Assembly: GCA_963755715.1 (NCBI GenBank) | Contig: CAVWLW010000004.1 | Span: forward strand, 10,554 to 74,553 | Direction of reading: 5' to 3' | DNA length: 64,000 nt | From: an uncultured delta proteobacterium | Lineage (GTDB): Bacteria > Desulfobacterota > Binatia > UBA9968 | In this document: piece by piece, positions 1-64,000 of the stretch | How positions within the stretch are numbered: position 1 is the first letter of the stretch | How the letters are laid out: the number at the start of each line of letters is the position of its first letter | Program-made: the position numbers and the translations under genes | Notes under the pieces: generated by a model | What the model saw: only the letters and a program-made list of their open reading frames with translations | What the model was told of the DNA's origin: nothing | Databases searched by the model: none

Positions 1-435
1 TCTATCGGTAAGCGCGTCGCGCAACCGTTGCAAATCGACAAATCCGTCCGCATTCACAGGCAAATAGCTGATCTCAAAACCGCGCTTTTCTAAAACCTTG
101 CAACAATCCAAAACCGCCTTGTGCTCGGTCACACAAGTGACGATGTGATTGCCCTTTTCGCAATGCGCCTCGGCCACGCCTTTGATGGCAAGATTATCCG
201 ATTCGGTGGCGCCGCTGGTAAAGACGACTTCTCGCGGTGAAGATGCGCCGATCAGTCGCGCCACCTGCTCGCGCGCGGAATCTACCGCGGCTTCAGCTTC
301 CCAACCGAAAGCATGGTTTTTGCTCGCCGCGTTACCGAACCGCTCCAAAAAATAGGGAAGCATGGCATCCAACACGCGCGGGTCGACCGCCGTAGTGGCA
401 TTGTTGTCGAGGTAAATCGGCGTAGTGACTTTCAT
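1..435 (-). CDS. iscS: Cysteine desulfurase IscS, 5' part (runs off window start)
   Basis: Manual translation from ATG at 435 gives [21 protein letters not shown]...FGNAAS...[16 protein letters not shown]...EHKAVLD, the group I desulfurase N-terminus. Not in the ORF track because it is truncated. Confidence 0.93.
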
Positions 436-446
436 TGCTGGCTCTT

Positions 447-471
447 ATTACAGACTAATTAGGTCTGATAT
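447..471 (-). promoter_or_regulatory. Candidate IscR/Rrf2 type-1 operator
   Basis: 25-bp imperfect palindrome ATATCAGACCTAATTAGTCTGTAAT, 11 bp upstream of the iscS ATG; resembles the IscR type-1 box. Confidence 0.6.
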
Positions 472-577
472 CAAGTTAACCAATATTCAGCGTCGAGTCA
501 ACCAACTTATTGATTCTTATGAATTCAATTAACCTATTGGAATATCAGCAAATTCCAATCGAAACTGACATGAGCTT

Positions 578-3088
578 TCACGCCTGCTCAAGGGCGCATT
601 TAAGAAATTGGCCGGTGTAAGAGCCTGATATCAAAGCGACTTCCTCAGGCGTTCCCTCGGCGGTCACTTGCCCCCCTTGGGCGCCGCTTCCCGGGCCCAA
701 GTCGATGACATAATCAGCGCTTTTGATGACGTCCAGGTTATGTTCGACGACCACGACCGTGTTGCCCAAGTCAGTTAGACGGCTGAGCAGTTCCAAAAGT
801 TTCTTGACATCGTCGAAGTGCAGGCCGGTGGTCGGTTCGTCGAGAACGTAAAGCGATTGACCGGTGGATTTTCGCGCCAGCTCGCGCGCCAGCTTTACAC
901 GCTGGGCTTCGCCGCCGGCAAGCGTCGCGGCGGGCTGGCCGAGCCGGAGGTAGCCAAGCCCCACCTCACGCAACGTGCGCAAGCGATCGTGAATCGGGGC
1001 AATATTATTGAGCAGCTCGGACGCTTCATCGACGGTCAAGTCCAACAAATCGGCGATGCTCAAACCTTTGTACTTGACGTCCAAAGTTTCGCGGTTGTAG
1101 CGCCGTCCCTTGCACACCGGACAAGTGACAAACAATTCCGGGATAAAATACATTTCAATCCGAGTCACGCCTTCGCCGGCGCAAGCTTCGCAGCGCCCGC
1201 CCCTCATATTGAAGGAAAAGCGATCCGGCTTGTAGCCGCGCACACGCGCTTCGGGCAGCGCGGCAAAAAACTCGCGAAGATGATCGTAGATCCCAGTATA
1301 GGTCGCGGCATTGGAGCGCTGGGTGCGGCCGATCGGGTTCTGATCAACGCCGATCGCTCGGTCGAATTGTTGCCAGCCGATGAGCTCGGCACCGCCGTCA
1401 TTGACTTTCATTCGCTGCAAACGTTGTTGCAAGCCGCGATAAAGGACCTCCATCACCAGCGTGCTTTTCCCCGCGCCGGACACGCCGGTCACACAGGTCA
1501 TAACTCCGACCGGAATCTCCACCGTCAGATTTTTTAGATTTCGCGCTCTGGCGTTTTTGATGACGAAATCTTTATCCGCGCCCTGGCGGCGTTCAGAGGG
1601 CAGCGCAATCTTCACGGCACCGGACAAGTATCGTCCGGTGAGAGAGCGGCTGTCGCACAAGACTTCCGTCGGCGCGCCCCGCGCAATGACCTCGCCGCCG
1701 CGCTCGCCCGCTCCGGGTCCCATATCGATCAAATAATCCGCCGCGCGCATGGTCTCCGGATCATGCTCGACGACGAGGACCGAGTTGCCGGCATCGCGCA
1801 GTTGTTTCAGCAGTTCGATGAGCTTCGCGTTGTCTTTTTGGTGCAGCCCCATGCTCGGCTCGTCGAGAACGTAGAGAACGCCCGCCATGCCGGAGCCCAT
1901 TTGCGTCGCCAGGCGCACCCTTTGGAGTTCTCCACCCGAAAGGGTTACCGAGGAGCGATCCAAACTCAAATAGTCAAGACCCAATTGAGTCATCACGCCC
2001 AGCCGCCCCGTGATTTGATCGACAATTTTTTCGCCGATGATTTTTCGTCCCTCGGCGAATTGGCAGTGACTAAGAAACTCGAGCGTCGCCGCGATGGGCA
2101 TGGCCGCGATCTCGGTAATGTCGTGGCCGCCGATGCGCACCGCGCGGCTGGTTTTTTTCAAGCGCGAGCCGCCGCACTCCGGGCACGGCACGGTAGCGCT
2201 ATTTTTGACCCGTTTGCCGCGCTCGGCGATTTCGCCCAGGCCGTTGCAGCGCGGACAAGCGCCTTCGGGACTATTAAACGAAAATAGCCCCGGAGTAATT
2301 TCCGGCGCGGACGCGCCGCAGTTTAGACAAACCAACTTTTGGCTGAACGCCATTTCGCGTCCGCCGTCCGCGTCATTTTCCGAAGGAATCCGAACCTTGA
2401 TTATCTGATCGCCGTGGCGCCCGGCAATTTCAATGGACTCGGCTAACCTTTTCCTGATGCCGTCGCGCAGCACTAGCCGGTCGATCACCAGGTCGATCCG
2501 GCTCGCACTCTCGATATCGAGCGGCTGCTCGCCGGCCAACTCCGTCATCCGGCCATCGAGCATCACCCGAGAAAAACCCTGCCGGGCCAACTCCTCCAGC
2601 CTACTGCGCGCCGCCGGCAGCGCCAGCGGCGCCAGAACAATCACTCTTGTTTGGTCCGGCAGTGAAAGCAATTGATCGACTATTTGTTCGACGCTGTAGG
2701 CTTTGATTTCGTGACCGCATTCAACGCAGGTCAACTGCCCGGCGCGAACGAATAGCAGACGGAGAAAATCGTAAACGCTGGTGATCGTGCCGACCGTCGA
2801 ACGCGGACTCGCCAGGCCGGCCTTTTGTTGAATCGCGATGGTTGGTGAAAGCCCGTCGATGCTATCGACGTCCGGCTTTTCGATCTGCTGCAGCAGTTGT
2901 CGAGCGTCGGCGCCGAGCGACTCCAAATAGCGCCGCCGCCCTTCCGCGTAGAGCGTGTCAAAAGCTAACGATGATTTTCCCGAACCGGAGACACCGGTGA
3001 TAACGACAAGCTGATTGCGCGGAATTTCCAGGTCGATATTTTTAAGATTGTGAACCCGCGCGCCCTTGATAACGATATTGGCCGCCAC
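578..3088 (-). CDS. uvrA: Excinuclease ABC subunit A-like protein lacking the insertion domain (836 aa)
   Basis: GARVHNLKN, GVSGSGKSS, two LSGGE/LAGGE...DEP ABC signatures, second Walker A GVSGAGKST, CxxC zinc modules. Confidence 0.93.
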   Translation of the reverse strand: MAANIVIKGARVHNLKNIDLEIPRNQLVVITGVSGSGKSSLAFDTLYAEGRRRYLESLGADARQLLQQIEKPDVDSIDGLSPTIAIQQKAGLASPRSTVGTITSVYDFLRLLFVRAGQLTCVECGHEIKAYSVEQIVDQLLSLPDQTRVIVLAPLALPAARSRLEELARQGFSRVMLDGRMTELAGEQPLDIESASRIDLVIDRLVLRDGIRKRLAESIEIAGRHGDQIIKVRIPSENDADGGREMAFSQKLVCLNCGASAPEITPGLFSFNSPEGACPRCNGLGEIAERGKRVKNSATVPCPECGGSRLKKTSRAVRIGGHDITEIAAMPIAATLEFLSHCQFAEGRKIIGEKIVDQITGRLGVMTQLGLDYLSLDRSSVTLSGGELQRVRLATQMGSGMAGVLYVLDEPSMGLHQKDNAKLIELLKQLRDAGNSVLVVEHDPETMRAADYLIDMGPGAGERGGEVIARGAPTEVLCDSRSLTGRYLSGAVKIALPSERRQGADKDFVIKNARARNLKNLTVEIPVGVMTCVTGVSGAGKSTLVMEVLYRGLQQRLQRMKVNDGGAELIGWQQFDRAIGVDQNPIGRTQRSNAATYTGIYDHLREFFAALPEARVRGYKPDRFSFNMRGGRCEACAGEGVTRIEMYFIPELFVTCPVCKGRRYNRETLDVKYKGLSIADLLDLTVDEASELLNNIAPIHDRLRTLREVGLGYLRLGQPAATLAGGEAQRVKLARELARKSTGQSLYVLDEPTTGLHFDDVKKLLELLSRLTDLGNTVVVVEHNLDVIKSADYVIDLGPGSGAQGGQVTAEGTPEEVALISGSYTGQFLKCALEQA

Positions 3089-3099
3089 TGCATACCCGT

Positions 3100-4452
3100 C
3101 TAACTTTGGAATTCCTTGAGCTTGCTCTCAATGACGGCGCGGTATTCGTCGAGCTTTTGTTGACACGACGCTTCAAACCGCAGCACAAGCGCCGGTTGCG
3201 TGTTTGACGCGCGAATCAGTCCCCAGCCCTCGGGAAATTGCACGCGAACGCCGTCGAGATCGATGACATCGTAATGTTGGCGGAAATATTCCGTTGCCTT
3301 TTCTGCAATCATAAATTTTTTTTCGTCCGGGCAATCCACGCGAATCTCCGGAGTCGATACGCTCTTGGGCAGATCGGCAAGCAAGCAGGATAGCGGTTTT
3401 CCCGACTGGGCGAGGATTTCGAGCAAACGCAGCGACGCATAAATCGCGTCATCGTAACCGAAGTAGCGTTCTTTGAAAAACATATGCCCGCTCATCTCGC
3501 CGGCCAGCAGCGCGCGCGTTTCTTTCATCTTGGCTTTGACCAGGGAATGGCCGGCCTTCCACATGATCGGCCGGCCGCCGTGCGCGGAAATATCGTCGTA
3601 AAGACGCTGCGAGCATTTCACTTCGGCGATAATCGTCGCGCCCGGGTTGCGCTTGAGCACGTCGCGGGAGAACAACACCAGCAATTCGTCACCCCACAGG
3701 ATGTTGCCCTTTTCATCTACCACGCCGATGCGGTCAGCGTCGCCGTCATAGGCGATGCCGAGATCGGCTTTCTCTTGCCTCACCTTCTCGATCAGCATTT
3801 CGAGATTTTCCGGCACGGTCGGATCGGGATGATGAAATGGAAAGCTGGCATCCGGCACGCAGGCGATCTCCCAGACCTGACAACCCAGTTGGCGAAAAAT
3901 CGGCGGCGCCACCGGCCCACCGACGCCGCTCCCGGCATCGACAACCACTTTGAGTGGACGAGCCAATTTGGGCACGTCGTCAAGCAACCGCTTGTGATAA
4001 GGCGGCATGATTTCATAGCGCTCCACCTTGCCGCCCGGTTTTTCCCGATACTCGTTGCGCTCCATCTTGGCGCGAATTTCCTGGATCTGCTCGCCGTAGA
4101 GCGTGTCCTTGCCGAGACAGATCTTAAAGCCGTTGTATTCGGACGGATTGTGGCTGGCCGTGATTTGAATCCCGCCATCGACGTCGAGATGGAACAAAGA
4201 AAAATAGAGCAACGGGCTGGGACAAATGCCGATGTCGTAAACGTGAAGTCCGGCGCAAGCCATGCCGGCAATGACCGCTTCGGCGTAAAGGTCTGAAGTG
4301 GTCCGGCAATCGCGGCCGACAGTTACCCGCGTGCCGCCCCTTTCAGCGACAGCCGTACCGTGCACTTTGCCGAGCAGCAACGCGAAGTCCTTGTCGAAAT
4401 CCTTCTCTGCCAAACCGCGGATGTCGTACTCGCGAAATACCGATGGGTTCAT
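3100..4452 (-). CDS. Phosphomannomutase/phosphoglucomutase
   Basis: FREYDIRG start, TASHNP phosphoserine loop, DGDADR metal loop, GEMSGH. True start at 4452 overlaps the pdxA stop (ATGA). Confidence 0.95.
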   Translation of the reverse strand: MNPSVFREYDIRGLAEKDFDKDFALLLGKVHGTAVAERGGTRVTVGRDCRTTSDLYAEAVIAGMACAGLHVYDIGICPSPLLYFSLFHLDVDGGIQITASHNPSEYNGFKICLGKDTLYGEQIQEIRAKMERNEYREKPGGKVERYEIMPPYHKRLLDDVPKLARPLKVVVDAGSGVGGPVAPPIFRQLGCQVWEIACVPDASFPFHHPDPTVPENLEMLIEKVRQEKADLGIAYDGDADRIGVVDEKGNILWGDELLVLFSRDVLKRNPGATIIAEVKCSQRLYDDISAHGGRPIMWKAGHSLVKAKMKETRALLAGEMSGHMFFKERYFGYDDAIYASLRLLEILAQSGKPLSCLLADLPKSVSTPEIRVDCPDEKKFMIAEKATEYFRQHYDVIDLDGVRVQFPEGWGLIRASNTQPALVLRFEASCQQKLDEYRAVIESKLKEFQS

Positions 4453-5474
4453 TTCTGCCCCCGCCTCATGCGCTGGCGCGCCAAGCGCGCCGCTAACAAA
4501 ATCGCTTCCTTCATGCTGCTGGCGTCGGCCTTGCCGGTGCCGGCGATATCGTACGCCGTACCGTGATCCACCGAAGTACGAATAAAAGGCGGGCCTAATG
4601 TCAGCGCGACGCCGCCAAAAAAATGATGCAGCTTCAACGGAATCAGGCCCTGGTCGTGGTACATGCACACGACGGCATCATAGTCGCCGCGCGCCGCATG
4701 GTGAAACAGACTATCGGCGGGAAAGGGTCCGAAGGCGGGAATGCCTTTCTTGCGCGCTGCTTTCACCGCAGGTGCGATAATTTCTATTTCCTCGCCGCCG
4801 AAAATACCGTCTTCGCCACCATGCGGGTTTAGCGCCGCCACCGCGATGCGTGGCTGCGCGATGGCAAAAAAATCTTTCAGGCTGCGGTGCGTCAGCGCCA
4901 AAGTCGTTTGAATATTTTCCCGCGTCAGCCGGCGCGGCACTTGGGTGAACGGAATGTGACCGGTCACCGGCACGACGCGGAGTTTGGCGCCAATCAGCAT
5001 CATCCGACATTCCGCGGTGCGGCTCAGTTCCGCGAGCAGCTCCGTATGACCCGGATAGTTGTAACCCGCATCGATCAAGCTGCTCTTGCTGATCGGCGCA
5101 GTGGCGATCGCGTCGGCAACTTTCGCCAGCGCCAATTTCGCCGCGACGCGAATGTAGCTAAACGCGCCGTGGCTGCCGGCCTTGGATGAGACAGCCGGAC
5201 GGGATTGCCGGGACGTCAACGCCGATAAAGAACATACGACATGAGCCGTGGGGTGATCGAGCAACGGCAAAAGCGGCTGATTCGTTTGAAAGCAAATCAG
5301 CTTCGGTGGATTTTTTTGGCCACGGCGAGTCCGTTCAAGCACGCCCCAATCGCCCAAGATCAGCGGCCGTGAGACGCGCTTGATTATCGGGTCGGCGAGT
5401 GCCTTGAGAACGATTTCTGGACCGATACCCGCCGGATCGCCCATGGTAATGGCGATGATCGGTTTGCTAGACAT
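4449..5474 (-). CDS. pdxA: 4-hydroxythreonine-4-phosphate dehydrogenase
   Basis: TMGDPAGIGPE, GHTE, LNPH, MYHDQG, RTSVDHGTA motifs. Confidence 0.95.
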   Translation of the reverse strand: MSSKPIIAITMGDPAGIGPEIVLKALADPIIKRVSRPLILGDWGVLERTRRGQKNPPKLICFQTNQPLLPLLDHPTAHVVCSLSALTSRQSRPAVSSKAGSHGAFSYIRVAAKLALAKVADAIATAPISKSSLIDAGYNYPGHTELLAELSRTAECRMMLIGAKLRVVPVTGHIPFTQVPRRLTRENIQTTLALTHRSLKDFFAIAQPRIAVAALNPHGGEDGIFGGEEIEIIAPAVKAARKKGIPAFGPFPADSLFHHAARGDYDAVVCMYHDQGLIPLKLHHFFGGVALTLGPPFIRTSVDHGTAYDIAGTGKADASSMKEAILLAARLARQRMRRGQK

Positions 5475-5537
5475 ATCTAAAGAATCGCGCCGGAATGATC
5501 GGTTTTACTATCCGCGCTTGCGCAGGCGGTAACGAGA

Positions 5538-6856
5538 TCAGGGCTTTTTCGAAGAAAATGGATTCAAGGAATCCAGGAATGTCCCGTTTTCCGATTCCGG
5601 TTTGGGCGGAGTCAAAACGTCAGGCACTTCCTCGACAGTGTCCGTCGTAAAGAGCGGCACGCCGAAGACGCTGACGATACTTTTACCCGCCACCGGACTT
5701 TTCGGATCCTCCTCCTCAAATGGGATCTCTTTGACGATGTACGAGAATGGATTCAAATAACTCATGAAGCTACGGTCTTGGCGTCGCGTGCGGAGCGACT
5801 GGAGTTGGCCGCCAAAGCATTCACCGTAGCTTCTTTCGAATCTTCCGGTTTGAACACAACGCCGGCCACCTTGACATCGACTCTATTTTTTCGTCGCAAG
5901 TCGGTTTTGACCCACTTCGTGAAGCGCTCCTCCAGGGCTTTGTTGAGCAACTCTTCCCTGATCTTGGGCGCCACTGTGGCGAGCGGCAGCACATTGCCGG
6001 ATTCGCGCCCTTCGAGTTTAACGATATGAATGCCCATGCTGGTGCGAAACGGCTCGCTCACTTGACCCACGGCCAATTTTTCGAACGCGACTTCCTCGAT
6101 TCCGGGGACTAAAGTTCCACGGTTGACCCAGCCGATGTCACCGCCCGCGGCCCGCCCGGCTCCTTCAGAATACTCCTGCGCCAACTTGGCGAAGTCCTCA
6201 CCGGCGGCGATTTTAGCGTAAAGCTCTTTAGCCTTGGCCATTTCACTTTGCACCCGGTCCGGCGGAGCGTTTTCCGCTAGCGGCAGGAGAATATGGCGAA
6301 TGCGGGCGCGGTCGTTGGCACGAAATTTTTTCGCGTTGAGCTTGTAATAACGCTCGACATCGTCGTCGGTGATGTTGACCTTTCGCTTGACCTGGCGGTC
6401 GATGATCTCGCTTTTTTCCATCTCGGACTTGACCGAGGCTTTATAGCTCGCCAGTGTCTGCCCTTCTCGGCTTAGGGCGGTTTTGAGGTCTTCTTCAGAT
6501 AGACTATTATTTTTTTTGACTTGCTCGATATAACGATTCACATCGTCGTCGGTAATGCTGATGCCGGCTTCGCGGACTTCGGCCTCCATCAGCTTGTCGG
6601 TAATAAATTGTTCCAATACTTCGCGATCGGCGGTATTGATTTGATCGAGATTACCGGTGGGAAAAGCGCGCCCGGCTTTACTTTTTGCGTAGCTGTTCAC
6701 GTTGGAAAGCGTGTACGGCTCACCGTTGATCACGACGAGTAATTGCTCGACGACCGCGGCGCCGGCGATGGGGGGAACGAGGGAGAGAAAAAATGCCAAG
6801 AAGTATTGTGTTTTGGCTTGCCTCAACATCGGCTTTCTCGAATGGCAACCGATCAA
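5538..6856 (-). CDS. surA: SurA-like parvulin peptidyl-prolyl isomerase/chaperone; probable frameshift near 5775 joins ORFs 5762-6856 and 5538-5765
   Basis: Signal peptide, SurA-N region, parvulin motifs (RHIL, GEDFAKLAQEYS, GGDIGW, GIHIVK). Adding one base gives a continuous ARDAKDRSFMSYLNPF. Confidence 0.8.
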
Positions 6857-6951
6857 GTAACGAAACCACTAAGAGAGCTACCATACTCGAATTTAAAAGC
6901 CAAACCGCCAATGGACGGTCCTTTAGCCGGATATGTTGCTAGGTACCTCAT

Positions 6952-9900
6952 TTACGCGGGCAACGATTCCGCGGGAAAATTTTCCACCGCGGGAAGGTCC
7001 TGAATCGAAGCGAGCAACTCCGTCACTTCGTCCATCAGCGGCTCCCATTCCAGGTTTCGCGGCGCAAACGATAAACGCCCGTCGGGCGAGAGACGAAAAC
7101 GGCTCTTTTGTTTGCGAATGAGGTCTAAAAGTTTTTCCACCTTGACCGGCGATTCGGGATGAAAAAGCAAAAACACTTTGCCGTCCGAGACGCTGATCTG
7201 CTGGACTAGGAAATGTTTCAACGTGCGCCGTAGGTTCATCACGAGAAAAAGATTCTCGACGACAGTGCCGTACGGCCCGAAGCGATCCCTGATCTCTTCT
7301 TTCAATTCGTCCAACTCCTGGCTGCTGCGCAGGCTCGCCAGACGCTTGTAGAAATAGAGCCGCTGATTGGCGTCGGGAATATAGTTATCCGGAAAATAAG
7401 CCGAGATGCCGAGGCGAATTTCCGGATCGACTTCCGGCAAAACTTCTTCCCCTTTCAGTTCCTGAATCGCTTTCTCCATCATCTCGGTGTAGAGCTCGAA
7501 GCCCACCGCGGTGATCTGCCCCGATTGTTGATCGCCCAGCAAATTGCCCGCGCCGCGGATTTCCAAATCATGCAACGCGAGCTTGAATCCACCGCCAAGC
7601 CCGTCGATTTCTTGCAGCGCGCGCAAGCGTTTCTCGGCGTCCGGCGTGATCGCCTTTTCACCGGGGATAAGCAAATAGGCGTAAGCGTGCCGATGCGAGC
7701 GGCCGACCCGGCCGCGTAGTTGGTAGAGCTGCGCCAGACCGAATTTGTCGGCGCGATTGATGATAATCGTATTGGCGTTGGGAAAATCGAGACCCGACTC
7801 GATGATCGCCGAGCAAACCAAGACTTGCGTCTTGTTGTCGAGAAAATCGACCATGACTTTTTCCAACTCTTTGGGCCGCATCTGGCCGTGCGCGACGGCG
7901 ATCTTCGCTTCCGGAATCAGATCGGTGAGCTTGAGCGCCAGGCGATCGATCGTTTCGACGCGATTATGAAGAAAGAACACTTGACCGCCGCGTTCCAGCT
8001 CGCGCAAGACCGCGTCACGAATCAATCTCTCATCGTAGCGGGTTACGTAGGTTTGAATCGCCAGGCGATCTACCGGCGGCGTTTCGATGATGCTCAGCTC
8101 GCGAATGCCGACCAGCGACATGTGCAGGGTGCGCGGGATCGGCGTCGCGGTGAGACTCAAAACGTCGACGAGCTGGCGCAGCTTCTTGAGCCGTTCCTTG
8201 TGCACCACGCCAAAACGTTGCTCTTCGTCGACGATCACCAGACCCAAATCCTTGAACTCGACGTCTTTTTGCAGCAAACGATGGGTGCCGATGAGGATAT
8301 CCACTTTGCCCTGAGCGGTCTCCTGTAAAATCTGCGCGACTTCCTTCGACGTGAGGAAGCGGCTCACCATTTCGATGCGCACCGGCTGATTGCGAAAGCG
8401 ATGGCGAAAGGTCTGCAAGTGTTGTTGCGCGAGAATGGTCGTCGGCGCCAGCACGGCGACTTGCTTGCCGCCTTCGACGGCGAGGAACGCCGCGCGCATG
8501 GCGACTTCGGTCTTGCCGTAGCCGACATCGCCACAAATCAATCGGTCCATCGGCTTCTGGCTCTGCATGCCGGCGAGGGTTTCGTCGATGGCGCGTTGCT
8601 GGTCCGGGGTTTCCTCATACTCGAATCCGGCCTCGAATTCTTTATACAAGTTGTCCGGCGAGGCGAAGGCGGTGCCGGCGCGCGCCTCGCGCAGGGCGTA
8701 AAGCTGAACCAATTCTTCGGCCATCGCAAAAATCGATTTGCGTGCCTTGGCTTTGACTTTTTCCCAAGCCGTGCCGCCTAAGCGATCGAGTCCGGGCGCG
8801 GCGCCGTCACCACCGATGTATTTCTGCACCATATTGATGCGGTCCACCGGCAAATACAGCCGGTCGCCGCCTTCGTACTCCAAGTGCAGAAACTCGCCTT
8901 CGACGCCGGCGACTTTTAAAAATTTGAGACCGCGGTAAACGCCGATGCCGTGATCCAAATGCACGACGAAATCATCCTGCTTGAGCTCGCTCAGGCTGGT
9001 TAAAAAATGGCTCGGATGACGCTTGGTCGAAGCCGCGGGCTGGCGCTTGCGCGTGCCGAAGATTTCGTCGAAAGTTACGAACACCAAGCGCGCTTCCGGC
9101 AGGCGAAACCCTTGGTTGAGATGGCCGCAGACGATCGCCTGCGCGAAATCGACGCGCGCCGACACATCGTTCGATGGGCTCCTCGAGGATCGGCAATTGC
9201 AAGTTGTAATTGCTCAACAGCTCGCGCAGTCGCGCCGCATCCGCTGGGGTCGGCGCAACGAAGATGACTCTCTCGCCTTGCCAACTTTTCAAGCGCTCGA
9301 CCAGCGGCGCGAGCGAGGCCTCTTTGCCGTGCAGCGCGGTTTCCAAGCGAATATCGGTCGTCAAGTAAGATGCCACCGTCAGCGTCGATTGCTGCGCGCG
9401 CTCCGACGCGGCAAGAACGGTGAGCGATTCGCCTTGGACCCGCGCGAATGGCTCGAGGGCGTCGCGCCATTCATGCTCGTTCAAATACAAAGCGTCCACT
9501 GGCGCGACCAAGCGGTGCTCTTCCTTGGCCCGTTCATGGCGCTCCCAAGTTAGCCGGCCAAAACGTTCGGCCTCGGCTTCGACCCGATCCGCGCCATCGA
9601 GCCAAATGAGCGTCTCTTTGGGCAGGTAGGAAAATACCGGCACCAGCGGCCCGGCAAAATAAGGCGCGAGAAATTCAATGCCGGGAAAAGGGATGCCCGA
9701 GCGCATCGACTCGAGCAGACTGTTCTTCTCTCGTCGATCCACTTCCAACTCCAAAGCGCGCTGATCCAAGCGCCGGAGCGCATTCTCCACGCCGCTTTGC
9801 TTAAGCGAAAAATCTTTCATCGGCAGCAGCAACATCTCTTCCTGAAGCTGTGCCGTACGCTGCGTCGCTGGATTGAACTCGCGGATCGATTCCAACCGGT

Positions 9901-10501
9901 CGCCGTCGAACTCGAGGCGCAACGGCCGCCCATAGCCAGGCGAAAACACATCGACGATCCCGCCGCGCACGCTGAAGTCGCCGCGCTCCTCGACCAGCGG
10001 CACGTTTTGGAAACCCCACTGAACCAGATGTTCAAGCAACGAATCGCGGCGCAGATCCTGACCGGCGACGAGATATAAATAGGATTGTTTGAGCGCCTCC
10101 TTGGCGATGACTTTCTGCATCAACGCGGCCGGCGTCGCAATCAGTATCGGCGCCGATTCTTCGACCAGTTTGTAGAGTCCCTCCAAACGGCCGGCGATGT
10201 TATCGGGGTGAGGCGAGAGATTTTCGAAAGGCAGTACCTCCCAGGAAGGAAAAAGATGCAGCCGCTTGCGAAATGGCGCCTGGGCGCGCTCTTCGCCGAG
10301 AAAAAAATTAAGATCATCGTAGAAATTTTCCGCCTCGAGCGCACTCGAACAGACGACGAGCATCGGCCGGCGCTCACGTGCCGCCAGTTGCGCCAGCAGC
10401 CAAGCCCGCGCCCCGCCTTGAATGCCTTGAACCCGCTTGCTGCCGGTCCAGGTCCCTTCGAGAAAATGTTCCAGTCGTTGCGCGAGCGCGATATCGGTCA
10501 T
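6952..10501 (-). CDS. mfd: Transcription-repair coupling factor, frameshifted near 9165-9175
   Basis: The N-terminal ORF has the UvrB-homology motif RGGIVDVF. The C-terminal ORF has Car[31 protein letters not shown] and the TRCF domain. Start MTDIAL at 10501. Confidence 0.93.
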
Positions 10502-10866
10502 GAAAAAAAGCTGAAGCGTTGCAGTTGGATTTTCGGCAGCGGCGGCAGAGCGGGCGGATCGGCGGGTTTTTCCGCGGCTTCGGCCCACCTTTCGACGGCC
10601 TGGCAGAGTTCCTTTGAACGAATCCGTAAAAAAGCCGGTTGATAATTCTCGAAGCGGATCAACGCTTGGTGCATCATTCGCACCGGTCCTTTGACTTCTT
10701 GAAAATCGCAAAACATACGAAACGCCGCGGCCAACTGAATCAAACCTTCGACAAAAGGTTTATTCGCTTCGTCGGTCTCGTGGTAAAACCCTTCCCAAAT
10801 CTCGTGGCATTCGAAAAACTGACCTTCGTTAAACAGACGTATGCCCTCTCGCAGTCGAGCGTTCAT
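10498..10866 (-). CDS. DUF309 family protein
   Basis: GIRLFNEGQFFECHEIWE...GLIQLAAA; its stop overlaps the mfd start (ATGA). Confidence 0.8.
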   Translation of the reverse strand: MNARLREGIRLFNEGQFFECHEIWEGFYHETDEANKPFVEGLIQLAAAFRMFCDFQEVKGPVRMMHQALIRFENYQPAFLRIRSKELCQAVERWAEAAEKPADPPALPPLPKIQLQRFSFFS

Positions 10867-10942
10867 AAGTTTTGCTTGGAATTTTAAGCTAACAGCTTCT
10901 CTGCCGACCCTCAAGGCAGGAGACGTCGGCGCAGCGCGAGGA

Positions 10943-12184
10943 CTACTTTTCTTGGCCCGCCCAAAGGCGCTTGTCGTAATCAGCCACGGAAGGCACCGCG
11001 GCGAGCCAGATGCAGATATCCGAAACCGACAGCACCAACGCCGACAAGCCGAAGGAAACCAAGTAGCTCCCGGTCCAGTCGTAAAACGCGCCACCGAGCC
11101 AGGAGCCGAGCGCGCCGCCGACCCCGACCGCGACGGTCGAATAACCGAGAATCGACCCGAAACCTTTGCCGGAAAAAATATCCGCGGTGAGCGCGGAAAA
11201 AATGACCGCGCGCGAGCCGAAGCCGATGCCGAAAAAAATCACGTAGACGTAAAGCAACCAGGTTTGACTCGGATTGCTGAGAACCATCAGCGCGCTTACG
11301 CCGACGACGGTCATCGCGATGTTGAGCGTGTAGGCCGCCTGCTTGGACAAGCGATCGGCGATGAAGCCGAAAATTACCCGGCCGAAGCTGCTCGTAATCC
11401 CGGCCAGTCCGAAAATCGAAGCCGACAAGAGCTTGCTAAATCCGACATCGACCACGTGCGCCACCTGATGCGTCACAATCACCGTCGTGCCCGCGGCCGC
11501 GGCAATGCGCGCGATAAACAAGAGCCAGAACTGAAGACTTTGCAGCGCCAGGCGCGCCGTCCATTGATTTTTATCGGCTCTCTTTTCGGCGCGGTGACGC
11601 ACATGTTCGCCGTACGGTCCATGCTGATAAAAAATCCAGACGACCGGCAGAAGCCCGACCAAAACGATCGCGCCGTAGATTTCAAAGGCGCGGGCCCAGC
11701 CGTAATTTGAGGTCAGCCATTGGCTCAGCGGAGCAAGCAGCATGATGCCGAGCCCGGTGCCTGCGTAAACGAAACCAATCGCCGATGCCCGATTCGAGGA
11801 GAACCACTCGGAGACCAAAAACACATGCGGCACCATGCCGGTGAAAGTGAAACCAACGGCAAGAATGATTCCGAAGCAGATGTAAAGCTGCCAGAGGGCC
11901 GACACCTGGCTGCTCAGAAAAAGCCCGAGCACCAGCGCAACGCAACCGGCAATGGAAATCTTCTTGGTGCCATAACGGTCCAGCAGGTAGCCGACCAGCG
12001 GCGACAGAACCGCATCGACGGTGAGCACGATGGAAAAAATCCCCGCCGTCGCGCCGCGGCTCCAGCCGAATGTGTCCAGCAATGCGACATTGAAAACGCC
12101 GAAGGAAGAATGAATCCCGCGAGAAAATCCAAGAACAACAAAAGCAAGTGAAGCGATGAACCAGGGTGTCCGAGAAAAACGCAT
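10943..12184 (-). CDS. MFS transporter (MCT/OFA-like)
   Basis: About 12 hydrophobic segments; motif A GYLLDRYG and FGFIADRL. Confidence 0.9.
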   Translation of the reverse strand: MRFSRTPWFIASLAFVVLGFSRGIHSSFGVFNVALLDTFGWSRGATAGIFSIVLTVDAVLSPLVGYLLDRYGTKKISIAGCVALVLGLFLSSQVSALWQLYICFGIILAVGFTFTGMVPHVFLVSEWFSSNRASAIGFVYAGTGLGIMLLAPLSQWLTSNYGWARAFEIYGAIVLVGLLPVVWIFYQHGPYGEHVRHRAEKRADKNQWTARLALQSLQFWLLFIARIAAAAGTTVIVTHQVAHVVDVGFSKLLSASIFGLAGITSSFGRVIFGFIADRLSKQAAYTLNIAMTVVGVSALMVLSNPSQTWLLYVYVIFFGIGFGSRAVIFSALTADIFSGKGFGSILGYSTVAVGVGGALGSWLGGAFYDWTGSYLVSFGLSALVLSVSDICIWLAAVPSVADYDKRLWAGQEK

Positions 12185-12348
12185 GGTAAAAAAGACATCC
12201 TCTCATTAACAGAGAGCCGGAAGAGGCACAAGCAAGGAAAATTTCTCGCGCTCCGCCGGCGAATGCGCACGAAAAAACGCCCGCGGATTGAGAGCAATCG
12301 ATGGTAAACTTGTCTTTTCGCCGGCCTGCGCTTATCTTAGGATCTTCC

Positions 12349-13191
12349 ATGAAACTTTCTCGCTGCACGATCACGCTCTTGTTCGTTGCCGCCTGCGCCA
12401 GCTTAACCATGGATAGCGAATTTCTTTCCGGGCGCCGGGCGTTGTTGCGCGGCGAACCCGACAACGCGCTGGCCTTCTTCGATCGCGTCGCTCAAAGTAA
12501 TCCCGGCTTTGTCGCCGATTCCGTTTCGCCGCGACACAGCATCTGGACTTACGTCGGCCGCGCCCATTACAACGCAGGCAGATATGCGGAGGCGCGTTCG
12601 GCATTTGAAAAAGCCCTCCGCCAAGTCAGCGATGATTATGTCGCGCAAATGTATCTCGGTCTAACCCGTCTGCGTCCGACAGCACCGGTCGCGCCGTCTA
12701 AGGCGTTTAGCCTGCAAGAAGTGACCTATGCCTTGCGCGAAGGCATTGAGCCCAAGAGGATCGCGACCTTGGCGCGCGAGCGCGGCGTCGCCTTTGATTT
12801 GACCAAAGAAACCGAGAGTCAGCTGCAAACCGCCGGCGCGGACGGCTTACTCTTAGGTGAGCTTAAAAAAATTCGCGCCGAGAGCGGCAAACAGAACCAG
12901 GTGAGCGACAGTCAACGGACGCAAGCCGGCAAAGAGGTGGGCGACGCTCTCAACGGTTTGCGCGAGTGGCTTGACTACACGGTTGCGTACGCGCCGCAGG
13001 GTAGATTCTGGGACCCGGGGCAGAATATCCGCAAGCAGATTCAACTCTGCCTTAAACTGCTGTCGGCCCGACCCACCGATTGGGATACGCTCGTCACCAA
13101 CGCCGAATCGGTCGGCTCGATGCTCGAGGACGAGAACGATCGGGCGCGCCGCGATGAAAGCGCGGACCGGAACCGCCAGCTCCAGCGCTGA
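12349..13191 (+). CDS. TPR-containing lipoprotein
   Basis: MKLSRCTITLLFVAAC lipobox; TPR-like GRAHYNAGRYAEARSAFEKAL. Confidence 0.7.
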   Translation: MKLSRCTITLLFVAACASLTMDSEFLSGRRALLRGEPDNALAFFDRVAQSNPGFVADSVSPRHSIWTYVGRAHYNAGRYAEARSAFEKALRQVSDDYVAQMYLGLTRLRPTAPVAPSKAFSLQEVTYALREGIEPKRIATLARERGVAFDLTKETESQLQTAGADGLLLGELKKIRAESGKQNQVSDSQRTQAGKEVGDALNGLREWLDYTVAYAPQGRFWDPGQNIRKQIQLCLKLLSARPTDWDTLVTNAESVGSMLEDENDRARRDESADRNRQLQR

Positions 13192-13221
13192 CGGCGCTCT
13201 GGGTTTGATTTCAAATCGCGA

Positions 13222-14661
13222 TCAGCAATTTGGCTTGTTACCGAGCACCCGTTCGGCGTTGCAGGCGCGCTTGGTTTGGTCGATCTCTTTGCGTATTTCG
13301 TCGTTCAGCGCATCCATGGCCTTCGCCCTTTCCAGTTCCGCGAGCGCCGCGGCGTAATTTCCTTCCTCGCGATACGATGCAGCACGATTGATGTGCGCCA
13401 CGATCCGCGCTTTCGCCTGCTCGGTCACGGCGGGCGCCCGGGGCGGCGGCGCTTCGAGGGGCTTGGCCGGTTGCACCGCGGGCGGCGCGATCTTTGGCGC
13501 TTCTTTGACGACAACGGTGAGCGGCGTGCTGTGCAGTTCGCCTGCGCGCGCGATTATTTCTACCTTGCCCGGACGGCGCGCCTCCAACTCGCCGTCGCGA
13601 TTGACCGAGGCGATCGACTGATCGCTGATCTGCCATTCGAATCCACTCGCAAGATTTTGCTCGGTGTTATCCGAGTAGCGCCCGCGCACGCGAATCGCCG
13701 TTTTCTCTCTCGTCAATAATTCTCTGCTGCTCGAGCTGACGCGTAAAGCGACCAGCCTTACCGCCGGAGCCGGCTTGGCCTCGGTTTCCGCCGCCTTGAC
13801 GCTGACGGTCCATCCGGCGCTCGCCACGCCGCCGATTTTTGCTTTGATGTCGCTGCTTCCGGCTTTGATCCCTTTGACCTCGCCGTCTGCGCTGACCACC
13901 GCCACCTGCGGCGCGCTGCTCGACCATTCGATGCCGTCCTTAATCTGCGTTTGCGTACCGTCGGAATATTTTCCGCTGAGCGCGAGCCGCATCGTTTCCG
14001 CTGGTTTGAGTTCTTTTCCCGCGCCGTCGATCACCACGCTGACCAAGCTCGGCGCCGGCGGCTTTTCTGATTTTTCATTGGCCGGCGGCTTGAGATCTGG
14101 TTGGCGAGAATTCGGCCACAATTGCCATGCGGCCCAAACGGCGACGACGATCCCGAGGGCTGCGAAAATGGCTTTCTGTCTTTGGCCAACGCTTGTAGGA
14201 CTCGAATTTCTATCGGTTCGTCGAACTTCGATATCATCGTTGTTTGGCCGAACCGGCTTGTCGGGTGCGCCGCCTAGCACCGATTTAAGATCGGCCAGGA
14301 ATAACTGCGCGGCCGGATCGTCGATGGATCCGTCCCACTTCGTCAGGTCAGCCGCTTGAATAGCGCGAAACCCGATAGGCGGTTCCACTCGCTGTATCAA
14401 AACCGGAACAATCATCTTGCCCAATCGGCGCGCTTCCTCCGCCTCTTCGGCGACCCATGGGCTTTGCACCGAATTTTCCGACCAGAGGACGACCATGCAG
14501 CGCATCTCGCGAAGCGCGTCTTCGAGCACGACTCGCCAGGTGCGTCCCGCGGGAATACGTCGATCCCACCACACGCGCCAGCCTGCGGTTTCGAGCGTGC
14601 GCGCAAGTTGCGCCGCCGATTCGCGGTCTTCGTTGGCGTAGCTTATGAAAATATCCGCCAT
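13222..14661 (-). CDS. TIR-domain membrane protein with two Big_2 Ig-like domains and a C-terminal TPR-like helix pair
   Basis: MADIFISYA...VWWD...SPWVAEE TIR_2; TM AIFAALGIVVAVWAAW; two G.YSD.T...W.SS...A.V..DG repeats. Start moved to 14661. Confidence 0.85.
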   Translation of the reverse strand: MADIFISYANEDRESAAQLARTLETAGWRVWWDRRIPAGRTWRVVLEDALREMRCMVVLWSENSVQSPWVAEEAEEARRLGKMIVPVLIQRVEPPIGFRAIQAADLTKWDGSIDDPAAQLFLADLKSVLGGAPDKPVRPNNDDIEVRRTDRNSSPTSVGQRQKAIFAALGIVVAVWAAWQLWPNSRQPDLKPPANEKSEKPPAPSLVSVVIDGAGKELKPAETMRLALSGKYSDGTQTQIKDGIEWSSSAPQVAVVSADGEVKGIKAGSSDIKAKIGGVASAGWTVSVKAAETEAKPAPAVRLVALRVSSSSRELLTREKTAIRVRGRYSDNTEQNLASGFEWQISDQSIASVNRDGELEARRPGKVEIIARAGELHSTPLTVVVKEAPKIAPPAVQPAKPLEAPPPRAPAVTEQAKARIVAHINRAASYREEGNYAAALAELERAKAMDALNDEIRKEIDQTKRACNAERVLGNKPNC

Positions 14662-14918
14662 CAGATAAACTCTCCGACCGAGACTCACATGGGAATAAGC
14701 ACAGCAGCGATGTCTGAACGGCGTGATTTTAGCAAATCCTGGGCAAATTGTAATTGGAAAATCACGGCCGGATAGGCTCCTTTCGAGCGAATCGCTCGGA
14801 GCAAGCGCCATCGCATGATAATTATCCGCGCGCCGACAATTGACGCTAGCGATAATTTGACCCGATGCCGAGAACGGTGATAAGCCTCGGTCATCGATCA
14901 CCTTCCAAGGAGATTTCG

Positions 14919-16400
14919 ATGGCAAATTCAAGTTTGCAAACCGATGTGGTCATCATTGGCGGCGGCGGCGCGGGCATACCCGCGGCGATCGAAGTCGATA
15001 AGATCGGCGGCAAGGCCATCGTCCTAGAGGCGGCGGCGGAGTGCGGTGGCACCGCGGCGATCTCCGGCGGCGGCTGCTGTATCGTCGGCACGCCTTTGCA
15101 AAAATCTCAGGGAATCGAAGACACGCCGGATCTCGCCTTCGAAGATTGGGTCAAGTGGGGCGGCGGCGCTGCCGACGAAATTTGGGCGCGCTTTTATCTC
15201 GAACATACATTGCATGATCTTTATCACTGGGCCGAGAGCTGCGGCGCGAAATGGGTCGATATGAAATTTCAGGAAGGCAATCGCGTGCTGCGCTGGCACC
15301 GGCCGGATAACAATGGTCTTGGCTTGATGACCGCGCTGATCAAAACCGCGCAAGCGCTGCCGAATGTCACGATCCTGACCTCGACCAAAGCAGGCAAACT
15401 ACTGACGCAGGATGGCCGTGTCTGCGGCGTCACTGCGACGAGGAACGGTGAATCTTTTGAAATCCACGGTAAAGCCGTGGTCGTCGCTACCGGGGGATTC
15501 AACTCGAACCTCGACATGGTCTTGGAACATCGTCCCGAATTTAAAAAATTTAAAGTGATGGAAGGATCGGGATTCGGCGCCAAGGGCGAAGGCCACCAGA
15601 TGGTCAAAGAGCTCGGCGGCTACTTCACCCACATGGACAACATCTGGTTTTACGTCTATGCCACGCCGGATTATCGTGATCCGCAACAAAGACGCGGCTT
15701 GGTTTTCCGCATGGTGCCTGGCTATATTTGGTTTAATCAGCAGGGCCGCCGCTTTCATAACGAATCGCTCACCGGCGGCGCTTCGGCGACGCCGGCATTG
15801 CTACGACAAAGTCCGCCCCACGCCTGGGCGCTCGCCGACACGCCGATGTTGGCGAAGATCGACGTTGCTGATCCCTATTACCGTCGCGGCGATGTGATCG
15901 ATCGGAGCAAAGTCGAGGAGCTGTTGAACAATTCGCCGTTCATCAAGAAAGCCGATAGCCTCGAAGAGCTCGGCAAAAAAACAGGTGTTGAGGACATAAA
16001 TAATTTTCTTGCCGAAGTCGAGGACTACAATAAGTGCTTCGACGCCGGGCTGGAAAAGGAGCCAAGATTCGGCAAGTCGCTGAAGCTCTCGAAGAAATTC
16101 GACACACCCCCGTACTACGCGATCCAAATCTTTCCGTTGGCGCGAAAAAATTTCGGCGGCGTCAAAACCGATTTGCATTGCCGCGTGCTCAATAAATATT
16201 TCGAGCCGATTCCCGGCTTATATGCGGCCGGTGAAGTCGCGGGCATGGCCGGCGGCCACATCAACGGCAAAGCGGGTCTGGAGGGCACGATGCTCGGTCC
16301 GTCGATCTTCAGCGGCCGAGTCGCCGGCGCTTGGGCCGCCAACGAAGCCGGCTTCGGTACGGGCTTTATCGGCAAACCGAATCGGCCCGAGCTGGATTGA
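14919..16400 (+). CDS. FAD-dependent oxidoreductase (FAD_binding_2; fumarate reductase/KstD-like), substrate unknown
   Basis: GGGGAG, ISGGG, ATGGF, IPGLYAAGE; AAGGAG RBS before ATG 14919. Confidence 0.85.
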   Translation: MANSSLQTDVVIIGGGGAGIPAAIEVDKIGGKAIVLEAAAECGGTAAISGGGCCIVGTPLQKSQGIEDTPDLAFEDWVKWGGGAADEIWARFYLEHTLHDLYHWAESCGAKWVDMKFQEGNRVLRWHRPDNNGLGLMTALIKTAQALPNVTILTSTKAGKLLTQDGRVCGVTATRNGESFEIHGKAVVVATGGFNSNLDMVLEHRPEFKKFKVMEGSGFGAKGEGHQMVKELGGYFTHMDNIWFYVYATPDYRDPQQRRGLVFRMVPGYIWFNQQGRRFHNESLTGGASATPALLRQSPPHAWALADTPMLAKIDVADPYYRRGDVIDRSKVEELLNNSPFIKKADSLEELGKKTGVEDINNFLAEVEDYNKCFDAGLEKEPRFGKSLKLSKKFDTPPYYAIQIFPLARKNFGGVKTDLHCRVLNKYFEPIPGLYAAGEVAGMAGGHINGKAGLEGTMLGPSIFSGRVAGAWAANEAGFGTGFIGKPNRPELD

Positions 16401-16431
16401 AAAATACTTCCGTCGTCATCATCGGCCACTG

Positions 16432-16512
16432 GATTGAACGATTTGAACGAATGGAACTACTGGACGCGAAGTTTCAAAAACATTGAATGCTTGAACCTTG
16501 AACTTTTGAACG
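16432..16512. repeat. Degenerate TTGAAC/TGGAAC short tandem repeats
   Basis: ggattgaacgatttgaacgaatggaac and ttgaaccttgaacttttgaacg at the junction of two convergent genes. Confidence 0.4.
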
Positions 16513-17331
16513 AGGCAGCGGGCGAGCAGGCCGGCTCCTTCGCCCGGAATTGACCCTCTTCTCTACTTCTACGTGCCGTCTGAGACTTACGATATCAAAC
16601 GCGCGCACAGGGCGGACGAAGCCTTTTAGATGCAGCTCTTCCAACGGCTCGGCCTGCACCAAGTTATCGATCTGAGTCAGCGTCTTCTGATCGGTAAGAA
16701 TCTGTCCGCCTTTGGCCGCTCCGCAAAGACGAGAGGCAAGGTTGGTGACGTTGCCCACCGCGCTGTAGTCCAGTTGACCCTCAAACCCGATATTACCCAC
16801 GGCCGCATACCCAGCCGCCAATCCTATACCTAAATCCAGGTCGTATCCTTTTTGGAGCCATCCCGTGCGCAGTTCCTTTACTCGATCGCGCATTCCCATA
16901 CTCAAACGCACGGCCTTCTCTGTATGGTCCTGGCAGGGTACGGGGTCATTGAAAAAAACCATCAGTCCGTCCGCAACAAAGTGCTCGACGGTTCCCCCGA
17001 ATTTAAAGATCAGCTTGCCCATTTCCGCGTGGTAGCTTCTCAATAGTGCTATAACCTCTTCGGGTTCAGCGCTGTCTGAAAAGGCTGTGAAGCCACGTAA
17101 GTCCAGGAAAATAGCCGTGATCTCTCGCCGATGGCTTTTGAAAGGGTCAGGGTCGTCGCTCTTCAGAATATAATCGGCCAACTGGGGAGAAAGATAACGC
17201 TTGAGTCGGCTCATGCGCTCAATCAAATCCGTCTGCTGGCTGACTTTCTTAATCAAGCTCCGATTTAACTCCTGCAGGGCCTCGAAGGGTTTAATTGCCT
17301 GCACATCGATCTCTGCGGTTGAGCCTTTCAT
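16474..17331 (-). CDS. Class III nucleotidyl cyclase with only a signalling helix, no sensor domain
   Basis: FLDLRGFT, EHFVADG, GIGL..G, DYSAVGNVTNLASRL, LKG; AGGAGG RBS. Confidence 0.9.
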   Translation of the reverse strand: MKGSTAEIDVQAIKPFEALQELNRSLIKKVSQQTDLIERMSRLKRYLSPQLADYILKSDDPDPFKSHRREITAIFLDLRGFTAFSDSAEPEEVIALLRSYHAEMGKLIFKFGGTVEHFVADGLMVFFNDPVPCQDHTEKAVRLSMGMRDRVKELRTGWLQKGYDLDLGIGLAAGYAAVGNIGFEGQLDYSAVGNVTNLASRLCGAAKGGQILTDQKTLTQIDNLVQAEPLEELHLKGFVRPVRAFDIVSLRRHVEVEKRVNSGRRSRPARPLPRSKVQGSSIQCF

Positions 17332-17393
17332 CTTATCCTCCTGCTTTTTCAGCTGTAATCGGCACGGCGAGATGTTTGTTACCCAACGCTAAC

Positions 17394-17408
17394 GCAGGTG
17401 TTGTGCCA
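17394..17408 (-). promoter_or_regulatory. Sigma54 (-24/-12) promoter of the cyclase gene
   Basis: TGGCAC-AACAC-CTGC on the minus strand with correct GG/GC spacing, about 60 bp above the ATG. Confidence 0.75.
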
Positions 17409-17505
17409 ACCGACAAAACGCTGACGGATGTCAACTAAGATGCTAATTCGACGGGCGAATTTGGACGGGCGAATCTAGATCAAGCCTTCAGGAAGGGGCC
17501 GAATA

Positions 17506-17519
17506 TATCTTTAAGGATA
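17506..17519. promoter_or_regulatory. Candidate enhancer (UAS) for the NtrC-type activator
   Basis: Near-palindrome TATCTTTAAGGATA about 100 bp upstream of -24; also a GACGGGCGAAT direct repeat at 17450-17460 and 17464-17474. Confidence 0.4.
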
Positions 17520-17539
17520 CTCTACGTGAAAAAAAGTAT

Positions 17540-18892
17540 TCAGCTGATGCGCAGCGTCTTGATCAGCCTGGATAGATAGGTTCGCTGAAGGCCCAAGGCC
17601 TTGGCCGCAGCGGCACGGTTTCCTTGGGTTTCGGCGAGCGCCTTCAGAATCAACTGTCGTCTGTAAGCCCCAACGTTCTCGTTGTACGATGAGCCAACTG
17701 AAGGTGCAGTTGAAGGCGTGGAAGCAATTGTGGCGGGAAGCTCGTCTAGGCTTATCTTTGGACCGCGACCCAAGACAACCGCCCGCTCAATTACATTGGC
17801 GAGCTCGCGCACGTTGCCCGGCCAATCATGGGCGATCAATTTGTCCAGAGCATCTTGGTTGATCCCGTTAAAATTCTTCTTCGTTTCCAGAGAAAACCGC
17901 GTCATGAAAAAATCGACAAGGTCAGGCACATCTTCCCGTCTCTCCCTCAACGAAGGAAGCGAAATGGGAATTACGTTGAGACGGTAATAAAGATCCGAGC
18001 GGAAGCGTCCGTCTTTCACCGCTTCATCCAGGTCGCGATTCGTCGCCGCGATGACTTTCACGTCGACCTGGACGGGTTTCATCCCTCCCACGCGCTCAAA
18101 CTCTCGCTCCTGGAGAAACCTCAGGAGCTTGGTCTGAATTTCGGCGGAAATATCGCCGATCTCATCGAGGAAGATCGTTCCACCATGAGATAACTCGATT
18201 TTTCCTTTCTTGAGTTGATGAGCGCCAGTAAAGGCGCCTTTTTCATGTCCGAACAGTTCACTCTCGAGGAGTTCTCTCGATAGACCGACACAATTGATGG
18301 CCACAAACGGCTCAGCTTTCCTGTCGCTCCAATTGTGAATGGCATGAGCAAAAATCTCCTTGCCGGTTCCGCTTTCACCAAGGAGTAAGACGGTGGACCT
18401 GCTGCTCGCTGCCTTCTTTGCCAAATCTATGGCCTCATTCATCCTGGCACTCTTGCCGGCGATCAAGCGGTAGCGCTCTCCCATTTGTCCGGATAGAACC
18501 TCTACCCCTCGTTTGAGCTTTTCGCGCTCCAACGCTTTCTGCACAATGAGGGCAACATGATCGGGCTCAAAAGGTTTAGGTATGAAATCGTAGGCACCTT
18601 CTTTCATCGCCTCGACCGCGCGTTCGATCGTGCCGTAGGCCGTAATCATAACAACGGTGATATCCAGTTCTCTTTTCCGAATTTCCTTGAGAACTTCGAG
18701 CCCGCTCATCGCAGGCATCTCGATGTCCAGCAAAACGACCTGCGGGTTTTGTTTTTCCAGAAGTTCTAAGCCTTCTGCGCCGGTAGCGGCTAGCAGCACT
18801 CGGTAACCAAGGGATTCCAGACGGTCTTTTAGGACCTCGCGGATATCCGGGTCATCATCCACTACAAGGATGTTCTCATTAAAGGACTTCAT
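17540..18892 (-). CDS. Sigma54-dependent response regulator (NtrC/AtoC family)
   Basis: REC (LLDIEMP), GESGTGKE, GAFTGA, FLDEIGD, WPGNVREL, Fis HTH. Start MKSFNEN at 18892. Confidence 0.95.
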   Translation of the reverse strand: MKSFNENILVVDDDPDIREVLKDRLESLGYRVLLAATGAEGLELLEKQNPQVVLLDIEMPAMSGLEVLKEIRKRELDITVVMITAYGTIERAVEAMKEGAYDFIPKPFEPDHVALIVQKALEREKLKRGVEVLSGQMGERYRLIAGKSARMNEAIDLAKKAASSRSTVLLLGESGTGKEIFAHAIHNWSDRKAEPFVAINCVGLSRELLESELFGHEKGAFTGAHQLKKGKIELSHGGTIFLDEIGDISAEIQTKLLRFLQEREFERVGGMKPVQVDVKVIAATNRDLDEAVKDGRFRSDLYYRLNVIPISLPSLRERREDVPDLVDFFMTRFSLETKKNFNGINQDALDKLIAHDWPGNVRELANVIERAVVLGRGPKISLDELPATIASTPSTAPSVGSSYNENVGAYRRQLILKALAETQGNRAAAAKALGLQRTYLSRLIKTLRIS

Positions 18893-18902
18893 ACCAATCA
18901 CG

Positions 18903-19277
18903 CTAGAGGACGATGTTATAGACTTTCTCGATTTTGGCCTTGAGCTCTTCCCACGCAAAGGGCTTTAGAACGTATTCATTGGCGCCTTTGGCAATAGCCT
19001 CAATGGCGGCATCTCGAGTGGAAGATGCAGTGATAATTATGACCGGGATCTGCTTATCCGTTTTACGAATTTCCTCCAGCGCTTCAATCCCGCCCATCTC
19101 AGGCATCTTGACGTCTAGAAAAATCCCATCGAACTTCTCTACGGAAAGTTTTTTGAGCGCTTCAAGGCCCGTCCCGGCGGTAGTCACCGTGAAGCCATAC
19201 GCTTCCAGTCGGTCCTGAATCACCTCAACAATGTCTTCCTCGTCGTCGACGAGGAGAACCCTGCGTGCCATGCGCAT
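18903..19277 (-). CDS. Single-domain response regulator
   Basis: LVDDE, FLDVKMP, IITA, KPF. Confidence 0.92.
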   Translation of the reverse strand: MRMARRVLLVDDEEDIVEVIQDRLEAYGFTVTTAGTGLEALKKLSVEKFDGIFLDVKMPEMGGIEALEEIRKTDKQIPVIIITASSTRDAAIEAIAKGANEYVLKPFAWEELKAKIEKVYNIVL

Positions 19278-19282
19278 CTCCG

Positions 19283-20965
19283 TTAATGCAAGGGTAAATT
19301 AAATTTCAGTGGCTGCTCTGCCGGAAGGATAAAGGAGAAGATGCTTCCTTTGCCGACTTCACTCTCCAGCCAGATTTTTCCTCCGTGCATTTCCACGAGG
19401 GCTTTAGTAATGGATAAACCAAGGCCTGTTCCCATCGCCTTTTGCTTTTCCGGCTGCGTAACTTGGTAGAACTTATCGAAGATCCTATTTGCTTCATCGG
19501 AAGGAATACCAGGACCAGTGTCCGCCACGGAGATCTTCACCCATTCATTGCCACTTCGCTTGAGGCACAGAGTTACTTTGCCGTTTGTAGGGGTAAACTT
19601 GATCGCGTTGCCAATAAGATTGGTTAAAACCTCCACGATCCTGTCTGGGTCGGCCCACGCTGTGAGATTAACCTCCGGACATTCGATTTCGAAACTGATG
19701 AGTTTTTCCGCAGCCACAGATCCGAGGCTTTCGACAACTTCCCTGGCCACTGTCGGCAAAGATAAATTCGTCCGTTTGAGTTTGATACCTGCTTCGATTC
19801 TCGAGAGATCGAGGAGGTCATTGATCAGTCGCGCTAAACGATCCGCATTCGACTTGACGCGCACTAGGTAACGATTCTGCTTTTCGTTTAAGTCACCTGT
19901 CAAACCGTCCAGCATATTGTCAACTGAACCTTTGATAGCGGTAAGTGGGGTCCTCAACTCGTGAGAAACATTCGAAACAAAATCCGATTTCAGCTTGTCT
20001 AGCTCTTTAAGTCTCCGCTCATAGCGTTTTTTTTCCGTGACGTCTTTGGCAACACGCAAAAAGCCAACAATCTTACCGTCAACGTCGGTGATGGGAGACA
20101 CCGATAGGGATAAATAGATTGCAGCTCCGCCTTTTCTTTTGCCCTCTACTTCGATGTCTCGAAGAGCGCCGGAAAGTTCCACTTTGGCGCGCATCTCAGC
20201 AAGTTCGTGTACGCGCGATGGCGGCAACAGAATTGAAAGGTGTTTGCCGATCACTTCTTCTTTGCTGTAACCTAATGTGAGTTCGGCCCCGCGGTTCCAA
20301 GTAAGAATTTGATCTTCCAAATCCGTGGAAAGAATTATGTCGGCGGCGTTTTCGACCAGGTTTTCGATATAGGCCTTGCCACGATGGACCTCGTTATATA
20401 GCTGAGCATTTTCCAACGCCATGCCAAGCTGAGCCCCAAAGGTCTGCAAAAGACTAATTTTCTCTGTCGAAAACTTGCGGAGTTTACGGCTGCCAACGGC
20501 AAGGGTTCCCAGAACCGTTTTTTTCTTGGAAATAATGGGAATATAAGCTGCAGAGATTACACCCTGTTTCTCCATAGTCCTGTTCTTGAACGTTGTATCC
20601 TTCCGGACATCAGGAGAAATATAAGGCTTCTGCGTTTCAAATAGAATGTTGGCTACATGGCGCCGGGAGCGGTCTGCTAGGTCAATTGAACCGGATGACA
20701 ATGAAGTCAATCCCTTTGAAACCCGCCCGACCATCGTCCTTTTATCGGGATCCAGGATGCGGATATAGCCGACGTCAAATCCCAAAACTTCTAACGACTT
20801 GTCCAGCGTATCAGTTAAGATTTTTTCCGTACTGAGGGATTGAGCAGCGGTATCCGCTATTGCTAAGAGAGCCCTGAGATGTCCGATGCGATTCTTTGGG
20901 CGCCGTGTGCGACCTAATGGAAGAACTTTAGTGGCTGGGCTGCGTTTAATTTTGCCATGTCGCAT
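19283..20965 (-). CDS. Cytoplasmic GAF-PAS histidine kinase
   Basis: GAF, PAS (WNRGAE..LGYSKEEVIG), SHELRTPL, NLIGNAIKFT, DTGPGI, GTGLGL; no TM segment. Confidence 0.93.
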   Translation of the reverse strand: MRHGKIKRSPATKVLPLGRTRRPKNRIGHLRALLAIADTAAQSLSTEKILTDTLDKSLEVLGFDVGYIRILDPDKRTMVGRVSKGLTSLSSGSIDLADRSRRHVANILFETQKPYISPDVRKDTTFKNRTMEKQGVISAAYIPIISKKKTVLGTLAVGSRKLRKFSTEKISLLQTFGAQLGMALENAQLYNEVHRGKAYIENLVENAADIILSTDLEDQILTWNRGAELTLGYSKEEVIGKHLSILLPPSRVHELAEMRAKVELSGALRDIEVEGKRKGGAAIYLSLSVSPITDVDGKIVGFLRVAKDVTEKKRYERRLKELDKLKSDFVSNVSHELRTPLTAIKGSVDNMLDGLTGDLNEKQNRYLVRVKSNADRLARLINDLLDLSRIEAGIKLKRTNLSLPTVAREVVESLGSVAAEKLISFEIECPEVNLTAWADPDRIVEVLTNLIGNAIKFTPTNGKVTLCLKRSGNEWVKISVADTGPGIPSDEANRIFDKFYQVTQPEKQKAMGTGLGLSITKALVEMHGGKIWLESEVGKGSIFSFILPAEQPLKFNLPLH

Positions 20966-20970
20966 TTACG

Positions 20971-21555
20971 TCAGCAAACCGGGCCTCCGAGGTTAAAAGT
21001 TTTCCTTAAATACTTTACGTAATCGGAGCCTTCGTCCTCTTTGGCCCAACGCTTCATTATAGGATCGACCTTTTTCCTATCGGGCTTTTTCCTGAATCCT
21101 ACGGTTATGGTTCCGACATGCTTATGATGTTTGTCTTCCTTTATTCTGATTGCAATATACAATTGATACATGCAACCTGCTCGCGGACCTAAGGCTTGAG
21201 CCGGACCGTATCCGTCCCGTTCTTTCTCCGAGAAGCCTTCGGTCCAATCCTTTTCCTGAATCTGCCCTGCTTTATCAGTAACGGCCTTCTCGTACGCCTT
21301 GGATCTATTACTCCGTCCAAATCGTACATCGTTGGCTTTGAATCCTTGTTCATTCTCAATTTCATCATCTTCATATGTCCCGGCCCAAACGGGGATCGCT
21401 TCCTCCGTGTTTGACCAGTTAAGTCGTGAATTAACTCTCCATACGTCGGCGCCGACTTTCCGTAAGTCATTAAAAATTTCTTTTAACCAATCGCCTCTAA
21501 TTGTCTGTCTTGCCCGTTTATCTGTCGACAAACCACTAGGTATATCAATAGCCAT
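20971..21555 (-). CDS. Hypothetical protein, possibly a stand-alone GAF-like domain
   Basis: AAGGAG RBS; first gene of the cassette. C-terminal YIAIRI...VGTITVGFRK resembles the kinase GAF segment YIPIIS...LGTLAVGSRK. Confidence 0.65.
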   Translation of the reverse strand: MAIDIPSGLSTDKRARQTIRGDWLKEIFNDLRKVGADVWRVNSRLNWSNTEEAIPVWAGTYEDDEIENEQGFKANDVRFGRSNRSKAYEKAVTDKAGQIQEKDWTEGFSEKERDGYGPAQALGPRAGCMYQLYIAIRIKEDKHHKHVGTITVGFRKKPDRKKVDPIMKRWAKEDEGSDYVKYLRKTFNLGGPVC

Positions 21556-21870
21556 AACTGTAGCTCCTTTCTATTCTATGGCCTCCACCCATAACCGGCC
21601 CTCAATATATTCGGCTACTAGAAACATTACAGCTGATCTAAAAACGCTCGACGGACGCCAACACTTCGTATTCCTAAAAGATGTAGAGAGAAGAGACTAG
21701 CAAGCTATTGGCAAACAATCTTATCATCTCGATTAATACCACAGCAGTCCATATCGTTGTCAAGGCTGCGGTGGGACGCGCCATACCAAAATTAATAAGG
21801 GCCCGTGAGGTAAAGAGGAAGGAAAACATGGAAAACGCGTCGAGTTTAGGCTATCTTTTTGTAAGCTCTA

Positions 21871-24267
21871 ATGGCTGATCCCGCTCAAAGGTCCCACGCA
21901 GTCCGCGGCTACTGCGCGCTGTGCACGGCACACTGCGCGACGGTCGCGACGGTCGAGAATGGCCGCGTGATTCGACTCGATCCGGATCATGATCATCCCA
22001 ACGGCGGCGTGATATGCATCAAAGGTAAAGCCGCGCCGGAGCTGGTCTACAATCAGGACCGGCTCGATTATCCACTCAGACGCACCCGCCCCAAAGGCGC
22101 TCCGGATCCGGGATGGCAGCGCGTCTCGTGGGACGAAGCCCTCGATGACATTGCCAGGCGCATTGTGGAAATTCGCGAGCGTCACGGCGCGAAATCCATC
22201 GCGCTTGCCAAAGGCACCAAGAGCGGCACATCCGTCGACGATGCCGAGCGCTGGCTCGGACGATTGCTTTATCTCATCGGCAGTCCGAATTGGGTGTCGA
22301 CGACGCATGTTTGCAATTGGCACAAAGATAGCGGCTTCAGTTACACCTTCGGATCGAACCTACCGACTCCCGATCTCGAGCACAGCAAGAGTTTTTTGCT
22401 CTGGGGCCATAACCCGAGCTCGACCTCGCTCATCCTTGCACATGACATCGTCCAGGCGCGCGCCCGGGGCATGAAAACAGTCGTAATCGATCCGCGCCGC
22501 ATCGGCATCGGCGCGCAAGCCGACATGCTTTTGCAACCGCGCCCAGGCACCGACGGCGCGTTGGCGCTCGCTTTAATCCATTGTTTGATGGAGGAAAGCT
22601 GGTACGACGCCGGGTTCGCGCGACAATGGACTAACGGGGTTTTTCTTTTGAACGCAGCGACGAATCGATTAGTCGCTGAATCCGAGATTTCATCGAGCGG
22701 TTCGGCTGATCGGTTCGTAGTGTGGGACGAGGCGGGCGGTCAGCCGGCGGTTTATGATCCCTCAGCTGGCAAATACGACCGTGACAGCGTGATGCCGGCG
22801 CTGTTCGGCACACGAGCACTCAAAGGAAAAAACGGCGAAGAAATATTCTGCAAGCCGGTCTTCGAGCGTCTCAGCGACATTGCCGCGCCATTTGCCCCGA
22901 ACGTTCGGAGAAAATCCATTGGGTCGCGGCCGATAAAGTTTGGCAAACAGCGCTGCTGTTAGCGCATAACCGGCCGCGTCAGTATGTACATGTGGAACGG
23001 CCTCGGCCAACATACCAATGCGACGCAAACCAGCCGCGCGGTCGCATCGCTCTATGCGCTGCTCGGTGACTTCGATCGTCCAGGCGGCAACGTGATTTTC
23101 CCCAAGGTGAAAATCAACGAGGTCGATGGCAAGGAATTTCTGCCAAAAGAGATCGCCGCCCTGCGCATCGGCCGCGAGCGCAAACCGCTCGGGCCGCCGG
23201 CCAAGCCCGGCAACTGCGCCGCCTATGACGTCTTCACGGCGATCCTCGAAGAACAGCCGTACCCGGTCAAAGCCCTGTTGAACTTCGGCTCCAACACCAT
23301 CATGTCCAACGCCGATTCGCGGCGCGGCCGTGACGCGATGAAAAAATTGGAATTCGCCGTCGCAGCAGATCTGTTCATGACGCCGACGGCGGAGCTTTGT
23401 GATTACGTGTTGCCGGCGACGAGCTTCCTGGAAATGGCGAATATCACAACCGCCTTCGAACACCGCCGCCAGGGAAAAACCCATCTGCAATATCGCCCGG
23501 CTGTCATCGAGCCTTTGGCCGAGCGGCGCTCCGACACCTGGATCATATTCGAGTTGGCGAAACGCCTGGGCTTCGGTGACAAATTCTGGAATGGCGATAT
23601 CGATGCTGCCTATGCTTACGAGTTGCAACCGAGCAGCGTCACATTAGAGCAGCTCAAAAACTCACCGGCGGGCATTTCTTTGCCGGCGGAACCAGCTTAT
23701 GAAAAACACGCGAATGTGAATAAAGAGGGAGCCAAGCGCGGCTTTGCCACACCGTCAAGAAAAGTCGAGCTTTACTGCCAGCCTTTCGCGGCCAATGGAA
23801 TTCCCGCCATGCCGGAATACGTCGAGCCCGCCGTGAGCCCGCTCAGCCGTCCCGATCTCGCGGCTAAATTCCCGCTCGTGCTGACCAACGCGAAATTCAC
23901 AACCTATATCCACAGCCAGCAGCGCGCGCTGCCGAGCCTGCGCAAAGCATCGCCCGAGCCGAGTGCCGACATTCATCCCGAGACCGCGCTCCGTTTCGGC
24001 GTGAAGAACAAAGAATGGATGATGGTGGAAAGCCCGCGCGGCGCAATAAAAGTAAAAGCGCGGGTCACGACGAATATTATTCCCGGCGTCGTCTGCTGCC
24101 AACATGGCTGGTGGCAAGCGTGCAAAGAATTGGCGCTGCCGAGTTATGATCCATACGAAATCAGCGGCGCTAATCCCGGCACGCTGATCGGCACCGACGT
24201 CGCCGATCCGGTGAGCGGCTCCCTGCCGCACCGCTCTTATCTCTGCCGCGTTCGTCCGGCGGAATAA
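21871..24267 (+). CDS. Molybdopterin (DMSO reductase family) oxidoreductase, frameshifted at about 22895-22985
   Basis: CxxCxxxC...CIKG [4Fe-4S], WGHNP, PRPGTDGAL, DYVLPA, C-terminal molydop-binding domain; no Tat signal. Confidence 0.88.
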
Positions 24268-24279
24268 AAAATCGCAGAG

Positions 24280-24883
24280 CTATAAATTGGCGGCTTTGAG
24301 ATCGGCGAGCAGCGCCGCTACAATATCCGCCAGGGCCTGGTCCCAACCTTTGATTAAAGCCTCCGGTGATTTTTCACTGAGCGGCACCGATTTTTCATAG
24401 CGCTTTTGTAAGCTGACGCCGGAAGCGGCGGCATCTTGGTTGTACAAGAAAAATTCTATTTCTAACACCGCCGCTGGCCGGCTCGGGTCACGAAAGTCGC
24501 CGTAAAGCGCGTTGATCGATCCTTCCAAGACATAATTCGGTTGCAGCGAATTCGACGGCCCGACGACATATTTGAATAATTCCGAGGCGGCGAGCCCTTT
24601 GCGCAACTCTTCGCCGATCATCGAGTCAGGAGCGATCAGAAACTGATTGTAAAAATCGGCCTCGTACGCCGCCGTCGAGGTGCGGTAGACAAAACTCCTG
24701 TCGGCGTAGCGCGGCGAGATGCGCAGACTTGCCACCGACAGGACGCGATCGCTCGTGGAATTCGGCGACTTGCCCGGCGCAAGCTCGAGCGCGAAGTAAT
24801 GCCGATCGGGATAGCTTTTTTCCAAGCTGACGCAGCCAATCAAGAAAATCATTAGCAGCAAAGCACCGCGCTGGATTAGCCAT
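24280..24883 (-). CDS. PqiC-like ABC-type transport auxiliary lipoprotein (5' end probably frameshifted)
   Basis: LIGC lipobox, YEADFYNQFLIAP, LEGSINALYGD; last gene of the mla operon. Confidence 0.8.
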
Positions 24884-25058
24884 TTAGACCCGGCGCCTAG
24901 CGGTAGAATCGCGCGCCCGCAGCGGCATCGCGCCGAGCGAACACTGACCTTATCGAAGCGGCGAGCGGACCGAACGAAAAGCGGGCGCGTGGCGCTTATC
25001 GAGGCGCGCCCGGACAAGTTTAAATGGTTTTTACGATTCACTCGTCTGCGCCGCCGGT

Positions 25059-26117
25059 TCATCGTTGCATGGCTTTCGACGGCGGCGGTGGCGCGCCGAA
25101 CAGCACCTGGGACGGATATTTTTTTGAGTTCTCGGTAATCTCTTTCATGTTCTCGGAAACCGCGCGCAAATTGTCCATGGTCTTTTCGATGTCGCGCTGT
25201 TGGTTGGCGAGCAAGCGATTCATGCGCTGGATGGTCTGACGTAGCTCAGTACTCGTCTGCGGTAAATCGTTAGCCGCCGAATCCAGGCGCTTAACTAAGC
25301 GATTCAAGCTCTCGGTCGCCTGGGGCAGATCTGTCAGCATTTGATTGATCGGCTTTTCCGCGCGCTCGATGATCTGCCGCGCCCGCCCCGCGCTTGCCGA
25401 GACGTCGGCGACGGCGGTTTTGAGCTCCGGATTGCTCACGAGAGTGTTTATTTGCCGGTTGGTTGCGCGCAACTCACTCAGCAGCGCATTGGCCTGTGCA
25501 CCGATCTTATCGAGATTGGCGTTCTCCGCAAGCTTGGTAATGGCCACGATCGACTTATCAATCGTTTGGCTGAGTTGAGCAATATCGATATCACTGAAGT
25601 TGCGCAGGATGCGCTCCACGGCCTCGCTCAACTGTGTGATCCGGCTGCGCGTTGACGGGATATAGGGATACTCGGGTTGCCAATCAATCTCCAGCGGCGG
25701 ATTCCGTTCCGGTTCCAGGTAGTCTGCTTCCAAATAGGCGACTCCGGTCAAACCTTGCGGAGCGATGCGAATGCGAAAGCCGCGATCGAGCGCCTGCTTC
25801 AGCTGTGGGCTTCTCGGGTCATTGACCGGGAACGGAAGGATGTTGGACGAGATCGACACGCGCACCAGCACATACTCACGCCTCGTCGCGTATTCCGCGC
25901 TGGTCAGCGAAATTTGTTCGACCCTGCCGACGGGTACGCCGCGAAACTTTACCGGCGAGCCGACGTCCAACCCTTGAACGGACTCGTCGATGTAGGTCTC
26001 GACGATGCTTTTTTTCTGAAAGATCGTGCCGACGCCCAGCACGACGACACCGATGATGCCGATGACGACCGCGCTGATGACAAAAATTCCGATTTTAAAG
26101 TAACTGAACTTTTCCAT
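25059..26117 (-). CDS. mlaD: MlaD/Mce-domain protein
   Basis: N-terminal TM, SVQGLDVGSPVKFRGVPVG, GLTG, long helical tail. Confidence 0.9.
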   Translation of the reverse strand: MEKFSYFKIGIFVISAVVIGIIGVVVLGVGTIFQKKSIVETYIDESVQGLDVGSPVKFRGVPVGRVEQISLTSAEYATRREYVLVRVSISSNILPFPVNDPRSPQLKQALDRGFRIRIAPQGLTGVAYLEADYLEPERNPPLEIDWQPEYPYIPSTRSRITQLSEAVERILRNFSDIDIAQLSQTIDKSIVAITKLAENANLDKIGAQANALLSELRATNRQINTLVSNPELKTAVADVSASAGRARQIIERAEKPINQMLTDLPQATESLNRLVKRLDSAANDLPQTSTELRQTIQRMNRLLANQQRDIEKTMDNLRAVSENMKEITENSKKYPSQVLFGAPPPPSKAMQR

Positions 26118-26160
26118 CGGCTAGAATGCCGGTTCCATCCGTCAACGAGCCCGGTGCGCG

Positions 26161-26934
26161 TCAATTTTCACTCGAGGCTTGGCGAAAAAAGAATTGATGA
26201 ACTCTCGGGTCGTCACTGTGATCGCGAAGCTCTTGGGGACTGCCGACCGCAACAATGCCTTTCTCTTGTTTATCCAACATAATTACCCGATCCGCAATCG
26301 TGAAGATACTCGGCAGCTCGTGGGTGACCACGATGAAAGTGATTTTCAAGCTGCGCGCCAGGCTTAAAACCAATTGATCCAGCTCCGCGGAAGTAACTGG
26401 GTCCAACCCGGCCGACAGCTCGTCGAGGAACAACATGCGCGGATCGAGCGCCATGGCGCGCGCGATAGCCCCTCTTTTCTGCATGCCGCCGCTCAGCTCC
26501 GACGGCATGCGATCCGCTACGCCGCTCAAGCCGACCCTCTCGAGCTTCATCAGCGCGATCAAGCGAATCGCTTCAGGCGGCAGGTCGGTGAATTCTTCCA
26601 GAGGCAGAGCGACGTTTTCGACCAGTGTCATGGAGCCGAACAAGGCGCCGCTTTGATACATCACGCCGAACTTTCGCAGAATCTTCAGCCGCGCCGCGCC
26701 GGAAGCCGCGGCGATATCTTCGTCGTCGATTAACACCTTGCCCGCCACGGGTTTGTAAAGCCCGATCATGTGTTTGAGCAAGGTGCTCTTCCCCGAGCCG
26801 GAGCCGCCGAGTATGGCGAGCACTTCGCCGGCGTAGACTTCGAAATTGATGTGATCCAGGACGACCTGACCGTCGTAGGCGGCCTTCAAGTCCGCCACTC
26901 GGATGATCACCTCCCGCTCGGATCCGCTCGCCAT
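26161..26934 (-). CDS. mlaF: MlaF-type ABC ATPase
   Basis: GGSGSGKST, QSGALFGSMT, LSGGMQKR, GLDP. Confidence 0.9.
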   Translation of the reverse strand: MASGSEREVIIRVADLKAAYDGQVVLDHINFEVYAGEVLAILGGSGSGKSTLLKHMIGLYKPVAGKVLIDDEDIAAASGAARLKILRKFGVMYQSGALFGSMTLVENVALPLEEFTDLPPEAIRLIALMKLERVGLSGVADRMPSELSGGMQKRGAIARAMALDPRMLFLDELSAGLDPVTSAELDQLVLSLARSLKITFIVVTHELPSIFTIADRVIMLDKQEKGIVAVGSPQELRDHSDDPRVHQFFFRQASSEN

Positions 26935-28068
26935 CTAGACTCCCAGATAATAATAAACCACCGAGAAGACGCCGTCGGTGAGCGCGATCAAGATAATGCC
27001 GCTCACGACGGCGCTGGTGGTCGATTCGCCGACCGATGCCGCGCCGGATTTGGTTTGCAAGCCGCGCTGGCAGCCGATGCCGGCGACAAGAATGCCGAAC
27101 GCGAACGATTTCACCAGACCGCCGACCAGCGATCCGTAGCTGACCGCATATTGGATCTGATGAAAATAGGTGATCAGCGGGAATCCCAACGATAACATGA
27201 CAACCGCGCCACCGATCAATCCGACCAAATCCGCGAAGATCGTCAGCAGCGGTGTCATGCACACCGCGGCGACCACCCGCGTGACGATCAAGAAGCGCAC
27301 GGGATCGAGTCCCATAGTTTTGAGCGCGTCGATCTCTTCGCGCACTTTCATCGTGCCAAGCTCCGCGGCGAACGCCGAGCCCGAGCGGCCCGCTAAAATG
27401 ATCGCGGTCATCAGCGGACCCAATTCGCGCAACATCGAAAGCCCGATCAAATTGGCGATAAAAAGCTGCGCGCCGAACTGGCGCAATGGAACGGCGGCTT
27501 GAAAAGCCATGATCAGACCCATGAGAAAACTGACCAGAGCGACGATCGGCAAAGCGTTGACTCCTGCAGCCTCGGCGACGCGCAGGGCATCGCGCCAGCG
27601 CACGCTTTGCGGATGGAGCGCCGCATACGCAAGCCCGGCGCCGAGCTCGCCGACAAAGCTCACGAGGATCTGAATGTCACGCCACACTTCGACTGTGGCT
27701 TGGCCGATTTCCTCGGCAATTCCCGGGCGCGCCGTCTCGCCGGTGACGTCCACCACCCGCGCGACGCCATCGTCGAGCAGATCCGCGAACTCCGGCCTCA
27801 GTCCATCGATGCGCAAATCGCCGTTGGCTTTGTTCTGCAAACGGCGCAGATGAACCAGCAAAGCGATCCCGGCGCCGTCGCAGTACTCGATGCCGGTCGC
27901 ATCGATCAAAACGTTTGCCACATGGGCGCCATTAACCGCGGTCGAGGCGCGCCGCCATATGCCGCCGGTGGTGCTCGAATCGAGACGGCCCGCGATAATG
28001 AGTTTCAATACGCCGTCGCTCGGTCCTTCCGAGCGTAGGTCGACATCTGTGTGTGGAGATGAGGCCAT
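26935..28068 (-). CDS. mlaE: STAS-MlaE permease fusion
   Basis: N-terminal STAS; RELGPLMTAIILAGRSGSAFAAELGTM..REEIDAL. Confidence 0.92.
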   Translation of the reverse strand: MASSPHTDVDLRSEGPSDGVLKLIIAGRLDSSTTGGIWRRASTAVNGAHVANVLIDATGIEYCDGAGIALLVHLRRLQNKANGDLRIDGLRPEFADLLDDGVARVVDVTGETARPGIAEEIGQATVEVWRDIQILVSFVGELGAGLAYAALHPQSVRWRDALRVAEAAGVNALPIVALVSFLMGLIMAFQAAVPLRQFGAQLFIANLIGLSMLRELGPLMTAIILAGRSGSAFAAELGTMKVREEIDALKTMGLDPVRFLIVTRVVAAVCMTPLLTIFADLVGLIGGAVVMLSLGFPLITYFHQIQYAVSYGSLVGGLVKSFAFGILVAGIGCQRGLQTKSGAASVGESTTSAVVSGIILIALTDGVFSVVYYYLGV

Positions 28069-28126
28069 GTCAGTGTCGAAAATTAGACGACGTTATCATT
28101 ATGCTGGGTCCAGCTTTCCGGTCAAC

Positions 28127-29443
28127 CTAAGACCGAATGGCGATCTTGCGCGGCGCGCGCACCATTACGCTCAAGATGGCGGACAACACGAGCGCGCCAA
28201 CGAAGGCGATAAAAGACAAATGATAGCTGCCGGTCACGTCGTGAACAAACCCGAAGAACGGCGCGCCGGCGGCGCCGAATGCGTAGGTGACGAAGATGCC
28301 CAGGCCGCGCACCGTACCCAGTGAGACCCGGCCGAAGTAAGTAGCCCAGATCAGCTCTTGCAGCACAAAGCTTCCACCCAAGCCGATCCCGTAGAGAAAA
28401 AAACCGACATAGATCGCCAACAGTTGACCACTCGCAATCGTGACCGCCAAGCCCAGCGCCTGGATAAGAAACATCATCGTGCTCGAATGGCGGATCTCAA
28501 TCCGCTCGCTGATAAAACCCCAGATCAAAGTGGAACCAAGCTGCGTCGAAGCGATGATCGTCAACGTGGTCGCGGCCACCATCGCACTAAAGCCAATATC
28601 GGTGACATAGGCAAACACATGGAGATTGAGACCCGCGATGCCAACGTTGGCCATGCCGTACATGAAACAGATAATCCAAAACGTGCGCGTGCCGATGATT
28701 TCGCGGCGCGACCAGACGATTTCGTCGCCGCGGCGCACGACTTCGGCCGCGCGCCTGCGCTCAGCTAGGGCGCCGGATTGCGCCGACGCATGGGCGCCGT
28801 CTGGCATCAATCCCATCTCTTCCGGGCTTCGCCGCATGAATACGGCCGCGGGAATAACGACCAGAACCAAAGTCAACAATCCGAAGACGGTCCAGGTCGA
28901 ACGCCAGCCGACCCAGACGAACAGCGTCGCCGTCACGATCGGAATCAAGACTTTGGCCAAGCCTTGACCAAGGCTTGCAATCGCAATCGCGCGCCCGCGC
29001 TTGCGCACGAACCAGCGCGAGATCGTCACGCTCACGACCATCTGGCACATCAACACCCCGCCGATGGCGACGAAGACCCAGCGCACTAACAAAAACTGCC
29101 AGAACGCGCTCGCCTGGCTGAGCAATACGAAACCGATGCCGGCCGACAACGCGCCGCCGGCCATCAGCCAACGGCCGCCGTAGCGGTCGACGAGTGGCCC
29201 GATCAGCGGCGCCAATGCGCCGGCAAGGAGGATTTCTCCCGAGCGCAGCACGGAAAACAGCCCGCGCGAAACCGCTAAGTCCTCGGTCAAGGGCTTGAGA
29301 AACACGCTCAAGGTGCTCGACATATGAAACGCGCAATTCACCTGCGCGAGAAAGCCGACGGTGACGATATACCAGCCGTAGAAAATTTTTGGTTTTTGAA
29401 TGGCAGTTGGAGTTGAGTTGTAGGAATCCAAAGGAGAAACCAA
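28127..29443 (-). CDS. MFS transporter
   Basis: FYGWYIV, GPLVDRYGGR, WFVRKRG; about 12 TM segments. Confidence 0.9.
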   Translation of the reverse strand: MVSPLDSYNSTPTAIQKPKIFYGWYIVTVGFLAQVNCAFHMSSTLSVFLKPLTEDLAVSRGLFSVLRSGEILLAGALAPLIGPLVDRYGGRWLMAGGALSAGIGFVLLSQASAFWQFLLVRWVFVAIGGVLMCQMVVSVTISRWFVRKRGRAIAIASLGQGLAKVLIPIVTATLFVWVGWRSTWTVFGLLTLVLVVIPAAVFMRRSPEEMGLMPDGAHASAQSGALAERRRAAEVVRRGDEIVWSRREIIGTRTFWIICFMYGMANVGIAGLNLHVFAYVTDIGFSAMVAATTLTIIASTQLGSTLIWGFISERIEIRHSSTMMFLIQALGLAVTIASGQLLAIYVGFFLYGIGLGGSFVLQELIWATYFGRVSLGTVRGLGIFVTYAFGAAGAPFFGFVHDVTGSYHLSFIAFVGALVLSAILSVMVRAPRKIAIRS

Positions 29444-29587
29444 CGCGACGCGAGGGTTTCAAAGTACCAAGGTTCGCCGCGCTTGTAAAAGCAAGAGCCG
29501 TCGACAGTTTGATTCCCGCGCGCCTCAGGCTATATAGGAAGGACGCGAAACCAACACACGTTCACCGGTCAAGAAAGGACGGTTGTC

Positions 29588-29937
29588 ATGACGCAAAAAG
29601 GGTTGAGGCATATTGCTCTAAAAGCCGCGATCTCAAAAAAACCGAAGAGTTCTACATCGGCGTGTTGGGTTGCAAAGTCGCTTTCCGCCATCCGCCAAGC
29701 ATGATCTTTCTGACCACTCCCGGTAGCGGCGATCTATTGAACTTTGTAAAGAGCTCCGCGCGCACATCCGGGACCCAAGGCTTGGAGCATATCGGCTTTA
29801 AGATGACCGCGGCGCAGCTCAAGAAAATGGAAAGGACCCTCAAAGAGCGAGGCGTCAAAATCGCCGACCGACGCGGCAAAGATGCCTTTTATTTTTTCGA
29901 TCCGAACGGCTATCAGATCGAATACTACTGCGACTGA
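29588..29937 (+). CDS. VOC/glyoxalase family protein (1-bp frameshift in the A run at about 29620)
   Basis: ATG 29588 gives MTQKGLRHIALK, continuing as SRDLKKTEEFY...HIGF...YFFDPNGYQIE after one added A. Confidence 0.8.
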
Positions 29938-30008
29938 TGTGGAGATTCCTGCCAGACCGGCGGAATCATGAATTTGCCCGGCCTAATGGCCATCTTTCGC
30001 GGAGCGCA

Positions 30009-31064
30009 TTAGAACAAGCTCAACTGATCTTTTGCCGGCCTGCGAAAGTGCTCCGTCGTGAGCTTCGGCCATCTTTCGCTAATACCGGACTTCTTCCGCG
30101 CTAGCTGAAACAACTTGGCCATCTGCTCGGCGTAAATCCCTTCGCCGCGCATGCGCGTCTTGAAATTCGGATCGTTGAGTTTGCCGCCGCGAATTTCGCG
30201 CACGCGGTTAAGAATCTTTTGCTTCTTGTCCGGATAATGCTGATTGAGCCACTGCTCGAACAACGACTTCACGGCAAAAGGCAAGCGCAACGCGACGTAT
30301 CCTGAAAAAGTCGCGCCCGCTTTCGCCGCCGCCAGCGCAATCGCCGGAGCTTCCGAATCGGTGAGACCTGGAATCATAGGCGCCTGCAGATAACCGACCG
30401 GCACGCCGCCTTCGGCCAGCGCCTTGATCGCCGCCAAGCGCCGCGCCGGCCGCGACGCGCGCGGTTCGAGCAACGACGACAACCTATGATCGAGCGTCGT
30501 CAGCGAAAGCGTCACGCCGACGCAGTCGTAGCGGGCGAGCTCGGAAAGAATATCAATATCGCGAGTCACCAGATGATTCTTGGTGATGATCACCACCGGA
30601 TTGCGAAAATCTAGCAGGACTTCCAAGCAGCGCCGCGTCAGTTGCCTTTTCTTTTCCGCCGGCTGGTAACAATCGGTGTTGCCGCTTAGCGCGATCAATT
30701 GCGGCTTCCAAGCGCGGCTCGACAATTGCTTACGCAACAGTTCCGGCGCGTCTTCTTTGACCATGATCTTGGTTTCGAAATCGAGGCCGGATGAAAAGCC
30801 GAGATATTCATGCGACGGCCGAGCGTAGCAATAAACGCAACCATGCTCGCATCCCCGGTACGGATTGACGCTGGTGTCGAAACCGACATCGGGGCTGTCG
30901 TTATAGGCGATGATCGATTTCGAACTATCGACAAAAAATTGGGTCTGCGGTGAAGAGATATCGTCGCTGTCCTGCGGCGGCTCGGGCACCCGCTCGATGG
31001 ATTCGAAGCGGTTCTTCGGGTTGACTGCGGCGCCGCGGCCACGCACAGGAGGCAGCGAGGTCAT
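30009..31064 (-). CDS. Radical SAM protein, PA0069/SplB-like family
   Basis: NPYRGCEHGCVYCYAR, GLDFETKI, TDCYQPAE, C-terminal QLSLF. Confidence 0.9.
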   Translation of the reverse strand: MTSLPPVRGRGAAVNPKNRFESIERVPEPPQDSDDISSPQTQFFVDSSKSIIAYNDSPDVGFDTSVNPYRGCEHGCVYCYARPSHEYLGFSSGLDFETKIMVKEDAPELLRKQLSSRAWKPQLIALSGNTDCYQPAEKKRQLTRRCLEVLLDFRNPVVIITKNHLVTRDIDILSELARYDCVGVTLSLTTLDHRLSSLLEPRASRPARRLAAIKALAEGGVPVGYLQAPMIPGLTDSEAPAIALAAAKAGATFSGYVALRLPFAVKSLFEQWLNQHYPDKKQKILNRVREIRGGKLNDPNFKTRMRGEGIYAEQMAKLFQLARKKSGISERWPKLTTEHFRRPAKDQLSLF

Positions 31065-31072
31065 ACGATACC

Positions 31073-31465
31073 CTACGAAGCGGCGGGCGGAGTCTGAGCG
31101 GGAGCAGCCGGAGCAGCGGGTTTTGCCGCAGCTGCGGCCGTCGCCAACTTCGCGTCATGCGCGAGATGGCGTGTCACTCTCTTCATTAACTTGACCTTGC
31201 GCCGGAGCTTTTTGATTTTTTTGCGATCATCGCTCGATGTTAGAAGTTCGGCTTTCTGCTTCTGCAGCGCTCGTATGTCTTGTTTGACCGCGTGAATCGC
31301 ATTCAGGTCCTTATGCGTCTCGTCGTAAGGAATCCCCTGAGCCGCCGCGATCGCTTTGATCAGCTCCTCTTTTTCCAGAGCGATGACGTTTTTAAGCTCG
31401 GTTTCCTGCTTCGCCACGTCGCGTAGTTTCGGCATCGGAAGTTTTCTGAGTTCTTTCAATTCCAT
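31073..31465 (-). CDS. Small basic protein with a Rho-N-like helical N-terminus
   Basis: L.KL...LRD.AK......V..L.KEELI.AI pattern, Lys-rich helix, Ala/Pro tail; GGGAGG RBS. Confidence 0.65.
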   Translation of the reverse strand: MELKELRKLPMPKLRDVAKQETELKNVIALEKEELIKAIAAAQGIPYDETHKDLNAIHAVKQDIRALQKQKAELLTSSDDRKKIKKLRRKVKLMKRVTRHLAHDAKLATAAAAAKPAAPAAPAQTPPAAS

Positions 31466-31526
31466 CTTCGGATCCCTCCCTTTGACAACTTAACTCCTGC
31501 TAGCATATTTAACTTGTAAAACCAAA

Positions 31527-32195
31527 ATGGCAACGACGCAAAAGCTTAACGCTGAATCCACGACCCCATCGGCTCGGATCAAAAAAATCCTCGCGCGACT
31601 CGAGAAAGTCCATCCCGACGCCAAGCTCGCTCTCGACTTTACCAATCCGCTCGAATTATTGATCGCCTTGATCTTGGCCGCTCAGGCGCGCGACGATCTG
31701 GTGAACAAAATCACCGTCGACTTGTTCAAGACATATCGAAGCGCCGCCGATTACGCCAACGCGCCGCCGGCACTGCTGGAAAAGCAGATCGGCAAGATCA
31801 ACTTTTATCGTAACAAAGCCAAATCGATTCACAACTGCTGTAAAGAGCTGGTCGAGCGCTTCGGCGGCCAAGTCCCGGACAATCTCAACGATCTTGTTTC
31901 CTTGCCAGGCGTGGGGCGCAAGACGGCGAATATCGTTCTCGGCAACGCCTTCGGCCAGCAAACGATCGGCGTCGACACCCACGTCATGCGTCTTTCACAA
32001 CGTTTAGGCTTCACCAAAAAGACCGATCCGGACAAAATCGAAGCCGACCTCACAGAAATCGTGCCGGAAAAACAACGGGTCCGCTTCTGCCATCTCATGC
32101 AGTACCATGGCCGACGAGTGTGCGTCGCCAAAAAGCCAAAGTGTCCGCAGTGCACGATCAACGGCCTGTGTCCATTTCCAGAGAAAACGAAATAA
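31527..32195 (+). CDS. nth: Endonuclease III
   Basis: HhH LPGVGRKTAN, VDTHV, C-x6-C-x2-C-x5-C [4Fe-4S]. Confidence 0.95.
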   Translation: MATTQKLNAESTTPSARIKKILARLEKVHPDAKLALDFTNPLELLIALILAAQARDDLVNKITVDLFKTYRSAADYANAPPALLEKQIGKINFYRNKAKSIHNCCKELVERFGGQVPDNLNDLVSLPGVGRKTANIVLGNAFGQQTIGVDTHVMRLSQRLGFTKKTDPDKIEADLTEIVPEKQRVRFCHLMQYHGRRVCVAKKPKCPQCTINGLCPFPEKTK

Positions 32196-32199
32196 GCTT

Positions 32200-32465
32200 G
32201 CGCGCAATCCGGCGAAGGTTCTTATCGTCGGCGCGTCCGGCAATCTCGGCTTCCATCTTACCCAACATTTGCTGGCGGGACCGCATCGACAGCGTTGGTT
32301 GACGCACAAGCGAGCCGGGCAACCTAGACGATGCGGTTGATGTTTTGACAAACCGGCTCAAGAGAAACGGGACTGGCGAGATCAGCTTGAATAATTTCGA
32401 CGTTAGCGGCGCGCTTTTTCAACCGGGACCGGAAGCGTTTCTGCCGCGCACCAATACCGTTTCTC
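32200..32465 (+). pseudogene. Remnant of an NAD(P)-binding SDR/epimerase gene with an internal inversion
   Basis: Plus strand KVLIVGASGNLG...THKR; minus strand KRAANVEIIQADLASPVSL...RIV*; plus strand again LFQPGPEAFLPRTNTV. Confidence 0.7.
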
Positions 32466-32594
32466 TGTCCGTGCTGCGAATAAGCTGACGCTGCGTGGTT
32501 TTTTATCGGCTTGGCATGGCGTCGCAAAATCATAGTTGTTTCCAGGTGGCGGCCGCTGTACACTACTTCTGCTTAGACTTTTATACAGCGCGTC

Positions 32595-33365
32595 ATGACC
32601 GAACCATTCGAACCTCCCAACCCCGCTCAGCTGATTCGCGAAGTGCGCGGCTTGATCGAGCTGCCGCGCCTGTTGTTGCGCTTTCCAGAACTGGCCAGAC
32701 AGCCGCGCGGCCATGGTGAACCGATCCTGATCTTGCCCGGCTACGGCGCCGGTGATGGCTCCACTATTATACTGAAAGTTTACCTCCGCCTGCTCGGTTA
32801 TCGGGCGCGCGGCTGGGGTCTGGGACGTAACCGCGGCGACGCGGCGGAATTGCTTCCTCGTGTCTTGAAGCGGATCGCGTCTTTCGCGCGCCGCACCGAT
32901 CAGAAAGTTCGCCTGATCGGCTGGAGCTTCGGCGGTTATCTAGCCCGCGAGTTGGCGCGCGAGCGCAGTGATCTCGTCGGCCAAGTCATTACGCTCGGCA
33001 CTCCGGTCATAGGCGGTCCGAAATATACCGTTGTCGCCAAGGCCTTTCTTAGCCGCGGCATCGACATCGAGGCGATTGCCGCCGAAGTCGAAATACGCAA
33101 TCAGATCTCGTTCACCACGCCGGTCGTCGCGATCTATTCGCGCCGTGACGCTATGGTCGCATGGCAGGCGTGTATCGACCACCAGGCGCTCAACGTCGAA
33201 CACGTCGAAGTCCGAACCACGCATTTTGGTTTTGGTTTTTCGCCTGACGTCTACAAAATCATCGCGCAGCGTCTGGCCGTCGGCCAGATGGTCGCGGCCT
33301 GCCCGGTTGAGCCCGCAGTCCGGCCATGGCGATTGTTCGGCTTGAGCCGGCAACCGAAGCGCTAA
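32595..33365 (+). CDS. Alpha/beta hydrolase (esterase/lipase)
   Basis: ILPG oxyanion segment, GWSFGG nucleophile elbow, ITLGTP, D and H of the triad near the C-terminus. Confidence 0.88.
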   Translation: MTEPFEPPNPAQLIREVRGLIELPRLLLRFPELARQPRGHGEPILILPGYGAGDGSTIILKVYLRLLGYRARGWGLGRNRGDAAELLPRVLKRIASFARRTDQKVRLIGWSFGGYLARELARERSDLVGQVITLGTPVIGGPKYTVVAKAFLSRGIDIEAIAAEVEIRNQISFTTPVVAIYSRRDAMVAWQACIDHQALNVEHVEVRTTHFGFGFSPDVYKIIAQRLAVGQMVAACPVEPAVRPWRLFGLSRQPKR

Positions 33366-33395
33366 TCTCCCTCGGCGACTTCGTCGCCCTCTTGA

Positions 33396-33884
33396 ATGGA
33401 AACAACCCTAGTTTTTTGGCTTCTCGCCGTATTGCTCCTTGTAGCCGGCCTGATCGGCCTCTTCCTGCCGGTGCTTCCCGGCGCGCCGCTCATTTTTGCC
33501 GGCCTCGTGATCGCCGCCTGGGCCGAAGACTTTCACTACGCCGGGCTTTGGACGGTCGTCATCCTTGCGATCATCACGCTACTGACTTTAGGCGTCGATT
33601 TTTGGGCGACCATTTTCGGCGCAAAGAAATTCGGCGCTTCCAAGCGAGCCGTTATTGGCGCGCTCATCGGCCTGGTTATCGGTATCTTCCTTGGCTTTCC
33701 CGGCATTATTTTCGGCCCGTTCATCGGCGCCGTGGTAGGCGAACTCTCGGCGCAAAAAAATTTGAAGCAGGCAACCCGCGCCGGTGTCGGCGCGACCATC
33801 GGCCTCGTGCTCGGTGCCGCGATCAAGTTGGCGTTGGCGTTAACGATGATCGGCGTTTTTCTTACAGTGCGCTTTTTATCGTGA
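33396..33884 (+). CDS. DUF456 membrane protein
   Basis: PVLPG.PL, GAKKFGASK, GPFIGAVVGE. Confidence 0.85.
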   Translation: METTLVFWLLAVLLLVAGLIGLFLPVLPGAPLIFAGLVIAAWAEDFHYAGLWTVVILAIITLLTLGVDFWATIFGAKKFGASKRAVIGALIGLVIGIFLGFPGIIFGPFIGAVVGELSAQKNLKQATRAGVGATIGLVLGAAIKLALALTMIGVFLTVRFLS

Positions 33885-33984
33885 ACCGCGAGTGTTAAGA
33901 TCGCGCCGGCTTAAATCGAGGTGTATTTGAAGGCCATTGCCATTCAAATTGGTTGATGAAGTCTGTTCGCTACCGAGGCTTGCA

Positions 33985-34905
33985 ATGAAAACGATCGCGA
34001 TTTTATTTTTAACTCTGTTGCTTCACGGCCAAGCATGGGCTCTCACCATCGCGACAGGCTCCGCCGAAGGAACTTACTTCCAGATCGCTCAGGACATCAA
34101 GCAAATTACCGAGCGCGAAGGCATCCCGATCGAAGTCATTCCGACCAACGGCTCCTTCGACAACATCAATCTATTGGGCGCCGGGAAAGTCGATCTCGCG
34201 ATCATGCAACTGGACGTGTTGCGGTTCGTCACCGAGATCATGCTCAAAGAAACCGGCGTGAACGTGCTGCAAGAGGCGCGAGTGGTTCTCAACCTCTATC
34301 CGGAGGAGATCCACATCATCACCAAGAATGATAAAATCAAAACGGTGCAAGATCTCCAAGGTAAGAAAGTCGGCGTTGGGCCGGAGAAAAGCGGCTCGGC
34401 GCTGACCGCGGAAGTTTTGCTCGCCGGATTCGAACTCAAGGTCGAGCGCGTCTTCGATGCGCCTGACGCCGCCCTCAAGAAGCTCGGCACCGGCGATCTC
34501 GACGCGCTGATCTTTATCGGTGGCGCCCCCGTCCCGGCGTTTCGCAATCTCGACCGGAGCTTTCGCTTCGTGGCATTTCCACCCGACAGCGGTTTGGAAC
34601 AAATCTATATGAAGAAAAAGATCGAAAGCTCAGTTTATCCTTGGGCCGGCGCCATCGAGACCTACGCCGTGCCGTCGGTGATCATGACGAGAAACCGCAA
34701 TGATCGTGACTTTGCCGCGAATTTGCAAAAACTGGTGCTGTCCATTTTGATAAATAAAGAAAAGCTCGATTCCTCTGGTCATCCCAAGTGGAAGGATTCC
34801 TACATTCGCTCCACCCTGGGCGACGTAGGCTTTCGGCCGACCACCGATGTCATTCAACTCTACAACAATCTCGACAGCATGGGCTATCGAATCATTAAGA
34901 AGTAA
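33985..34905 (+). CDS. TAXI-family TRAP solute-binding protein (no adjacent permease)
   Basis: Signal peptide, IATGS..GTY, TNGS.DN, LYPEEIH, G...SGS. Confidence 0.85.
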   Translation: MKTIAILFLTLLLHGQAWALTIATGSAEGTYFQIAQDIKQITEREGIPIEVIPTNGSFDNINLLGAGKVDLAIMQLDVLRFVTEIMLKETGVNVLQEARVVLNLYPEEIHIITKNDKIKTVQDLQGKKVGVGPEKSGSALTAEVLLAGFELKVERVFDAPDAALKKLGTGDLDALIFIGGAPVPAFRNLDRSFRFVAFPPDSGLEQIYMKKKIESSVYPWAGAIETYAVPSVIMTRNRNDRDFAANLQKLVLSILINKEKLDSSGHPKWKDSYIRSTLGDVGFRPTTDVIQLYNNLDSMGYRIIKK

Positions 34906-34930
34906 GTTGGCGAAATCGCCGGAGTTCGCG

Positions 34931-35293
34931 CTATTCGTCCCGGTGCACCGTCGACGGAAGGAACGCCGGCAAGCACACTGCTATGTATTCAGCGCCCTCG
35001 GCGGCGGGGGTAGAGTAGCACACCCATTCGCCGGCATTGACGACGACCGTTTGCCCGGCGCCGACCTTGAGAATCGAGCTGCGAGTTTCAACCTGAAGCT
35101 CGCCTTTTAAGACGATCGTATACTCATCGAACTCGGGAGTCTGTCCGGGCTCGCGCCACCCCGAAGGACTGATCATCTTGGCGATGCTCAACGCGGCAGT
35201 TTGTGAATTCACTCGGCCGAAAAACTCCTCAATAATCTTGGGCGGCCGACCTGCCGCAGGAACTACAGTCGGCTTTGCGATCAGTCTTGGCAT
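34931..35293 (-). CDS. Cupin domain protein
   Basis: EPGQTPEFDEYTIVLKG, AGQ, YIAVCLPAF. Confidence 0.8.
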   Translation of the reverse strand: MPRLIAKPTVVPAAGRPPKIIEEFFGRVNSQTAALSIAKMISPSGWREPGQTPEFDEYTIVLKGELQVETRSSILKVGAGQTVVVNAGEWVCYSTPAAEGAEYIAVCLPAFLPSTVHRDE

Positions 35294-35310
35294 ATGAAAA
35301 TTACGAACGG

Positions 35311-35703
35311 CTACTCTGCTCGGGTCGTCAGCTCGATTTTGTAGCCGTTGGGATCTTCGAGAAAGGCAATTGCGTTGCTGTTGCTCCCGTGCTTCATCGG
35401 ACCCGGCTCGCGCACGATCTTCACGCCTTTGGCGCGAAACTCTTCGCAGGCTTTGTAAACATCCGGCACGCCAAGCGCGATATGACCGAACCCATTGCCG
35501 ATATCATAGGAGTGCGTGTCCCAGTTGTAGGTCAGCTCGATGACCGCATCGGTCTCTTCCGAACCATAGCCGACGAAGACATTGGTAAAGCGGCCGGACT
35601 CGTATTCTCTTTTTTTCAGCAGCTTCATCCCGAGGCCATCGCAATAAAATTTCAAACTTTCATCGAGATCATTTACCCGGATCATCGTATGGACGATTTT
35701 CAT
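35311..35703 (-). CDS. gloA: Lactoylglutathione lyase (glyoxalase I)
   Basis: HTMIRV, IELTYNW, FGHIA, DPNGYKIE. Confidence 0.93.
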   Translation of the reverse strand: MKIVHTMIRVNDLDESLKFYCDGLGMKLLKKREYESGRFTNVFVGYGSEETDAVIELTYNWDTHSYDIGNGFGHIALGVPDVYKACEEFRAKGVKIVREPGPMKHGSNSNAIAFLEDPNGYKIELTTRAE

Positions 35704-35767
35704 AAGTATTTCTCCCTCTTGATCGAATGTTCAGCGTCGTTGATCACCGCAACGGCAACGACAGATT

Positions 35768-36748
35768 CTAGCTCATTGCCTTGGCAAAGCCGCGGATCGT
35801 CTCTTCTCTGCTCCCCCCCGGCGGGCTGTAGGGGATAATCGCAATCTGTTGGATGCCGGTTTTCTGGATGCGCGCGATTTGCGCGCGGCATTGATCGACC
35901 GTTCCGGCGATGGCGAACTTGTCGACCAGCCAATCGGGGATCACTTCAGCGTGGTTCGCCTGCTGGTCCATGTGATGGTAATAGTCGTAGGTCTTGCGAA
36001 TCTCTTCGAGAACTTTCTGCTCGTTTGGATCGAGCACGTAGGGCAGCGGATGCGCGACGACGCGGGCGACGTGGGCTTTCACCGCGTCCTTCGCCGGCGC
36101 CGTATCGGAAACCGCGCACGGCACCCAGAGCACCAAATTGATATCTGCCAACCTACGGCCAGCAGCTTTCGCTCCCACGGCGATCTTGTCTTTGGCGTGC
36201 GCGATGTACTCGTCAGCGACTCCGACCAAAACAATGATCCCGTCGGCGATGCGGCCCGATAATTCCAGCATCTTCGGCCCGCTGGCCGCGATATAGATCG
36301 GCACTTTGTTTTTACACGGATGAAGCAGGTGAATTTTCCCGCTCGGCAGTTGCGCCTCTTTGCCGGCGAAGAGCTCGCGCATTTGCTCCAATGATTTTTC
36401 GAAATTCGCCAGCGTCGACGGTTTCAAGCCCATGGTTTCGACCGAGCTATCGCCCAAGCCGATGCCGACGATCATGCGACCCGGCGCATATTCTTCCAGC
36501 GTCGCGTAGGCGCTGGCGAGCACTGAGGGATGGCGCGTAAGAGGATTCGTCACGCCGGTGCCAAGCTTCACCTTCGTCGTATTGAGCATCATCGCTGTCA
36601 TGTTGACGTAGGCTTCGCGCCAGATGAGATGCGAGTCGCCGACCCAGATATGCGTAAAGCCGGCCTCTTCGCTCACCTTGGCTAGGTGGATCATTTTCTG
36701 TAGCGGTTCAGTGGGAAAGAGCCCTACGCCGAATTCAAAGGTGCTCAA
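35768..36748 (-). CDS. LLM-class (Mer-like) flavin/F420-dependent oxidoreductase
   Basis: GVTNPLTRHP, GIGLGDS, IYIAASGPKMLELSGRIADG. Confidence 0.88.
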   Translation of the reverse strand: MSTFEFGVGLFPTEPLQKMIHLAKVSEEAGFTHIWVGDSHLIWREAYVNMTAMMLNTTKVKLGTGVTNPLTRHPSVLASAYATLEEYAPGRMIVGIGLGDSSVETMGLKPSTLANFEKSLEQMRELFAGKEAQLPSGKIHLLHPCKNKVPIYIAASGPKMLELSGRIADGIIVLVGVADEYIAHAKDKIAVGAKAAGRRLADINLVLWVPCAVSDTAPAKDAVKAHVARVVAHPLPYVLDPNEQKVLEEIRKTYDYYHHMDQQANHAEVIPDWLVDKFAIAGTVDQCRAQIARIQKTGIQQIAIIPYSPPGGSREETIRGFAKAMS

Positions 36749-36761
36749 TTTCGATTCTCCT

Positions 36762-37934
36762 TCAACAACAAGATTCGCTCGCGCCGCGTTCGGGCGGCGG
36801 CGTCTGCTGGCTGCGTCCCGCCACGCGCACGATGCCGTCGATGATCACGTAGGAAATGCCCGGCAAGTCGCCTTTGGCGAAAGAATCCAGCGCGTCTTTC
36901 GCCACTGAACCGGTGATCTTGTGCATCAAGACGAGATCCGCCGGCCGACCTTCTTCCAGTATGCCAAGATTCAGATCATGGGCACGCCCTACGTTGCCCG
37001 TCGCCATACAAATCGTTTTCTCTGGAGCTATTTCACCGACGGAAGAAATGAAAGCGATCTCACGCAAGATACCGCGCGGCACGATACCCGTTCCGCCCGG
37101 CGTATCCGTACCGATGAGGACGCGATGATGTAAATTTTTCGCGCTGACCGTCCGGGCAAGAAGCAAAGCCAAGCGATAATTTCCCGAGGTGCAGATCTCC
37201 ATAAAACATTCAGTCTCGTTGGCGATCCGAATCATGTCTTCTTCCGGCATCGGGATCGGTCCGCCGGTGATGTGGCCGATGATGTCGGGCTTGATTTTCT
37301 GCACCATCTCGAACCCCGCCACTTGGCTGACACCCGAGCGCGACACGCCGCCGGAATGAATTTTGACTTTGATCCCGCGCGCGTGCGCCCAGTTGACGTA
37401 ACGCTCAGCTTCGCCGTTGGGCAGCAGGCTGTAATCGTAGAAGATGAATTTGACCAACTTGATTCCGAGAGCATGAATCTCGTCAAAATCCTTTTCCGTC
37501 AGTCCAGGCACCAAAAGCAAAGTTCCGGCGTGAACCTTCACACCCGATGGGCGCAGGTTGTCGTAGCAACGCTTTGTGACAATCGCCACCGACAGTGCCG
37601 TGCGTGCGTCCGGCGGCAACGGCAATCCGGGTAAATGCAACTCGCCGGCGGAAATCAGCGACGTCACGCCACCATGCATGTAATTCGTAATCCAGCCCAG
37701 CGAGTTTTGCGCCGGCGTATATTCACCGATCGACGGATGCGAGTGCGAATCGATCAGGCCGGGGATCGCGGTGATGCCGTTGGCATCGACGGTCTGATCG
37801 GCAGATTGATGCAGATTATTGCCGATCGCTTGAACGATCCCGTCTCTGATGAAAATGGAATTGGCTTGCCTGAGCGGGTTTTCCAGTTTCCCAGTGACCA
37901 ATGTGCCGATGTTTTTAATCAGGATGGAAGACAT
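36762..37934 (-). CDS. Enamidase-like amidohydrolase
   Basis: PGLIDSHSH, HGGVTSLISAGE, HSGG, HITGG, GTDTPGGTG..P.G, SQQTPP; closely resembles Eubacterium barkeri enamidase as recalled. Confidence 0.8.
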   Translation of the reverse strand: MSSILIKNIGTLVTGKLENPLRQANSIFIRDGIVQAIGNNLHQSADQTVDANGITAIPGLIDSHSHPSIGEYTPAQNSLGWITNYMHGGVTSLISAGELHLPGLPLPPDARTALSVAIVTKRCYDNLRPSGVKVHAGTLLLVPGLTEKDFDEIHALGIKLVKFIFYDYSLLPNGEAERYVNWAHARGIKVKIHSGGVSRSGVSQVAGFEMVQKIKPDIIGHITGGPIPMPEEDMIRIANETECFMEICTSGNYRLALLLARTVSAKNLHHRVLIGTDTPGGTGIVPRGILREIAFISSVGEIAPEKTICMATGNVGRAHDLNLGILEEGRPADLVLMHKITGSVAKDALDSFAKGDLPGISYVIIDGIVRVAGRSQQTPPPERGASESCC

Positions 37935-38034
37935 GAGCGGACTATAGCAAAGCCTCGCTAGCAGAAAAAGCGCGGCGATTTATAGCAGCCTGAAACTCGA
38001 ATACTCGCCGAAAAATGATACCGTAACTCCTAGG

Positions 38035-38829
38035 ATGCGCCATTTGATTTGGAACGTAGATCCGGCAATTTTCATTCTCGGCCCAATCGAAATTCGCTGG
38101 TACGGGCTCTTCTTCGCGCTTGGATTTTTCATCGGTTTTCAAATCATGGCGCAGTTTTACCGCCGGGAACAGCGGGAACTCGAAAATTTATCCGAGCTCT
38201 GTCTGTATCTGATGCTCGGTACGATCATCGGCGCGAGGCTCGGTCACGTCTTGCTTTATCAGCCTGACTATTTCCTGTCGCACCCCTGGGAAATTCCCAT
38301 GATTTGGCAAGGCGGACTGGCGAGCCACGGCGGTTTCGCCGGTGTCCTGATCTCACTCTATCTCTATCTCAAAAAGCACCGCGACATGAGCTTCATCGAG
38401 CTTGCCGACCGTCTCGCGATACCTTGCCTGCTGGCGGCGGCGTTGATCCGCGTCGGTAATTTTTTTAATTCGGAGATTCTCGGCGTCCCATCAAACCTGC
38501 CATGGGCCGTCGTATTCGCCCGCGTTGACAACATTCCGCGACATCCGGCAATGCTCTACGAGGCGGCCGTGTACTTTGTCGTTTTTTGCGTGCTGTTCGT
38601 CGCCTATTGGAAGACCGCGATTATTCAATTTCCCGGCAGAGTCTTCGGCACGACCCTAGCGACCTGCTTTCTGGCCCGTTTCATGATTGAATTCGTCAAA
38701 GAAAATCAGGTGCCATTCGAGAACCGTATGCCTTTGAACATGGGGCAACTGATGAGCATTCCTTTTATCCTGACCGGGGTGTATCTCATCTATGCTTCAC
38801 GAAGAATGCCGCGAGCAGCTGAACGATGA
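38035..38829 (+). CDS. lgt: Prolipoprotein diacylglyceryl transferase
   Basis: IRWYG, GARLGH, GGLASHGG, RVGNFFNSE, RHPAMLYE, RFMIEF. Confidence 0.93.
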   Translation: MRHLIWNVDPAIFILGPIEIRWYGLFFALGFFIGFQIMAQFYRREQRELENLSELCLYLMLGTIIGARLGHVLLYQPDYFLSHPWEIPMIWQGGLASHGGFAGVLISLYLYLKKHRDMSFIELADRLAIPCLLAAALIRVGNFFNSEILGVPSNLPWAVVFARVDNIPRHPAMLYEAAVYFVVFCVLFVAYWKTAIIQFPGRVFGTTLATCFLARFMIEFVKENQVPFENRMPLNMGQLMSIPFILTGVYLIYASRRMPRAAER

Positions 38830-38904
38830 GATTCCGCCAAGACGCCGAAGGTTAAAATATTTCGGCGACGAATCGAGGTTTGGGTAGCTAAACAGGAAAC
38901 TTTG

Positions 38905-39528
38905 TTAAATGCCTTGTTCGGTTCCTGAATGGCCGCACGAGACGTTTTCCGGCCAGAGGAGCTCTTTGTACGAGCCGATGGCAGCCTGCAACGTCCCAAT
39001 GATAATCACCGCGGCGATCAGCAGGGCAAACAACGAATCAAAAACAACATTTCCCGAAACAAAGATCAAGATTCCCGCTGCCACCGGAATAAGCGAAACC
39101 AAAGTGTCGCCCAGGTTGTGAACATAGGCGAGACGAATCGCGGCGTCCTCTGTACTCGACTCACGAAGCACTCGAGCAACGCCCCAGTTGGCCAATGCAC
39201 CGATTAAACCTGCAACAATCGGGACCATGCCCGGCACTTGCACCGGCGATGCCAGACGCTCGACGACGCGCCAGACAAGAAATGCGCAAATGGCCAGCAG
39301 TCCGATCGAGTTGAACAGGTTAGCGTAGCGTAAAAGTTTACCGGAAAGACCCGCTCTTAGGCTGTAAGCCAACACCAAAAGCACAAGTGCGACCTCGTCG
39401 GAAAGATTGTGGACACCGTCCATGATCAGGCTGAAGCTGTTAGAGCCAATCCCCGCAGCGATCTCTACGACTAGGACGGCTGTGTTGAGCTGCAACGCAC
39501 GGACAAGGGGAGGACGACGATGCGACAT
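38905..39528 (-). CDS. Short CDF metal efflux protein (TM domain only)
   Basis: DGVHNLSD and HNLGD (HD-HD site); 207 aa with no C-terminal dimerisation domain. Confidence 0.8.
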   Translation of the reverse strand: MSHRRPPLVRALQLNTAVLVVEIAAGIGSNSFSLIMDGVHNLSDEVALVLLVLAYSLRAGLSGKLLRYANLFNSIGLLAICAFLVWRVVERLASPVQVPGMVPIVAGLIGALANWGVARVLRESSTEDAAIRLAYVHNLGDTLVSLIPVAAGILIFVSGNVVFDSLFALLIAAVIIIGTLQAAIGSYKELLWPENVSCGHSGTEQGI

Positions 39529-39571
39529 GTAAATCTTTCCTATGAGTCTTGTTCGATTTTAAATTTTTTGC

Positions 39572-42278
39572 TTACTTAGGCTGCGGCCCCAAGACGACCT
39601 GCGCCAAATCGTCGACCTTCAGCCATTTCGCAAACGCCGCTTGGATATCCGCGGCTGTGAACGCCGCGTAGCGTTTGGCCGCGGTGATGGGCTCGTCCAG
39701 CGGTAGATCGCGCGTCGAGCGATCGAGTAAGCCGCCGGCAATGCCCTGGGTGCTCGATTCACTGAGCGGTATGGCGCGCAACAGCAAAATTTTCGCTTGA
39801 TCGAGCTCGGCCGCCGTAACTGGTTTGGTTTGCATGATGCGCAAATTGCGCTCGATGAGCGACCTCGCTTTGGCCACGTTCGGCGGATCGCAGGCATAGG
39901 ACACGGCAAACACGGAACGGGTCTTGCCGGATTGTAAGTGGGCGTCAATAGAATATACGAGACCGCTTTTTTCCCGTAGATCCTGATAGAGCCGGCTGGC
40001 GTAAAAGCCGCCGGACAAAACCTGCAGGCCGACCTGAAGCGCGTAGTAGTCGTCGTCTTGACGCTTGAGCTCGAAGGTCTGGCCAAGTCTGACCTCATCT
40101 TGAACACGGCTTCGATCCGGGACGACGGTGACGCTTCGCCTTATTGCGCGGCACCGGCGGCAAGTCCGTTTCAGGTTTCGGACCCGTGGCCTGCCACGAA
40201 GCAAAATATTTTTCGATAACGGCGCGCGCATGCTCCGGTGTCACTTTGCCGATGACGACGATGGTGGTCAGGTCGGGCCTGAACGCTTTCTCATGATAGC
40301 TACGCACGTCTTCGAGCGTGAGCGCTCCGATTGTATCGGGCGTCGCCTCACGCAGAGTCGGATCCTTCTCGGGATAAATGGCTTTTAGAAAGGTGCGTCC
40401 TGAGCGGTAAACCGGACTTTGCAGTTGACCCGCCACCGCTTGAGCGGTGCGTTGCTGCACGGCTTTGAAGGCCGCTTCCGGCAGCGCGGGATGCAATAAG
40501 TTATCCGCAAGCAACTCCACGCCGCGCGCAAAACCGTCCGGCAGGACCTCGAGGGAAAAGCTGGTTCCCGCCTGCGCGTTGGCGCCGATCTCGTCGAGGG
40601 CTTCCTGGAAAGCGATGCGATCGAGCTTCGTCGAGCCGTAAGCGAACAGATCGTTGAGAATCTGGTCGGCTCCCTCTTTACCGGCCGGCACCTGGAGCTC
40701 AGCGCGATTTTTTACCCGGCCGTACACGCCGACGGTGTCGCTGATGGTTTCCGGTTGAATGATCAGACGCAATCCGTTGGGCAGCACGGTAACGCTTGGG
40801 TTGACGGTGGACGTCGGCACGGCCAATGGCGAAAGCGCTTTTTTCGCCCAAGCCGGCAGCGGCACTGCTTTCGTCTGCTTCGGCGCAAAAGATTCGCCGC
40901 CGGAGCGCGGCCCTTCGGAGGCCACGGCCTCGCCCGATTCGTGTGGCGTCATAATCACCGTAACCGCGCTGTCGTTGATGAGGTATTTTTTCGCCACCCG
41001 ATTCACATCGGCGACCGTGACCTTTTTGATCGCTTCGATGTCGTCGTCGATAGAAGTGCGTCCCTGGACGCTCAACGCTTGCGACCATTCAGCGGCCAAT
41101 CCGGCAATCGAGTTTCGGCGAAATTCCGCTTCCGCCACCTCGCGGCGCTTGGTCGCTTCGACTAAATCGGCGCTAACGCCTTTGTCGACATAGCCGGCGA
41201 TGATGGCTTTCATTTGGGTAACCAGGGCGGCGCTGTCTTGGCCGCGAGGGAATGCTGCGTTCGCGTAGCCGAATCCGGCCATGGGCAATGCCGTGCCGTC
41301 AAAACCGCCGGATAGAGCTTTGCCTTCGGCGGCGAGAGCGTAAAGTTCGCCGCGGCGGCTGTCGAGAGCATCGGCCAGCACCACACCGGCGGCATAATCG
41401 GGATCGTTGAATCCCGGCAATCGATAAGCCACCGCAACCAAACCGTAGGGCAGATCCGAATCGACCTCGATGGTCGCAGGTTTTAGCGGCTGCAGCGCGA
41501 TTTTTGGCCGCGCCGGCACAGTGCGGGCCGGAATCGATTCAAACAACTGCTTGACCGTTGCCAGCGCGGCGTCGGGATTGACGTCGCCGACGATCACTAA
41601 GATCGCATTGTTCGGCGCATACCACTTGCGGTGAAAATCCTTGAGCATCGCCCCGGTGGTTTTTTGAAACGACGGCCGAGTGCCCAGCGCGTCGTGTTCG
41701 TAGGGCGTACCGGCAAACATTTGCGCCAGCAAACGCGAGTAAAACAAATACTGTGGGTTGGAATAATCCTGCGCCACCTCCTGCTCGATGGCGCCCCGCT
41801 CTTGGCGCCACAGCGCGTCGGTGGCGAGGACGTCGCGCATGCGCACCGCCTCGATGCGCAGCGCGGTTTCGAGATCGCCGGTTGGCACGGTGAAAAAATA
41901 TTGCGTGACGATTTGTTGGGTGTTTGCATTGAAATTGCCGCCCATGGCCGCAATCAGACTGGAAAGCTGTGCGGACGAAAGTCCGGGGCTGCCGCGAAAC
42001 ATCATATGCTCCAACGCGTGGGCCATGCCGGGAAAGCCGTTAGGAGCTTCGTTGGAACCGACTAAGTAGTTGATCTGCGTCGTCACCACGGGCGCGAGAG
42101 AGTTGCGTACGATGACGACACGCAAGCCGTTTTTCAGCGTCGCGCGGGTGATTTCCGATTCGGTGGCCGCTTGGGCGCCGACAGTTGCACCGCCTACGAC
42201 AACGCTCACAATGACCCACGCCGCCATCCACGCGAAAACCCTTCTCTGTCCAATTTGTTTCAAATCGTGCGCCTCCAT
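39572..42278 (-). CDS. Secreted M16 (pitrilysin-family) zinc peptidase, frameshifted at about 40135
   Basis: Signal peptide, LKNGLRV, HALEHMMFRG, second half LPNGL..., SRLYQDLREKSGLVY. Confidence 0.88.
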
Positions 42279-42297
42279 AAGTCGAAATGAATTTCCT

Positions 42298-43055
42298 CTA
42301 GTCTTCCAGCATAACTAATACAAACATCAATCCAACACCCACTCCAATGGCGAGCATCTGCACAACTGATTTGCCAAGGGTTGACTCCTTGTTCAACTCC
42401 GGCACTAAGTCGGAACCGGCGATATATATGAAGCCGCCAGCGGCGAGCGGCAACATTATGCTGGAAAACTCGGCGACTCTGGAGCCAATTGAGAGCGACA
42501 TGACGGTGCCCAGAATCGCAAACAAAGCTGATACAAAATTGAAGAACAGCGCCTTCTTCTTCGTAAAGCCGGCATAGAGCAAGACAAAAAAATTGCCCAG
42601 CTCATGTGGAATTTCGTGAAAAACCACAGCGAGGGTCGTCGCAATGCCGATGTGAAGACTGACATCATAAGAGGCGCCGATTATAACGCCGTCGATAAAA
42701 TTGTGAGCCCCATCCGCCAATAAATTCATGTAACCCACAGGATGTATAGGGTGATCGGATTCCAGCACATGTTGATGTCTCCAGAGCAGAAGTTTCTCCA
42801 GAACAAAAAAGGCAAAGATGCCCGCCAAAACCAAAACGGAGGCTTGTAGCTTATTGCCGAATCTTTCAAAGGACTCCGGCAAAAGGTGAATGAAAGCGTC
42901 GCCGAACAAGCCGCCGACGGCCAGACTGACCATGAAAAATATGATGCGCTTTAGCTTCTCCTCGGCGACTGAGATGAACGCGAGGCCGATGAGCGAGAGC
43001 AGGCTTACCAAAATGACGCTGGCGAGGCTATAAGTCCAAACCGCAGACGTGACAT
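42298..43055 (-). CDS. ZIP family metal transporter (frameshift just after ATG 43055)
   Basis: DAFIHLLPE, DGAHNFIDG, HEIPHELG, AAGGFIYIAGSDLVPE. Confidence 0.9.
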
Positions 43056-43062
43056 CCTCTTT

Positions 43063-44515
43063 TCATCCCGCGAACAGATCCTGCACGATTGCTTTTATTG
43101 CATCCGTAGATGCCTGACCGAGATTCGTCGCGCTGGGCGTAGGAATGGCGCGTTGCACGCGGCGTTCCCACACGATCGCGCCGTCATCAATGCGCACGAG
43201 CTTGAAATCCACCAGAGCGCGCACGAACTTTTGCGTCTCGCCTTCCCAGCGCCAGATCTCAGTTACGAAAACCATACCCGAGAGTTTTCCCTCGCGAGCG
43301 ATGCGTGTCGCTCCTGCGCTGTCGGCGGGAAATGCCGGAAAGCGCGCATCTTTATCCTCGGGAAGAGAAATCTGAAAGCCTTTTTGCCCGAGTTCAGTTT
43401 GCAGGTTCTGGCGCAGCAGATCCATCACGCTCTGTCGATAGTCTTCAGGCAATACCTTGCCAGCCATCTCTGCTAGCGAACGAAGCGGATTGTTCGATGG
43501 CAAGAGCAGCGGCAGCGCCGTGCTGTTTTTTACCTTAGCGAGCCAAAGCTGTTCGGCGTGAATCGCTTTGGCCTCGGGAACCGGCGGCGCCGCGGTTTTG
43601 ACGCTGCAAGCACTTAGCGATAGAGCAACACCAGATCAACGCAAGCAGCGCTGGACGCATTCTCTTCGAGATGCGGCTCAGCCCGTAAGCCAAAAAGATC
43701 AGGCAGCATCCGAGAGCCACGTCCGTCGGTCCTAAAGGGAGATCCAACCGGACTGAGCTATAGAAACCCAAAAAGGCCATGACCAATCCTAACGCTGAAG
43801 AAACTACGAGGAAAGAACTCATCCGGCTAACCAACGGTTTTGCGGCTAGCGCCGGTAGCACCAAAAAGCCGAAAATCAGCAGCGGTCCCGCCATAATCAC
43901 ACCGAAGGCGATGATCAAGCCGGCGAGAAGATAGAGCAAGATGTCCCAAACCACCTGGCGACCTTTCAGCAAAAATGCCAAGTCTCTGTCGAAAGACGTC
44001 AAGAGAAATTCTCGGCGGAAGAGAAGCATAGACACCAGAACCATCCCAAACACCGCGACCAAAAGTCTTAGTTCGGCTTTCGACAGCGCGATCACTTCGC
44101 CCTTTAGTAGATTGAGAACTTCGATCTGACCGGCAGGATTAAAAACCATGAACAAGATCGTCAAGGCGCCGGCGAAAGCATAAGCGGCCGCAAGGCGGCC
44201 CTCCGCTAAGCCTTTGCCGCGCTGTTCCAAATAGCCGAGCAGTCCCATGCCGAGAAAAGTAAAAGCAAGTGATCCGACCATTGCGACGCCTCGTTCGCTC
44301 TGTCCCATTTGCGGCAAGAGTCCGGCCTGCTGCATCCAGAAAGTAAAAGCGACGCCTGCCGCGGCGATTTCCGGGAGTGTCAAACCGAGAAATACCGTGC
44401 GCCTAAGAACGAGGAAAGACCCGACGAGCGGACAAACCAAACCCATGATCATTGTGCCGACTAGCGCGGGGAAAAGGAGATATGAGGGATTGACGATTTC
44501 AAACAACATGCTCAT
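43063..44515 (-). CDS. Metal ABC permease (ZnuB/MntB type) apparently fused to a periplasmic DUF799-like domain; frameshift at about 43625
   Basis: G.FLVLRR.VF, SFD, GPLLIFGFLVLPA. The alternate frame continues LSACSVKTAAPP...SNNPLRSLAE... to 43063. Confidence 0.75.
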
Positions 44516-45240
44516 AGGTGAAGACGTGCCTTTCTTTCGTCCAACCAGATCCGGCCTTTATCAATGCGCATGATACTGTCGGCCACACGTTGCACCATCT
44601 CAAGGTCGTGGCTGGAAAAAAATACTGCCAGACCCTTTTCGCGGGTAAGCTTGGATTAGTAGATCGGCGATGCTTCGCCGGGACTCTTCATCGACGCCGG
44701 ATAGCGGCTCGTCTAAAACCATGATCTTCGGGTTCACCATCAATGCACGGGCAATCAGCACCGTTGTTTTTGCCCGCCGGAAAGGGCAAAAAAGATTTCG
44801 CCGCAATCTGCTGCAATACCAATCTGCTGCACAATTTGCTTTGGCTTTGCTCCTTTTCGCCGCCGGGCAGAAATTTAAACGGATGGACGCGGCCGTAAGC
44901 GCCCATCTCCACGATCTCCGAGGCGCTCAGAGGAAATTGCGGGTCGAGCGTCGCGCTTTGCGGCACGTAACCAAAGTTCGCCAGCGGGCAACCGCGCGAC
45001 AGAGGACACCGTCCGACGGCGCCAAAAGACCCAGAATCGTCCTGAACAGCGTTGTCTTGCCGGAGCCGTTCGGTCCGGCCAGGCCGACGAGCTCCCGGCA
45101 TAGATCTTGACGTTGACGTCATGCAGCACCGGCGCTGAATCGTAGCCGAGGCTGGCATTTTCGAGAGCAACCAGAGCGGCAAGCTTGGTGATCGACTTCT
45201 CCGCCCCGGCACTCTCGCGTGCATCGAATATCCATCTCAA
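44512..45240 (-). CDS. Metal ABC ATPase (ZnuC type), several frameshifts
   Basis: [30 protein letters not shown]...[10 protein letters not shown] spread across frames; stop overlaps the permease start. Confidence 0.8.
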
Positions 45241-45249
45241 GGTTGGCTT

Positions 45250-46186
45250 TCATAGAATTAGACTCACCGCCTGAACCAAGCTACGAACCGTATAGTCGAT
45301 CCATTTGATGTAGGTGTCGGTTTCCGGCTGACCCCCGCCACCGCTGTACAGGCGCAAGCTTTGATCCCGGTTTCGCTGGCGATCTGCTTGGGCAATCGTG
45401 GATTCTGCGCGCCATAAATTAACAACTGCGCTTTTTCTTGCTTGATCTGCTGGGTCAGCTCGACAATATGATTCGGCGTCGGTTCGACGCCGGGCTTTAT
45501 TTCGACGCTGCCGATCCGCTTCATGCCATATCGATCGGCAAGATAGACCCACTCCGGATGGTACTCGACATATTTGACGCCGCGCAACGGCGCCGCCATT
45601 TTGTCCCAACGTCCGATCCAGGTGTCCAATTCAGCGAGATACGCTTTCAGATTTTTTTCCAACGTCGGCTGATGTTGAGGAAAATTCACGAGAGAGACCG
45701 GCGGCGATATTCTGCAGCGACGATTTCGCTCTAACCGGATCTAAAAGATAATGCGGATTGCCCTTGGGATGAAGATCACCTTCCGCGCGGTCGACACGCG
45801 TAGGCGCATCGAGCACGGTGATTCCAACGGAGCAATCGATATAACCCGGCCGCCCAAAAAATTTTAGGGTTGTTGGCGACCTCCAAGAGCGCCGGTATCC
45901 AGGCGTGCTCATCGTCTAGACCGATCAGGATCAGCACGTCGGCCCGGTTCAACCGGGGTACAAAGCTCGGTTTCATCGGCACACCATGAGGATCTTCGAC
46001 CCCAGTCGCCAGAGTATCCACACTCACCAGCTCTTTCCCGACCTGCTTGGCGATATCCGCCAAAGCCGGCCACGTCGCGACGACACGGATCTGCTGCGCG
46101 AAAATTACGCCCGTTTCAAGAGAAAGAAATACAAGAGTTAGAAGAATCGTTTTCCAGCTTCTACAACTGAACAATTTCATCTTCAT
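45250..46186 (-). CDS. Metal ABC solute-binding protein (TroA/ZnuA family), several frameshifts
   Basis: Signal peptide, EDPH, GDLHPKGNPHYLLDP, YH..W.Y, EIKPGVEPTPNH; AAGGAG RBS. Confidence 0.85.
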
Positions 46187-46209
46187 AAATGAACTCCTTC
46201 GCAAACTCC

Positions 46210-47457
46210 TTAACGACCAAGAAATCCGTGGGTGTGGGCGCCGATAACTGTCGTCCATTGCAGAAAGATTTGATTGCCGTTCTCGGCTTTGGACGCGCCG
46301 CGAAAATTGTTGTTCAAGTAATAGTATTCAAGGCGCAGTCGGTTAAATTCGCTGAGATTCCAGGTGAGATATGGCGAGTAGCTCATGGTCCGTTGCCCGG
46401 GGCATCAACGATCGGAGCGTAGTCGACTTGGAATCCCGTCGACCAATTCTTGTTGAGCTTCAGATCGGCGTAAGTGTAGCCACCATATGATTTACTGCGG
46501 TTGGCGTGTCATCAGTTGGAAAACGTTGATTGTTAAAATAGAACTCACTCCCAAAATCACGCCCTGGTAAACCGCACTGTTAAGCGGTTGATAGCGATAG
46601 GTCAAATCAATACCGTTAAGAACTCGATTGCCGCCGCCGCTATCGCCGGCAAGCGCACCGAAGGCGTATAGGCCATGGTCGTGCCCAGCTCGACGCTGTG
46701 GTTATCGGTAAGATCGAAGTAGGTGCTCAGCCTGCCGAGGTATGTAAATTGGCTCCACGAGCGCGATTTGCATTGCTGACTGGTCATTGTCCTCGCCGAT
46801 CTTGTTATACCCCCCTAATGTCGCGCGCAAGAAAAACGGTGTCGGAAACAAATAATTGACTTCCACTCCGTCCGCCTGCGTTTCGCCACCAATCATCCGT
46901 TGGACGGATAGTGGCTCATTTACGAAAGGCAACTCGTGCTCGTGAACTTTGGGAAACCGCCCAAAATCGGCCAGAAACCGACCTGCCTTGACCGTCAAGT
47001 TGTAAGGAAGAGAACTTGTGATTGCGGCGGCTTCGTCGATCTCTACGCCATCCTTTGTGCCGTTGATAAAACTATACATTCTTGCAAACGGGTCCACGGA
47101 AGCTGCAATTCCCAGCTCTGCGCTGCGGAAATCAAAATTGCCTCCGGCTTTGCCAAGATTTTGCACATTGGCATCGAGCACGAGTCCCATGGACGGATTC
47201 AGCGCCGTCGGCGCACTTTGAACCGCCTGGACTGATTTCTCCACTTCTCCGATTCGCGCCGAGCTGGAAGATTTTTCCTTTTCCAATTGGTCAATCCTTT
47301 CCAAAGCTTTTTGCATCTGCTGCTCCATGCCCTTGACCGTGGCCCGCAGAGATTCCAACTCCGAACTTTGCGCCAGGCCAGCCGTTGGAACAAAAAATAT
47401 TAAACCCCATAGGGTAAATGCCGCGCTTCGCCGCGCCGATGCTGATAGAGATACCAT
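46210..47457 (-). CDS. Outer-membrane beta-barrel/porin-like protein of metal-ABC operons, several frameshifts
   Basis: Signal peptide, coiled coil, AELGIAASVDPF, KAGRF..FG...HEH; C-terminus FLQWTTVIGAHTHGFLGR* at 46210; AGGGAGG RBS. Confidence 0.7.
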
Positions 47458-47567
47458 GTCGAGACCTCCCTCCAAGCCAAACCAGCCGCCCTCTTATTAA
47501 AAGAACCGCGACGATAGAAGGCAGACGATGTAGTTATGCTGTGATAATTCCGATTTCGAACCGGGAA

Positions 47568-47887
47568 CTACAGGGAGGTCAAAGAAGGCGGTCCTCGAAC
47601 GTGCTGCTGTGCCGACTCCTCTTCCAGCCAAACAGCAACAGGAAGATCGGCGACTTGAGAGATGCAAAGTTGTGGGACTATGGTTAAGGGACTCGCAGTT
47701 GGAGCCAATTGAGCGCGGGTGCCCTGAAGACAACTACAGTCCTTAGTAACTTGCGATACGATCGAAAAATGAAAATGGAGAGGAAGGAAAAAACAAACAC
47801 AAGAGCCAGCGCGCTGATAACCTGCCGGCTCCCGAGCGTTTTTCGCATTCCCGGAAGATGCATGGCATCGAACCTAAACAATGTCAT
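47568..47887 (-). CDS. RGPP-type leader/arrest peptide (DUF2946/CruR-like), hidden by a 1-bp deletion in A6 at 47788-47793
   Basis: Adding one T gives ...ALVFVFFLPLHFHFSIVSQVTKDCSCLQGTRAQ...QHVRGPPSLTSL* (106 aa), a paralog of 50076-50369. Confidence 0.78.
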
Positions 47888-48011
47888 CCCTGATGTCAAC
47901 GAACCGCACGCCCTCGAAAAAACCTCCGACGATCGGACACCGTAACCGCGGGATTAGATCGGTCAAAGCAGTCACAGATAAGCTGATTCAGTGACCGATT
48001 GTTGTGACCAA

Positions 48012-48584
48012 TCAATGAAAAATCTCCCGCATGACCGTCTCGGCTACGATAACATTAGCTTGGCCCGTTAATACGACGCCATAAACTGGGACCGGGCGGG
48101 AGGGACGGTGTACCTGCCACAGTACCCCGCCGGTTTTCGGATCCACCATCACCGCGTCCAGCGCCACGATTACGCCGTCGGCTTTCATGCCGCGACTGTC
48201 CGGCGTCGGCTCCCAGCGCCGCACTTCGATGTAGAGGGCCATCGCGTCAAGGTTGGCCTCGCGCAGAATCTGCGCTGCCATCTCTGGGCTAGTGGGCACA
48301 CGATCCTTGGTTGCCACTTTCACCGCACTCGGACTGAGGACTTCGAATCCTTTCTCCGCAAGTCTTATGCGAGCTTGCTGGGCGAGAACATCTCCCACAG
48401 TCATGTTTTGCAAAACAGGGGGACCGCTGTCTGCGCCGGTGCGAGCCTCGACGGCGCCAGCTTGGTAGGTTGGAAGCACCGCGATTCGATGAAGGTTCTG
48501 CGGCAAAGGAGTAACCACTGCTGGCGCGCATGCGACTGCTCCGAATAATCCGGCGATCAGTACGATTTTGAGCATGAACATCAT
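48012..48584 (-). CDS. DUF799/GNA1162-like lipoprotein
   Basis: AVAC lipobox, RIAVLP, L.EKGFEV, DPKTG.VLW. Confidence 0.7.
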   Translation of the reverse strand: MMFMLKIVLIAGLFGAVACAPAVVTPLPQNLHRIAVLPTYQAGAVEARTGADSGPPVLQNMTVGDVLAQQARIRLAEKGFEVLSPSAVKVATKDRVPTSPEMAAQILREANLDAMALYIEVRRWEPTPDSRGMKADGVIVALDAVMVDPKTGGVLWQVHRPSRPVPVYGVVLTGQANVIVAETVMREIFH

Positions 48585-48621
48585 GCTGATTCGAAAGTCG
48601 TGTGTTTGTGACACGAACAAA

Positions 48622-48922
48622 TCATTCAGACGGAGGGTCTTGCGGCTTGCTGTAATCCCTTCGCCTAGCCCGCCAGTCATCGTTTATTCCATTGAAAATT
48701 CCATCCGGAAAGCAGTGACACATCCCTGATCCGCCAAAGAACTTTTTATTCGCCACCTCGCACTCTTCCAGAGAGCTGTACCACTCGACCGCACGCGATT
48801 CCGTTTCCTTCATGTCTGTTCCCAACGGATGAATATGACATGAAGTCAGCCGCCCAAACGGCGTTAAAGGACCACGAGAGGCCAAGCCCGGCGAAGGTAA
48901 ACAATCTGAATCCGAACATCAT
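48622..48922 (-). CDS. Small secreted Cys/His protein (probable frameshift at about 48840)
   Basis: ATG abuts the NlpC stop (TGAATG); signal-like MMFGFRLF...VWAADF, then CHIHP...EEC...CHCFPD in the shifted frame. Confidence 0.5.
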
Positions 48923-49405
48923 TCAGCCTTCCTCCGAGTCCACAATCCGGCGTGCGCCCAGAAAATGTTTGACGTACCACGGCTGATTCAGATCCGTGAT
49001 GATGACGTATCCGGCTTTTTTCTCGGCGTGGACAAACCGGTTGTTGCCGATATAAAGGCCGACGTGATCCGGCGTTACGCCGTTAGAAGAAAAAAATAAC
49101 AGGTCACCTGTTCGCAGGTTCTCGACCGCGATGTCTTGCCCGGAGTGAAATTGTTCGCGGGAAGTCCGTGGCAGCTCTATGTTTAACTTAGCAAAAAGCG
49201 CTTTAACCAAACCGGAGCAATCCATCCCGCTGCGCTCCGACATCCCTCCCCACCGGTAGGGCAATCCGAGAAAATGCCGCGCCGCGCTCGCTAATTTGTC
49301 ACGAAGCGGTTGCCGAACAGGAGTCCATTCGTCGGCAAAGTTTGTTCCCTTCGTGGCGAGCAGTAAACTCAATAGAAGCAATAAGATGATCATTTGTTTT
49401 TCCAT
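48923..49405 (-). CDS. NlpC/P60 (C40) peptidase
   Basis: Signal peptide, GLPYRWGG, DCSG, LPRTS..Q, GDLLFF, HVGLYIG, FVHA. Confidence 0.92.
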   Translation of the reverse strand: MEKQMIILLLLLSLLLATKGTNFADEWTPVRQPLRDKLASAARHFLGLPYRWGGMSERSGMDCSGLVKALFAKLNIELPRTSREQFHSGQDIAVENLRTGDLLFFSSNGVTPDHVGLYIGNNRFVHAEKKAGYVIITDLNQPWYVKHFLGARRIVDSEEG

Positions 49406-49470
49406 TGCAAATCTCCAAAGTTTGAAAGACTACTTTTTTTCTCGCGGATGAATCCGCGGCGGCAACCTCA

Positions 49471-49953
49471 TCAACACGCTGAAGAGCCCTGTGATGACGA
49501 CGAAGACCGGCGCCACTTGGCACGCTTGCTACCGAAAGTGGACTCCGGCTCATGCGAGCCGCACTCCCCGCAAAGTCGGCACAAGCGCCGATTTAGAAAA
49601 TGGCCCGCGGCCAAAACCAGCGTTCCGGAGATAACGATCGGGGTCTCGTATCGTTCGTCAACCCAGAAGTGTCCGGAGCTGATCAACGCCACGGCCGAGA
49701 CAAGAAAAACAAAACCGTGAAAACGTCGGTGATAGCGGAATCCCCAAGTAAAACTGCTGACCGCTAGAATGACTGAAGTCGCGACAAAGATTTTCTCGAC
49801 ACCTTCACCCAGAAGAAAACCCAAACCTAAAAGCGGCAACACTCCGACGAGCAGCGGAAAAACCGAACACTGAATGGCGCAGGCGATCGAGACCGTAGTA
49901 CCTAGCGAATCGATCCAAGAGGATGGCGCCACGGCATAATCATTTTTAGCCAT
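49471..49953 (-). CDS. MerC-domain membrane protein
   Basis: GGAGG RBS and MAKND start; D.LG...S.ACAIQC...P, 4 TM, AAGH..N, C-terminal CRLCGECGSHE. Confidence 0.8.
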   Translation of the reverse strand: MAKNDYAVAPSSWIDSLGTTVSIACAIQCSVFPLLVGVLPLLGLGFLLGEGVEKIFVATSVILAVSSFTWGFRYHRRFHGFVFLVSAVALISSGHFWVDERYETPIVISGTLVLAAGHFLNRRLCRLCGECGSHEPESTFGSKRAKWRRSSSSSQGSSAC

Positions 49954-50075
49954 GAAATTCCTCCAATCGGCGCAAAGCCGACGAATGCAGAACGGGCCGC
50001 GGGAGCCATGCGATCGGAGCGCACATGGCTCCGTTCTCTCAAAAATTAACTGAAAAGGGAGAAATGAAGATCGGG

Positions 50076-50369
50076 CTACGAAACTGGCGGCGCACGAATA
50101 GATAGGAAGCTGACGACAACTTGTGAAACAAGCTGTGACTGCAAAGACTGGTACAGAACAAACTGTAACGGGACTGCCCACTGGACCAAGACGGGAACGA
50201 CTCCCGTTTGTGCGCGGGTGCCGTGGTGGCAGGCGCATTCGTGATTGATATTCGCTGCGGCCGTGGCGGCGTGAAAATGAAGCGGCAGGAAGAAAACCGC
50301 AAGAACCAGAAAAATTGTGATCGAGCGCCGTCGAAGCGCGAGTTCGGACAGGAATCGCTCGATGATCAT
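50076..50369 (-). CDS. RAPP-type leader/arrest peptide (DUF2946/CruR-like)
   Basis: 97 aa: basic N-region, TM, LPLHFH, HECACHH, GTRAQ, ends IRAPPVS*. Confidence 0.82.
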   Translation of the reverse strand: MIIERFLSELALRRRSITIFLVLAVFFLPLHFHAATAAANINHECACHHGTRAQTGVVPVLVQWAVPLQFVLYQSLQSQLVSQVVVSFLSIRAPPVS

Positions 50370-50374
50370 ACGCC

Positions 50375-50403
50375 CTGATAACCTGGCGCTTGGCGCTTGT
50401 CAA
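50375..50403 (-). promoter_or_regulatory. Candidate sigma70 promoter giving a leaderless leader-peptide mRNA
   Basis: TTGACA-17 bp-TATCAG, then 5 nt to the ATG with no SD; the -10 element is imperfect. Confidence 0.45.
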
Positions 50404-50561
50404 AGCATTGGACGGCAATTTTTTTGCCACGCGACGAATTCTACAGGTCTTTCGCGGTTGGTGAATGCTACGTCAACGGAGTAAGATCAGGGCGCTTTCG
50501 CTGATCTAAGATCGGAAAGTAACAATCGAATGCCGCGCAAGCGGGCTGGCCATGATGACTG

Positions 50562-50590
50562 TGTAAACCTCCTGGGCATTGGCGCGTCTA
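50562..50590 (+). promoter_or_regulatory. ECF sigma promoter
   Basis: TGTAAAC-16 bp-CGTCTA (AAC/CGT pattern) upstream of the operon containing the ECF sigma. Confidence 0.65.
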
Positions 50591-50637
50591 AGGCCATTAG
50601 ACCGCATCAAAACTTCAAGAAACAGGGGGATTTAGGT

Positions 50638-51078
50638 ATGATCAACGGAAAATCGCTTTGCGCCACTGGGGTGCTCGCCGCGGCGCTGGCAATAGCCGCT
50701 TCGCCGGTGCTAGCCGCCGAAGGGACGATCACCGGGCCAGAGAGGCATGAGTTACGCCATGACCGGCGCGAGATTCGGCGTGATCGAAGAGAAATTCATG
50801 GCGACCGCAGAGAGATTCGTGGCGATCGGAACGAGCTCCAAGGTGATCGCCGCGAATTAGTCCGAGACCGCCACGAACTGCGCCACGATATTAAGAGCGG
50901 CGCCGGCAAAGCAGAGATCGCTCAGGACGTGAAGGAAGTCCGTCAAGACCGCCGAGAGATCGTCGGCGACAAGGTGGATCTTGCCCGAGACGCGAAGGAT
51001 ATTCACGGCGATCGCCGGGAGCTGCGCCAAGACCGCGGAGAATTTCGCCGCGACGCAAAGGACGCGCTGAGGAATTAA
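50638..51078 (+). CDS. Secreted heptad-repeat (xDRREI/LR) protein
   Basis: Signal peptide (...VLA-AE) followed by many 7-aa repeats; 21-bp periodic DNA. Confidence 0.8.
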
Positions 51079-51189
51079 CGGGGAGCGAGCGTGACTCCGA
51101 ATGAACCGGCGGTATCGACCCTCGCCGCCCGCGCCCCTTTCTCCATCTTTTCCGGTGCGCCGGCAATATCGAAAGCTAGGAGTCGCTTG

Positions 51190-51753
51190 GTGAATCCCGG
51201 AGACGAGGAGTTAGTGGCGCGGGCCCAGCAGGGCGACCGCCGTGCGTTCGAGGAACTCGTGGAACGCCATAAACAGAAGGCCTATTACATCGCCTTTGAT
51301 TTTTCGCGCGACCGCGAAGACGCCAAGGACCTGTCGCAAGAGGCGTTTTTGAAAGCTTTTACGAATCTCAAAAAATTTGACGGGCGATCGAGCTTTTATA
51401 CCTGGTTTTACCGCATCCTCGTTAACCTCTGTCTGGATTACAAGCGCCGCCAAAAACGGGCTCCGACGGATACCTTTGACGAGACCCTGGAGAGCCACAT
51501 GGAACCTTCCCACGAACCTAAAAAACCGCGATCGCCCGATCAACAAGTTTTCGCCGGGCAGATTTCGCGCCGGGTTGGCGAAGCGCTCGAAGCCCTGCCG
51601 GCCAGGCAGCGAACTGCGTTCATACTAAAAAATCATCAAGGGCTGTCGATCAAAGAAATCGCCGAGTTAATGGAGACCGCGGAAGGCACGGTCAAAGTGC
51701 ACCTGCACCGCGCGGTGACGGCGCTCAGACAGAGCCTGGCGGAATTCGCCTAG
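51190..51753 (+). CDS. ECF RNA polymerase sigma factor
   Basis: DAKDLSQEAFLKA, FYTWFYRILVNLCLD, region 4 SIKEIAE..GTVKVHLHRA; AGGAG before GTG 51190. Confidence 0.92.
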   Translation: MNPGDEELVARAQQGDRRAFEELVERHKQKAYYIAFDFSRDREDAKDLSQEAFLKAFTNLKKFDGRSSFYTWFYRILVNLCLDYKRRQKRAPTDTFDETLESHMEPSHEPKKPRSPDQQVFAGQISRRVGEALEALPARQRTAFILKNHQGLSIKEIAELMETAEGTVKVHLHRAVTALRQSLAEFA

Positions 51754-51756
51754 GAG

Positions 51757-52278
51757 GTGGATATGGCGAATCGCGATAGAACACCGAATCCTTGCAAAGA
51801 ATTGGAAGAAGATCTCGTGCTGCTCCATTACAGCGACCTCGCCGGCGCCGAACGCCATGCGCTGCAAGATCATTTGGTAAGCTGCGCCGGCTGCACCGGT
51901 TATTTAAAAGAGCTGGCGACGCTTTTACCACTGACGGTTAAAGCGGACGAACCGTCACAAACTTTTTGGCACGATTACAGCCGCGAACTGCGCCACAAGA
52001 TCGATGCGGTGAGCGAAAAGCAGTCTTGGCGCCAGCGGCTCAGCGGCTTTTTTCACCCTTGGTCCATTCCCGCCCTCGCCGGCGCCGCGGTCGTCATGTT
52101 GGCACTGACGTTGACCTTCGGCAAAGGAATCTGGCAGAGCAATGATCTGCCGAAAGACGATGCCGCCATGATCGAGGCGCTCCCGGTAGCGGAAAATTTG
52201 GAATTTTTCAAAGCGATGGACGTGCTCGATGACCTGGATCTTTTGGAGTCCATGGGCAACCAGGGCGACGCCGCCTAG
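51757..52278 (+). CDS. Zinc-binding (zf-HC2) membrane anti-sigma factor
   Basis: HLVSCAGC (HxxxCxxC), TM, C-terminal ENLEFFKAMD. Confidence 0.85.
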   Translation: MDMANRDRTPNPCKELEEDLVLLHYSDLAGAERHALQDHLVSCAGCTGYLKELATLLPLTVKADEPSQTFWHDYSRELRHKIDAVSEKQSWRQRLSGFFHPWSIPALAGAAVVMLALTLTFGKGIWQSNDLPKDDAAMIEALPVAENLEFFKAMDVLDDLDLLESMGNQGDAA

Positions 52279-52295
52279 ACTGACCCGAGGACACA

Positions 52296-52541
52296 ATGCG
52301 GTTCTGCGCATGGGTGTTGGCTCTCACCCTAGGCATCTCAGCGGTCGGTTTTGCCGCGACCAAGGACTCAGAGCCGCCCGATCGTGAGATGTTAAAGATG
52401 ATGGAGCTCCTGCGCGAAATGGAAATGATCAAACAAATAGACATGCTGCAGGATATGCAACGTCTGGAAAATAGCGATCCGGTAAAAGACTCAGCGGCGC
52501 AGAAATCCGCTCCCGGCAAGAAAAAGGAGACGCCGAAGTGA
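52296..52541 (+). CDS. Small secreted Met-rich protein
   Basis: Signal peptide; EMLKMMELLREMEMIKQIDML; overlaps the next gene. Confidence 0.7.
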   Translation: MRFCAWVLALTLGISAVGFAATKDSEPPDREMLKMMELLREMEMIKQIDMLQDMQRLENSDPVKDSAAQKSAPGKKKETPK

Positions 52542-53188
52542 GGTCACTGAAAACTGCCGCAAGCTTTCTTTGGCTTTTGGCTCTCCTCATCGTGCCTGCG
52601 GCCTGGGCCCAGCCCGCGCCGCGCACCGAGACGTTGGCGCAAAACGACAATGACACGTTGGAACGCTGGCAGCGCATGACGCCCGAGCAGAAACAGGAGC
52701 TGCGTGACCGATTCCAGCGCTGGAAAAATCTCCCACCCAGTGAAAAGGAAGAACTGCAGCGGAAGTTTGACAATTGGCGCCGCTTGCCGCCGGAAGAGAA
52801 AGCCACGGCGCGGCGCAACTTCGAGCGTTGGCAAAAGTTACCGCCCGAACAGCGTGAGCGCCTGCAGGAACGCTGGCGCCAATGGCGCGAGCTGCCGCCG
52901 GAACGGCGCGAGGAGCTGCAGCGGCGATGGCAACGCATCGAGAATTTACCCCCCGAAAAGCGGGAGCAATTGCGGCAAAAGCTCCAAGAGTGGCAACGGC
53001 GCTCACCGGAAGAGAAGGCGCAGATACGGGAAAAGGCGCGGGAGCGCGTGGAACGACTATCCCCGGAAGAGAAACACGAGATAAGAGAAAAACTGCGGGA
53101 GATGAAGCAGCGCGGCACGATCGAAGAAAGAAAACAGTTTCGCGAACAGTTGCGCGAGAAGATGCAGCAGCGCAACGAAAAGGACTAG
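52538..53188 (+). CDS. DUF3106 repeat protein
   Basis: Signal peptide; 18-aa repeats W..LPPE.K/R..L... Confidence 0.85.
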   Translation: MRSLKTAASFLWLLALLIVPAAWAQPAPRTETLAQNDNDTLERWQRMTPEQKQELRDRFQRWKNLPPSEKEELQRKFDNWRRLPPEEKATARRNFERWQKLPPEQRERLQERWRQWRELPPERREELQRRWQRIENLPPEKREQLRQKLQEWQRRSPEEKAQIREKARERVERLSPEEKHEIREKLREMKQRGTIEERKQFREQLREKMQQRNEKD

Positions 53189-53191
53189 CCG

Positions 53192-54607
53192 ATGAACGCC
53201 TCACTCAGCGCCGAGCAAAAGGTCATTCATTTTTTGAATCGGACGAGCTTCGGACCGACGCGCGAATCGGTCGAAAGGATCAACCAACTCGGCTTCCGCG
53301 CCTATCTCGACGCGCAACTCGAGCCCGAGACAATTTCCGACAGCCTGGCCGAAGAGAAAACCGCCGGACTCAAAACCATGCGCCTCAATACCGGCGAGCT
53401 GTTCGATCTCTATCCGCCGCCGAAAGTCGCCAAAGAGCGCGGCATGATGGCCGGCGAAATGCAGGCCCAGGCGCCGCGTTTCATCATCCTCGAGCTTCAG
53501 CAAGCGCGGCTGTTGCGCGCCGTGCACAGCCAACGCCAACTCTACGAGTTGATGGTCGATTTCTGGAACAACCATTTCAATATTTTTGCCGCCAAGGGCG
53601 CCGACCGCTGGATGACGACTGCGTACGATCGCGACACGATCCGTCCGCGCGCGCTCGGCAAATTTCACGATCTCTTGCTGGCGACGGCGCAGAGCCCGGC
53701 CATGCTTTTTTATCTCGATAATTGGCTGAGCGTCAGTCCGAACGTAGCTCAGACGAGAATGCCGGCGAACGCGCGCCGCCGCGGCCTCAATGAAAACTAT
53801 GCGCGCGAGATCATGGAGCTCCACACCTTGGGCGTCGATGGCGGATACACGCAGCAAGACGTGCGTGAAGTCGCGCGCTGCTTCACCGGCTGGACCTTGC
53901 TGCGGCCGCGCGGCGATGCCGAGTTTCACTTCGAGCCGCGCCTGCACGACCAAGGCGCCAAAACGGTTTTGGGCACGCGCATCCCGGCCGGCGGCGGCAT
54001 CGATGACGGTATGAAAGTCATCGATCTTCTCGCGCGCCATCCCGCCACGGCGACGTTTATCGCGACCAAGCTGGCGCGCCGTTTCGTGAGCGACCAACCC
54101 CCCGCGGCTTTGGTCAATCGGGCCGCCGAGGCATTTCGCCGGAGCGACGGCGATATCCGGACCGTGGTTCGGACGATCGTCGAATCGCCGGAATTTTCTT
54201 CTCCCGAAGTTTATCAAGCCAAAGTGAAAAAACCGCTTGAGTTCGCCGCCAGCGCCTTGCGGGTCACCAACGCGGAGACGAAAGTCACGCTGCAACTATT
54301 GCGCTATCTCGGCCGCATGGGCGAGCCGCTGTTCTTGGCCCAGCCGCCGACCGGCTACCCGGACGTCGGCGCTTCTTGGATCAGCCCGGATATGTTGTTG
54401 ACGCGCATGAATTTCGCGGCCGATCTGGTCAGCAATCGCCTCGACGGCGCGCGCGTGCAGCCGAGCGCGCTGGGCGATACTCAAGCGTTCATACGCTTGA
54501 TCGCTCCGGACTCGCTTTCGCCGGCGACGCGCCAAGCGTTGGCCGAGACCGACGATCGACAAGCGGCGGCGTTACTGCTCGCCGCGCCGGAATTTCAAAG
54601 GAGGTAA
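53192..54607 (+). CDS. DUF1800 family protein
   Basis: QLYELMVDFWNNHFN, SPAMLFYLDN, NENYAREIMELHTLG, AR.FTGW, PEFQRR. Confidence 0.92.
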   Translation: MNASLSAEQKVIHFLNRTSFGPTRESVERINQLGFRAYLDAQLEPETISDSLAEEKTAGLKTMRLNTGELFDLYPPPKVAKERGMMAGEMQAQAPRFIILELQQARLLRAVHSQRQLYELMVDFWNNHFNIFAAKGADRWMTTAYDRDTIRPRALGKFHDLLLATAQSPAMLFYLDNWLSVSPNVAQTRMPANARRRGLNENYAREIMELHTLGVDGGYTQQDVREVARCFTGWTLLRPRGDAEFHFEPRLHDQGAKTVLGTRIPAGGGIDDGMKVIDLLARHPATATFIATKLARRFVSDQPPAALVNRAAEAFRRSDGDIRTVVRTIVESPEFSSPEVYQAKVKKPLEFAASALRVTNAETKVTLQLLRYLGRMGEPLFLAQPPTGYPDVGASWISPDMLLTRMNFAADLVSNRLDGARVQPSALGDTQAFIRLIAPDSLSPATRQALAETDDRQAAALLLAAPEFQRR

Positions 54608-54609
54608 TT

Positions 54610-55830
54610 ATGGATGGCTCGCGCCGTTCGTTTCTCAAATCCGCCGGGATGGGGTTTTTGGCATTTGGCTTGCCGCCGACGTTTCTCGTCCGCGCCGCGG
54701 GCGCCGAACAGGAGGGGCGCGGCAAAGTCCTGGTCGTGGTGTTTCAACGCGGCGGCATGGACGGGCTGAACGTCGTGATCCCGTTCAAAGACCGCGCCTA
54801 TTATGCGCTCAGGCCGAGCATCGCCGTCGCCGAGCCGGCGTCGGGCGAACAGCGCGCCATCGACCTCGACGGATTTTACGCGTTGCATCCTGCGCTCACG
54901 GGGCTAAAAAGCATTTACGACAAGAAACAATTGGCGATCATTCACGCCGCCGGCTCGCCGGACAACAGCCGCTCGCATTTCGATTCGCAGGATTACATGG
55001 AGCTCGGCACGCCGGGCATCAAAAGCACGCCGGATGGCTGGCTCAATCGATGTCTCGGTGAGAAACGCGGCGCCGATTCGCCCTTTCGCGGCCTCGCCGT
55101 CGGTCCGCAAACACCGCGCATGCTGGCCGGCGCGGCGCCGACATTGTCGATTTCGTCGATTGAAGAATTTCGCTTGCGCAATGCGGCGATGGCGCCGGCC
55201 TTGCAAAAACTTTATGCCAGTTCGACCGATCCATTGTTTCGCCGCGGCGGCAACAGTTTGTTCGACGCGATGGAAAAACTACGCGCCATCGAAGCCAAGA
55301 TACCGCCGAGCACGGCGAGCTATCCGGTGGGAAGATTGGGCGTGGGACTGAAGCAAATCGCCCGGCTGATCAAAGCCGATGTCGGACTCGAGATCGCCTT
55401 TGCTGAAATCGAGGGCTGGGACACCCATGTCGCCGAAGGCGGCGCCACCGGGCAATTGGCCAATCGCCTGAAAGAACTCGGCGACGGGCTTGCGGCGTTC
55501 TATCAAGATCTGGGCGATCGGATGGAGGACGTCGTTCTGGTAACCATGTCCGAGTTTGGCCGTACCGCGCGGGAAAACGGCAACCGCGGCACCGACCACG
55601 GTCACGGCAATGTCATGTTCGTGCTCGGCGGGCGCGTGCGCGGCGGCAAGGTCTACGGCCGCTGGCCGGGCCTTGCGCCCGAAGTCCTTTATGAGGGCAG
55701 AGACCTCGATTTGACCACGGACTACCGCACCGTGTGCGCCGAAGTCCTCGCGCGCCATATGGCGCAACGCGAGCTTGGCAAGATCTTTCCCAGTTTCCGC
55801 GCGCCGAGTTCGCTGGGGCTCGTAGTGTGA
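54610..55830 (+). CDS. DUF1501 family protein with Tat signal
   Basis: SRRSFLK, RGGMDGLN, RSHFDSQ, GWDTH, SEFGRT, GTDHG. Confidence 0.92.
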   Translation: MDGSRRSFLKSAGMGFLAFGLPPTFLVRAAGAEQEGRGKVLVVVFQRGGMDGLNVVIPFKDRAYYALRPSIAVAEPASGEQRAIDLDGFYALHPALTGLKSIYDKKQLAIIHAAGSPDNSRSHFDSQDYMELGTPGIKSTPDGWLNRCLGEKRGADSPFRGLAVGPQTPRMLAGAAPTLSISSIEEFRLRNAAMAPALQKLYASSTDPLFRRGGNSLFDAMEKLRAIEAKIPPSTASYPVGRLGVGLKQIARLIKADVGLEIAFAEIEGWDTHVAEGGATGQLANRLKELGDGLAAFYQDLGDRMEDVVLVTMSEFGRTARENGNRGTDHGHGNVMFVLGGRVRGGKVYGRWPGLAPEVLYEGRDLDLTTDYRTVCAEVLARHMAQRELGKIFPSFRAPSSLGLVV

Positions 55831-55850
55831 AGGCACGGGCTGTCGTGCCG

Positions 55851-57675
55851 TTAGGTACCCGGCGCCATCACCACTGAATCAGTCAGCTTACCGTCGCGTT
55901 CCTGAAAGCGATACTGCAAGTCGTACAAGCGCGCGTAGAGTCCGCCTTTCGCCAGCAATGCTTCGTGACCGCCTTCTTCCCAAATTTCGCCTTTATGAAT
56001 GACGAGAATGCGGTCCGCATGTTTGATCGTCGACAGCCGGTGCGCGATGATCAATGCCGTGCGGTTTTTGAGCAGCTCATCCAACGCTTCTTGAACCAAC
56101 GCCTCGGTGTGCGTGTCGACCGAACTGGTGGCTTCGTCGAGGACGAGAATTTTCGGGTCGAAGGCCAGCGCGCGGGCAAACGATAATAATTGGCGCTGCC
56201 CCTGCGACAGCGTCGAGCCGCGTTCTTGGACTTCCTCGTGATAGCGCCGCGGCAACTGCTCGATGAACGGCGCGATATGCGCGCGGCGCGCCGCTTCGCG
56301 CATTTGCGCCTCGCCGATGCGCGTGTCGCCAAGCGTGATGTTGGTCGCGATGTCGCCGGAAAAAAGAAACACGTCCTGCAAGACCAAACCCAAGTGGCGG
56401 CGCAGTTCCTGTTTGTTCCACTCGCGGATGTCGATGCCGTCGACGAGGATCGCGCCGCGCTCGACATCGTAAAAGCGGCAGAGCGCCGAAATGATCGATG
56501 TCTTGCCGCCGCCGGTGGCGCCGACAAGAGCGACTTTTTCGCCGGCGCGCACGCGAAAGGAAATATCTTTGAGCACCGGCTCATCGGCACGGTAGGAAAG
56601 CCAGACGTTTTTGAATTCGACCTCGCCGGCGAAACGTTCGACGGTTTTCGGACGAGCCGGATTTTTAAGGGTCTCCGGCGTATCGAGCAGCGCAAAGATT
56701 CTTTCCGCCGAAGCCATGGCCGCCTGCATGATGTTGTATTTCTCCGCCAGATCGCGGATCGGCTGATACATGCGCTGGATATACTGAATAAAGGCGACGA
56801 TCACGCCGGCCTGCACGGCGCTGGAAAGAATCTGTTGGCCGCCGTACCACAACAAAAGGCCGATGCTCAGCGCGCTGAATATTTCGATCACCGGAAAAAA
56901 TACCGCGTTGTAGCGGATGCTGCGCAGGAGCACGTCCCGGTAACTGAGGTTTACCTCTTGAAAACGCCGGTACATTTTTTCTTCTTGGGCGAAAGCTTGG
57001 ATGGTCGCCACCCCGGCGATGTTTTCCTGTAAACCGGCGTTGAGGCGGCCGAGTATCAAGCGGCTTTCGCGATACACCTCGCGGGCGCGCCGCCGGTAAA
57101 AACGGCTGACATAAAGGATCGCCGGGAAAGCGGCCAGGCAAACCAGCGCCAGTTTCCAGTCGAGCCATAACATGATCGCCGCGATGCCGAAGACCATCGA
57201 CACATCGCCCAAGAGTCCGACGACGCCGGTGCTGAATAGCTCATTGAGCGTCTCCACGTCATTGACCGTCCGCGTCATGAGCCGCCCGACCGCGTGGCGG
57301 TCGAAGTAAGCCATGTCCTGCTTTTGCAAGTGGGAAAAGATTTCCATGCGCAGGTCATGCATGGCGCGCTGGCCGGTGTATTGCGTGGTATAAGTTTGGA
57401 TGAACAGCACGACGAAACCGAAATAGCACTACGCCCAGATAAGCGAGCGCCATGACATCGAGCCCGTGGACGTCGCGCTCGGCGATGTAGCGGTCGATGG
57501 CGACCTTGGTGATATAGGGTCCGAGCAACTGGCCGCCCGTCTGCAAGAGCAAAAAAATGAACGAGACCGTAAGCAGCTTCCAGTAGGGCCGCAGATAGCG
57601 CAGGATCCGCGCCATCAGCCGGGCATCATAGGCTTTGCCGAGGATCTCGTCTTCGTGATGGATCTCTTCGATCAC
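55851..57675 (-). CDS. Heterodimeric ABC exporter subunit B (MdlB/YheH-like), frameshift at about 57420
   Basis: TMD plus NBD: [25 protein letters not shown] (consensus site). Confidence 0.9.
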
Positions 57676-59483
57676 GGGCGTCCTTCCGCGCGTCCCATGG
57701 ACTCGACTTCGCGCACCAGGCTCTGGCGCCGGTAAAGCTCGTAATAGGCGCCGCGCCGGTCAACGAGCTCGTCGTGCGTCCCCTGCTCGATAATCTCGCC
57801 TTCTTTCAAGTAGACGATCTGATCCGCGTCGCGCACCGTCGATATCCGATGCGAGATCAAGAGCGTCGTGCGCCCGCGCATGAACTGTGTTCAGTTCCCG
57901 CAGTATTTCGTCTTCGGTCTCGGCATCGACGCTCGAGAAAGCGTCATCGAGAATCAGGATCGGCGGATTTTTAATGATCGCGCGGGCCAACGCGGTGCGC
58001 TGCTTTTGTCCGCCGGACAAGCGCACGCCGCGCTCGCCGATCACGGTGTCAAAGCCGGCGCCGAACAATTGAATCGTCGGCAACAATTGCGCGATGCGCG
58101 TCGCCTCTTCGACCCGTTCGGCTTCGCCGTTCATCGCGCCGAAAAGAATGTTGTCGCGCACGGAGCCGAAAAAAAGAAAAATCTCCTGGGAAACATAGCC
58201 CACCGCTTCCTCCAAATGGCGGCGCGCCATTTGTTTAATATCGATGCCGTCGATAAAGACCGTCTGGTCCTCCGGCTCATAAAGCCGGAGCAACAAATTC
58301 ACCAGGGTGCTTTTGCCTGCCCCGGTCGCACCGACGATGCCGCAAACCGTGCCCGCTGGAATCTGCAGATCGATATTTTTCAACACCGGCCCGTGCTCGC
58401 CGTCATAGGCAAAAGTGAGATGGCGCAAGTCGATGGAGCCCCGGATCGGCTCGGCGTGCTGCGTGCGCAGATAAGGACTGGTAGCGCGGTGAAATCGGCG
58501 TGTCCAAGATTTCGGCGATGCGGCTGAGCGCCGCGGTGCCGCGCTGGTACTGGTTGGCCGTGTAGCCGATGGCCATCAGCGGCCACGTCAGCATAGCCAA
58601 GTATCCATTGAATGCGACGAACTCGCCCAAGGTCATCGTGCCCTGCAGTACTTGGCGTCCGCCAAGCCAGAGCACGACCGTCGCCGCTAACCCGGCCATC
58701 ACCTGCATCAGCGGCCAGAAGATCCCCCAGAGCGTCGTCAGCCACATGTTTTTGCTCCGGTAATCGGTGCTGATGGCGTCGAAGCCGTGAATCTGGTTTT
58801 GCTCTTGTGCGTATGCCTGCACGACACGGATACCGGAGAGATTTTCCAAAACGTAGGCGCTCAGAACACTGAGTTGCGCCTGGGTGTCGCGCGACCAGCG
58901 AAAAATTTGCCGGCCGAAAAAGCGCACGATGATCGGAATGAGCGGCAAAGCGAGCATCGACCACAGACAGAGCCAAGGATCGATCGTGATCATCAGCGTG
59001 AGACTGAAAAAAATCACCACGACGGCATCGACGATCGCCAGCGAGCCAAACCCCATCAGCTCACGCACGGCTTGAATGTCGTTGGTGAGTCGCGACATCA
59101 AATCGCCGATTTTAGCGTGCTGGAAATAACCGAGCGGCAGCTTTTGCAGATGGGTAAAAACCCGGTCGCGCAGATCGGCTTCGCAACGGCGTGAAAAGCC
59201 GTGGATGTTGATGCGCCAACAGTAACGAAAGAAACCCTGTAAAGCGGCGGCACCAAGGATCAACAGCGGATATTTGACCAGGGAGCGGGCCCCACCGGTC
59301 CAATGCAGCGCCGTATCGATGCCTCCTTTGATAAGCCAAGGCATGGCGATGCCGGCGAGATCGGTAGCGACGAGGGAGAGAACGCCAAGGATTAGAAAGC
59401 GTCGATAACGGTCAACGAGAAATTTTACGCGCTGATAATAGCGAAGAATCGCTCTGTCCTCTTGCCTGCGCTGGTGTTTTCAC
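57672..59483 (-). CDS. Heterodimeric ABC exporter subunit A (MdlA/YheI-like), several frameshifts; start uncertain
   Basis: [27 protein letters not shown], degenerate [14 protein letters not shown] spread across three ORFs. Confidence 0.85.
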
Positions 59484-59495
59484 CGAGCGCGATCG

Positions 59496-60947
59496 CTATT
59501 CTTTCGAAATCCCGTGGTCCCGGTAAACCTCGGCCCACTGCCCGGCCATGAGCTTTTCCATGACCGTGGGCAGCGACGTCAACGCAACCCGCACCTGTCC
59601 CATGGTGTCGCGGTCGCGAATCGTCACTTTATCGTCGGCCGCGGACTTGTCATCCCCGACGGTCTGCACGTCGACCGTGACGCAAAAGGGCGTACCGACT
59701 TCGTCCTGACGGCGATAGAGGCGGCCGATCGAAGCCGTATCGTCGTAAACCGAATGCCAACGCTTGCGCAGATCCACGCAAAGCTTCTGCGCGGTCTCGA
59801 CGATGCGCGAATTCTTTTTGAGCAGCGGCAACACGGCGATCTTGATCGGCGCAAGCTCGGGATGAAACTTCAGCACGACGCGTTTCTCGCCTTTGACCTC
59901 TTCTTCGTTGTAAGCATCCACCAAAAACGCCAGCGTGCCGCGATCCGCGCCGGCGGACGGCTCGATGACGTAGGGAACAATTTTTTGTTTGCTCTCCTCG
60001 TCGAAGTATTCGAGCGCCTTGCCGCTGAACTGCGTATGCTGTTTCAGATCGAAGTCGGTGCGGTTGGCGATCCCTTCGAGCTCGCTCCACCCCATCGGAA
60101 AAAGATACTCGATATCGGCGGTGCGCTTGGCGTAGTGCGCCAGCTCGTCCTTGTCGTGCTCGCGCAGACGGAGATTTTCCTGGCGTATGCCGTAGCGCGG
60201 ATACCAGGCGAAGCGCTCGTCGATCCAGCGCTGGTGCCATTCTTCATCGGTCCCCGGCATGACGAAAAACTCGATCTCCATCTGCTCGAACTCGCGCGTG
60301 CGGAACGTAAAATTACCCGGCGTGATCTCGTTGCGAAACGACTTGCCGATCTGAGCGATGCCGAAAGGCAGCTTCAGGCGCATGGACTGCAGCACATTGT
60401 CGAAGTTGACGAAAATTCCCTGCGCCGTCTCCGGGCGCAAATAAGTCACCGCCGCCTCGTCTTCCACCGGCCCCATGAAAGTCTTGAACATCAGATTGAA
60501 CTGCCGCGGCTCGGTGAGCTCGCCCTTGCCGCAAGCCGGGCAAAGCGTCCTTTTTTTGCCGCAGTGTTTGCACGCTTCGCCGCCCGGAATATTGAACTTG
60601 TTGCCCTTGGTCGCCTCGCAGAAATGAACCCAGACCTCCTCGTCGATTTTGTCCGCGCGAAAGCGCCGGTTGCATGCCCGGCAATCCACCATCGGATCGG
60701 TGAAGTGATCGAGATGGCCGCTCGCCTGCCACACGCGCGGATGCATCAGGATCGACGCATCCAGTCCCACCATGTCGGCGCGGTTCTGCACCGAATCACG
60801 CCACCAGACGCGCTTGACGTTATTCTTAAGCTCCACGCCCAGCGGCCCGTAATCCCAAACCGATCCCGTGCCACCATAAATCTCGCTCGACTGAAAAATA
60901 AACCCGCGCCGCTTACACAGCGACACGATCTTGTCCATGTCGACCAT
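59496..60947 (-). CDS. glyQS: Glycine--tRNA ligase, alpha2 type
   Basis: [53 protein letters not shown]. Confidence 0.96.
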
Positions 60948-61011
60948 TGAAGAAGTCCTATCTAGAGGCGAATTTTAACAATGTAATGGATAGAGTCGGG
61001 CAGAGTCAAAA
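60676..61011. repeat. Direct repeat copy 1 (glyQS promoter plus first ~90 codons)
   Basis: Aligns end to end with 62528-62861, with scattered, largely third-position substitutions. Confidence 0.9.
60980..61009 (-). promoter_or_regulatory. Sigma70-type promoter of glyQS
   Basis: TTGACT-18-TACATT; both hexamers are conserved in copy 2 (62831-62859, 17-bp spacer) while the spacer diverges. Confidence 0.6.
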
Positions 61012-61058
61012 AGCAGAGGATCTAGACCGTGAAGAACCAGCATGGCAGTCGTGTCCGA

Positions 61059-62279
61059 TTACTGGGCGAGCCTAATCCGCTTGCAGCGAAAAATCTCCAC
61101 AGTGAGAATTACGTAGAGTAGAATGATAGGCAACGCCCCCCATCCAAACGCCCTGAATTTAATTAAGTATTGGGGTAGTAGAGGAAGGAAAAGAATTATC
61201 AAAAGAATGAAGAATGATTTGGATGAAAATCGACGGGGCACGGCGCCGGAACTTACGTAACGAAAGAACAGGATTAGCGAAAGTGCGAGGAGAAACAAGT
61301 CGTGGGCATAGAGGTGATAGCTGATTAGCACCGTCGTGACAAGAATCAGTGAAAACTTCAGATCAAACCCGGGATCGAGTACATCAAATTCTCGTCGACA
61401 AAGATATAGGCATAGCGCGTATATGCCGACCGAGATTGCAACCGTCATGGCACCAGTCAACCAGTCAAGATCGTCCCCCTGAAGCAGAACATGCATGAAC
61501 CCTCTAAGGTTTGGCATTAGAGCAGGGCGGACAACGAATGAATATCTGCCCATGGATCTTAAAATCGAAAGGAGATCAAACGCGCCCTGCCATCCAACCA
61601 TTGCAAGCGAGATAATGATGAGTATTGCGCCGGTGACGGCGAACATTGCTAAACTCTTCCAACGTCGTGCAACGAGAAAGACGCCGGCCAGAGGTAGTAC
61701 AAGCTGTGGCTTGTAAAGCCCAAGAGCCAAAAAAACCCCCCCCCAACCGTCTCGCCTTTGCTTCAAAGCAATAAATACAGCTAGTAAAAGCACCGTTGAC
61801 AGGATCGAATCCTGACCCAACCGCAATGCTTCCATCGTAGGAAACCAACTGAAGAGCGAAGCTCCAATAAAAACGCTACGGAGGGAATGAACATACGGCA
61901 GAAGCCATTGGAGCATGATGACCAGCAGCAATAAATTCACGCCCGACCAGATTGCGTGAGCTACGGGATAAGACAAATGAGCCAATGGCAAAAAAAGAAA
62001 TAGCTCGTAAGGCGCATGATTGAAAGGCAAGGGCCATTCTAACTGGGGGACATCAAATTTTGCTTGATACGCGTTTTGTGTTTCGACCTTAAATAGCTCC
62101 TTCGCTTTTCCGTCGTTAATGATCTGTGCACCAGTGTAGAAGATGATGAAATCACCGTACCCGGCGGCAATTTCCTCCCGACTCCCCCAAAGGATTGCGA
62201 CATGGAAGATCAAAGAGGCTGCAACGAGCGCGGTTAAGATCAATCTATAGAGTCGCGTTACCATGTTACTTGACGGCAC
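61059..62279 (-). CDS. GT-C glycosyltransferase family 87 (DUF2029)
   Basis: DFIIFYTGA, PFNHAPY, GQDS, KPQL, H...HD; polytopic; visibly AT-richer. Confidence 0.85.
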   Translation of the reverse strand: MPSSNMVTRLYRLILTALVAASLIFHVAILWGSREEIAAGYGDFIIFYTGAQIINDGKAKELFKVETQNAYQAKFDVPQLEWPLPFNHAPYELFLFLPLAHLSYPVAHAIWSGVNLLLLVIMLQWLLPYVHSLRSVFIGASLFSWFPTMEALRLGQDSILSTVLLLAVFIALKQRRDGWGGVFLALGLYKPQLVLPLAGVFLVARRWKSLAMFAVTGAILIIISLAMVGWQGAFDLLSILRSMGRYSFVVRPALMPNLRGFMHVLLQGDDLDWLTGAMTVAISVGIYALCLYLCRREFDVLDPGFDLKFSLILVTTVLISYHLYAHDLFLLALSLILFFRYVSSGAVPRRFSSKSFFILLIILFLPLLPQYLIKFRAFGWGALPIILLYVILTVEIFRCKRIRLAQ

Positions 62280-62493
62280 ACAGCTTCATTGCATCATCCT
62301 TTATTCTGAGCCCGCTACTCCTGGTGACCGATCCGATCAGATAATCGTGGACCTGGCTCAACGCACCATAGTCGGTCACAAACTCGATGTTGAGAACTGT
62401 ATACGAACAGTATAGGTAAAGGCGTTCGTCGGAACGTCGACAGTACTAGCGGCAAAAGCAGAGCTGCGACAAAAAATGGCCGGGCTTGGATTC

Positions 62494-62799
62494 TTAACAA
62501 GAGCGCGAGTGACCAACAGCAAATAGCGCCCGGCAATCGACCATCGGATCGGTGAAATGATCCAAATGACCGCTCGCCTTCCACACGCGCGGATGCATCA
62601 AGATCGCCGCATCCACCCCCACCATGTCGGCGCGGTTCTGCACGTTATCGCGCCACCAGGCGCGCTTGACGCTGTTCTTAAACTCCACTCCCAGCGGCCC
62701 GTAATCCCAACACGAACCCGTTCCGCCATAAATCTCGCTCGACTGAAAAATAAACCCGCGCCGCTTACACAGCGACACGGTCTTGTCCATGTACACCAT
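62494..62799 (-). pseudogene. glyQS: Truncated glyQS 5' fragment
   Basis: [16 protein letters not shown]...DPMVDCRA, then unrelated sequence and a stop. Confidence 0.88.
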
Positions 62800-62861
62800 T
62801 GGAAAGTCCTATCTAAAGGCGAATTTGAACAATGTAATGGATAGGTGGGGGAGAGTCAAAA
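62528..62861. repeat. Direct repeat copy 2
   Basis: See copy 1. Confidence 0.9.
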
Positions 62862-62962
62862 CGGCGCGCGACAAAGAACGAATGATGGAATGAGCGAGAT
62901 AACCCGCAGTTTTGATGGGCGCAAGCTCACGACCTAAATGGGTGAGCGACTTAGTGCGGGGC

Positions 62963-63916
62963 TCAAAAAGTTGCGGACTTATGAACCCGGATGATCAGCG
63001 GCGCGCCAACCATCGGAAGTAGGATCGGCGAATCGCCGCAGTTCAGACACTCGTCTCCTCGACTCAAAAACCATAGCGCGCCCTCATAGCTATCGATGGA
63101 ATTCACCGCGTCGCTGTCATTCACCCAGTACTGATCATAGTTGGGCTGCAGCCGCTCATATCTTAACGTCGTTGGTCCAAATCGCGCCGCGAGCGCTCTG
63201 GAGAGCCTCACGGGCAAGAGGCTGGCGGTCCTGATCTCACTCGACGATCTGAAGGGGATGCTGGCCTTTATTAATTTACCTAAAAAACCGAAATCGGAAT
63301 ACGGCCTGACCCTATAGCCCTGAGCCGCCCAAGGGTCGACATTCCACGCCGGAAATAAGTAAATCACACCATTGTTGCGCGTCACCCGGCGCATCTCGCG
63401 GAACGCCTGCTCGGGATTGGGCACGTGCTCGAATACCCAGATCGACCAGATTCCGTCAAACGAGTCATCGGGAAACGGCAATGCGGTTGCGGTGCCTAAG
63501 ACGAATTTTTTATGGTAAAATCGCGCGACACTCGGCGAAATGTCGAGGCCGACATAGTTCTCCGCAATGTCTTGCAGATATCCGCGGCCGGAGCCAATTT
63601 CGAGAACCAGCTTCTGGGCTAGATTGAAGTGTTCCACAAATTCTGAAACGCGCTCGACGATCTTGGCCCCTTTGGCCGCCTGTTCGGCGGTTTCCTGATA
63701 CTTTCGATCATAGTCAGTCTCCGCCGGCGCCGGGCCATCGACGGGTTTCTTATAGATTTCGGTGTAATATTTTCGCGCCGCGGCCAGTTCGGCTGAAGTC
63801 GGCGGGGCGTCCGTATTATAGGGGAAATTCCCTGCCCACAGGATAACTATGAGGAGCGCGGTTGCAGACACAACGCGCGCAAGCGCGATCAAATAGCGTC
63901 TCATCATTTTGTTCAC
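62963..63916 (-). CDS. Membrane-anchored class I SAM-dependent methyltransferase
   Basis: N-terminal TM; VLEIGSGRG, GLDIS, LPFPDDSFD, EHVPNP. Confidence 0.88.
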   Translation of the reverse strand: MNKMMRRYLIALARVVSATALLIVILWAGNFPYNTDAPPTSAELAAARKYYTEIYKKPVDGPAPAETDYDRKYQETAEQAAKGAKIVERVSEFVEHFNLAQKLVLEIGSGRGYLQDIAENYVGLDISPSVARFYHKKFVLGTATALPFPDDSFDGIWSIWVFEHVPNPEQAFREMRRVTRNNGVIYLFPAWNVDPWAAQGYRVRPYSDFGFLGKLIKASIPFRSSSEIRTASLLPVRLSRALAARFGPTTLRYERLQPNYDQYWVNDSDAVNSIDSYEGALWFLSRGDECLNCGDSPILLPMVGAPLIIRVHKSATF

Positions 63917-64000
63917 AATCGGATTCCGAAAGCGATAAATCGCCCGCGATCTCCTGCGCGTTGCGCCGACTCACTTAACTGGAAATAGGAAAAATTTTCC

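Follow-up and report, generated by a model that had tools for sequence, protein, structure and literature searches.

To our knowledge, copper is the one transition metal that nascent peptides are documented to sense post-transcriptionally, in CruR and CutF; among other arrest peptides, SecM, MifM and VemP monitor Sec or YidC activity and regulate that machinery. As described in the available parts of PMC9426467, CruR, the copper-responsive upstream regulator of Bordetella pertussis (Bp2923), is a DUF2946 protein with a Cys motif 45 residues before RAPP; copper relieves its arrest and the uptake gene is turned off, and CruR shows a C>G bubble. In CutF, from the Rhodobacter capsulatus cutFOG operon, stalling melts a stem that shields the Shine–Dalgarno (SD) sequence of the next gene (available parts of PMC9973294 and of bioRxiv 10.1101/2025.02.05.636593), and a CxxxC motif senses copper, which prolongs stalling and turns on a detoxifying oxidase (PMC9973294, same parts). 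RAPP and RGPP cause robust arrest with the first Pro codon (Pro1) in the P site and the second (Pro2) in the A site, and some RAPP or RGPP arrest peptides precede metal-homeostasis genes and carry conserved Cys and His; the classes listed downstream of such peptides, in the portions of PMC12992588 at hand, are TonB-dependent receptors, YcnI, PCu(A)C, PepSY, DsbA and thioredoxin. The CruR authors note that neither copper nor zinc has a known riboswitch (PMC9426467, available parts).

Here we examined a 64-kb window, the whole stretch of DNA analysed, in which a sequence-only reading had proposed a secM/mifM-like switch before uptake genes. We regard it as an even call whether a small leader gene and the RNA helix behind it form the output end of a nascent-peptide sensor heading a metal-uptake operon; that the ribosome arrests, which metal acts, which way the switch works and whether Rho takes part are what we infer. 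The leader has the following features.

47568–47863, minus strand: leader open reading frame of about 98 amino acids, including the TAG stop (47570–47568), from three-frame translation, intact orthologues and profile matches
47769–47777, minus strand: His-Phe-His codons (HxH), right after the hydrophobic segment; H24 and H26 invariant in alignment A3
47730–47738, minus strand: Cys-Ser-Cys codons (CxC), 44 codons 5′ of the RGPP Arg; C37 and C39 invariant in A3
47586–47597, minus strand: Arg-Gly-Pro-Pro codons, the predicted arrest site, with Pro1 (47591–47589) in the P site and Pro2 (47588–47586) in the A site, an assignment transferred from CruR toeprinting (available parts of PMC12992588)

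In the window the leader is split over two frames by one base missing from a T run (47788–47793, at 47787/47788). Because contigs from four of four public runs carry an extra base after 47787, the reading frame is intact in nature, and intact orthologues are present in relatives. The shared layout begins with a hydrophobic N terminus, HxH and CxC, continues after a 44-residue spacer with R[AG]PP and closes with a short tail before the stop; by eye in A3, the N terminus consists of basic residues and then a hydrophobic stretch of about 15 residues up to LPLHFH. A leader profile matched 68 of 123 genomes of the order (64 of 119 when four unpublished genomes are left aside), and L21, H24, H26, C37, C39, R84, P86 and P87 are invariant among the 53 sequences of A3. 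HxH was found in 72/72 leaders and precedes CxC by 10–12 residues (both invariant in A3), R[AGS]PP was also found in 72/72 (RAPP 46, RGPP 25, RSPP 1), the spacing from CxC to the Arg was 44 in 69/72, and the tail after R[AGS]PP was 2–6 residues long in 71/72 (five codons in the window), counts that exaggerate independence as the loci are kin. Judged by this conservation, the leader is a real, conserved gene with an R[AG]PP arrest-type motif.

The leader, a putatively membrane-targeted peptide, and CruR, the latter an exported or membrane-targeted one as far as its partly available description goes, are both small and encoded by the first gene of a metal-uptake operon, with a Cys motif at a fixed distance from RxPP (44 residues in the leader, 45 in CruR), RxPP a few residues from the C terminus, a long intergenic region next and an excess of C over G at the end of the open reading frame. 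An R-A/G-P-P motif near the C terminus of a small protein, secretory or membrane-bound (putatively so for the leader), is likewise common to the leader and to ApdA, ApdP and the Streptomyces lividans set, as those are described in the portions available. SecM–secA, MifM–yidC2 and VemP–secDF2 have a C-terminal arrest peptide, an exported or membrane leader and an SD helix with its 5′ strand under the arrested ribosome (partly from the available text of PMC9973294), the arrangement that is proposed for the present switch. Unlike SecM, MifM and VemP, the leader has metal transporters downstream and carries invariant His and Cys residues. Unlike CruR, it has CxC plus the invariant HxH in place of CXXC (CruR as partly described), uses RGPP besides RAPP and gives no Pfam match to DUF2946: for six leaders PF11162 (DUF2946) yielded no match even with E up to 10, and a whole-genome PF11162 search left the leaders blank, its two places, both sub-threshold, lying on other contigs. 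All 490 leader homologues are 'hypothetical protein' or unnamed, and the best 120 of these 490 carry no precomputed Pfam domain. Separately, DUF2946-named clusters in the ESM Atlas are among the nearest to the leader by features (0.93–0.94; 171–175 shared features), a nearness that we treat as a lead to distant kinship.

Downstream of CruR lies a TonB-dependent copper receptor (available parts of its description), whereas the leader is followed by a porin-like gene and zinc-type genes of the ZnuABC and ZIP kinds.

46210–47457, minus strand: porin-like outer-membrane protein gene (three-frame translation; several assembly frameshifts; orthologues of about 416 amino acids, intact)
45264–46258, minus strand: ZnuA, in pieces (Pfam ZnuA, 5e-12 and 1.5e-18)
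about 44688–45240, minus strand: ABC ATPase, frameshifted (position between ZnuA and ZnuB, and tblastn matches at the same position in relatives)
43535–44515, minus strand: ZnuB-type permease (Pfam ABC-3, 2.5e-34)
43063–43503, minus strand: lipoprotein
42298–43011, minus strand: ZIP transporter (Pfam Zip, 4.7e-45)

The operon after the porin-like gene thus spans 42298–46258 on the minus strand. Two pieces of the ABC ATPase were scanned and had no Pfam match, and the porin-like protein matched no Pfam or NCBIfam family, coiled-coil noise aside. In the ESM Atlas the porin-like protein lies among Binatota hypothetical proteins, one cluster carrying Porin_O_P on 22% of its members, which is a lead only. 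Among relatives, the porin-like gene is found 3′ of the leader in 59/72 loci, with a gap of 73–111 nt, and the same gene order with ZnuA and ZnuB homologues recurs in 19 of 20 contexts picked for their long contigs (lipoprotein in 16/20, ZIP in 6/20).

The stretch from the arrest motif to the porin-like start codon holds the elements of the proposed RNA switch.

47580–47572, minus strand: anti-SD GACCTCCCT, part of the Leu-Thr-Ser-Leu codons of the tail and covering +12 to +20 when counted from the P-site codon's first base
47455–47471, minus strand: SD AGGGAGGTC (47471–47463), 5-nt spacer and ATG (47457–47455) of the porin-like gene, from sequence reading
47591–47582, minus strand: Pro-Pro-Ser stretch CCGCCTTCTT, 5′ strand of a proposed second helix
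47495–47486, minus strand: purine block AAGAGGGCGG, complementary to CCGCCTTCTT with one G-U
47544–47571, minus strand: small hairpin beginning at the stop codon, stacked within the anti-SD:SD helix in the minimum free energy (MFE) structure
47486–47524, minus strand: internal hairpin with a CU-rich 5′ arm CTGCCTTCT (47524–47516) and a purine-rich 3′ arm AGAGGGCGG (47494–47486), in MFE structures

The sequence-only reading had placed the anti-SD 6 nt after the last RGPP Pro codon and called it the exact complement of the ribosome-binding site (RBS) of the outer-membrane protein gene. Coordinates and strands bear this out: on the minus strand GACCTCCCT starts at the sixth nucleotide past that codon, ends 1 nt 5′ of the TAG and is the exact complement of AGGGAGGTC, which sits 5 nt 5′ of the ATG; the 16S 3′ end of the source genome contains CCTCC. 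Sites for the anti-SD 9-mer number exactly two in the window, one per strand, against 0.17 expected, and 0 of 100 shuffles held at least two copies. The anti-SD:SD helix is present in the MFE structure of 47440–47620 (minus strand, RNAfold, −54.7 kcal/mol), a fold with no extra stability over shuffles (z −0.53; 57 of 200 shuffles fold equally well), and the part between the R codon and the ATG has a z of −1.40 against shuffles. An extra T after 47553, inside the small hairpin, is found in contigs of three of the four public runs, so the exact natural form of that hairpin may differ. The same reading had offered pairing of CCGCCTTCTT with AAGAGGGCGG as an alternative helix that is not nested with the first; the pairing, with its one G-U, is as described, and the order of strands on the mRNA (second-helix 5′ strand, anti-SD, second-helix 3′ strand, SD) shows that the two helices cross.

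In models of the relatives, pairing of the SD recurs. Over 59 loci, the predicted probability of pairing between the SD core and the Pro-Pro and tail zone has a median of 0.83 (>0.5 in 48/59) and the tail:SD duplex has a median energy of −17.8 kcal/mol, and MFE structures pair the SD with the RxPP/tail zone in 19 of 20 folded loci, with z ≤ −2 in 12/20. The leader tail is 78% C+T (44% C, 13% G), and its synonymous codons are skewed in the same way: TCC/TCT make up 76% of Ser codons in the tail versus 34% in the leader body, and CTC/CTT make up 77% of Leu codons versus 46%. As read from codon usage, this skew to C and U is a mark of selection at the RNA level. In locus-specific tests on 44 loci less than 70% identical, cognate tail:SD duplexes averaged −18.46 against −15.44 ± 0.36 for permuted ones, with 0 of 5,000 permutations as good, and paired spacer bases numbered 3.30 in cognate and 2.63 in permuted duplexes (1/5,000). 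Controls with a reversed SD zone (165 of 3,000 permutations as good) or with a stretch further upstream in the open reading frame (1,472 of 3,000) were flat.

On the covariation that the sequence-only reading had put forward as a check, these register-free comparisons of cognate with permuted pairs are positive and the column-by-column result is negative: RNAalifold gave no consensus for the SD helix with 44 sequences and, with 12 close sequences, paired the tail with the upstream purine block and not with the SD, so that no column-wise covariation was found for the SD helix. The tail has two candidate purine partners of the same generic strength (−18.4). Its fit to the purine block (the equivalent of 47486–47495) is of the generic CU:GA kind, 1,335 of 5,000 permutations being as good across the 44 loci; the second helix thus keeps its complementarity, lacks locus-specific support and competes with a local hairpin.

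The predicted SD helix closes around a stable internal hairpin, whose equivalents in 59 relatives have a median energy of −16.7 kcal/mol with differing arm sequences, and the RBS is therefore unusually costly to open. The modelled cost of opening −16..+3 has a family median of 13.6 kcal/mol; 250 genes with a strong SD in the same genome stand at 8.0, and only 4% of those genes reach 13.6 kcal/mol.

We propose that the ribosome would arrest with the first RGPP Pro codon in the P site, at which point the His/Cys motif would be freshly outside the exit tunnel. In free mRNA the CU-rich stretch from RxPP to the stop would base-pair with the porin-like gene's SD and its spacer; a ribosome at RGPP would occupy or abut the 5′ strand of this helix, lowering the opening cost and allowing the uptake genes to be translated. 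Binding of metal to the nascent motif would relieve the arrest, the ribosome would terminate and depart, and the helix would re-form and turn translation of the operon off; Rho may additionally terminate on the untranslated C-rich RNA. The proposed logic is that of CruR, in which arrest means uptake on and metal release means off, as far as the available account of CruR goes. An SD-shielding stem between leader and next gene, melted by a stalled ribosome (a proposal for the leader), is shared with CutF, whose anti-SD lies in an intergenic stem-loop and not, as here, in the last codons of the leader itself; the leader also lacks the CxxxC and, detectably, the DUF2946 membership of CutF, all as CutF is described in the portions available. 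Because the genes downstream of the leader are for uptake, it is more logical here, unlike in CutF, that metal should release the arrest. By analogy, the leader may work like CruR (RAPP arrest, metal motif) and CutF (SD-shielding stem) combined, as a new relative of the copper-sensing stalling switches.

CruR acts by way of Rho, and the available text of PMC9426467 describes no SD-shielding helix (0 occurrences of 'Shine-Dalgarno'). It is unlikely, if worth serious weight, that CruR-type Rho control is also the main or only output here, with the arrested ribosome shielding a C-rich, G-poor rut site, metal release leading to termination before the porin-like gene, and the CU-rich tail selected as part of the rut with its SD fit secondary. 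In 78-nt windows across the 59 loci, the excess of C over G has a median of 0.13 to 0.17 when centred 0–40 nt past the R codon and is negative further 3′, so with its C-rich, G-poor composition the tail could serve Rho as in CruR; contigs from RNA libraries that span the leader and end 14 nt inside the porin-like gene or at the RGPP codons are a weak hint in the same direction. Nothing in a rut role, however, predicts the preference of each tail for the SD flank of its own locus, in energy and in spacer pairs, or an RBS costlier to open than in 96% of strong-SD genes. Moreover, rut sites are unstructured RNA, whereas the C-rich stretch here is short and gives way to a stable hairpin. Rho and SD shielding are compatible and may coexist.

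How far the proposed switch would be opened by arrest depends on the footprint of the ribosome. The sequence-only reading had put the anti-SD under the stalled ribosome; with Pro1 in the P site, four of nine core pairs in the window (4/14 of the extended duplex) lie within +15 and none at or before +11, so that the other five of the nine anti-SD bases are outside. Folding the locus in the window with the ribosome masked, the check suggested with that reading, gives opening costs of 15.7 kcal/mol for free RNA, 19.0 with a mask to +11, 14.4 to +13 and 9.2 to +15, lower at the wider limit and higher at the narrower one. Family-wide, a +15 footprint brings the median cost down to 9.6, the modelled drop is modest (median 2.5 to 4.2 kcal/mol according to the limit), and with the ribosome in place the probability that a given SD base is unpaired goes from 0.07 to just 0.23. 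The logic could accordingly be inverted, a reading that we hold to be quite improbable: since the anti-SD starts just outside the mRNA channel, at +12 in the window, the helix would stay closed during RGPP arrest and be opened by read-through to the stop, and metal would prolong arrest and turn the uptake genes off. The failure of the +11 mask to lower the cost fits this inversion, as does the lowest modelled cost of all, with a ribosome at the stop codon (median 8.8), and metal does prolong stalling in CutF (PMC9973294, available parts). Yet in the 59 loci the share of helix pairs no further 3′ than +11 has a median of 53%, and that of pairs no further than +15 a median of 75%, with at least half within +15 in 50/59. 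Many pairs fall in the RxPP codons, so in most relatives much of the helix must give way to an arrested ribosome, and a passing ribosome would open it for a far shorter time than an arrested one. Of the secM/mifM-like switch as first suggested, a logic with experimental precedents in the metal sensors CruR and CutF, the recurrent and locus-specific anti-SD:SD helix, the conserved R[AG]PP leader and the metal-uptake operon hold, and the opening of the RBS in the window hinges on the footprint limit.

The internal hairpin could itself be an intrinsic transcription attenuator, with the position of the ribosome on the tail choosing between the hairpin and pairing of the tail with its 3′ arm. The hairpin is stable, the eight nucleotides after it hold at least six U in 12/59 relatives and at least five in 18/59, tail:3′-arm duplexes are strong if generic, and the RNAalifold run on 12 close sequences chose that very pairing. 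We nevertheless consider attenuation highly improbable, given that 41/59 loci fall below even five U of eight, that a terminator scan of the window came up empty in the gap from the leader stop to the porin-like start, that the tail:3′-arm fit is not locus-specific, and that one RNA-library contig passes through the hairpin as far as 47443. The least probable reading, with little weight, is that there is no switch and the leader is a small membrane metal-binding protein (chaperone or CzcI-like) whose R[AG]PP and Ser/Leu-rich tail serve the mature protein and whose SD fit is a by-product of CU-rich codons: a weak CzcI-family match (E 0.068), the shuffle-like stability of the fold in the window and the lack of column-wise covariation agree with it, but it is opposed by the strong pyrimidine skew of synonymous tail codons, by the locus-specific complementarity with flat controls, by the reported exclusion of RAPP-like motifs from proteomes, apart from small secreted or membrane proteins that are encoded before regulated genes and have the motif close to the C terminus (PMC12992588, available parts), and by the fixed Cys-to-Arg spacing, which a tunnel ruler accounts for and a role in the mature protein leaves unexplained.

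Upstream of the leader is a promoter-like element, from sequence reading.

47871–47899, minus strand: TTGACA (47899–47894), 17-nt spacer and TAGGTT (47876–47871)

TAGGTT ends 7 nt 5′ of the leader ATG, a closeness that suggests, on sequence grounds, a leaderless mRNA. The strict pattern TTGACN-16..18-TAnnnT-5..9-[AG]TG turns up at 28 of the 72 loci of relatives, with the start in the leader frame at 27 of the 28; the element is absent from the output of a promoter-prediction scan of the window. RNA-library contigs from two studies end at 47846 and 47845, which is a weak hint.

Zinc is the most likely metal because the operon is of the ZnuABC/ZIP type. In its fullest form, which we put forward tentatively and with real doubt, the locus would be the first zinc-responsive nascent-peptide switch, in which a leaderless mRNA encodes a membrane-targeted peptide whose 2-His/2-Cys site would leave the ribosome at the very moment of R[AG]PP arrest, bind zinc and so pull the chain from arrest, and whose last codons, once the ribosome departs, would re-seal the RBS of an outer-membrane channel and ZnuABC operon; if true, this would be a protein-based counterpart of the zinc riboswitch that nobody has found. 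What sets the family apart is the HxH plus CxC ligand set, the zinc-type uptake operons, and apparent translation control through an anti-SD in the leader's own last codons; porin, Binatia and Shine-Dalgarno have 0 occurrences each in the main text of PMC12992588, in the portion available. If confirmed, metal-sensing arrest peptides would reach a second metal, Rho and SD shielding would prove to be two known output modes that can be combined, and a metal-dependent translational switch of about 400 nt would be at hand as a compact natural part. Since the gene directly downstream can be a 'hypothetical protein', such leaders would be missed by surveys that sort on the annotation of the next gene.

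An order of uncultured soil bacteria (Binatia-labelled MAGs) may have the switch in conserved form, with duplicates before other metal transporters, for example MerC-like ones, and the window holds one such pair.

50369–50076, minus strand: paralogous leader of 97 amino acids ending IRAPPVS-stop (from the open reading frame list and alignment A1)
49953–49474, minus strand: MerC-family gene behind the paralogous leader (Pfam MerC, 1.7e-22)

Pairing of the SD is inconsistent among 11 paralogous leaders before other genes, with a probability above 0.5 in 5/11, and for the MerC gene the predicted partner of the SD is located 13 nt past the stop codon of the paralogous leader, not in its tail codons.

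Reading the minus strand of 47200–47900 confirmed the observation from which the switch had been proposed: GACCTCCCT (47580→47572), in the tail codons of the leader, a ~98-aa ORF at 47863–47568 (−), is the exact complement of AGGGAGGTC (47471→47463), the Shine–Dalgarno (SD) sequence of the porin-like gene, whose ATG (47457–47455) begins 5 nt past it. The alternative partner that had been pointed out for the Pro-Pro-Ser codons is also present, CCGCCTTCTT (47591→47582) being complementary to AAGAGGGCGG (47495→47486) with one G–U, and the two helices cross rather than nest, the order on the mRNA strand being B5′, A5′, B3′, A3′ (A, anti-SD:SD; B, second helix). The anti-SD 9-mer occurs twice in the 64-kb window, both times at these sites; 0.17 occurrences are expected, and two or more were seen in 0/100 shuffles. 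Folding 47440–47620 (−) with RNAfold, a check put forward in the sequence-only reading, returned a minimum free energy (MFE) structure that includes the anti-SD:SD helix but a total fold at the level of shuffled sequence (z −0.53). Because this value and that of the window's stretch from the Arg codon to the ATG (z −1.40) are not significant, fold energy was dropped as evidence for the window itself. An Rfam search of 46500–48800 with E up to 5 gave zero family matches, which means that no known riboswitch or leader lies here.

The window's assembly is rich in frameshifts, and ZnuA, the ABC ATPase, the porin-like gene, the leader and an M16-type peptidase (39572–42278) each lie in several frames. 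The leader occupies two, the first beginning M-H-L-P-G-M-R-K-T… with a hydrophobic stretch and the next reading …FFLPLHFH…KDCSCLQGTRAQ…QQHVRGPPSLTSL-stop, with the break at a T run (47788–47793). Because contigs of 4/4 public runs (two DNA and two RNA libraries, from four studies) have an extra base after 47787, we consider the leader ORF intact in nature and the break an assembly error or variant. Positions 47572–47591 have zero listed differences from the window in 4/4 runs, as do 47463–47471 in the three runs that cover them (X1, X6 and X15). The spacer has extra single bases after 47553 (three runs) and after 47526 (two runs); all told, the run contigs depart from the window by single insertions at 47526, 47553, 47787, 47916, 47973, 47976, 47977 and 47994 and one deletion at 48005. 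The RNA-library contigs (two studies) span the leader and spacer only (47443–47846 and 47592–47845), and the DNA contigs extend to both sides. This extent is compatible with a leader transcript that outnumbers the operon body, contigs being unable to show levels or ends. All public-run data are contigs, whose depth, ends and gaps say nothing firm on transcription and whose uncovered flanks do not mean absence.

Sequence comparison identifies the leader as a gene family that is conserved. When 61 relatives were searched at the DNA level, four genomes of the same genus proved to have the region, and their intact ORFs terminate in VRGPPSSASL, VRGPPFRASL, VRAPPSTVSL and IRAPPVL. A leader profile built from six sequences matched 68/123 genomes of the order (64/89, 3/5 and 0/28 in its families f1, f2 and f3), or 64/119 without four matching genomes that are unpublished. 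In an even sample of the phylum, 8/401 genomes matched at E up to 0.01, the window's own included; the seven others were rejected as non-members, having weak E values (2.4e-4 to 0.01), matches to 33–46 profile positions and, in 5/7, internal stops. Among the 72 leaders parsed (unpublished loci excluded), the arrest motif is RAPP in 46, RGPP in 25 and RSPP in 1. HxH and CxC occur in 72/72, the distance from the last CxC to the Arg is 44 residues in 69/72, and the tail after the PP is 5 residues long in 50/72. Residues L21, H24, H26, C37, C39, R84, P86 and P87 are invariant in a 53-sequence alignment, and the 44-residue spacer varies. Searching 5.8 billion proteins with a profile returned 490 homologues, the best 120 of which are unnamed or called 'hypothetical protein' and include none with a Pfam domain.

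A promoter-like element (TTGACA, 17 nt, TAGGTT; window 47861–47899 (−)) lies 7 nt upstream of the leader start codon. The strict promoter pattern was matched at 28/72 loci, with 27 of those starts in frame and giving leaders of 96–100 aa and one of 108 aa; GTG serves as start codon in 21/28. This arrangement suggests that the leader is translated from a leaderless mRNA. By eye, no conserved operator resembling a Zur box was visible in the promoter spacers of the matched loci.

Between the Arg codon and the start codon, all loci share a common plan: (1) RxPP and tail codons rich in C and U, (2) a 5′ arm that is likewise CU-rich, (3) a 3′ arm rich in purines and (4) the SD. A stable hairpin (median −16.7 kcal/mol) is predicted from elements 2 and 3, with arm sequences that vary among loci, and single-sequence folding nests 2:3 within 1:4. 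Across 59 loci, pairing between the SD core and the PP-and-tail zone has a median probability of 0.83 (>0.5 in 48/59), and the tail:SD duplex has a median of −17.8 kcal/mol. MFE structures contain the pairing in 19/20 loci, as read by eye from dot-brackets, with z of −2 or lower in 12/20. Opening −16 to +3 costs a median of 13.6 kcal/mol, compared with 8.0 in a set of 250 genes with a strong SD from the same genome, only 4% of which reach 13.6.

Covariation, which the sequence-only reading had named as a check, gave a divided answer: RNAalifold returned no consensus for the SD helix, but register-free tests of cognate pairing were positive. With 44 representatives the RNAalifold consensus structure was empty; with 12 close relatives it comprised a 5-bp helix between the tail and the upstream purines of element 3, not the SD, plus a 4-bp hairpin (−4.41 kcal/mol). 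Because the anti-SD register slides between loci, we used register-free rather than column-wise tests. Among 44 loci less than 70% identical, each tail fitted its own SD better than those of other loci (−18.46 versus −15.44 ± 0.36; 0/5000 permutations). The effect nearly disappeared with reversed SD zones (165/3000) and was gone with an ORF stretch farther upstream (1472/3000). Spacer positions from the SD to the start codon, unconstrained by 16S rRNA, also form more pairs in cognate combinations (3.30 versus 2.63; 1/5000), and matching tail and SD flanks are visible in individual loci. Codon choice is skewed in the same segment: C and T make up 78% of the tail, its Ser codons are TCC or TCT in 76% of cases (34% in the leader body and 32% in the porin-like gene), and its Leu codons are CTC or CTT in 77% (46% and 30%, respectively). 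In our reading, the anti-SD has been selected for within a conserved, putatively arrest-type leader, and we think it fairly probable that the anti-SD:SD helix is functional. The tail has two purine partners, element 3 and the SD. Its fit to element 3 is generically equal (−18.4) but not locus-specific (1335/5000 permutations), so we give no weight to the second helix, between the Pro-Pro-Ser codons and the purine block.

We then considered whether a stalled ribosome would open the ribosome-binding site (RBS). For CruR, a copper-sensing DUF2946 leader, toeprinting shows that Pro1 occupies the P site and Pro2 the A site (PMC12992588). With a footprint reaching +15, a median of 75% of the helix pairs are covered (at least half in 50/59 loci), the residual duplex weakens from −17.8 to −8.0 kcal/mol and the median opening cost is 9.6, near background. 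This cost depends on the footprint limit, being 11.2 with the mask to +11 and 10.4 with the mask to +13. The window itself bears out only part of the claim that the anti-SD sits under the stalled ribosome: it lies at +12 to +20, with 4/9 bases covered and the rest outside. Masking there gives opening costs of 15.7 when free and 19.0, 14.4 and 9.2 with the limit at +11, +13 and +15. With such partial cover, an inverted model is conceivable, with read-through alone opening the helix. The full model, in which arrest would open the RBS and metal, probably zinc, would release the arrest and re-close it, is plausible and unproven, and we give it an even chance. CruR-like Rho termination may act at the leader end as well or instead: a C-over-G excess of 0.13–0.17 runs from the RxPP codons to about +40, resembling the cruR Rho-site bubble (PMC9426467). 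An intrinsic terminator was rejected as the general mechanism, only 12/59 loci having 6 or more U among the 8 nt after the hairpin and the scan listing nothing in the window spacer.

The leader resembles known arrest systems in parts. As outlined in PMC9426467, CruR has a CXXC, 45 residues and an RAPP three residues from its end, and copper relieves its arrest, whereupon Rho terminates upstream of a TonB-dependent receptor. Altering the length of the CruR spacer disrupts its regulation. CutF, also of DUF2946, has a CxxxC and ends in a proline-rich stretch; copper prolongs its stalling, which melts the stem masking the cutO SD (PMC9973294; bioRxiv 10.1101/2025.02.05.636593). The present leader shares its ruler and likely logic with CruR and SD shielding with CutF; unlike both, it fails the Pfam DUF2946 test and carries a different ligand motif. 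We rejected DUF2946 membership, because Pfam and NCBIfam scans and a PF11162 search of the genome were negative; PF11162 was found in 0/301 genomes of the phylum, with a Caulobacter control positive. Language-model features hint at distant kinship with DUF2946. A 2025 EMBO J paper (PMC12992588) reports that RAPP/RGPP small proteins precede metal genes in many phyla; porin-like/Znu operons, Binatia and SD pairing are all absent from its main text. Literature on zinc/znuA, arrest peptides, CruR, DUF2946 and CutF contained no description of the leader family, which supplements might list. The principle is already in print; what this unannotated, order-wide family would add is metal sensing by nascent peptides for more than copper.

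By gene order and Pfam, the window has directly downstream of the leader the porin-like gene, which falls in no family, and then genes for ZnuA, an ABC ATPase, an ABC-3 permease, a lipoprotein and a ZIP transporter. The porin-like gene lies 73–111 nt past the leader in 59/72 relatives' loci, and 20 contexts picked for long contigs have ZnuA- and ZnuB-like genes downstream in 19, a lipoprotein in 16 and a ZIP transporter in 6. In the ESM Atlas, the porin-like protein groups with hypothetical proteins of Binatota, and Porin_O_P is a distant lead. We class the operon as a metal-uptake operon of the zinc type, or at the least one for divalent metals. Upstream of the leader, Pfam assignments and a second leader give the following features.

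Features upstream of the leader in the window
50369–50076 (−), second leader, an intact paralogue ending IRAPPVS-stop
49953–49474 (−), MerC-family gene, headed by the second leader
49405–48923 (−), NlpC/P60 gene, headed by the second leader
48680–48012 (−), GNA1162-like lipoprotein gene, headed by the second leader

With the second leader at the head of these genes (48012–50369), one metal-related cluster contains two arrest-type leaders in tandem. The predicted partner of the SD downstream of the second leader is a stretch past the stop codon, not the tail codons, and tail:SD pairing is inconsistent (5/11) for those paralogous leaders that stand in front of MerC-like, NlpC/P60 or other genes. 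A small ORF with a hydrophobic N-terminal stretch and the terminus …DGDHHTRAPPPRL-stop (genome G000, contig C56 (−), offsets 28599–28937 of the reverse complement) could be a further arrest-type leader; it came from a regex scan with 84 hits, otherwise mostly out-of-frame noise.

Farther along the window, ORF translations show two secreted-looking proteins, one with repeated R-x-D-R-R-E-type units (50530–51078 (+)) and one with repeated L-P-P-E-x-R-E-x-L units (52538–53188 (+)). Between them, on the same strand, translations alone point to an ECF-sigma-like ORF (51091–51753) and a possible anti-sigma ORF (51757–52278). Repeat-protein and sigma-like neighbours also adjoin the operon in L005, a relative's locus.

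Follow-up and report, generated by a model that had tools for sequence, protein, structure and literature searches.

Two Paralogous Reading Frames Resembling Metal-Sensing Arrest Leaders Ahead of Putative Zinc-Uptake Operons in an Uncultured Delta Proteobacterium

Introduction

In a 64,000-nt stretch of DNA from an uncultured delta proteobacterium (contig CAVWLW010000004.1; hereafter the window), two short, similar reading frames on the minus strand each stand ahead of genes related to metal transport, which raises the question of what such frames do in this position. The first-pass annotation of this DNA had taken them for ribosome-arrest leaders with an unusual metal motif. The analysis presented here suggests that both are probably Sec-targeted regulatory leader peptides (uORFs) of about 98 residues, similar to CruR and CutF, which would head zinc-uptake operons and act by the mechanism set out in the Discussion.

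Results

Leader 1 (50076–50369, minus strand, 97 aa) has a hydrophobic N-terminus up to VFFLPLHFH, followed by CAC, GTRAQ and the C-terminus IRAPPVS with its two-residue tail VS; the codons for H31/H33 lie at 50279–50271, those for C45/C47 at 50237–50229, RAPP at 50096–50085 and the stop at 50078–50076. Leader 2 (47568–47863, minus strand) is broken in the assembly and would encode 98 aa if intact, with HxH at 47777–47769, CxC at 47738–47730, RGPP at 47597–47586 and the stop at 47570–47568; its motifs read CSC...RGPPSL and its tail is five residues long (SLTSL). When an HMM of 18 homologues was run against the 203,845 six-frame ORFs of the 7.4-Mb genome, these two were the only family members found (E 3.9e-43 for leader 1 and 5.5e-13 for leader 2, next best 0.39), in agreement with the earlier proposal of two paralogous leaders sharing a VFFLPLHFH-type end, CxC and R[AG]PP. 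Judged from their sequences, both ORFs are paralogues of one conserved family, for which we found no description in the literature searched.

A search of 1.84 billion representatives recovered 147 clusters of this family at E ≤ 1e-3 and 131 at E ≤ 1e-10; it is present in 30 of 61 related genomes, and the members found belong to a single order of uncultured soil bacteria. F26, F27, L28, H31, H33, C45, C47, I91, R92, A93, P94 and P95 (leader 1 numbering) are invariant among the 18 homologues, while across the family LHxH, which marks the end of the signal/anchor helix, CxC and R-[A/G]-P-P are essentially invariant and the HxH-to-CxC distance varies from 9 to 13 residues, being 9–12 among 132 parsable representatives and 10–13 in a smaller set of 49 sequences. 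An export signal, called from hydropathy and charge only, is indicated by a mean Kyte-Doolittle hydropathy of 2.61 over the 14 residues before HxH and by a net positive charge of the 12 residues preceding the hydrophobic stretch in 116/117 sequences. The putative arrest core is RAPP in 105, RGPP in 23 and RSPP in 4 of 132 parsable representatives, usually 2–5 residues ahead of the stop (tails of five residues in 73/132, two in 28/132, three in 14/132 and four in 9/132; full range 2–16, and 1–16 in the set of 49). All 132 carry CxC; two outliers among the 15 unparsed representatives (P0179 and P0183) have HCxVCH instead. Two residues after the second Cys stands H in 58 and Q in 30 of 124 representatives. 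The suggestion that HECACHH and DCSCLQ give the two copies different set-points fared poorly, as the closest homologue of leader 1 (P0002, 95% identical) has CACLHG, which makes the extra His of leader 1 strain-specific.

The second Cys and the Arg of the core are separated by 44 residues in both window leaders (leader 2 by hand count), as originally noticed, and the spacers themselves are unrelated: BLASTP aligns residues 14–54 of the two leaders (44% identity, E 2e-10) and gives no alignment across the spacer. Family-wide the distance is exactly 44 residues in 126/132 parsable representatives (124 by script and two mis-parsed ones, P0155 and P0168, hand-counted to 44), with 45 in four, 42 in one and 47 in one; it is also 44 in 44/49 sequences of a smaller set. 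Mean pairwise identity over the last 36 spacer positions is 14.6%. Because these sequences are relatives from one order, the constancy of length is partly a matter of inheritance.

The N-terminal part of leader 2, MHLPGMRKTLGSRQVISALALVFVF, lies in one minus-strand frame and FLPLHFHFSIVSQVTKDCSCLQGTRAQ...QQHVRGPPSLTSL, up to the stop, in another, the switch falling at a T6 run (A6 at 47788–47793 on the plus strand). One added T had been expected to mend the frame, and DNA alignment bears this out: metagenome contigs L080 (99% identical) and L091 have T7 for T6 and an intact ORF, and contig L083, with TCTTTTT at the run, likewise has seven bases and an intact ORF. The N-terminal frame matches an intact protein (P0019) at 100% identity and the C-terminal frame matches it at 97%. 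The same 520-nt alignment holds three further single-base gaps and few substitutions; of the four gaps, two fall within T-runs and one within an A-run, and the window shows many indels against contigs of four runs. Because the gaps are mostly homopolymeric and substitutions very few, we read the indel as a long-read consensus error, and the frameshift of leader 2 is most likely an assembly indel rather than the mark of a dead gene.

As the start of leader 2, ATG 47863 (98 aa) is more likely than the 47887 of the first-pass annotation, because the 47887 ATG falls within a TTGACA-17-TAGGTT promoter-like element and because most listed orthologues have 98 aa. This element (47871–47899, minus strand; pattern search and DNA alignment) consists of TTGACA (47899–47894), 17 nt and TAGGTT (47876–47871), ends 7 nt before the ATG and is invariant in the alignment with metagenome contigs. 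A TTGACA-17 arrangement is present in 20/49 loci, the start codon always lying 27–29 codons before [LF]HxH. Just upstream of the promoter-like element, a scan marked a terminator-like hairpin with a U-run (47925–47942, minus strand); the scan gave six such sites versus 5.2 ± 2.1 in shuffles, a number not significant alone. The U-run of this hairpin has seven T in L080 and six in the window.

Downstream of the leader 2 stop, 110 nt away (92 nt to an alternative TTG), an SD-preceded ATG (47457) opens the gene for a porin-like outer-membrane protein, OMP430 (46210–47457, minus strand), which is fragmented in the assembly, was delimited by tblastn against the intact orthologue of the relative G014 and has single-base indels against contigs of four runs. 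The AF2 model of that orthologue has N-terminal helices and about 16 strands (pLDDT 63.9), and its Foldseek matches include OmpT, OprP, PorB and DcaP, with E down to 2.9e-11. There follow on the minus strand a fragmented ZnuA-like gene (45264–46258), a fragmented gene for a ZnuC-like ATPase (~44600–45240), a ZnuB-like ABC-3 permease (43535–44515; ABC-3 2.5e-34), a ZIP gene (42298–43011), a peptidase M16 (40095–42278 and 39572–40231) and a CDF (Cation_efflux) gene (38905–39528); intact orthologues of the Znu genes match PF01297 (ZnuA, 6e-50), ABC_tran and ABC-3.

Leader 1 ends 122 nt before the ATG (49953) of its first downstream gene, which encodes a MerC-like membrane protein (49471–49953, minus strand; PF03203 1.7e-22). 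Both leader-to-gene distances fit the 110–120 bp given earlier, and the metal-related neighbours then named (MerC-like, ABC-3, ZIP, M16, Cation_efflux) were found again. Also between the leaders lie genes for an NlpC/P60 hydrolase (48923–49405, minus strand; PF00877 7.7e-30) and a GNA1162-like lipoprotein (48012–48680, minus strand; PF05643 0.0011, below its cut-off). In G014 the order is MerC-DUF3299-ZrgA-ABC-FtsX, and an NlpC/P60 and GNA1162-like pair likewise follows the Zrg-like genes; in the window NlpC/P60 comes directly after the MerC-like gene. As far as gene content can tell, the leader 1 operon in the source genome is a remnant. A weak promoter-like element seen by eye upstream of leader 1 (50375–50403, minus strand) reads TTGACA (50403–50398), 17 nt, TATCAG (50380–50375), 5 nt and the ATG, and the strict TTGACA-type promoter pattern does not match it. 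The promoter scan marks TTCACC-16-TAGAAT at 50465–50438 instead, the number of sites being no higher than in shuffles. Leader 1 also has a faint CzcI match (E 0.068).

A context census took in 49 distinct leaders followed by 300 nt or more of sequence; a porin-like gene comes first after the leader in 42/49 loci and ZnuA next in 36 of these 42; five of the six porin-first loci without ZnuA reach the locus end, and the sixth (L021_6076) has a porin-gene fragment and then the operon of the next leader. The remaining first genes are MerC-like (3/49), NlpC/P60 (2/49), DUF3299 (1/49) or nothing recognised (1/49), and the gaps between leader and next gene span 65–178 nt. Altogether 46/49 leaders stand directly before a porin-like, MerC-like or DUF3299/ZrgA operon. 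The fixed Cys-to-RxPP distance and the metal-type neighbourhood, which the first-pass annotation had proposed to look for, both recur in related genomes. In none of the 49 loci is the leader followed by sec or yidC.

The neighbours ZnuA/ABC-3, ZrgA, DUF3299, ZIP and CDF point to zinc as the metal concerned. The ZnuA and ABC-3 families (PF01297, PF00950) also contain Mn and Fe importers, so the zinc assignment rests on the names ZrgA, ZIP and CDF. Of the ligand first suggested, the different-ligand motif HxH plus CxC stands, and the choice of Zn, Ni or Co is narrowed to zinc by gene neighbourhood.

The tail codons of leader 2 contain a candidate anti-SD, UGACCUCCCUGUAGUUC (47565–47581, minus strand), predicted to form a 14-bp duplex of -21.2 kcal/mol with the SD region of the porin-like gene, UGGCUUGGAGGGAGGUCU (47462–47479, minus strand), before ATG 47457. 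At -20.4 kcal/mol the tail:SD pairing is better than that of 61/61 same-length control windows from the leader body, and it also appears in the MFE fold; the whole-region fold is no better than shuffles (z -1.34). Similarly, a tail:SD duplex of -12 kcal/mol or stronger is predicted in 28/36 long-tail loci and of -15 or stronger in 21/36, and over 46 loci the tail averages -12.1 kcal/mol and control windows taken from its own leader -7.5 kcal/mol; in 15/46 loci the tail surpasses all of these windows. Each tail pairs better with its own SD (mean -14.93) than with the SDs of other loci (-12.94), a difference reached by 0/10,000 permutations. Codon choice is skewed as well: tail Ser codons are UCC/UCU in 37/50 cases versus 78/267 in the leader body, and the Leu codon CUC is used in 27/52 versus 87/325. 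In L083, the tail codon ACC is AUC opposite an unchanged SD, which turns a G-C into a G-U pair.

In the long-tail class the predicted unpaired fraction of the SD is 0.22 and becomes 0.33 when the first 22 nt are blocked, a modest gain that exceeds 0.1 in 20/36 loci, with a decrease in one. Even in this 'stalled' state most of the SD is predicted to stay paired (unpaired fraction 0.33), because a second CCCUCC-like intergenic element can also pair with it. In the nine loci of the short-tail class, which includes leader 1, there is no tail:SD pairing and predicted SD accessibility goes from 0.21 to 0.14. After leader 1, a candidate anti-SD, AUUUCUCC (50058–50065, minus strand), is predicted in the MFE and centroid folds to pair with the SD of the MerC-like gene, GGAGGAAU (49965–49958), and the fold of the region is no better than shuffles (z -0.81). 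A ribosome stalled at RAPP would end about 10 nt short of this element and not reach it, which leaves the role of the element uncertain.

Discussion

We propose that the ribosome would arrest at R[AG]PP, the P site holding the third codon of the core and the A site the fourth. In the sections of PMC12992588 drawn on here, this placement of the two Pro codons at arrest is shown by toeprint for CruR and given as published for ApdA/ApdP, and RAPP and RGPP are the strongest EF-P-resistant cores, RSPP and RDPP being partly permissive. At arrest, the peptidyl-transferase centre would be about 47 residues away from CxC and about 61 from HxH, which would place both motifs outside the exit tunnel, at the translocon or in the cytoplasm. 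The arrested ribosome would cover the pyrimidine-rich tail codons that act as anti-SD, leaving the SD of the first uptake gene free and the operon translated. With sufficient zinc, the two His and two Cys would bind Zn and compaction or pull would release the arrest; the ribosome would then terminate, the tail would pair with the SD and uptake would be switched off. This direction, with zinc releasing the arrest, is deduced only because the downstream genes are uptake genes.

The same arrest leader could have a transcriptional read-out, in which a ribosome held at the core keeps Rho from acting, or a terminator hairpin from forming, in the 70–120-nt intergenic region, transcription ends once the arrest is released, and SD masking is irrelevant; we regard this as possible though rather unlikely. 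CruR, the closest characterised uptake analogue, uses Rho-dependent termination (PMC9426467, in the portion cited here), a CCCUCC...GGGAGG hairpin and a U-rich stretch lie between leader and porin-like gene in many relatives, the intergenic hairpin of L051 is flagged terminator-like, and the short-tail class lacks tail:SD pairing. However, the U-run is 4–8 nt away from the hairpin in most loci, the scan placed a terminator-like site in neither intergenic region of the window, and the locus-specific complementarity of tail and SD and the tail codon bias would be left to explain. Returning to the zinc-responsive leader that we favor, its signal could also be something else, be it Cu, Ni, Co, Cd, Mn, the redox state of CxC, or Sec translocation as in SecM and ApdA, which appears unlikely. 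ZrgA (7.2e-39), DUF3299, ZIP and CDF all indicate zinc, two His and two Cys make a classical tetrahedral Zn site, the source genome has a separate RAPP-ending leader, apparently for copper, before CopC/CopD, and sec or yidC follows 0/49 leaders. Set against this are the Mn and Fe importers within PF01297 and PF00950, the MerC-like gene after leader 1, the links of Cys, His and mixed clusters among DUF2946/CutF-like proteins to Cu and of His-only clusters to Ni/Co (PMC9973294), and the sec-gene RAPP leaders, which in the cited part of PMC12992588 answer to export and not to a ligand.

The products might instead be stable membrane-anchored or periplasmic zinc-binding proteins, chaperones or accessories of the porin-like protein or ZnuA in which R[AG]PP is a protein motif. 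In favour are the conservation of the genes, the signal sequence and metal-type motif that they encode and their constant place next to transport genes, and the faint CzcI match of leader 1 has a counterpart in CzcI-like DUF2946 relatives without the Pro motif, which are thought to be metal-binding regulators (PMC9973294). Yet a folded protein would not hold 36 residues at so low an identity and still forbid indels, nor does this account explain the tail codon bias and SD complementarity, and we consider it very improbable. Bacterial proteomes strongly avoid the ribosome-stalling RAPP and RGPP, according to the cited part of PMC12992588, and the long frames of the source genome (3.47 million residues) contain RGPP 25 and RAPP 60 times versus 106 for AAPP. 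It also seems quite unlikely that the source strain has lost leader 2 and the following Znu operon to true pseudogene decay, as the splitting of the porin-like gene, ZnuA and ZnuC into several ORFs each, and several listed indels outside homopolymers relative to the metagenome contigs, would suggest. The 99% identical contigs are intact, gaps placed mostly in T- and A-runs, with very few substitutions, are what long-read consensus errors usually look like, the long-contig relatives L027, L029 and L038 have broken znu genes too, and one contig with 0 substitutions over 50076–50500 still has one gap.

Among known systems, SecM-secA combines an exported leader with RAGP arrest that opens mRNA structure masking the downstream SD, a likeness to the scheme proposed here; SecM senses export force, not a ligand, and its arrest needs extensive tunnel contacts. 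ApdA/ApdP and other RAPP/RGPP arrest peptides are similar in that a small protein bearing a localisation signal has the core close to its C-terminus and needs little sequence N-terminal of that core (PMC12992588 and PMC10951233, in the parts used here), but they lie upstream of sec/yidC, monitor protein export and carry no metal motif. CutF of Rhodobacter capsulatus (cutFOG), like the leaders as proposed here, is a Sec-exported nascent-chain metal sensor; its C-terminal Pro motif cooperates with an mRNA stem-loop in which the SD of the following gene is masked (PMC9973294; bioRxiv 10.1101/2025.02.05.636593, as far as the cited excerpts go). CutF has CxxxC and an EF-P-dependent PPP-type motif, whereas the window copies have CAC...RAPPVS and CSC...RGPPSL; copper prolongs CutF stalling and induces a detoxifying enzyme, whereas the importers here lead us to expect the opposite polarity. 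CutF-like SSN clusters with Cys, His or mixed motifs and with non-copper neighbours have already been noted (PMC9973294); 'Zinc' and 'ZnuA' occur 0 times in the main text of that paper.

CruR (Bordetella pertussis Bp2923) belongs to DUF2946, and the family described here falls outside the Pfam profile of that group: PF11162 (cut-off 23.7 bits) matches neither window copy at E ≤ 1, one of 45 family members at E 2.4, and nothing in the source genome. In language-model features, DUF2946-bearing clusters are among the nearest named neighbours (0.94, 179 shared features) and make up 12 of 30 named matches, a lead only. CruR has CXXC, precedes a TonB-dependent Cu transporter and is under Rho-dependent control; here we find LHxH plus CxC with RGPP as a frequent alternative core, downstream genes for a porin-like protein and ZnuABC or for MerC/DUF3299/ZrgA/ABC, and tail:SD pairing that suggests translational control. 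In the portion of PMC9426467 cited here, CruR is a small exported uORF that heads a metal-uptake operon with a long intergenic region, its 45 intervening residues are conserved within 1–2 across DUF2946, and five residues added to the spacer abolish Cu control. The CruR/CutF-like architecture recognised at the outset is present, with predicted export signal, Cys motif, about 45 residues (45 in CruR, 44 here), RAPP shortly before the stop, a short tail and first place in a metal operon, and the expected uptake logic, in which metal lifts the arrest and the operon is shut off, would be that of CruR. With stalling and metal response predicted from these parallels, the two leaders look like a zinc-linked variant of the known metal-sensing arrest peptides.

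A Pair of Leader Peptides in the Window

Leader 1, at 50076-50369 on the minus strand, encodes 97 residues comprising a basic stretch, a hydrophobic helix running to VFFLPLHFH, a CAC motif, GTRAQ and the C-terminus IRAPPVS. Leader 2 (47568-47863) lies ~2.5 kb downstream on the same strand, and its reading frame is broken at a T6 run (plus-strand A6, 47788-47793): MHLPGMRKTLGSRQVISALALVFVF is read in the N-terminal frame and FLPLHFHFSIVSQVTKDCSCLQGTRAQ...QQHVRGPPSLTSL, up to the stop codon, in the second. The first-pass annotation proposed that the two are paralogues, and when the 7.4-Mb genome (203,845 six-frame ORFs) was searched with an HMM of 18 leader 1 homologues taken from databases, these two places alone matched (E 3.9e-43 and 5.5e-13; next best 0.39). 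By BLASTP, leader 1 and intact leader 2 share 44% identity over residues 14-54 only, and the spacer is left out of the alignment; as the annotation had also noted, the second Cys is separated from the Arg by 44 residues in both copies. The leader pair is real, conserved and paralogous. On the minus strand the genes follow in the order leader 1, MerC-like, NlpC/P60, lipoprotein, leader 2, porin-like, ZnuA, ZnuC, ZnuB, ZIP, M16 peptidase and CDF. Divergent from leader 1, a gene at 50530-51078 (plus strand) encodes a 182-residue secreted protein with RREI(R/H)GDR-like repeats and no Pfam family, followed at 51091-52278 (plus strand) by ORFs that, judged from translations only, resemble an ECF sigma factor and an anti-sigma factor.

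The proposal that one added T restores a hidden second ORF agrees with intact orthologues and near-identical DNA. The C-terminal frame of leader 2, used as query, retrieved 21 clusters of intact proteins of 98-106 residues, and the best match (P0019) is 100% identical to the N-terminal frame of the window and 97% identical to its C-terminal frame. At the run that the annotation had suggested inspecting for a seventh base, two assembled metagenome contigs (L080, which is 99% identical, and L091) carry T7 in DNA alignments against T6 in the window, and a third reads TCTTTTT, likewise seven bases. Within the same 520 nt, three further single bases are missing from the window, two of them in homopolymers, alongside a handful of substitutions, giving four single-base indels, three of which fall in homopolymer runs. 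More broadly, across the 7.1 kb of 43400-50500 the window shows at least 35 differences, many of them single-base indels, from contigs of four runs in four studies, and single-base indels of the assembly are the reason that the porin-like, ZnuA-like and ZnuC-like genes look broken up. Judged from alignment to metagenome contigs, the break in leader 2 is most likely a consensus error; a programmed frameshift is rejected in view of the in-frame orthologues. In metagenomes assembled from long reads, leaders of this kind will be overlooked or put in the wrong frame by gene callers, as here, where one missing T hid the second copy.

Distribution and Anatomy of the Leader Family

A search of 1.84 billion representatives with a 45-member profile recovered 147 clusters; 131 score E ≤ 1e-10, and a long weak tail is absent. 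Among 61 related genomes the family occurs in 30 (26/36 in the window's own family-level group, 3/5 in a second group and 0/19 in a third), five of which carry two or three copies. A phylum-wide sample of 300 other genomes, just one of them from the leader-carrying family-level group, gave no match. Matching public contigs, mostly from soil, are titled 'Candidatus Binatia', 'Deltaproteobacteria bacterium' or 'Syntrophobacter(aceae)' MAGs, and the window stretch itself is present in soil metagenomes of 12 studies, where all sequencing runs identified are of DNA. Pfam and NCBIfam assign the leaders to no family, yielding only a faint CzcI match (E 0.068, against a cut-off of 100 bits), and we found no description of the family in the literature and databases searched.

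Invariant positions in the 45-member alignment are L28, H31, H33, C45, C47, R92, P94 and P95. CxC followed by R[AGS]PP is present in 132 of the 147 representatives (RAPP 105, RGPP 23, RSPP 4), the remaining 15 being truncated, frame-shifted or variant (RDPP, LGPP; two with HCxVCH). The fixed Cys-to-RxPP distance claimed for the window pair recurs in these homologues: it is 44 residues in 126 of the 132 (124 by script plus two mis-parsed sequences counted by hand, the whole set coming from one order and not being independent), 45 in four, 42 in one and 47 in one. Among the 132, HxH and CxC lie 9-12 residues apart (10-13 in a second sequence set), and the tail after RxPP spans 2-16 residues (1-16 in the second set), with 5 or 2 commonest. 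Mean pairwise identity over the last 36 spacer positions is 14.6%; together with the fixed distance, this argues that spacer length, but not the near-random spacer sequence, is constrained, an unusually clean constraint that is open to insertion and deletion tests. The 14 residues preceding HxH have a mean KD hydropathy of 2.61 and the next 12 residues toward the N-terminus are net positive in 116/117 sequences, as in a Sec signal or an N-in anchor, to judge by hydropathy. A second transmembrane helix within the spacer was considered and rejected, with a 19-residue window above KD 1.6 in just 19/124 representatives.

Genes Downstream of the Leaders

To the extent that downstream DNA could be followed (49 distinct leaders with ≥300 nt), metal-related genes lie behind most leaders in relatives, as they do in the window. 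The next gene in 42/49 encodes a ~430-residue protein without a Pfam family, and ZnuA follows it in 36 of these 42, with ZnuC and/or ZnuB behind where the sequence reaches; of the other six, five run into the end of the locus and the sixth leader has a porin-gene fragment only. The remaining first genes are MerC-like (three), DUF3299-ZrgA-ABC-FtsX (one), NlpC/P60 (two) or nothing recognisable (one). Two loci (L005 and L015) are from genomes marked unpublished; they contribute no more than one or two rows to some of the counts, and none of the claims rests on them. Pfam matches in intact orthologues are to MerC (1.3e-22), DUF3299 (4.2e-32), ZrgA (7.2e-39), ZnuA (6e-50) and ABC-3 (9.7e-32).

Structure prediction for the 430-residue protein (46210-47457, minus strand, in the window; L021:15755-17050 in a relative) gives N-terminal coiled-coil helices and a barrel of ~16 strands (pLDDT 63.9) that resembles OmpT (Foldseek 2.9e-11), OprP, PorB and DcaP; it is a candidate zinc channel of the outer membrane, paired with ZnuABC. 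In the same relative, G014 (L021 being G014:C4:68000-87999), three leaders lie within 10 kb, preceding a porin-gene fragment, MerC-DUF3299-ZrgA-ABC-FtsX, and porin-like plus ZnuABC genes, respectively. Since its DUF3299-ZrgA-ABC-FtsX genes sit between MerC and NlpC/P60, and the window has no such genes there, the leader 1 operon appears to have lost them.

Predicted Pairing Between Leader Tails and Downstream Shine-Dalgarno Sequences

At the 36 loci where the tail is 3-6 residues long, leader 2 among them, the tail is encoded by pyrimidine-rich codons (…CUCCCUN UAG) complementary to the Shine-Dalgarno (SD) sequence of the next gene. The predicted tail:SD duplex reaches -12 kcal/mol or lower in 28/36 loci and -15 or lower in 21/36, and for leader 2 in the window it comprises 14 bp at -21.2 kcal/mol. 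Over all 46 scored loci the tail duplex averages -12.1 kcal/mol, compared with -7.5 for same-length windows of the same leader. Pairing often reaches into variable flanks, and tails pair better with their own SD region than with those of other loci (-14.93 vs. -12.94 kcal/mol; 0/10,000 permutations as good). As to codon choice, Ser is encoded as UCC/UCU in 37/50 tail positions vs. 78/267 in the leader body, and Leu as CUC in 27/52 vs. 87/325. This locus-specific complementarity offers a second, independent experimental handle.

With the third RxPP codon in the P site, a ribosome would cover approximately the next 15 nt, the start of the anti-SD element. When 22 nt are held unpaired, predicted SD accessibility rises from 0.22 to 0.33 (up in 20/36 loci, down in one), a modest gain, since the SD has a second possible partner in another CCCUCC-like element. 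Complete folds of the two regions are no better than shuffles (z -0.81 and -1.34). The short-tail class (nine loci, including leader 1) lacks tail:SD pairing, and the candidate anti-SD of leader 1 lies, in the predicted fold, 13-20 nt past the stop, out of a stalled ribosome's reach; the read-out of leader 1 may therefore be transcriptional. Terminator and promoter scans of the window returned as many sites as in shuffles, with no terminator between either leader and its downstream gene. An Rfam search of 38000-53000 (E ≤ 1) gave only a chance miRNA match (0.68), and thus no known riboswitch or leader RNA in that interval.

A promoter-like TTGACA-16/18-TAGGTT element is present at 47871-47899 (minus strand) and in 20/49 related loci. 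It ends 5-9 nt (mostly 6-7) from the leader ATG/GTG with no SD, and the start codon in these loci is always 27-29 codons ahead of [LF]HxH, which suggests translation from leaderless or nearly leaderless mRNAs. Separately, a conserved motif, TTAGACGCG ... GGAGGTTTAC, occurs upstream of the leaders (~50575-50615 in the window; ~200-250 nt upstream in relatives), and 13 examined loci contain the word GAGGTTTAC. No Rfam family matches there; the motif might serve as a binding site for a regulator or belong to an RNA.

A Possible Zinc-Responsive Arrest Device

By analogy with characterized systems, these leaders are best read as putative metal-sensing arrest peptides of the CruR/CutF class in a zinc-linked variant. 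From the downstream uptake genes and the behavior of CruR, we infer that zinc would release the arrest. At arrest, CxC would be ~47 and HxH ~61 residues from the peptidyl-transferase centre, both outside the tunnel; with co-translational insertion of the chain they would sit at the translocon's outer face, and without it in the cytoplasm. A His2-Cys2 site would bring together LHxH, at the signal anchor's outer end, and CxC, in the following loop. The 44-residue ruler would set this site just past the exit tunnel and translocon, so that it forms exactly when the ribosome arrives at R[AG]PP. Zinc binding would pull on the chain and release an otherwise stable arrest, whereupon the tail codons would again hide the uptake operon's SD.

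The role that Zur plays elsewhere would fall, in this lineage, to the device. Only two Fur-family genes are present in the genome (C54:177342-177686 and C68:7497-7832), and their best scores are against PerR/Irr/Fur models, far below every cut-off; they look PerR/Fur/Irr-like rather than Zur-like. No Zur model matched at E ≤ 1e-5, and no obvious Zur turned up in the 93.6%-complete genome. The same genome encodes a third small exported ORF (C75:52607-53023, plus strand; L077:1650-2027) that ends SRAPPLV and has a His-rich stretch, two Cys and no Pfam family. It lies upstream of genes for DUF4198, CopC, CopD and a CtaG-like protein and is therefore probably an arrest leader of the copper type; a genome-wide scan for ORFs with a hydrophobic N-terminus and R[AG]PP among the final 12 residues gave just three candidates, of which it was one. 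With its different motif, this sister leader before CopCD would imply one arrest module re-tuned between metals by ligand residues alone. That all of this holds together (a first zinc-sensing nascent peptide, a His2-Cys2 site placed by the ruler, a replacement for Zur and a module re-tuned by its ligands) is a tentative and, taken jointly, rather unlikely proposition. More generally, a family of CruR-like geometry with a His2/Cys2-type motif ahead of zinc importers would extend arrest-peptide metal sensing to the most widely used structural metal.

Comparison With Known Arrest Peptides

To our knowledge, metal-responsive arrest peptides have so far been demonstrated for copper only (CruR and CutF). 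We found no zinc-linked arrest peptide in the literature searched: the main text of PMC9973294 mentions neither zinc nor ZnuA, and 'zinc' occurs 0 times in that of PMC12992588, while the supplementary cluster lists of both may contain some. CutF of Rhodobacter capsulatus is described as having CxxxC and a Pro-rich end (PMC9973294), and copper prolongs its stalling so that a stem-loop over the next SD melts (PMC9973294; bioRxiv 10.1101/2025.02.05.636593). CutF-like clusters are reported with Cys, His or mixed motifs, the His-only clusters having Ni/Co-type neighbours (PMC9973294). A 2025 survey showed RAPP and RGPP to be the strongest EF-P-resistant arrest cores, with RSPP and RDPP partly permissive, and places small exported proteins with such ends before TonB, YcnI, PCuAC, PepSY and Dsb/thioredoxin genes (PMC12992588).

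The closest parallel is CruR of Bordetella pertussis (DUF2946), with an export signal, CXXC and RAPP three residues from its end; its spacer of 45 intervening residues is reported to be kept within one or two in >2000 proteins, and adding five residues abolishes control (PMC9426467). CruR heads a copper-uptake operon, and copper relieves its arrest, leading to Rho-dependent termination (PMC9426467). The leaders share this defining geometry; unlike DUF2946, they have CxC in place of CXXC, and the Pfam DUF2946 profile, a comparison called for by the first-pass annotation, does not match them. In the same phylum DUF2946 itself is found in 5/201 genomes at E ≤ 1e-3, two above the cut-off and most with internal stops. 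Language-model neighbours of the leaders include DUF2946-bearing clusters, a lead toward distant kinship rather than proof of it. With the same 44/45-residue ruler and different ligands, the leaders and their copper counterparts would form a natural pair that could probe how metal binding outside the tunnel reaches the peptidyl-transferase centre.
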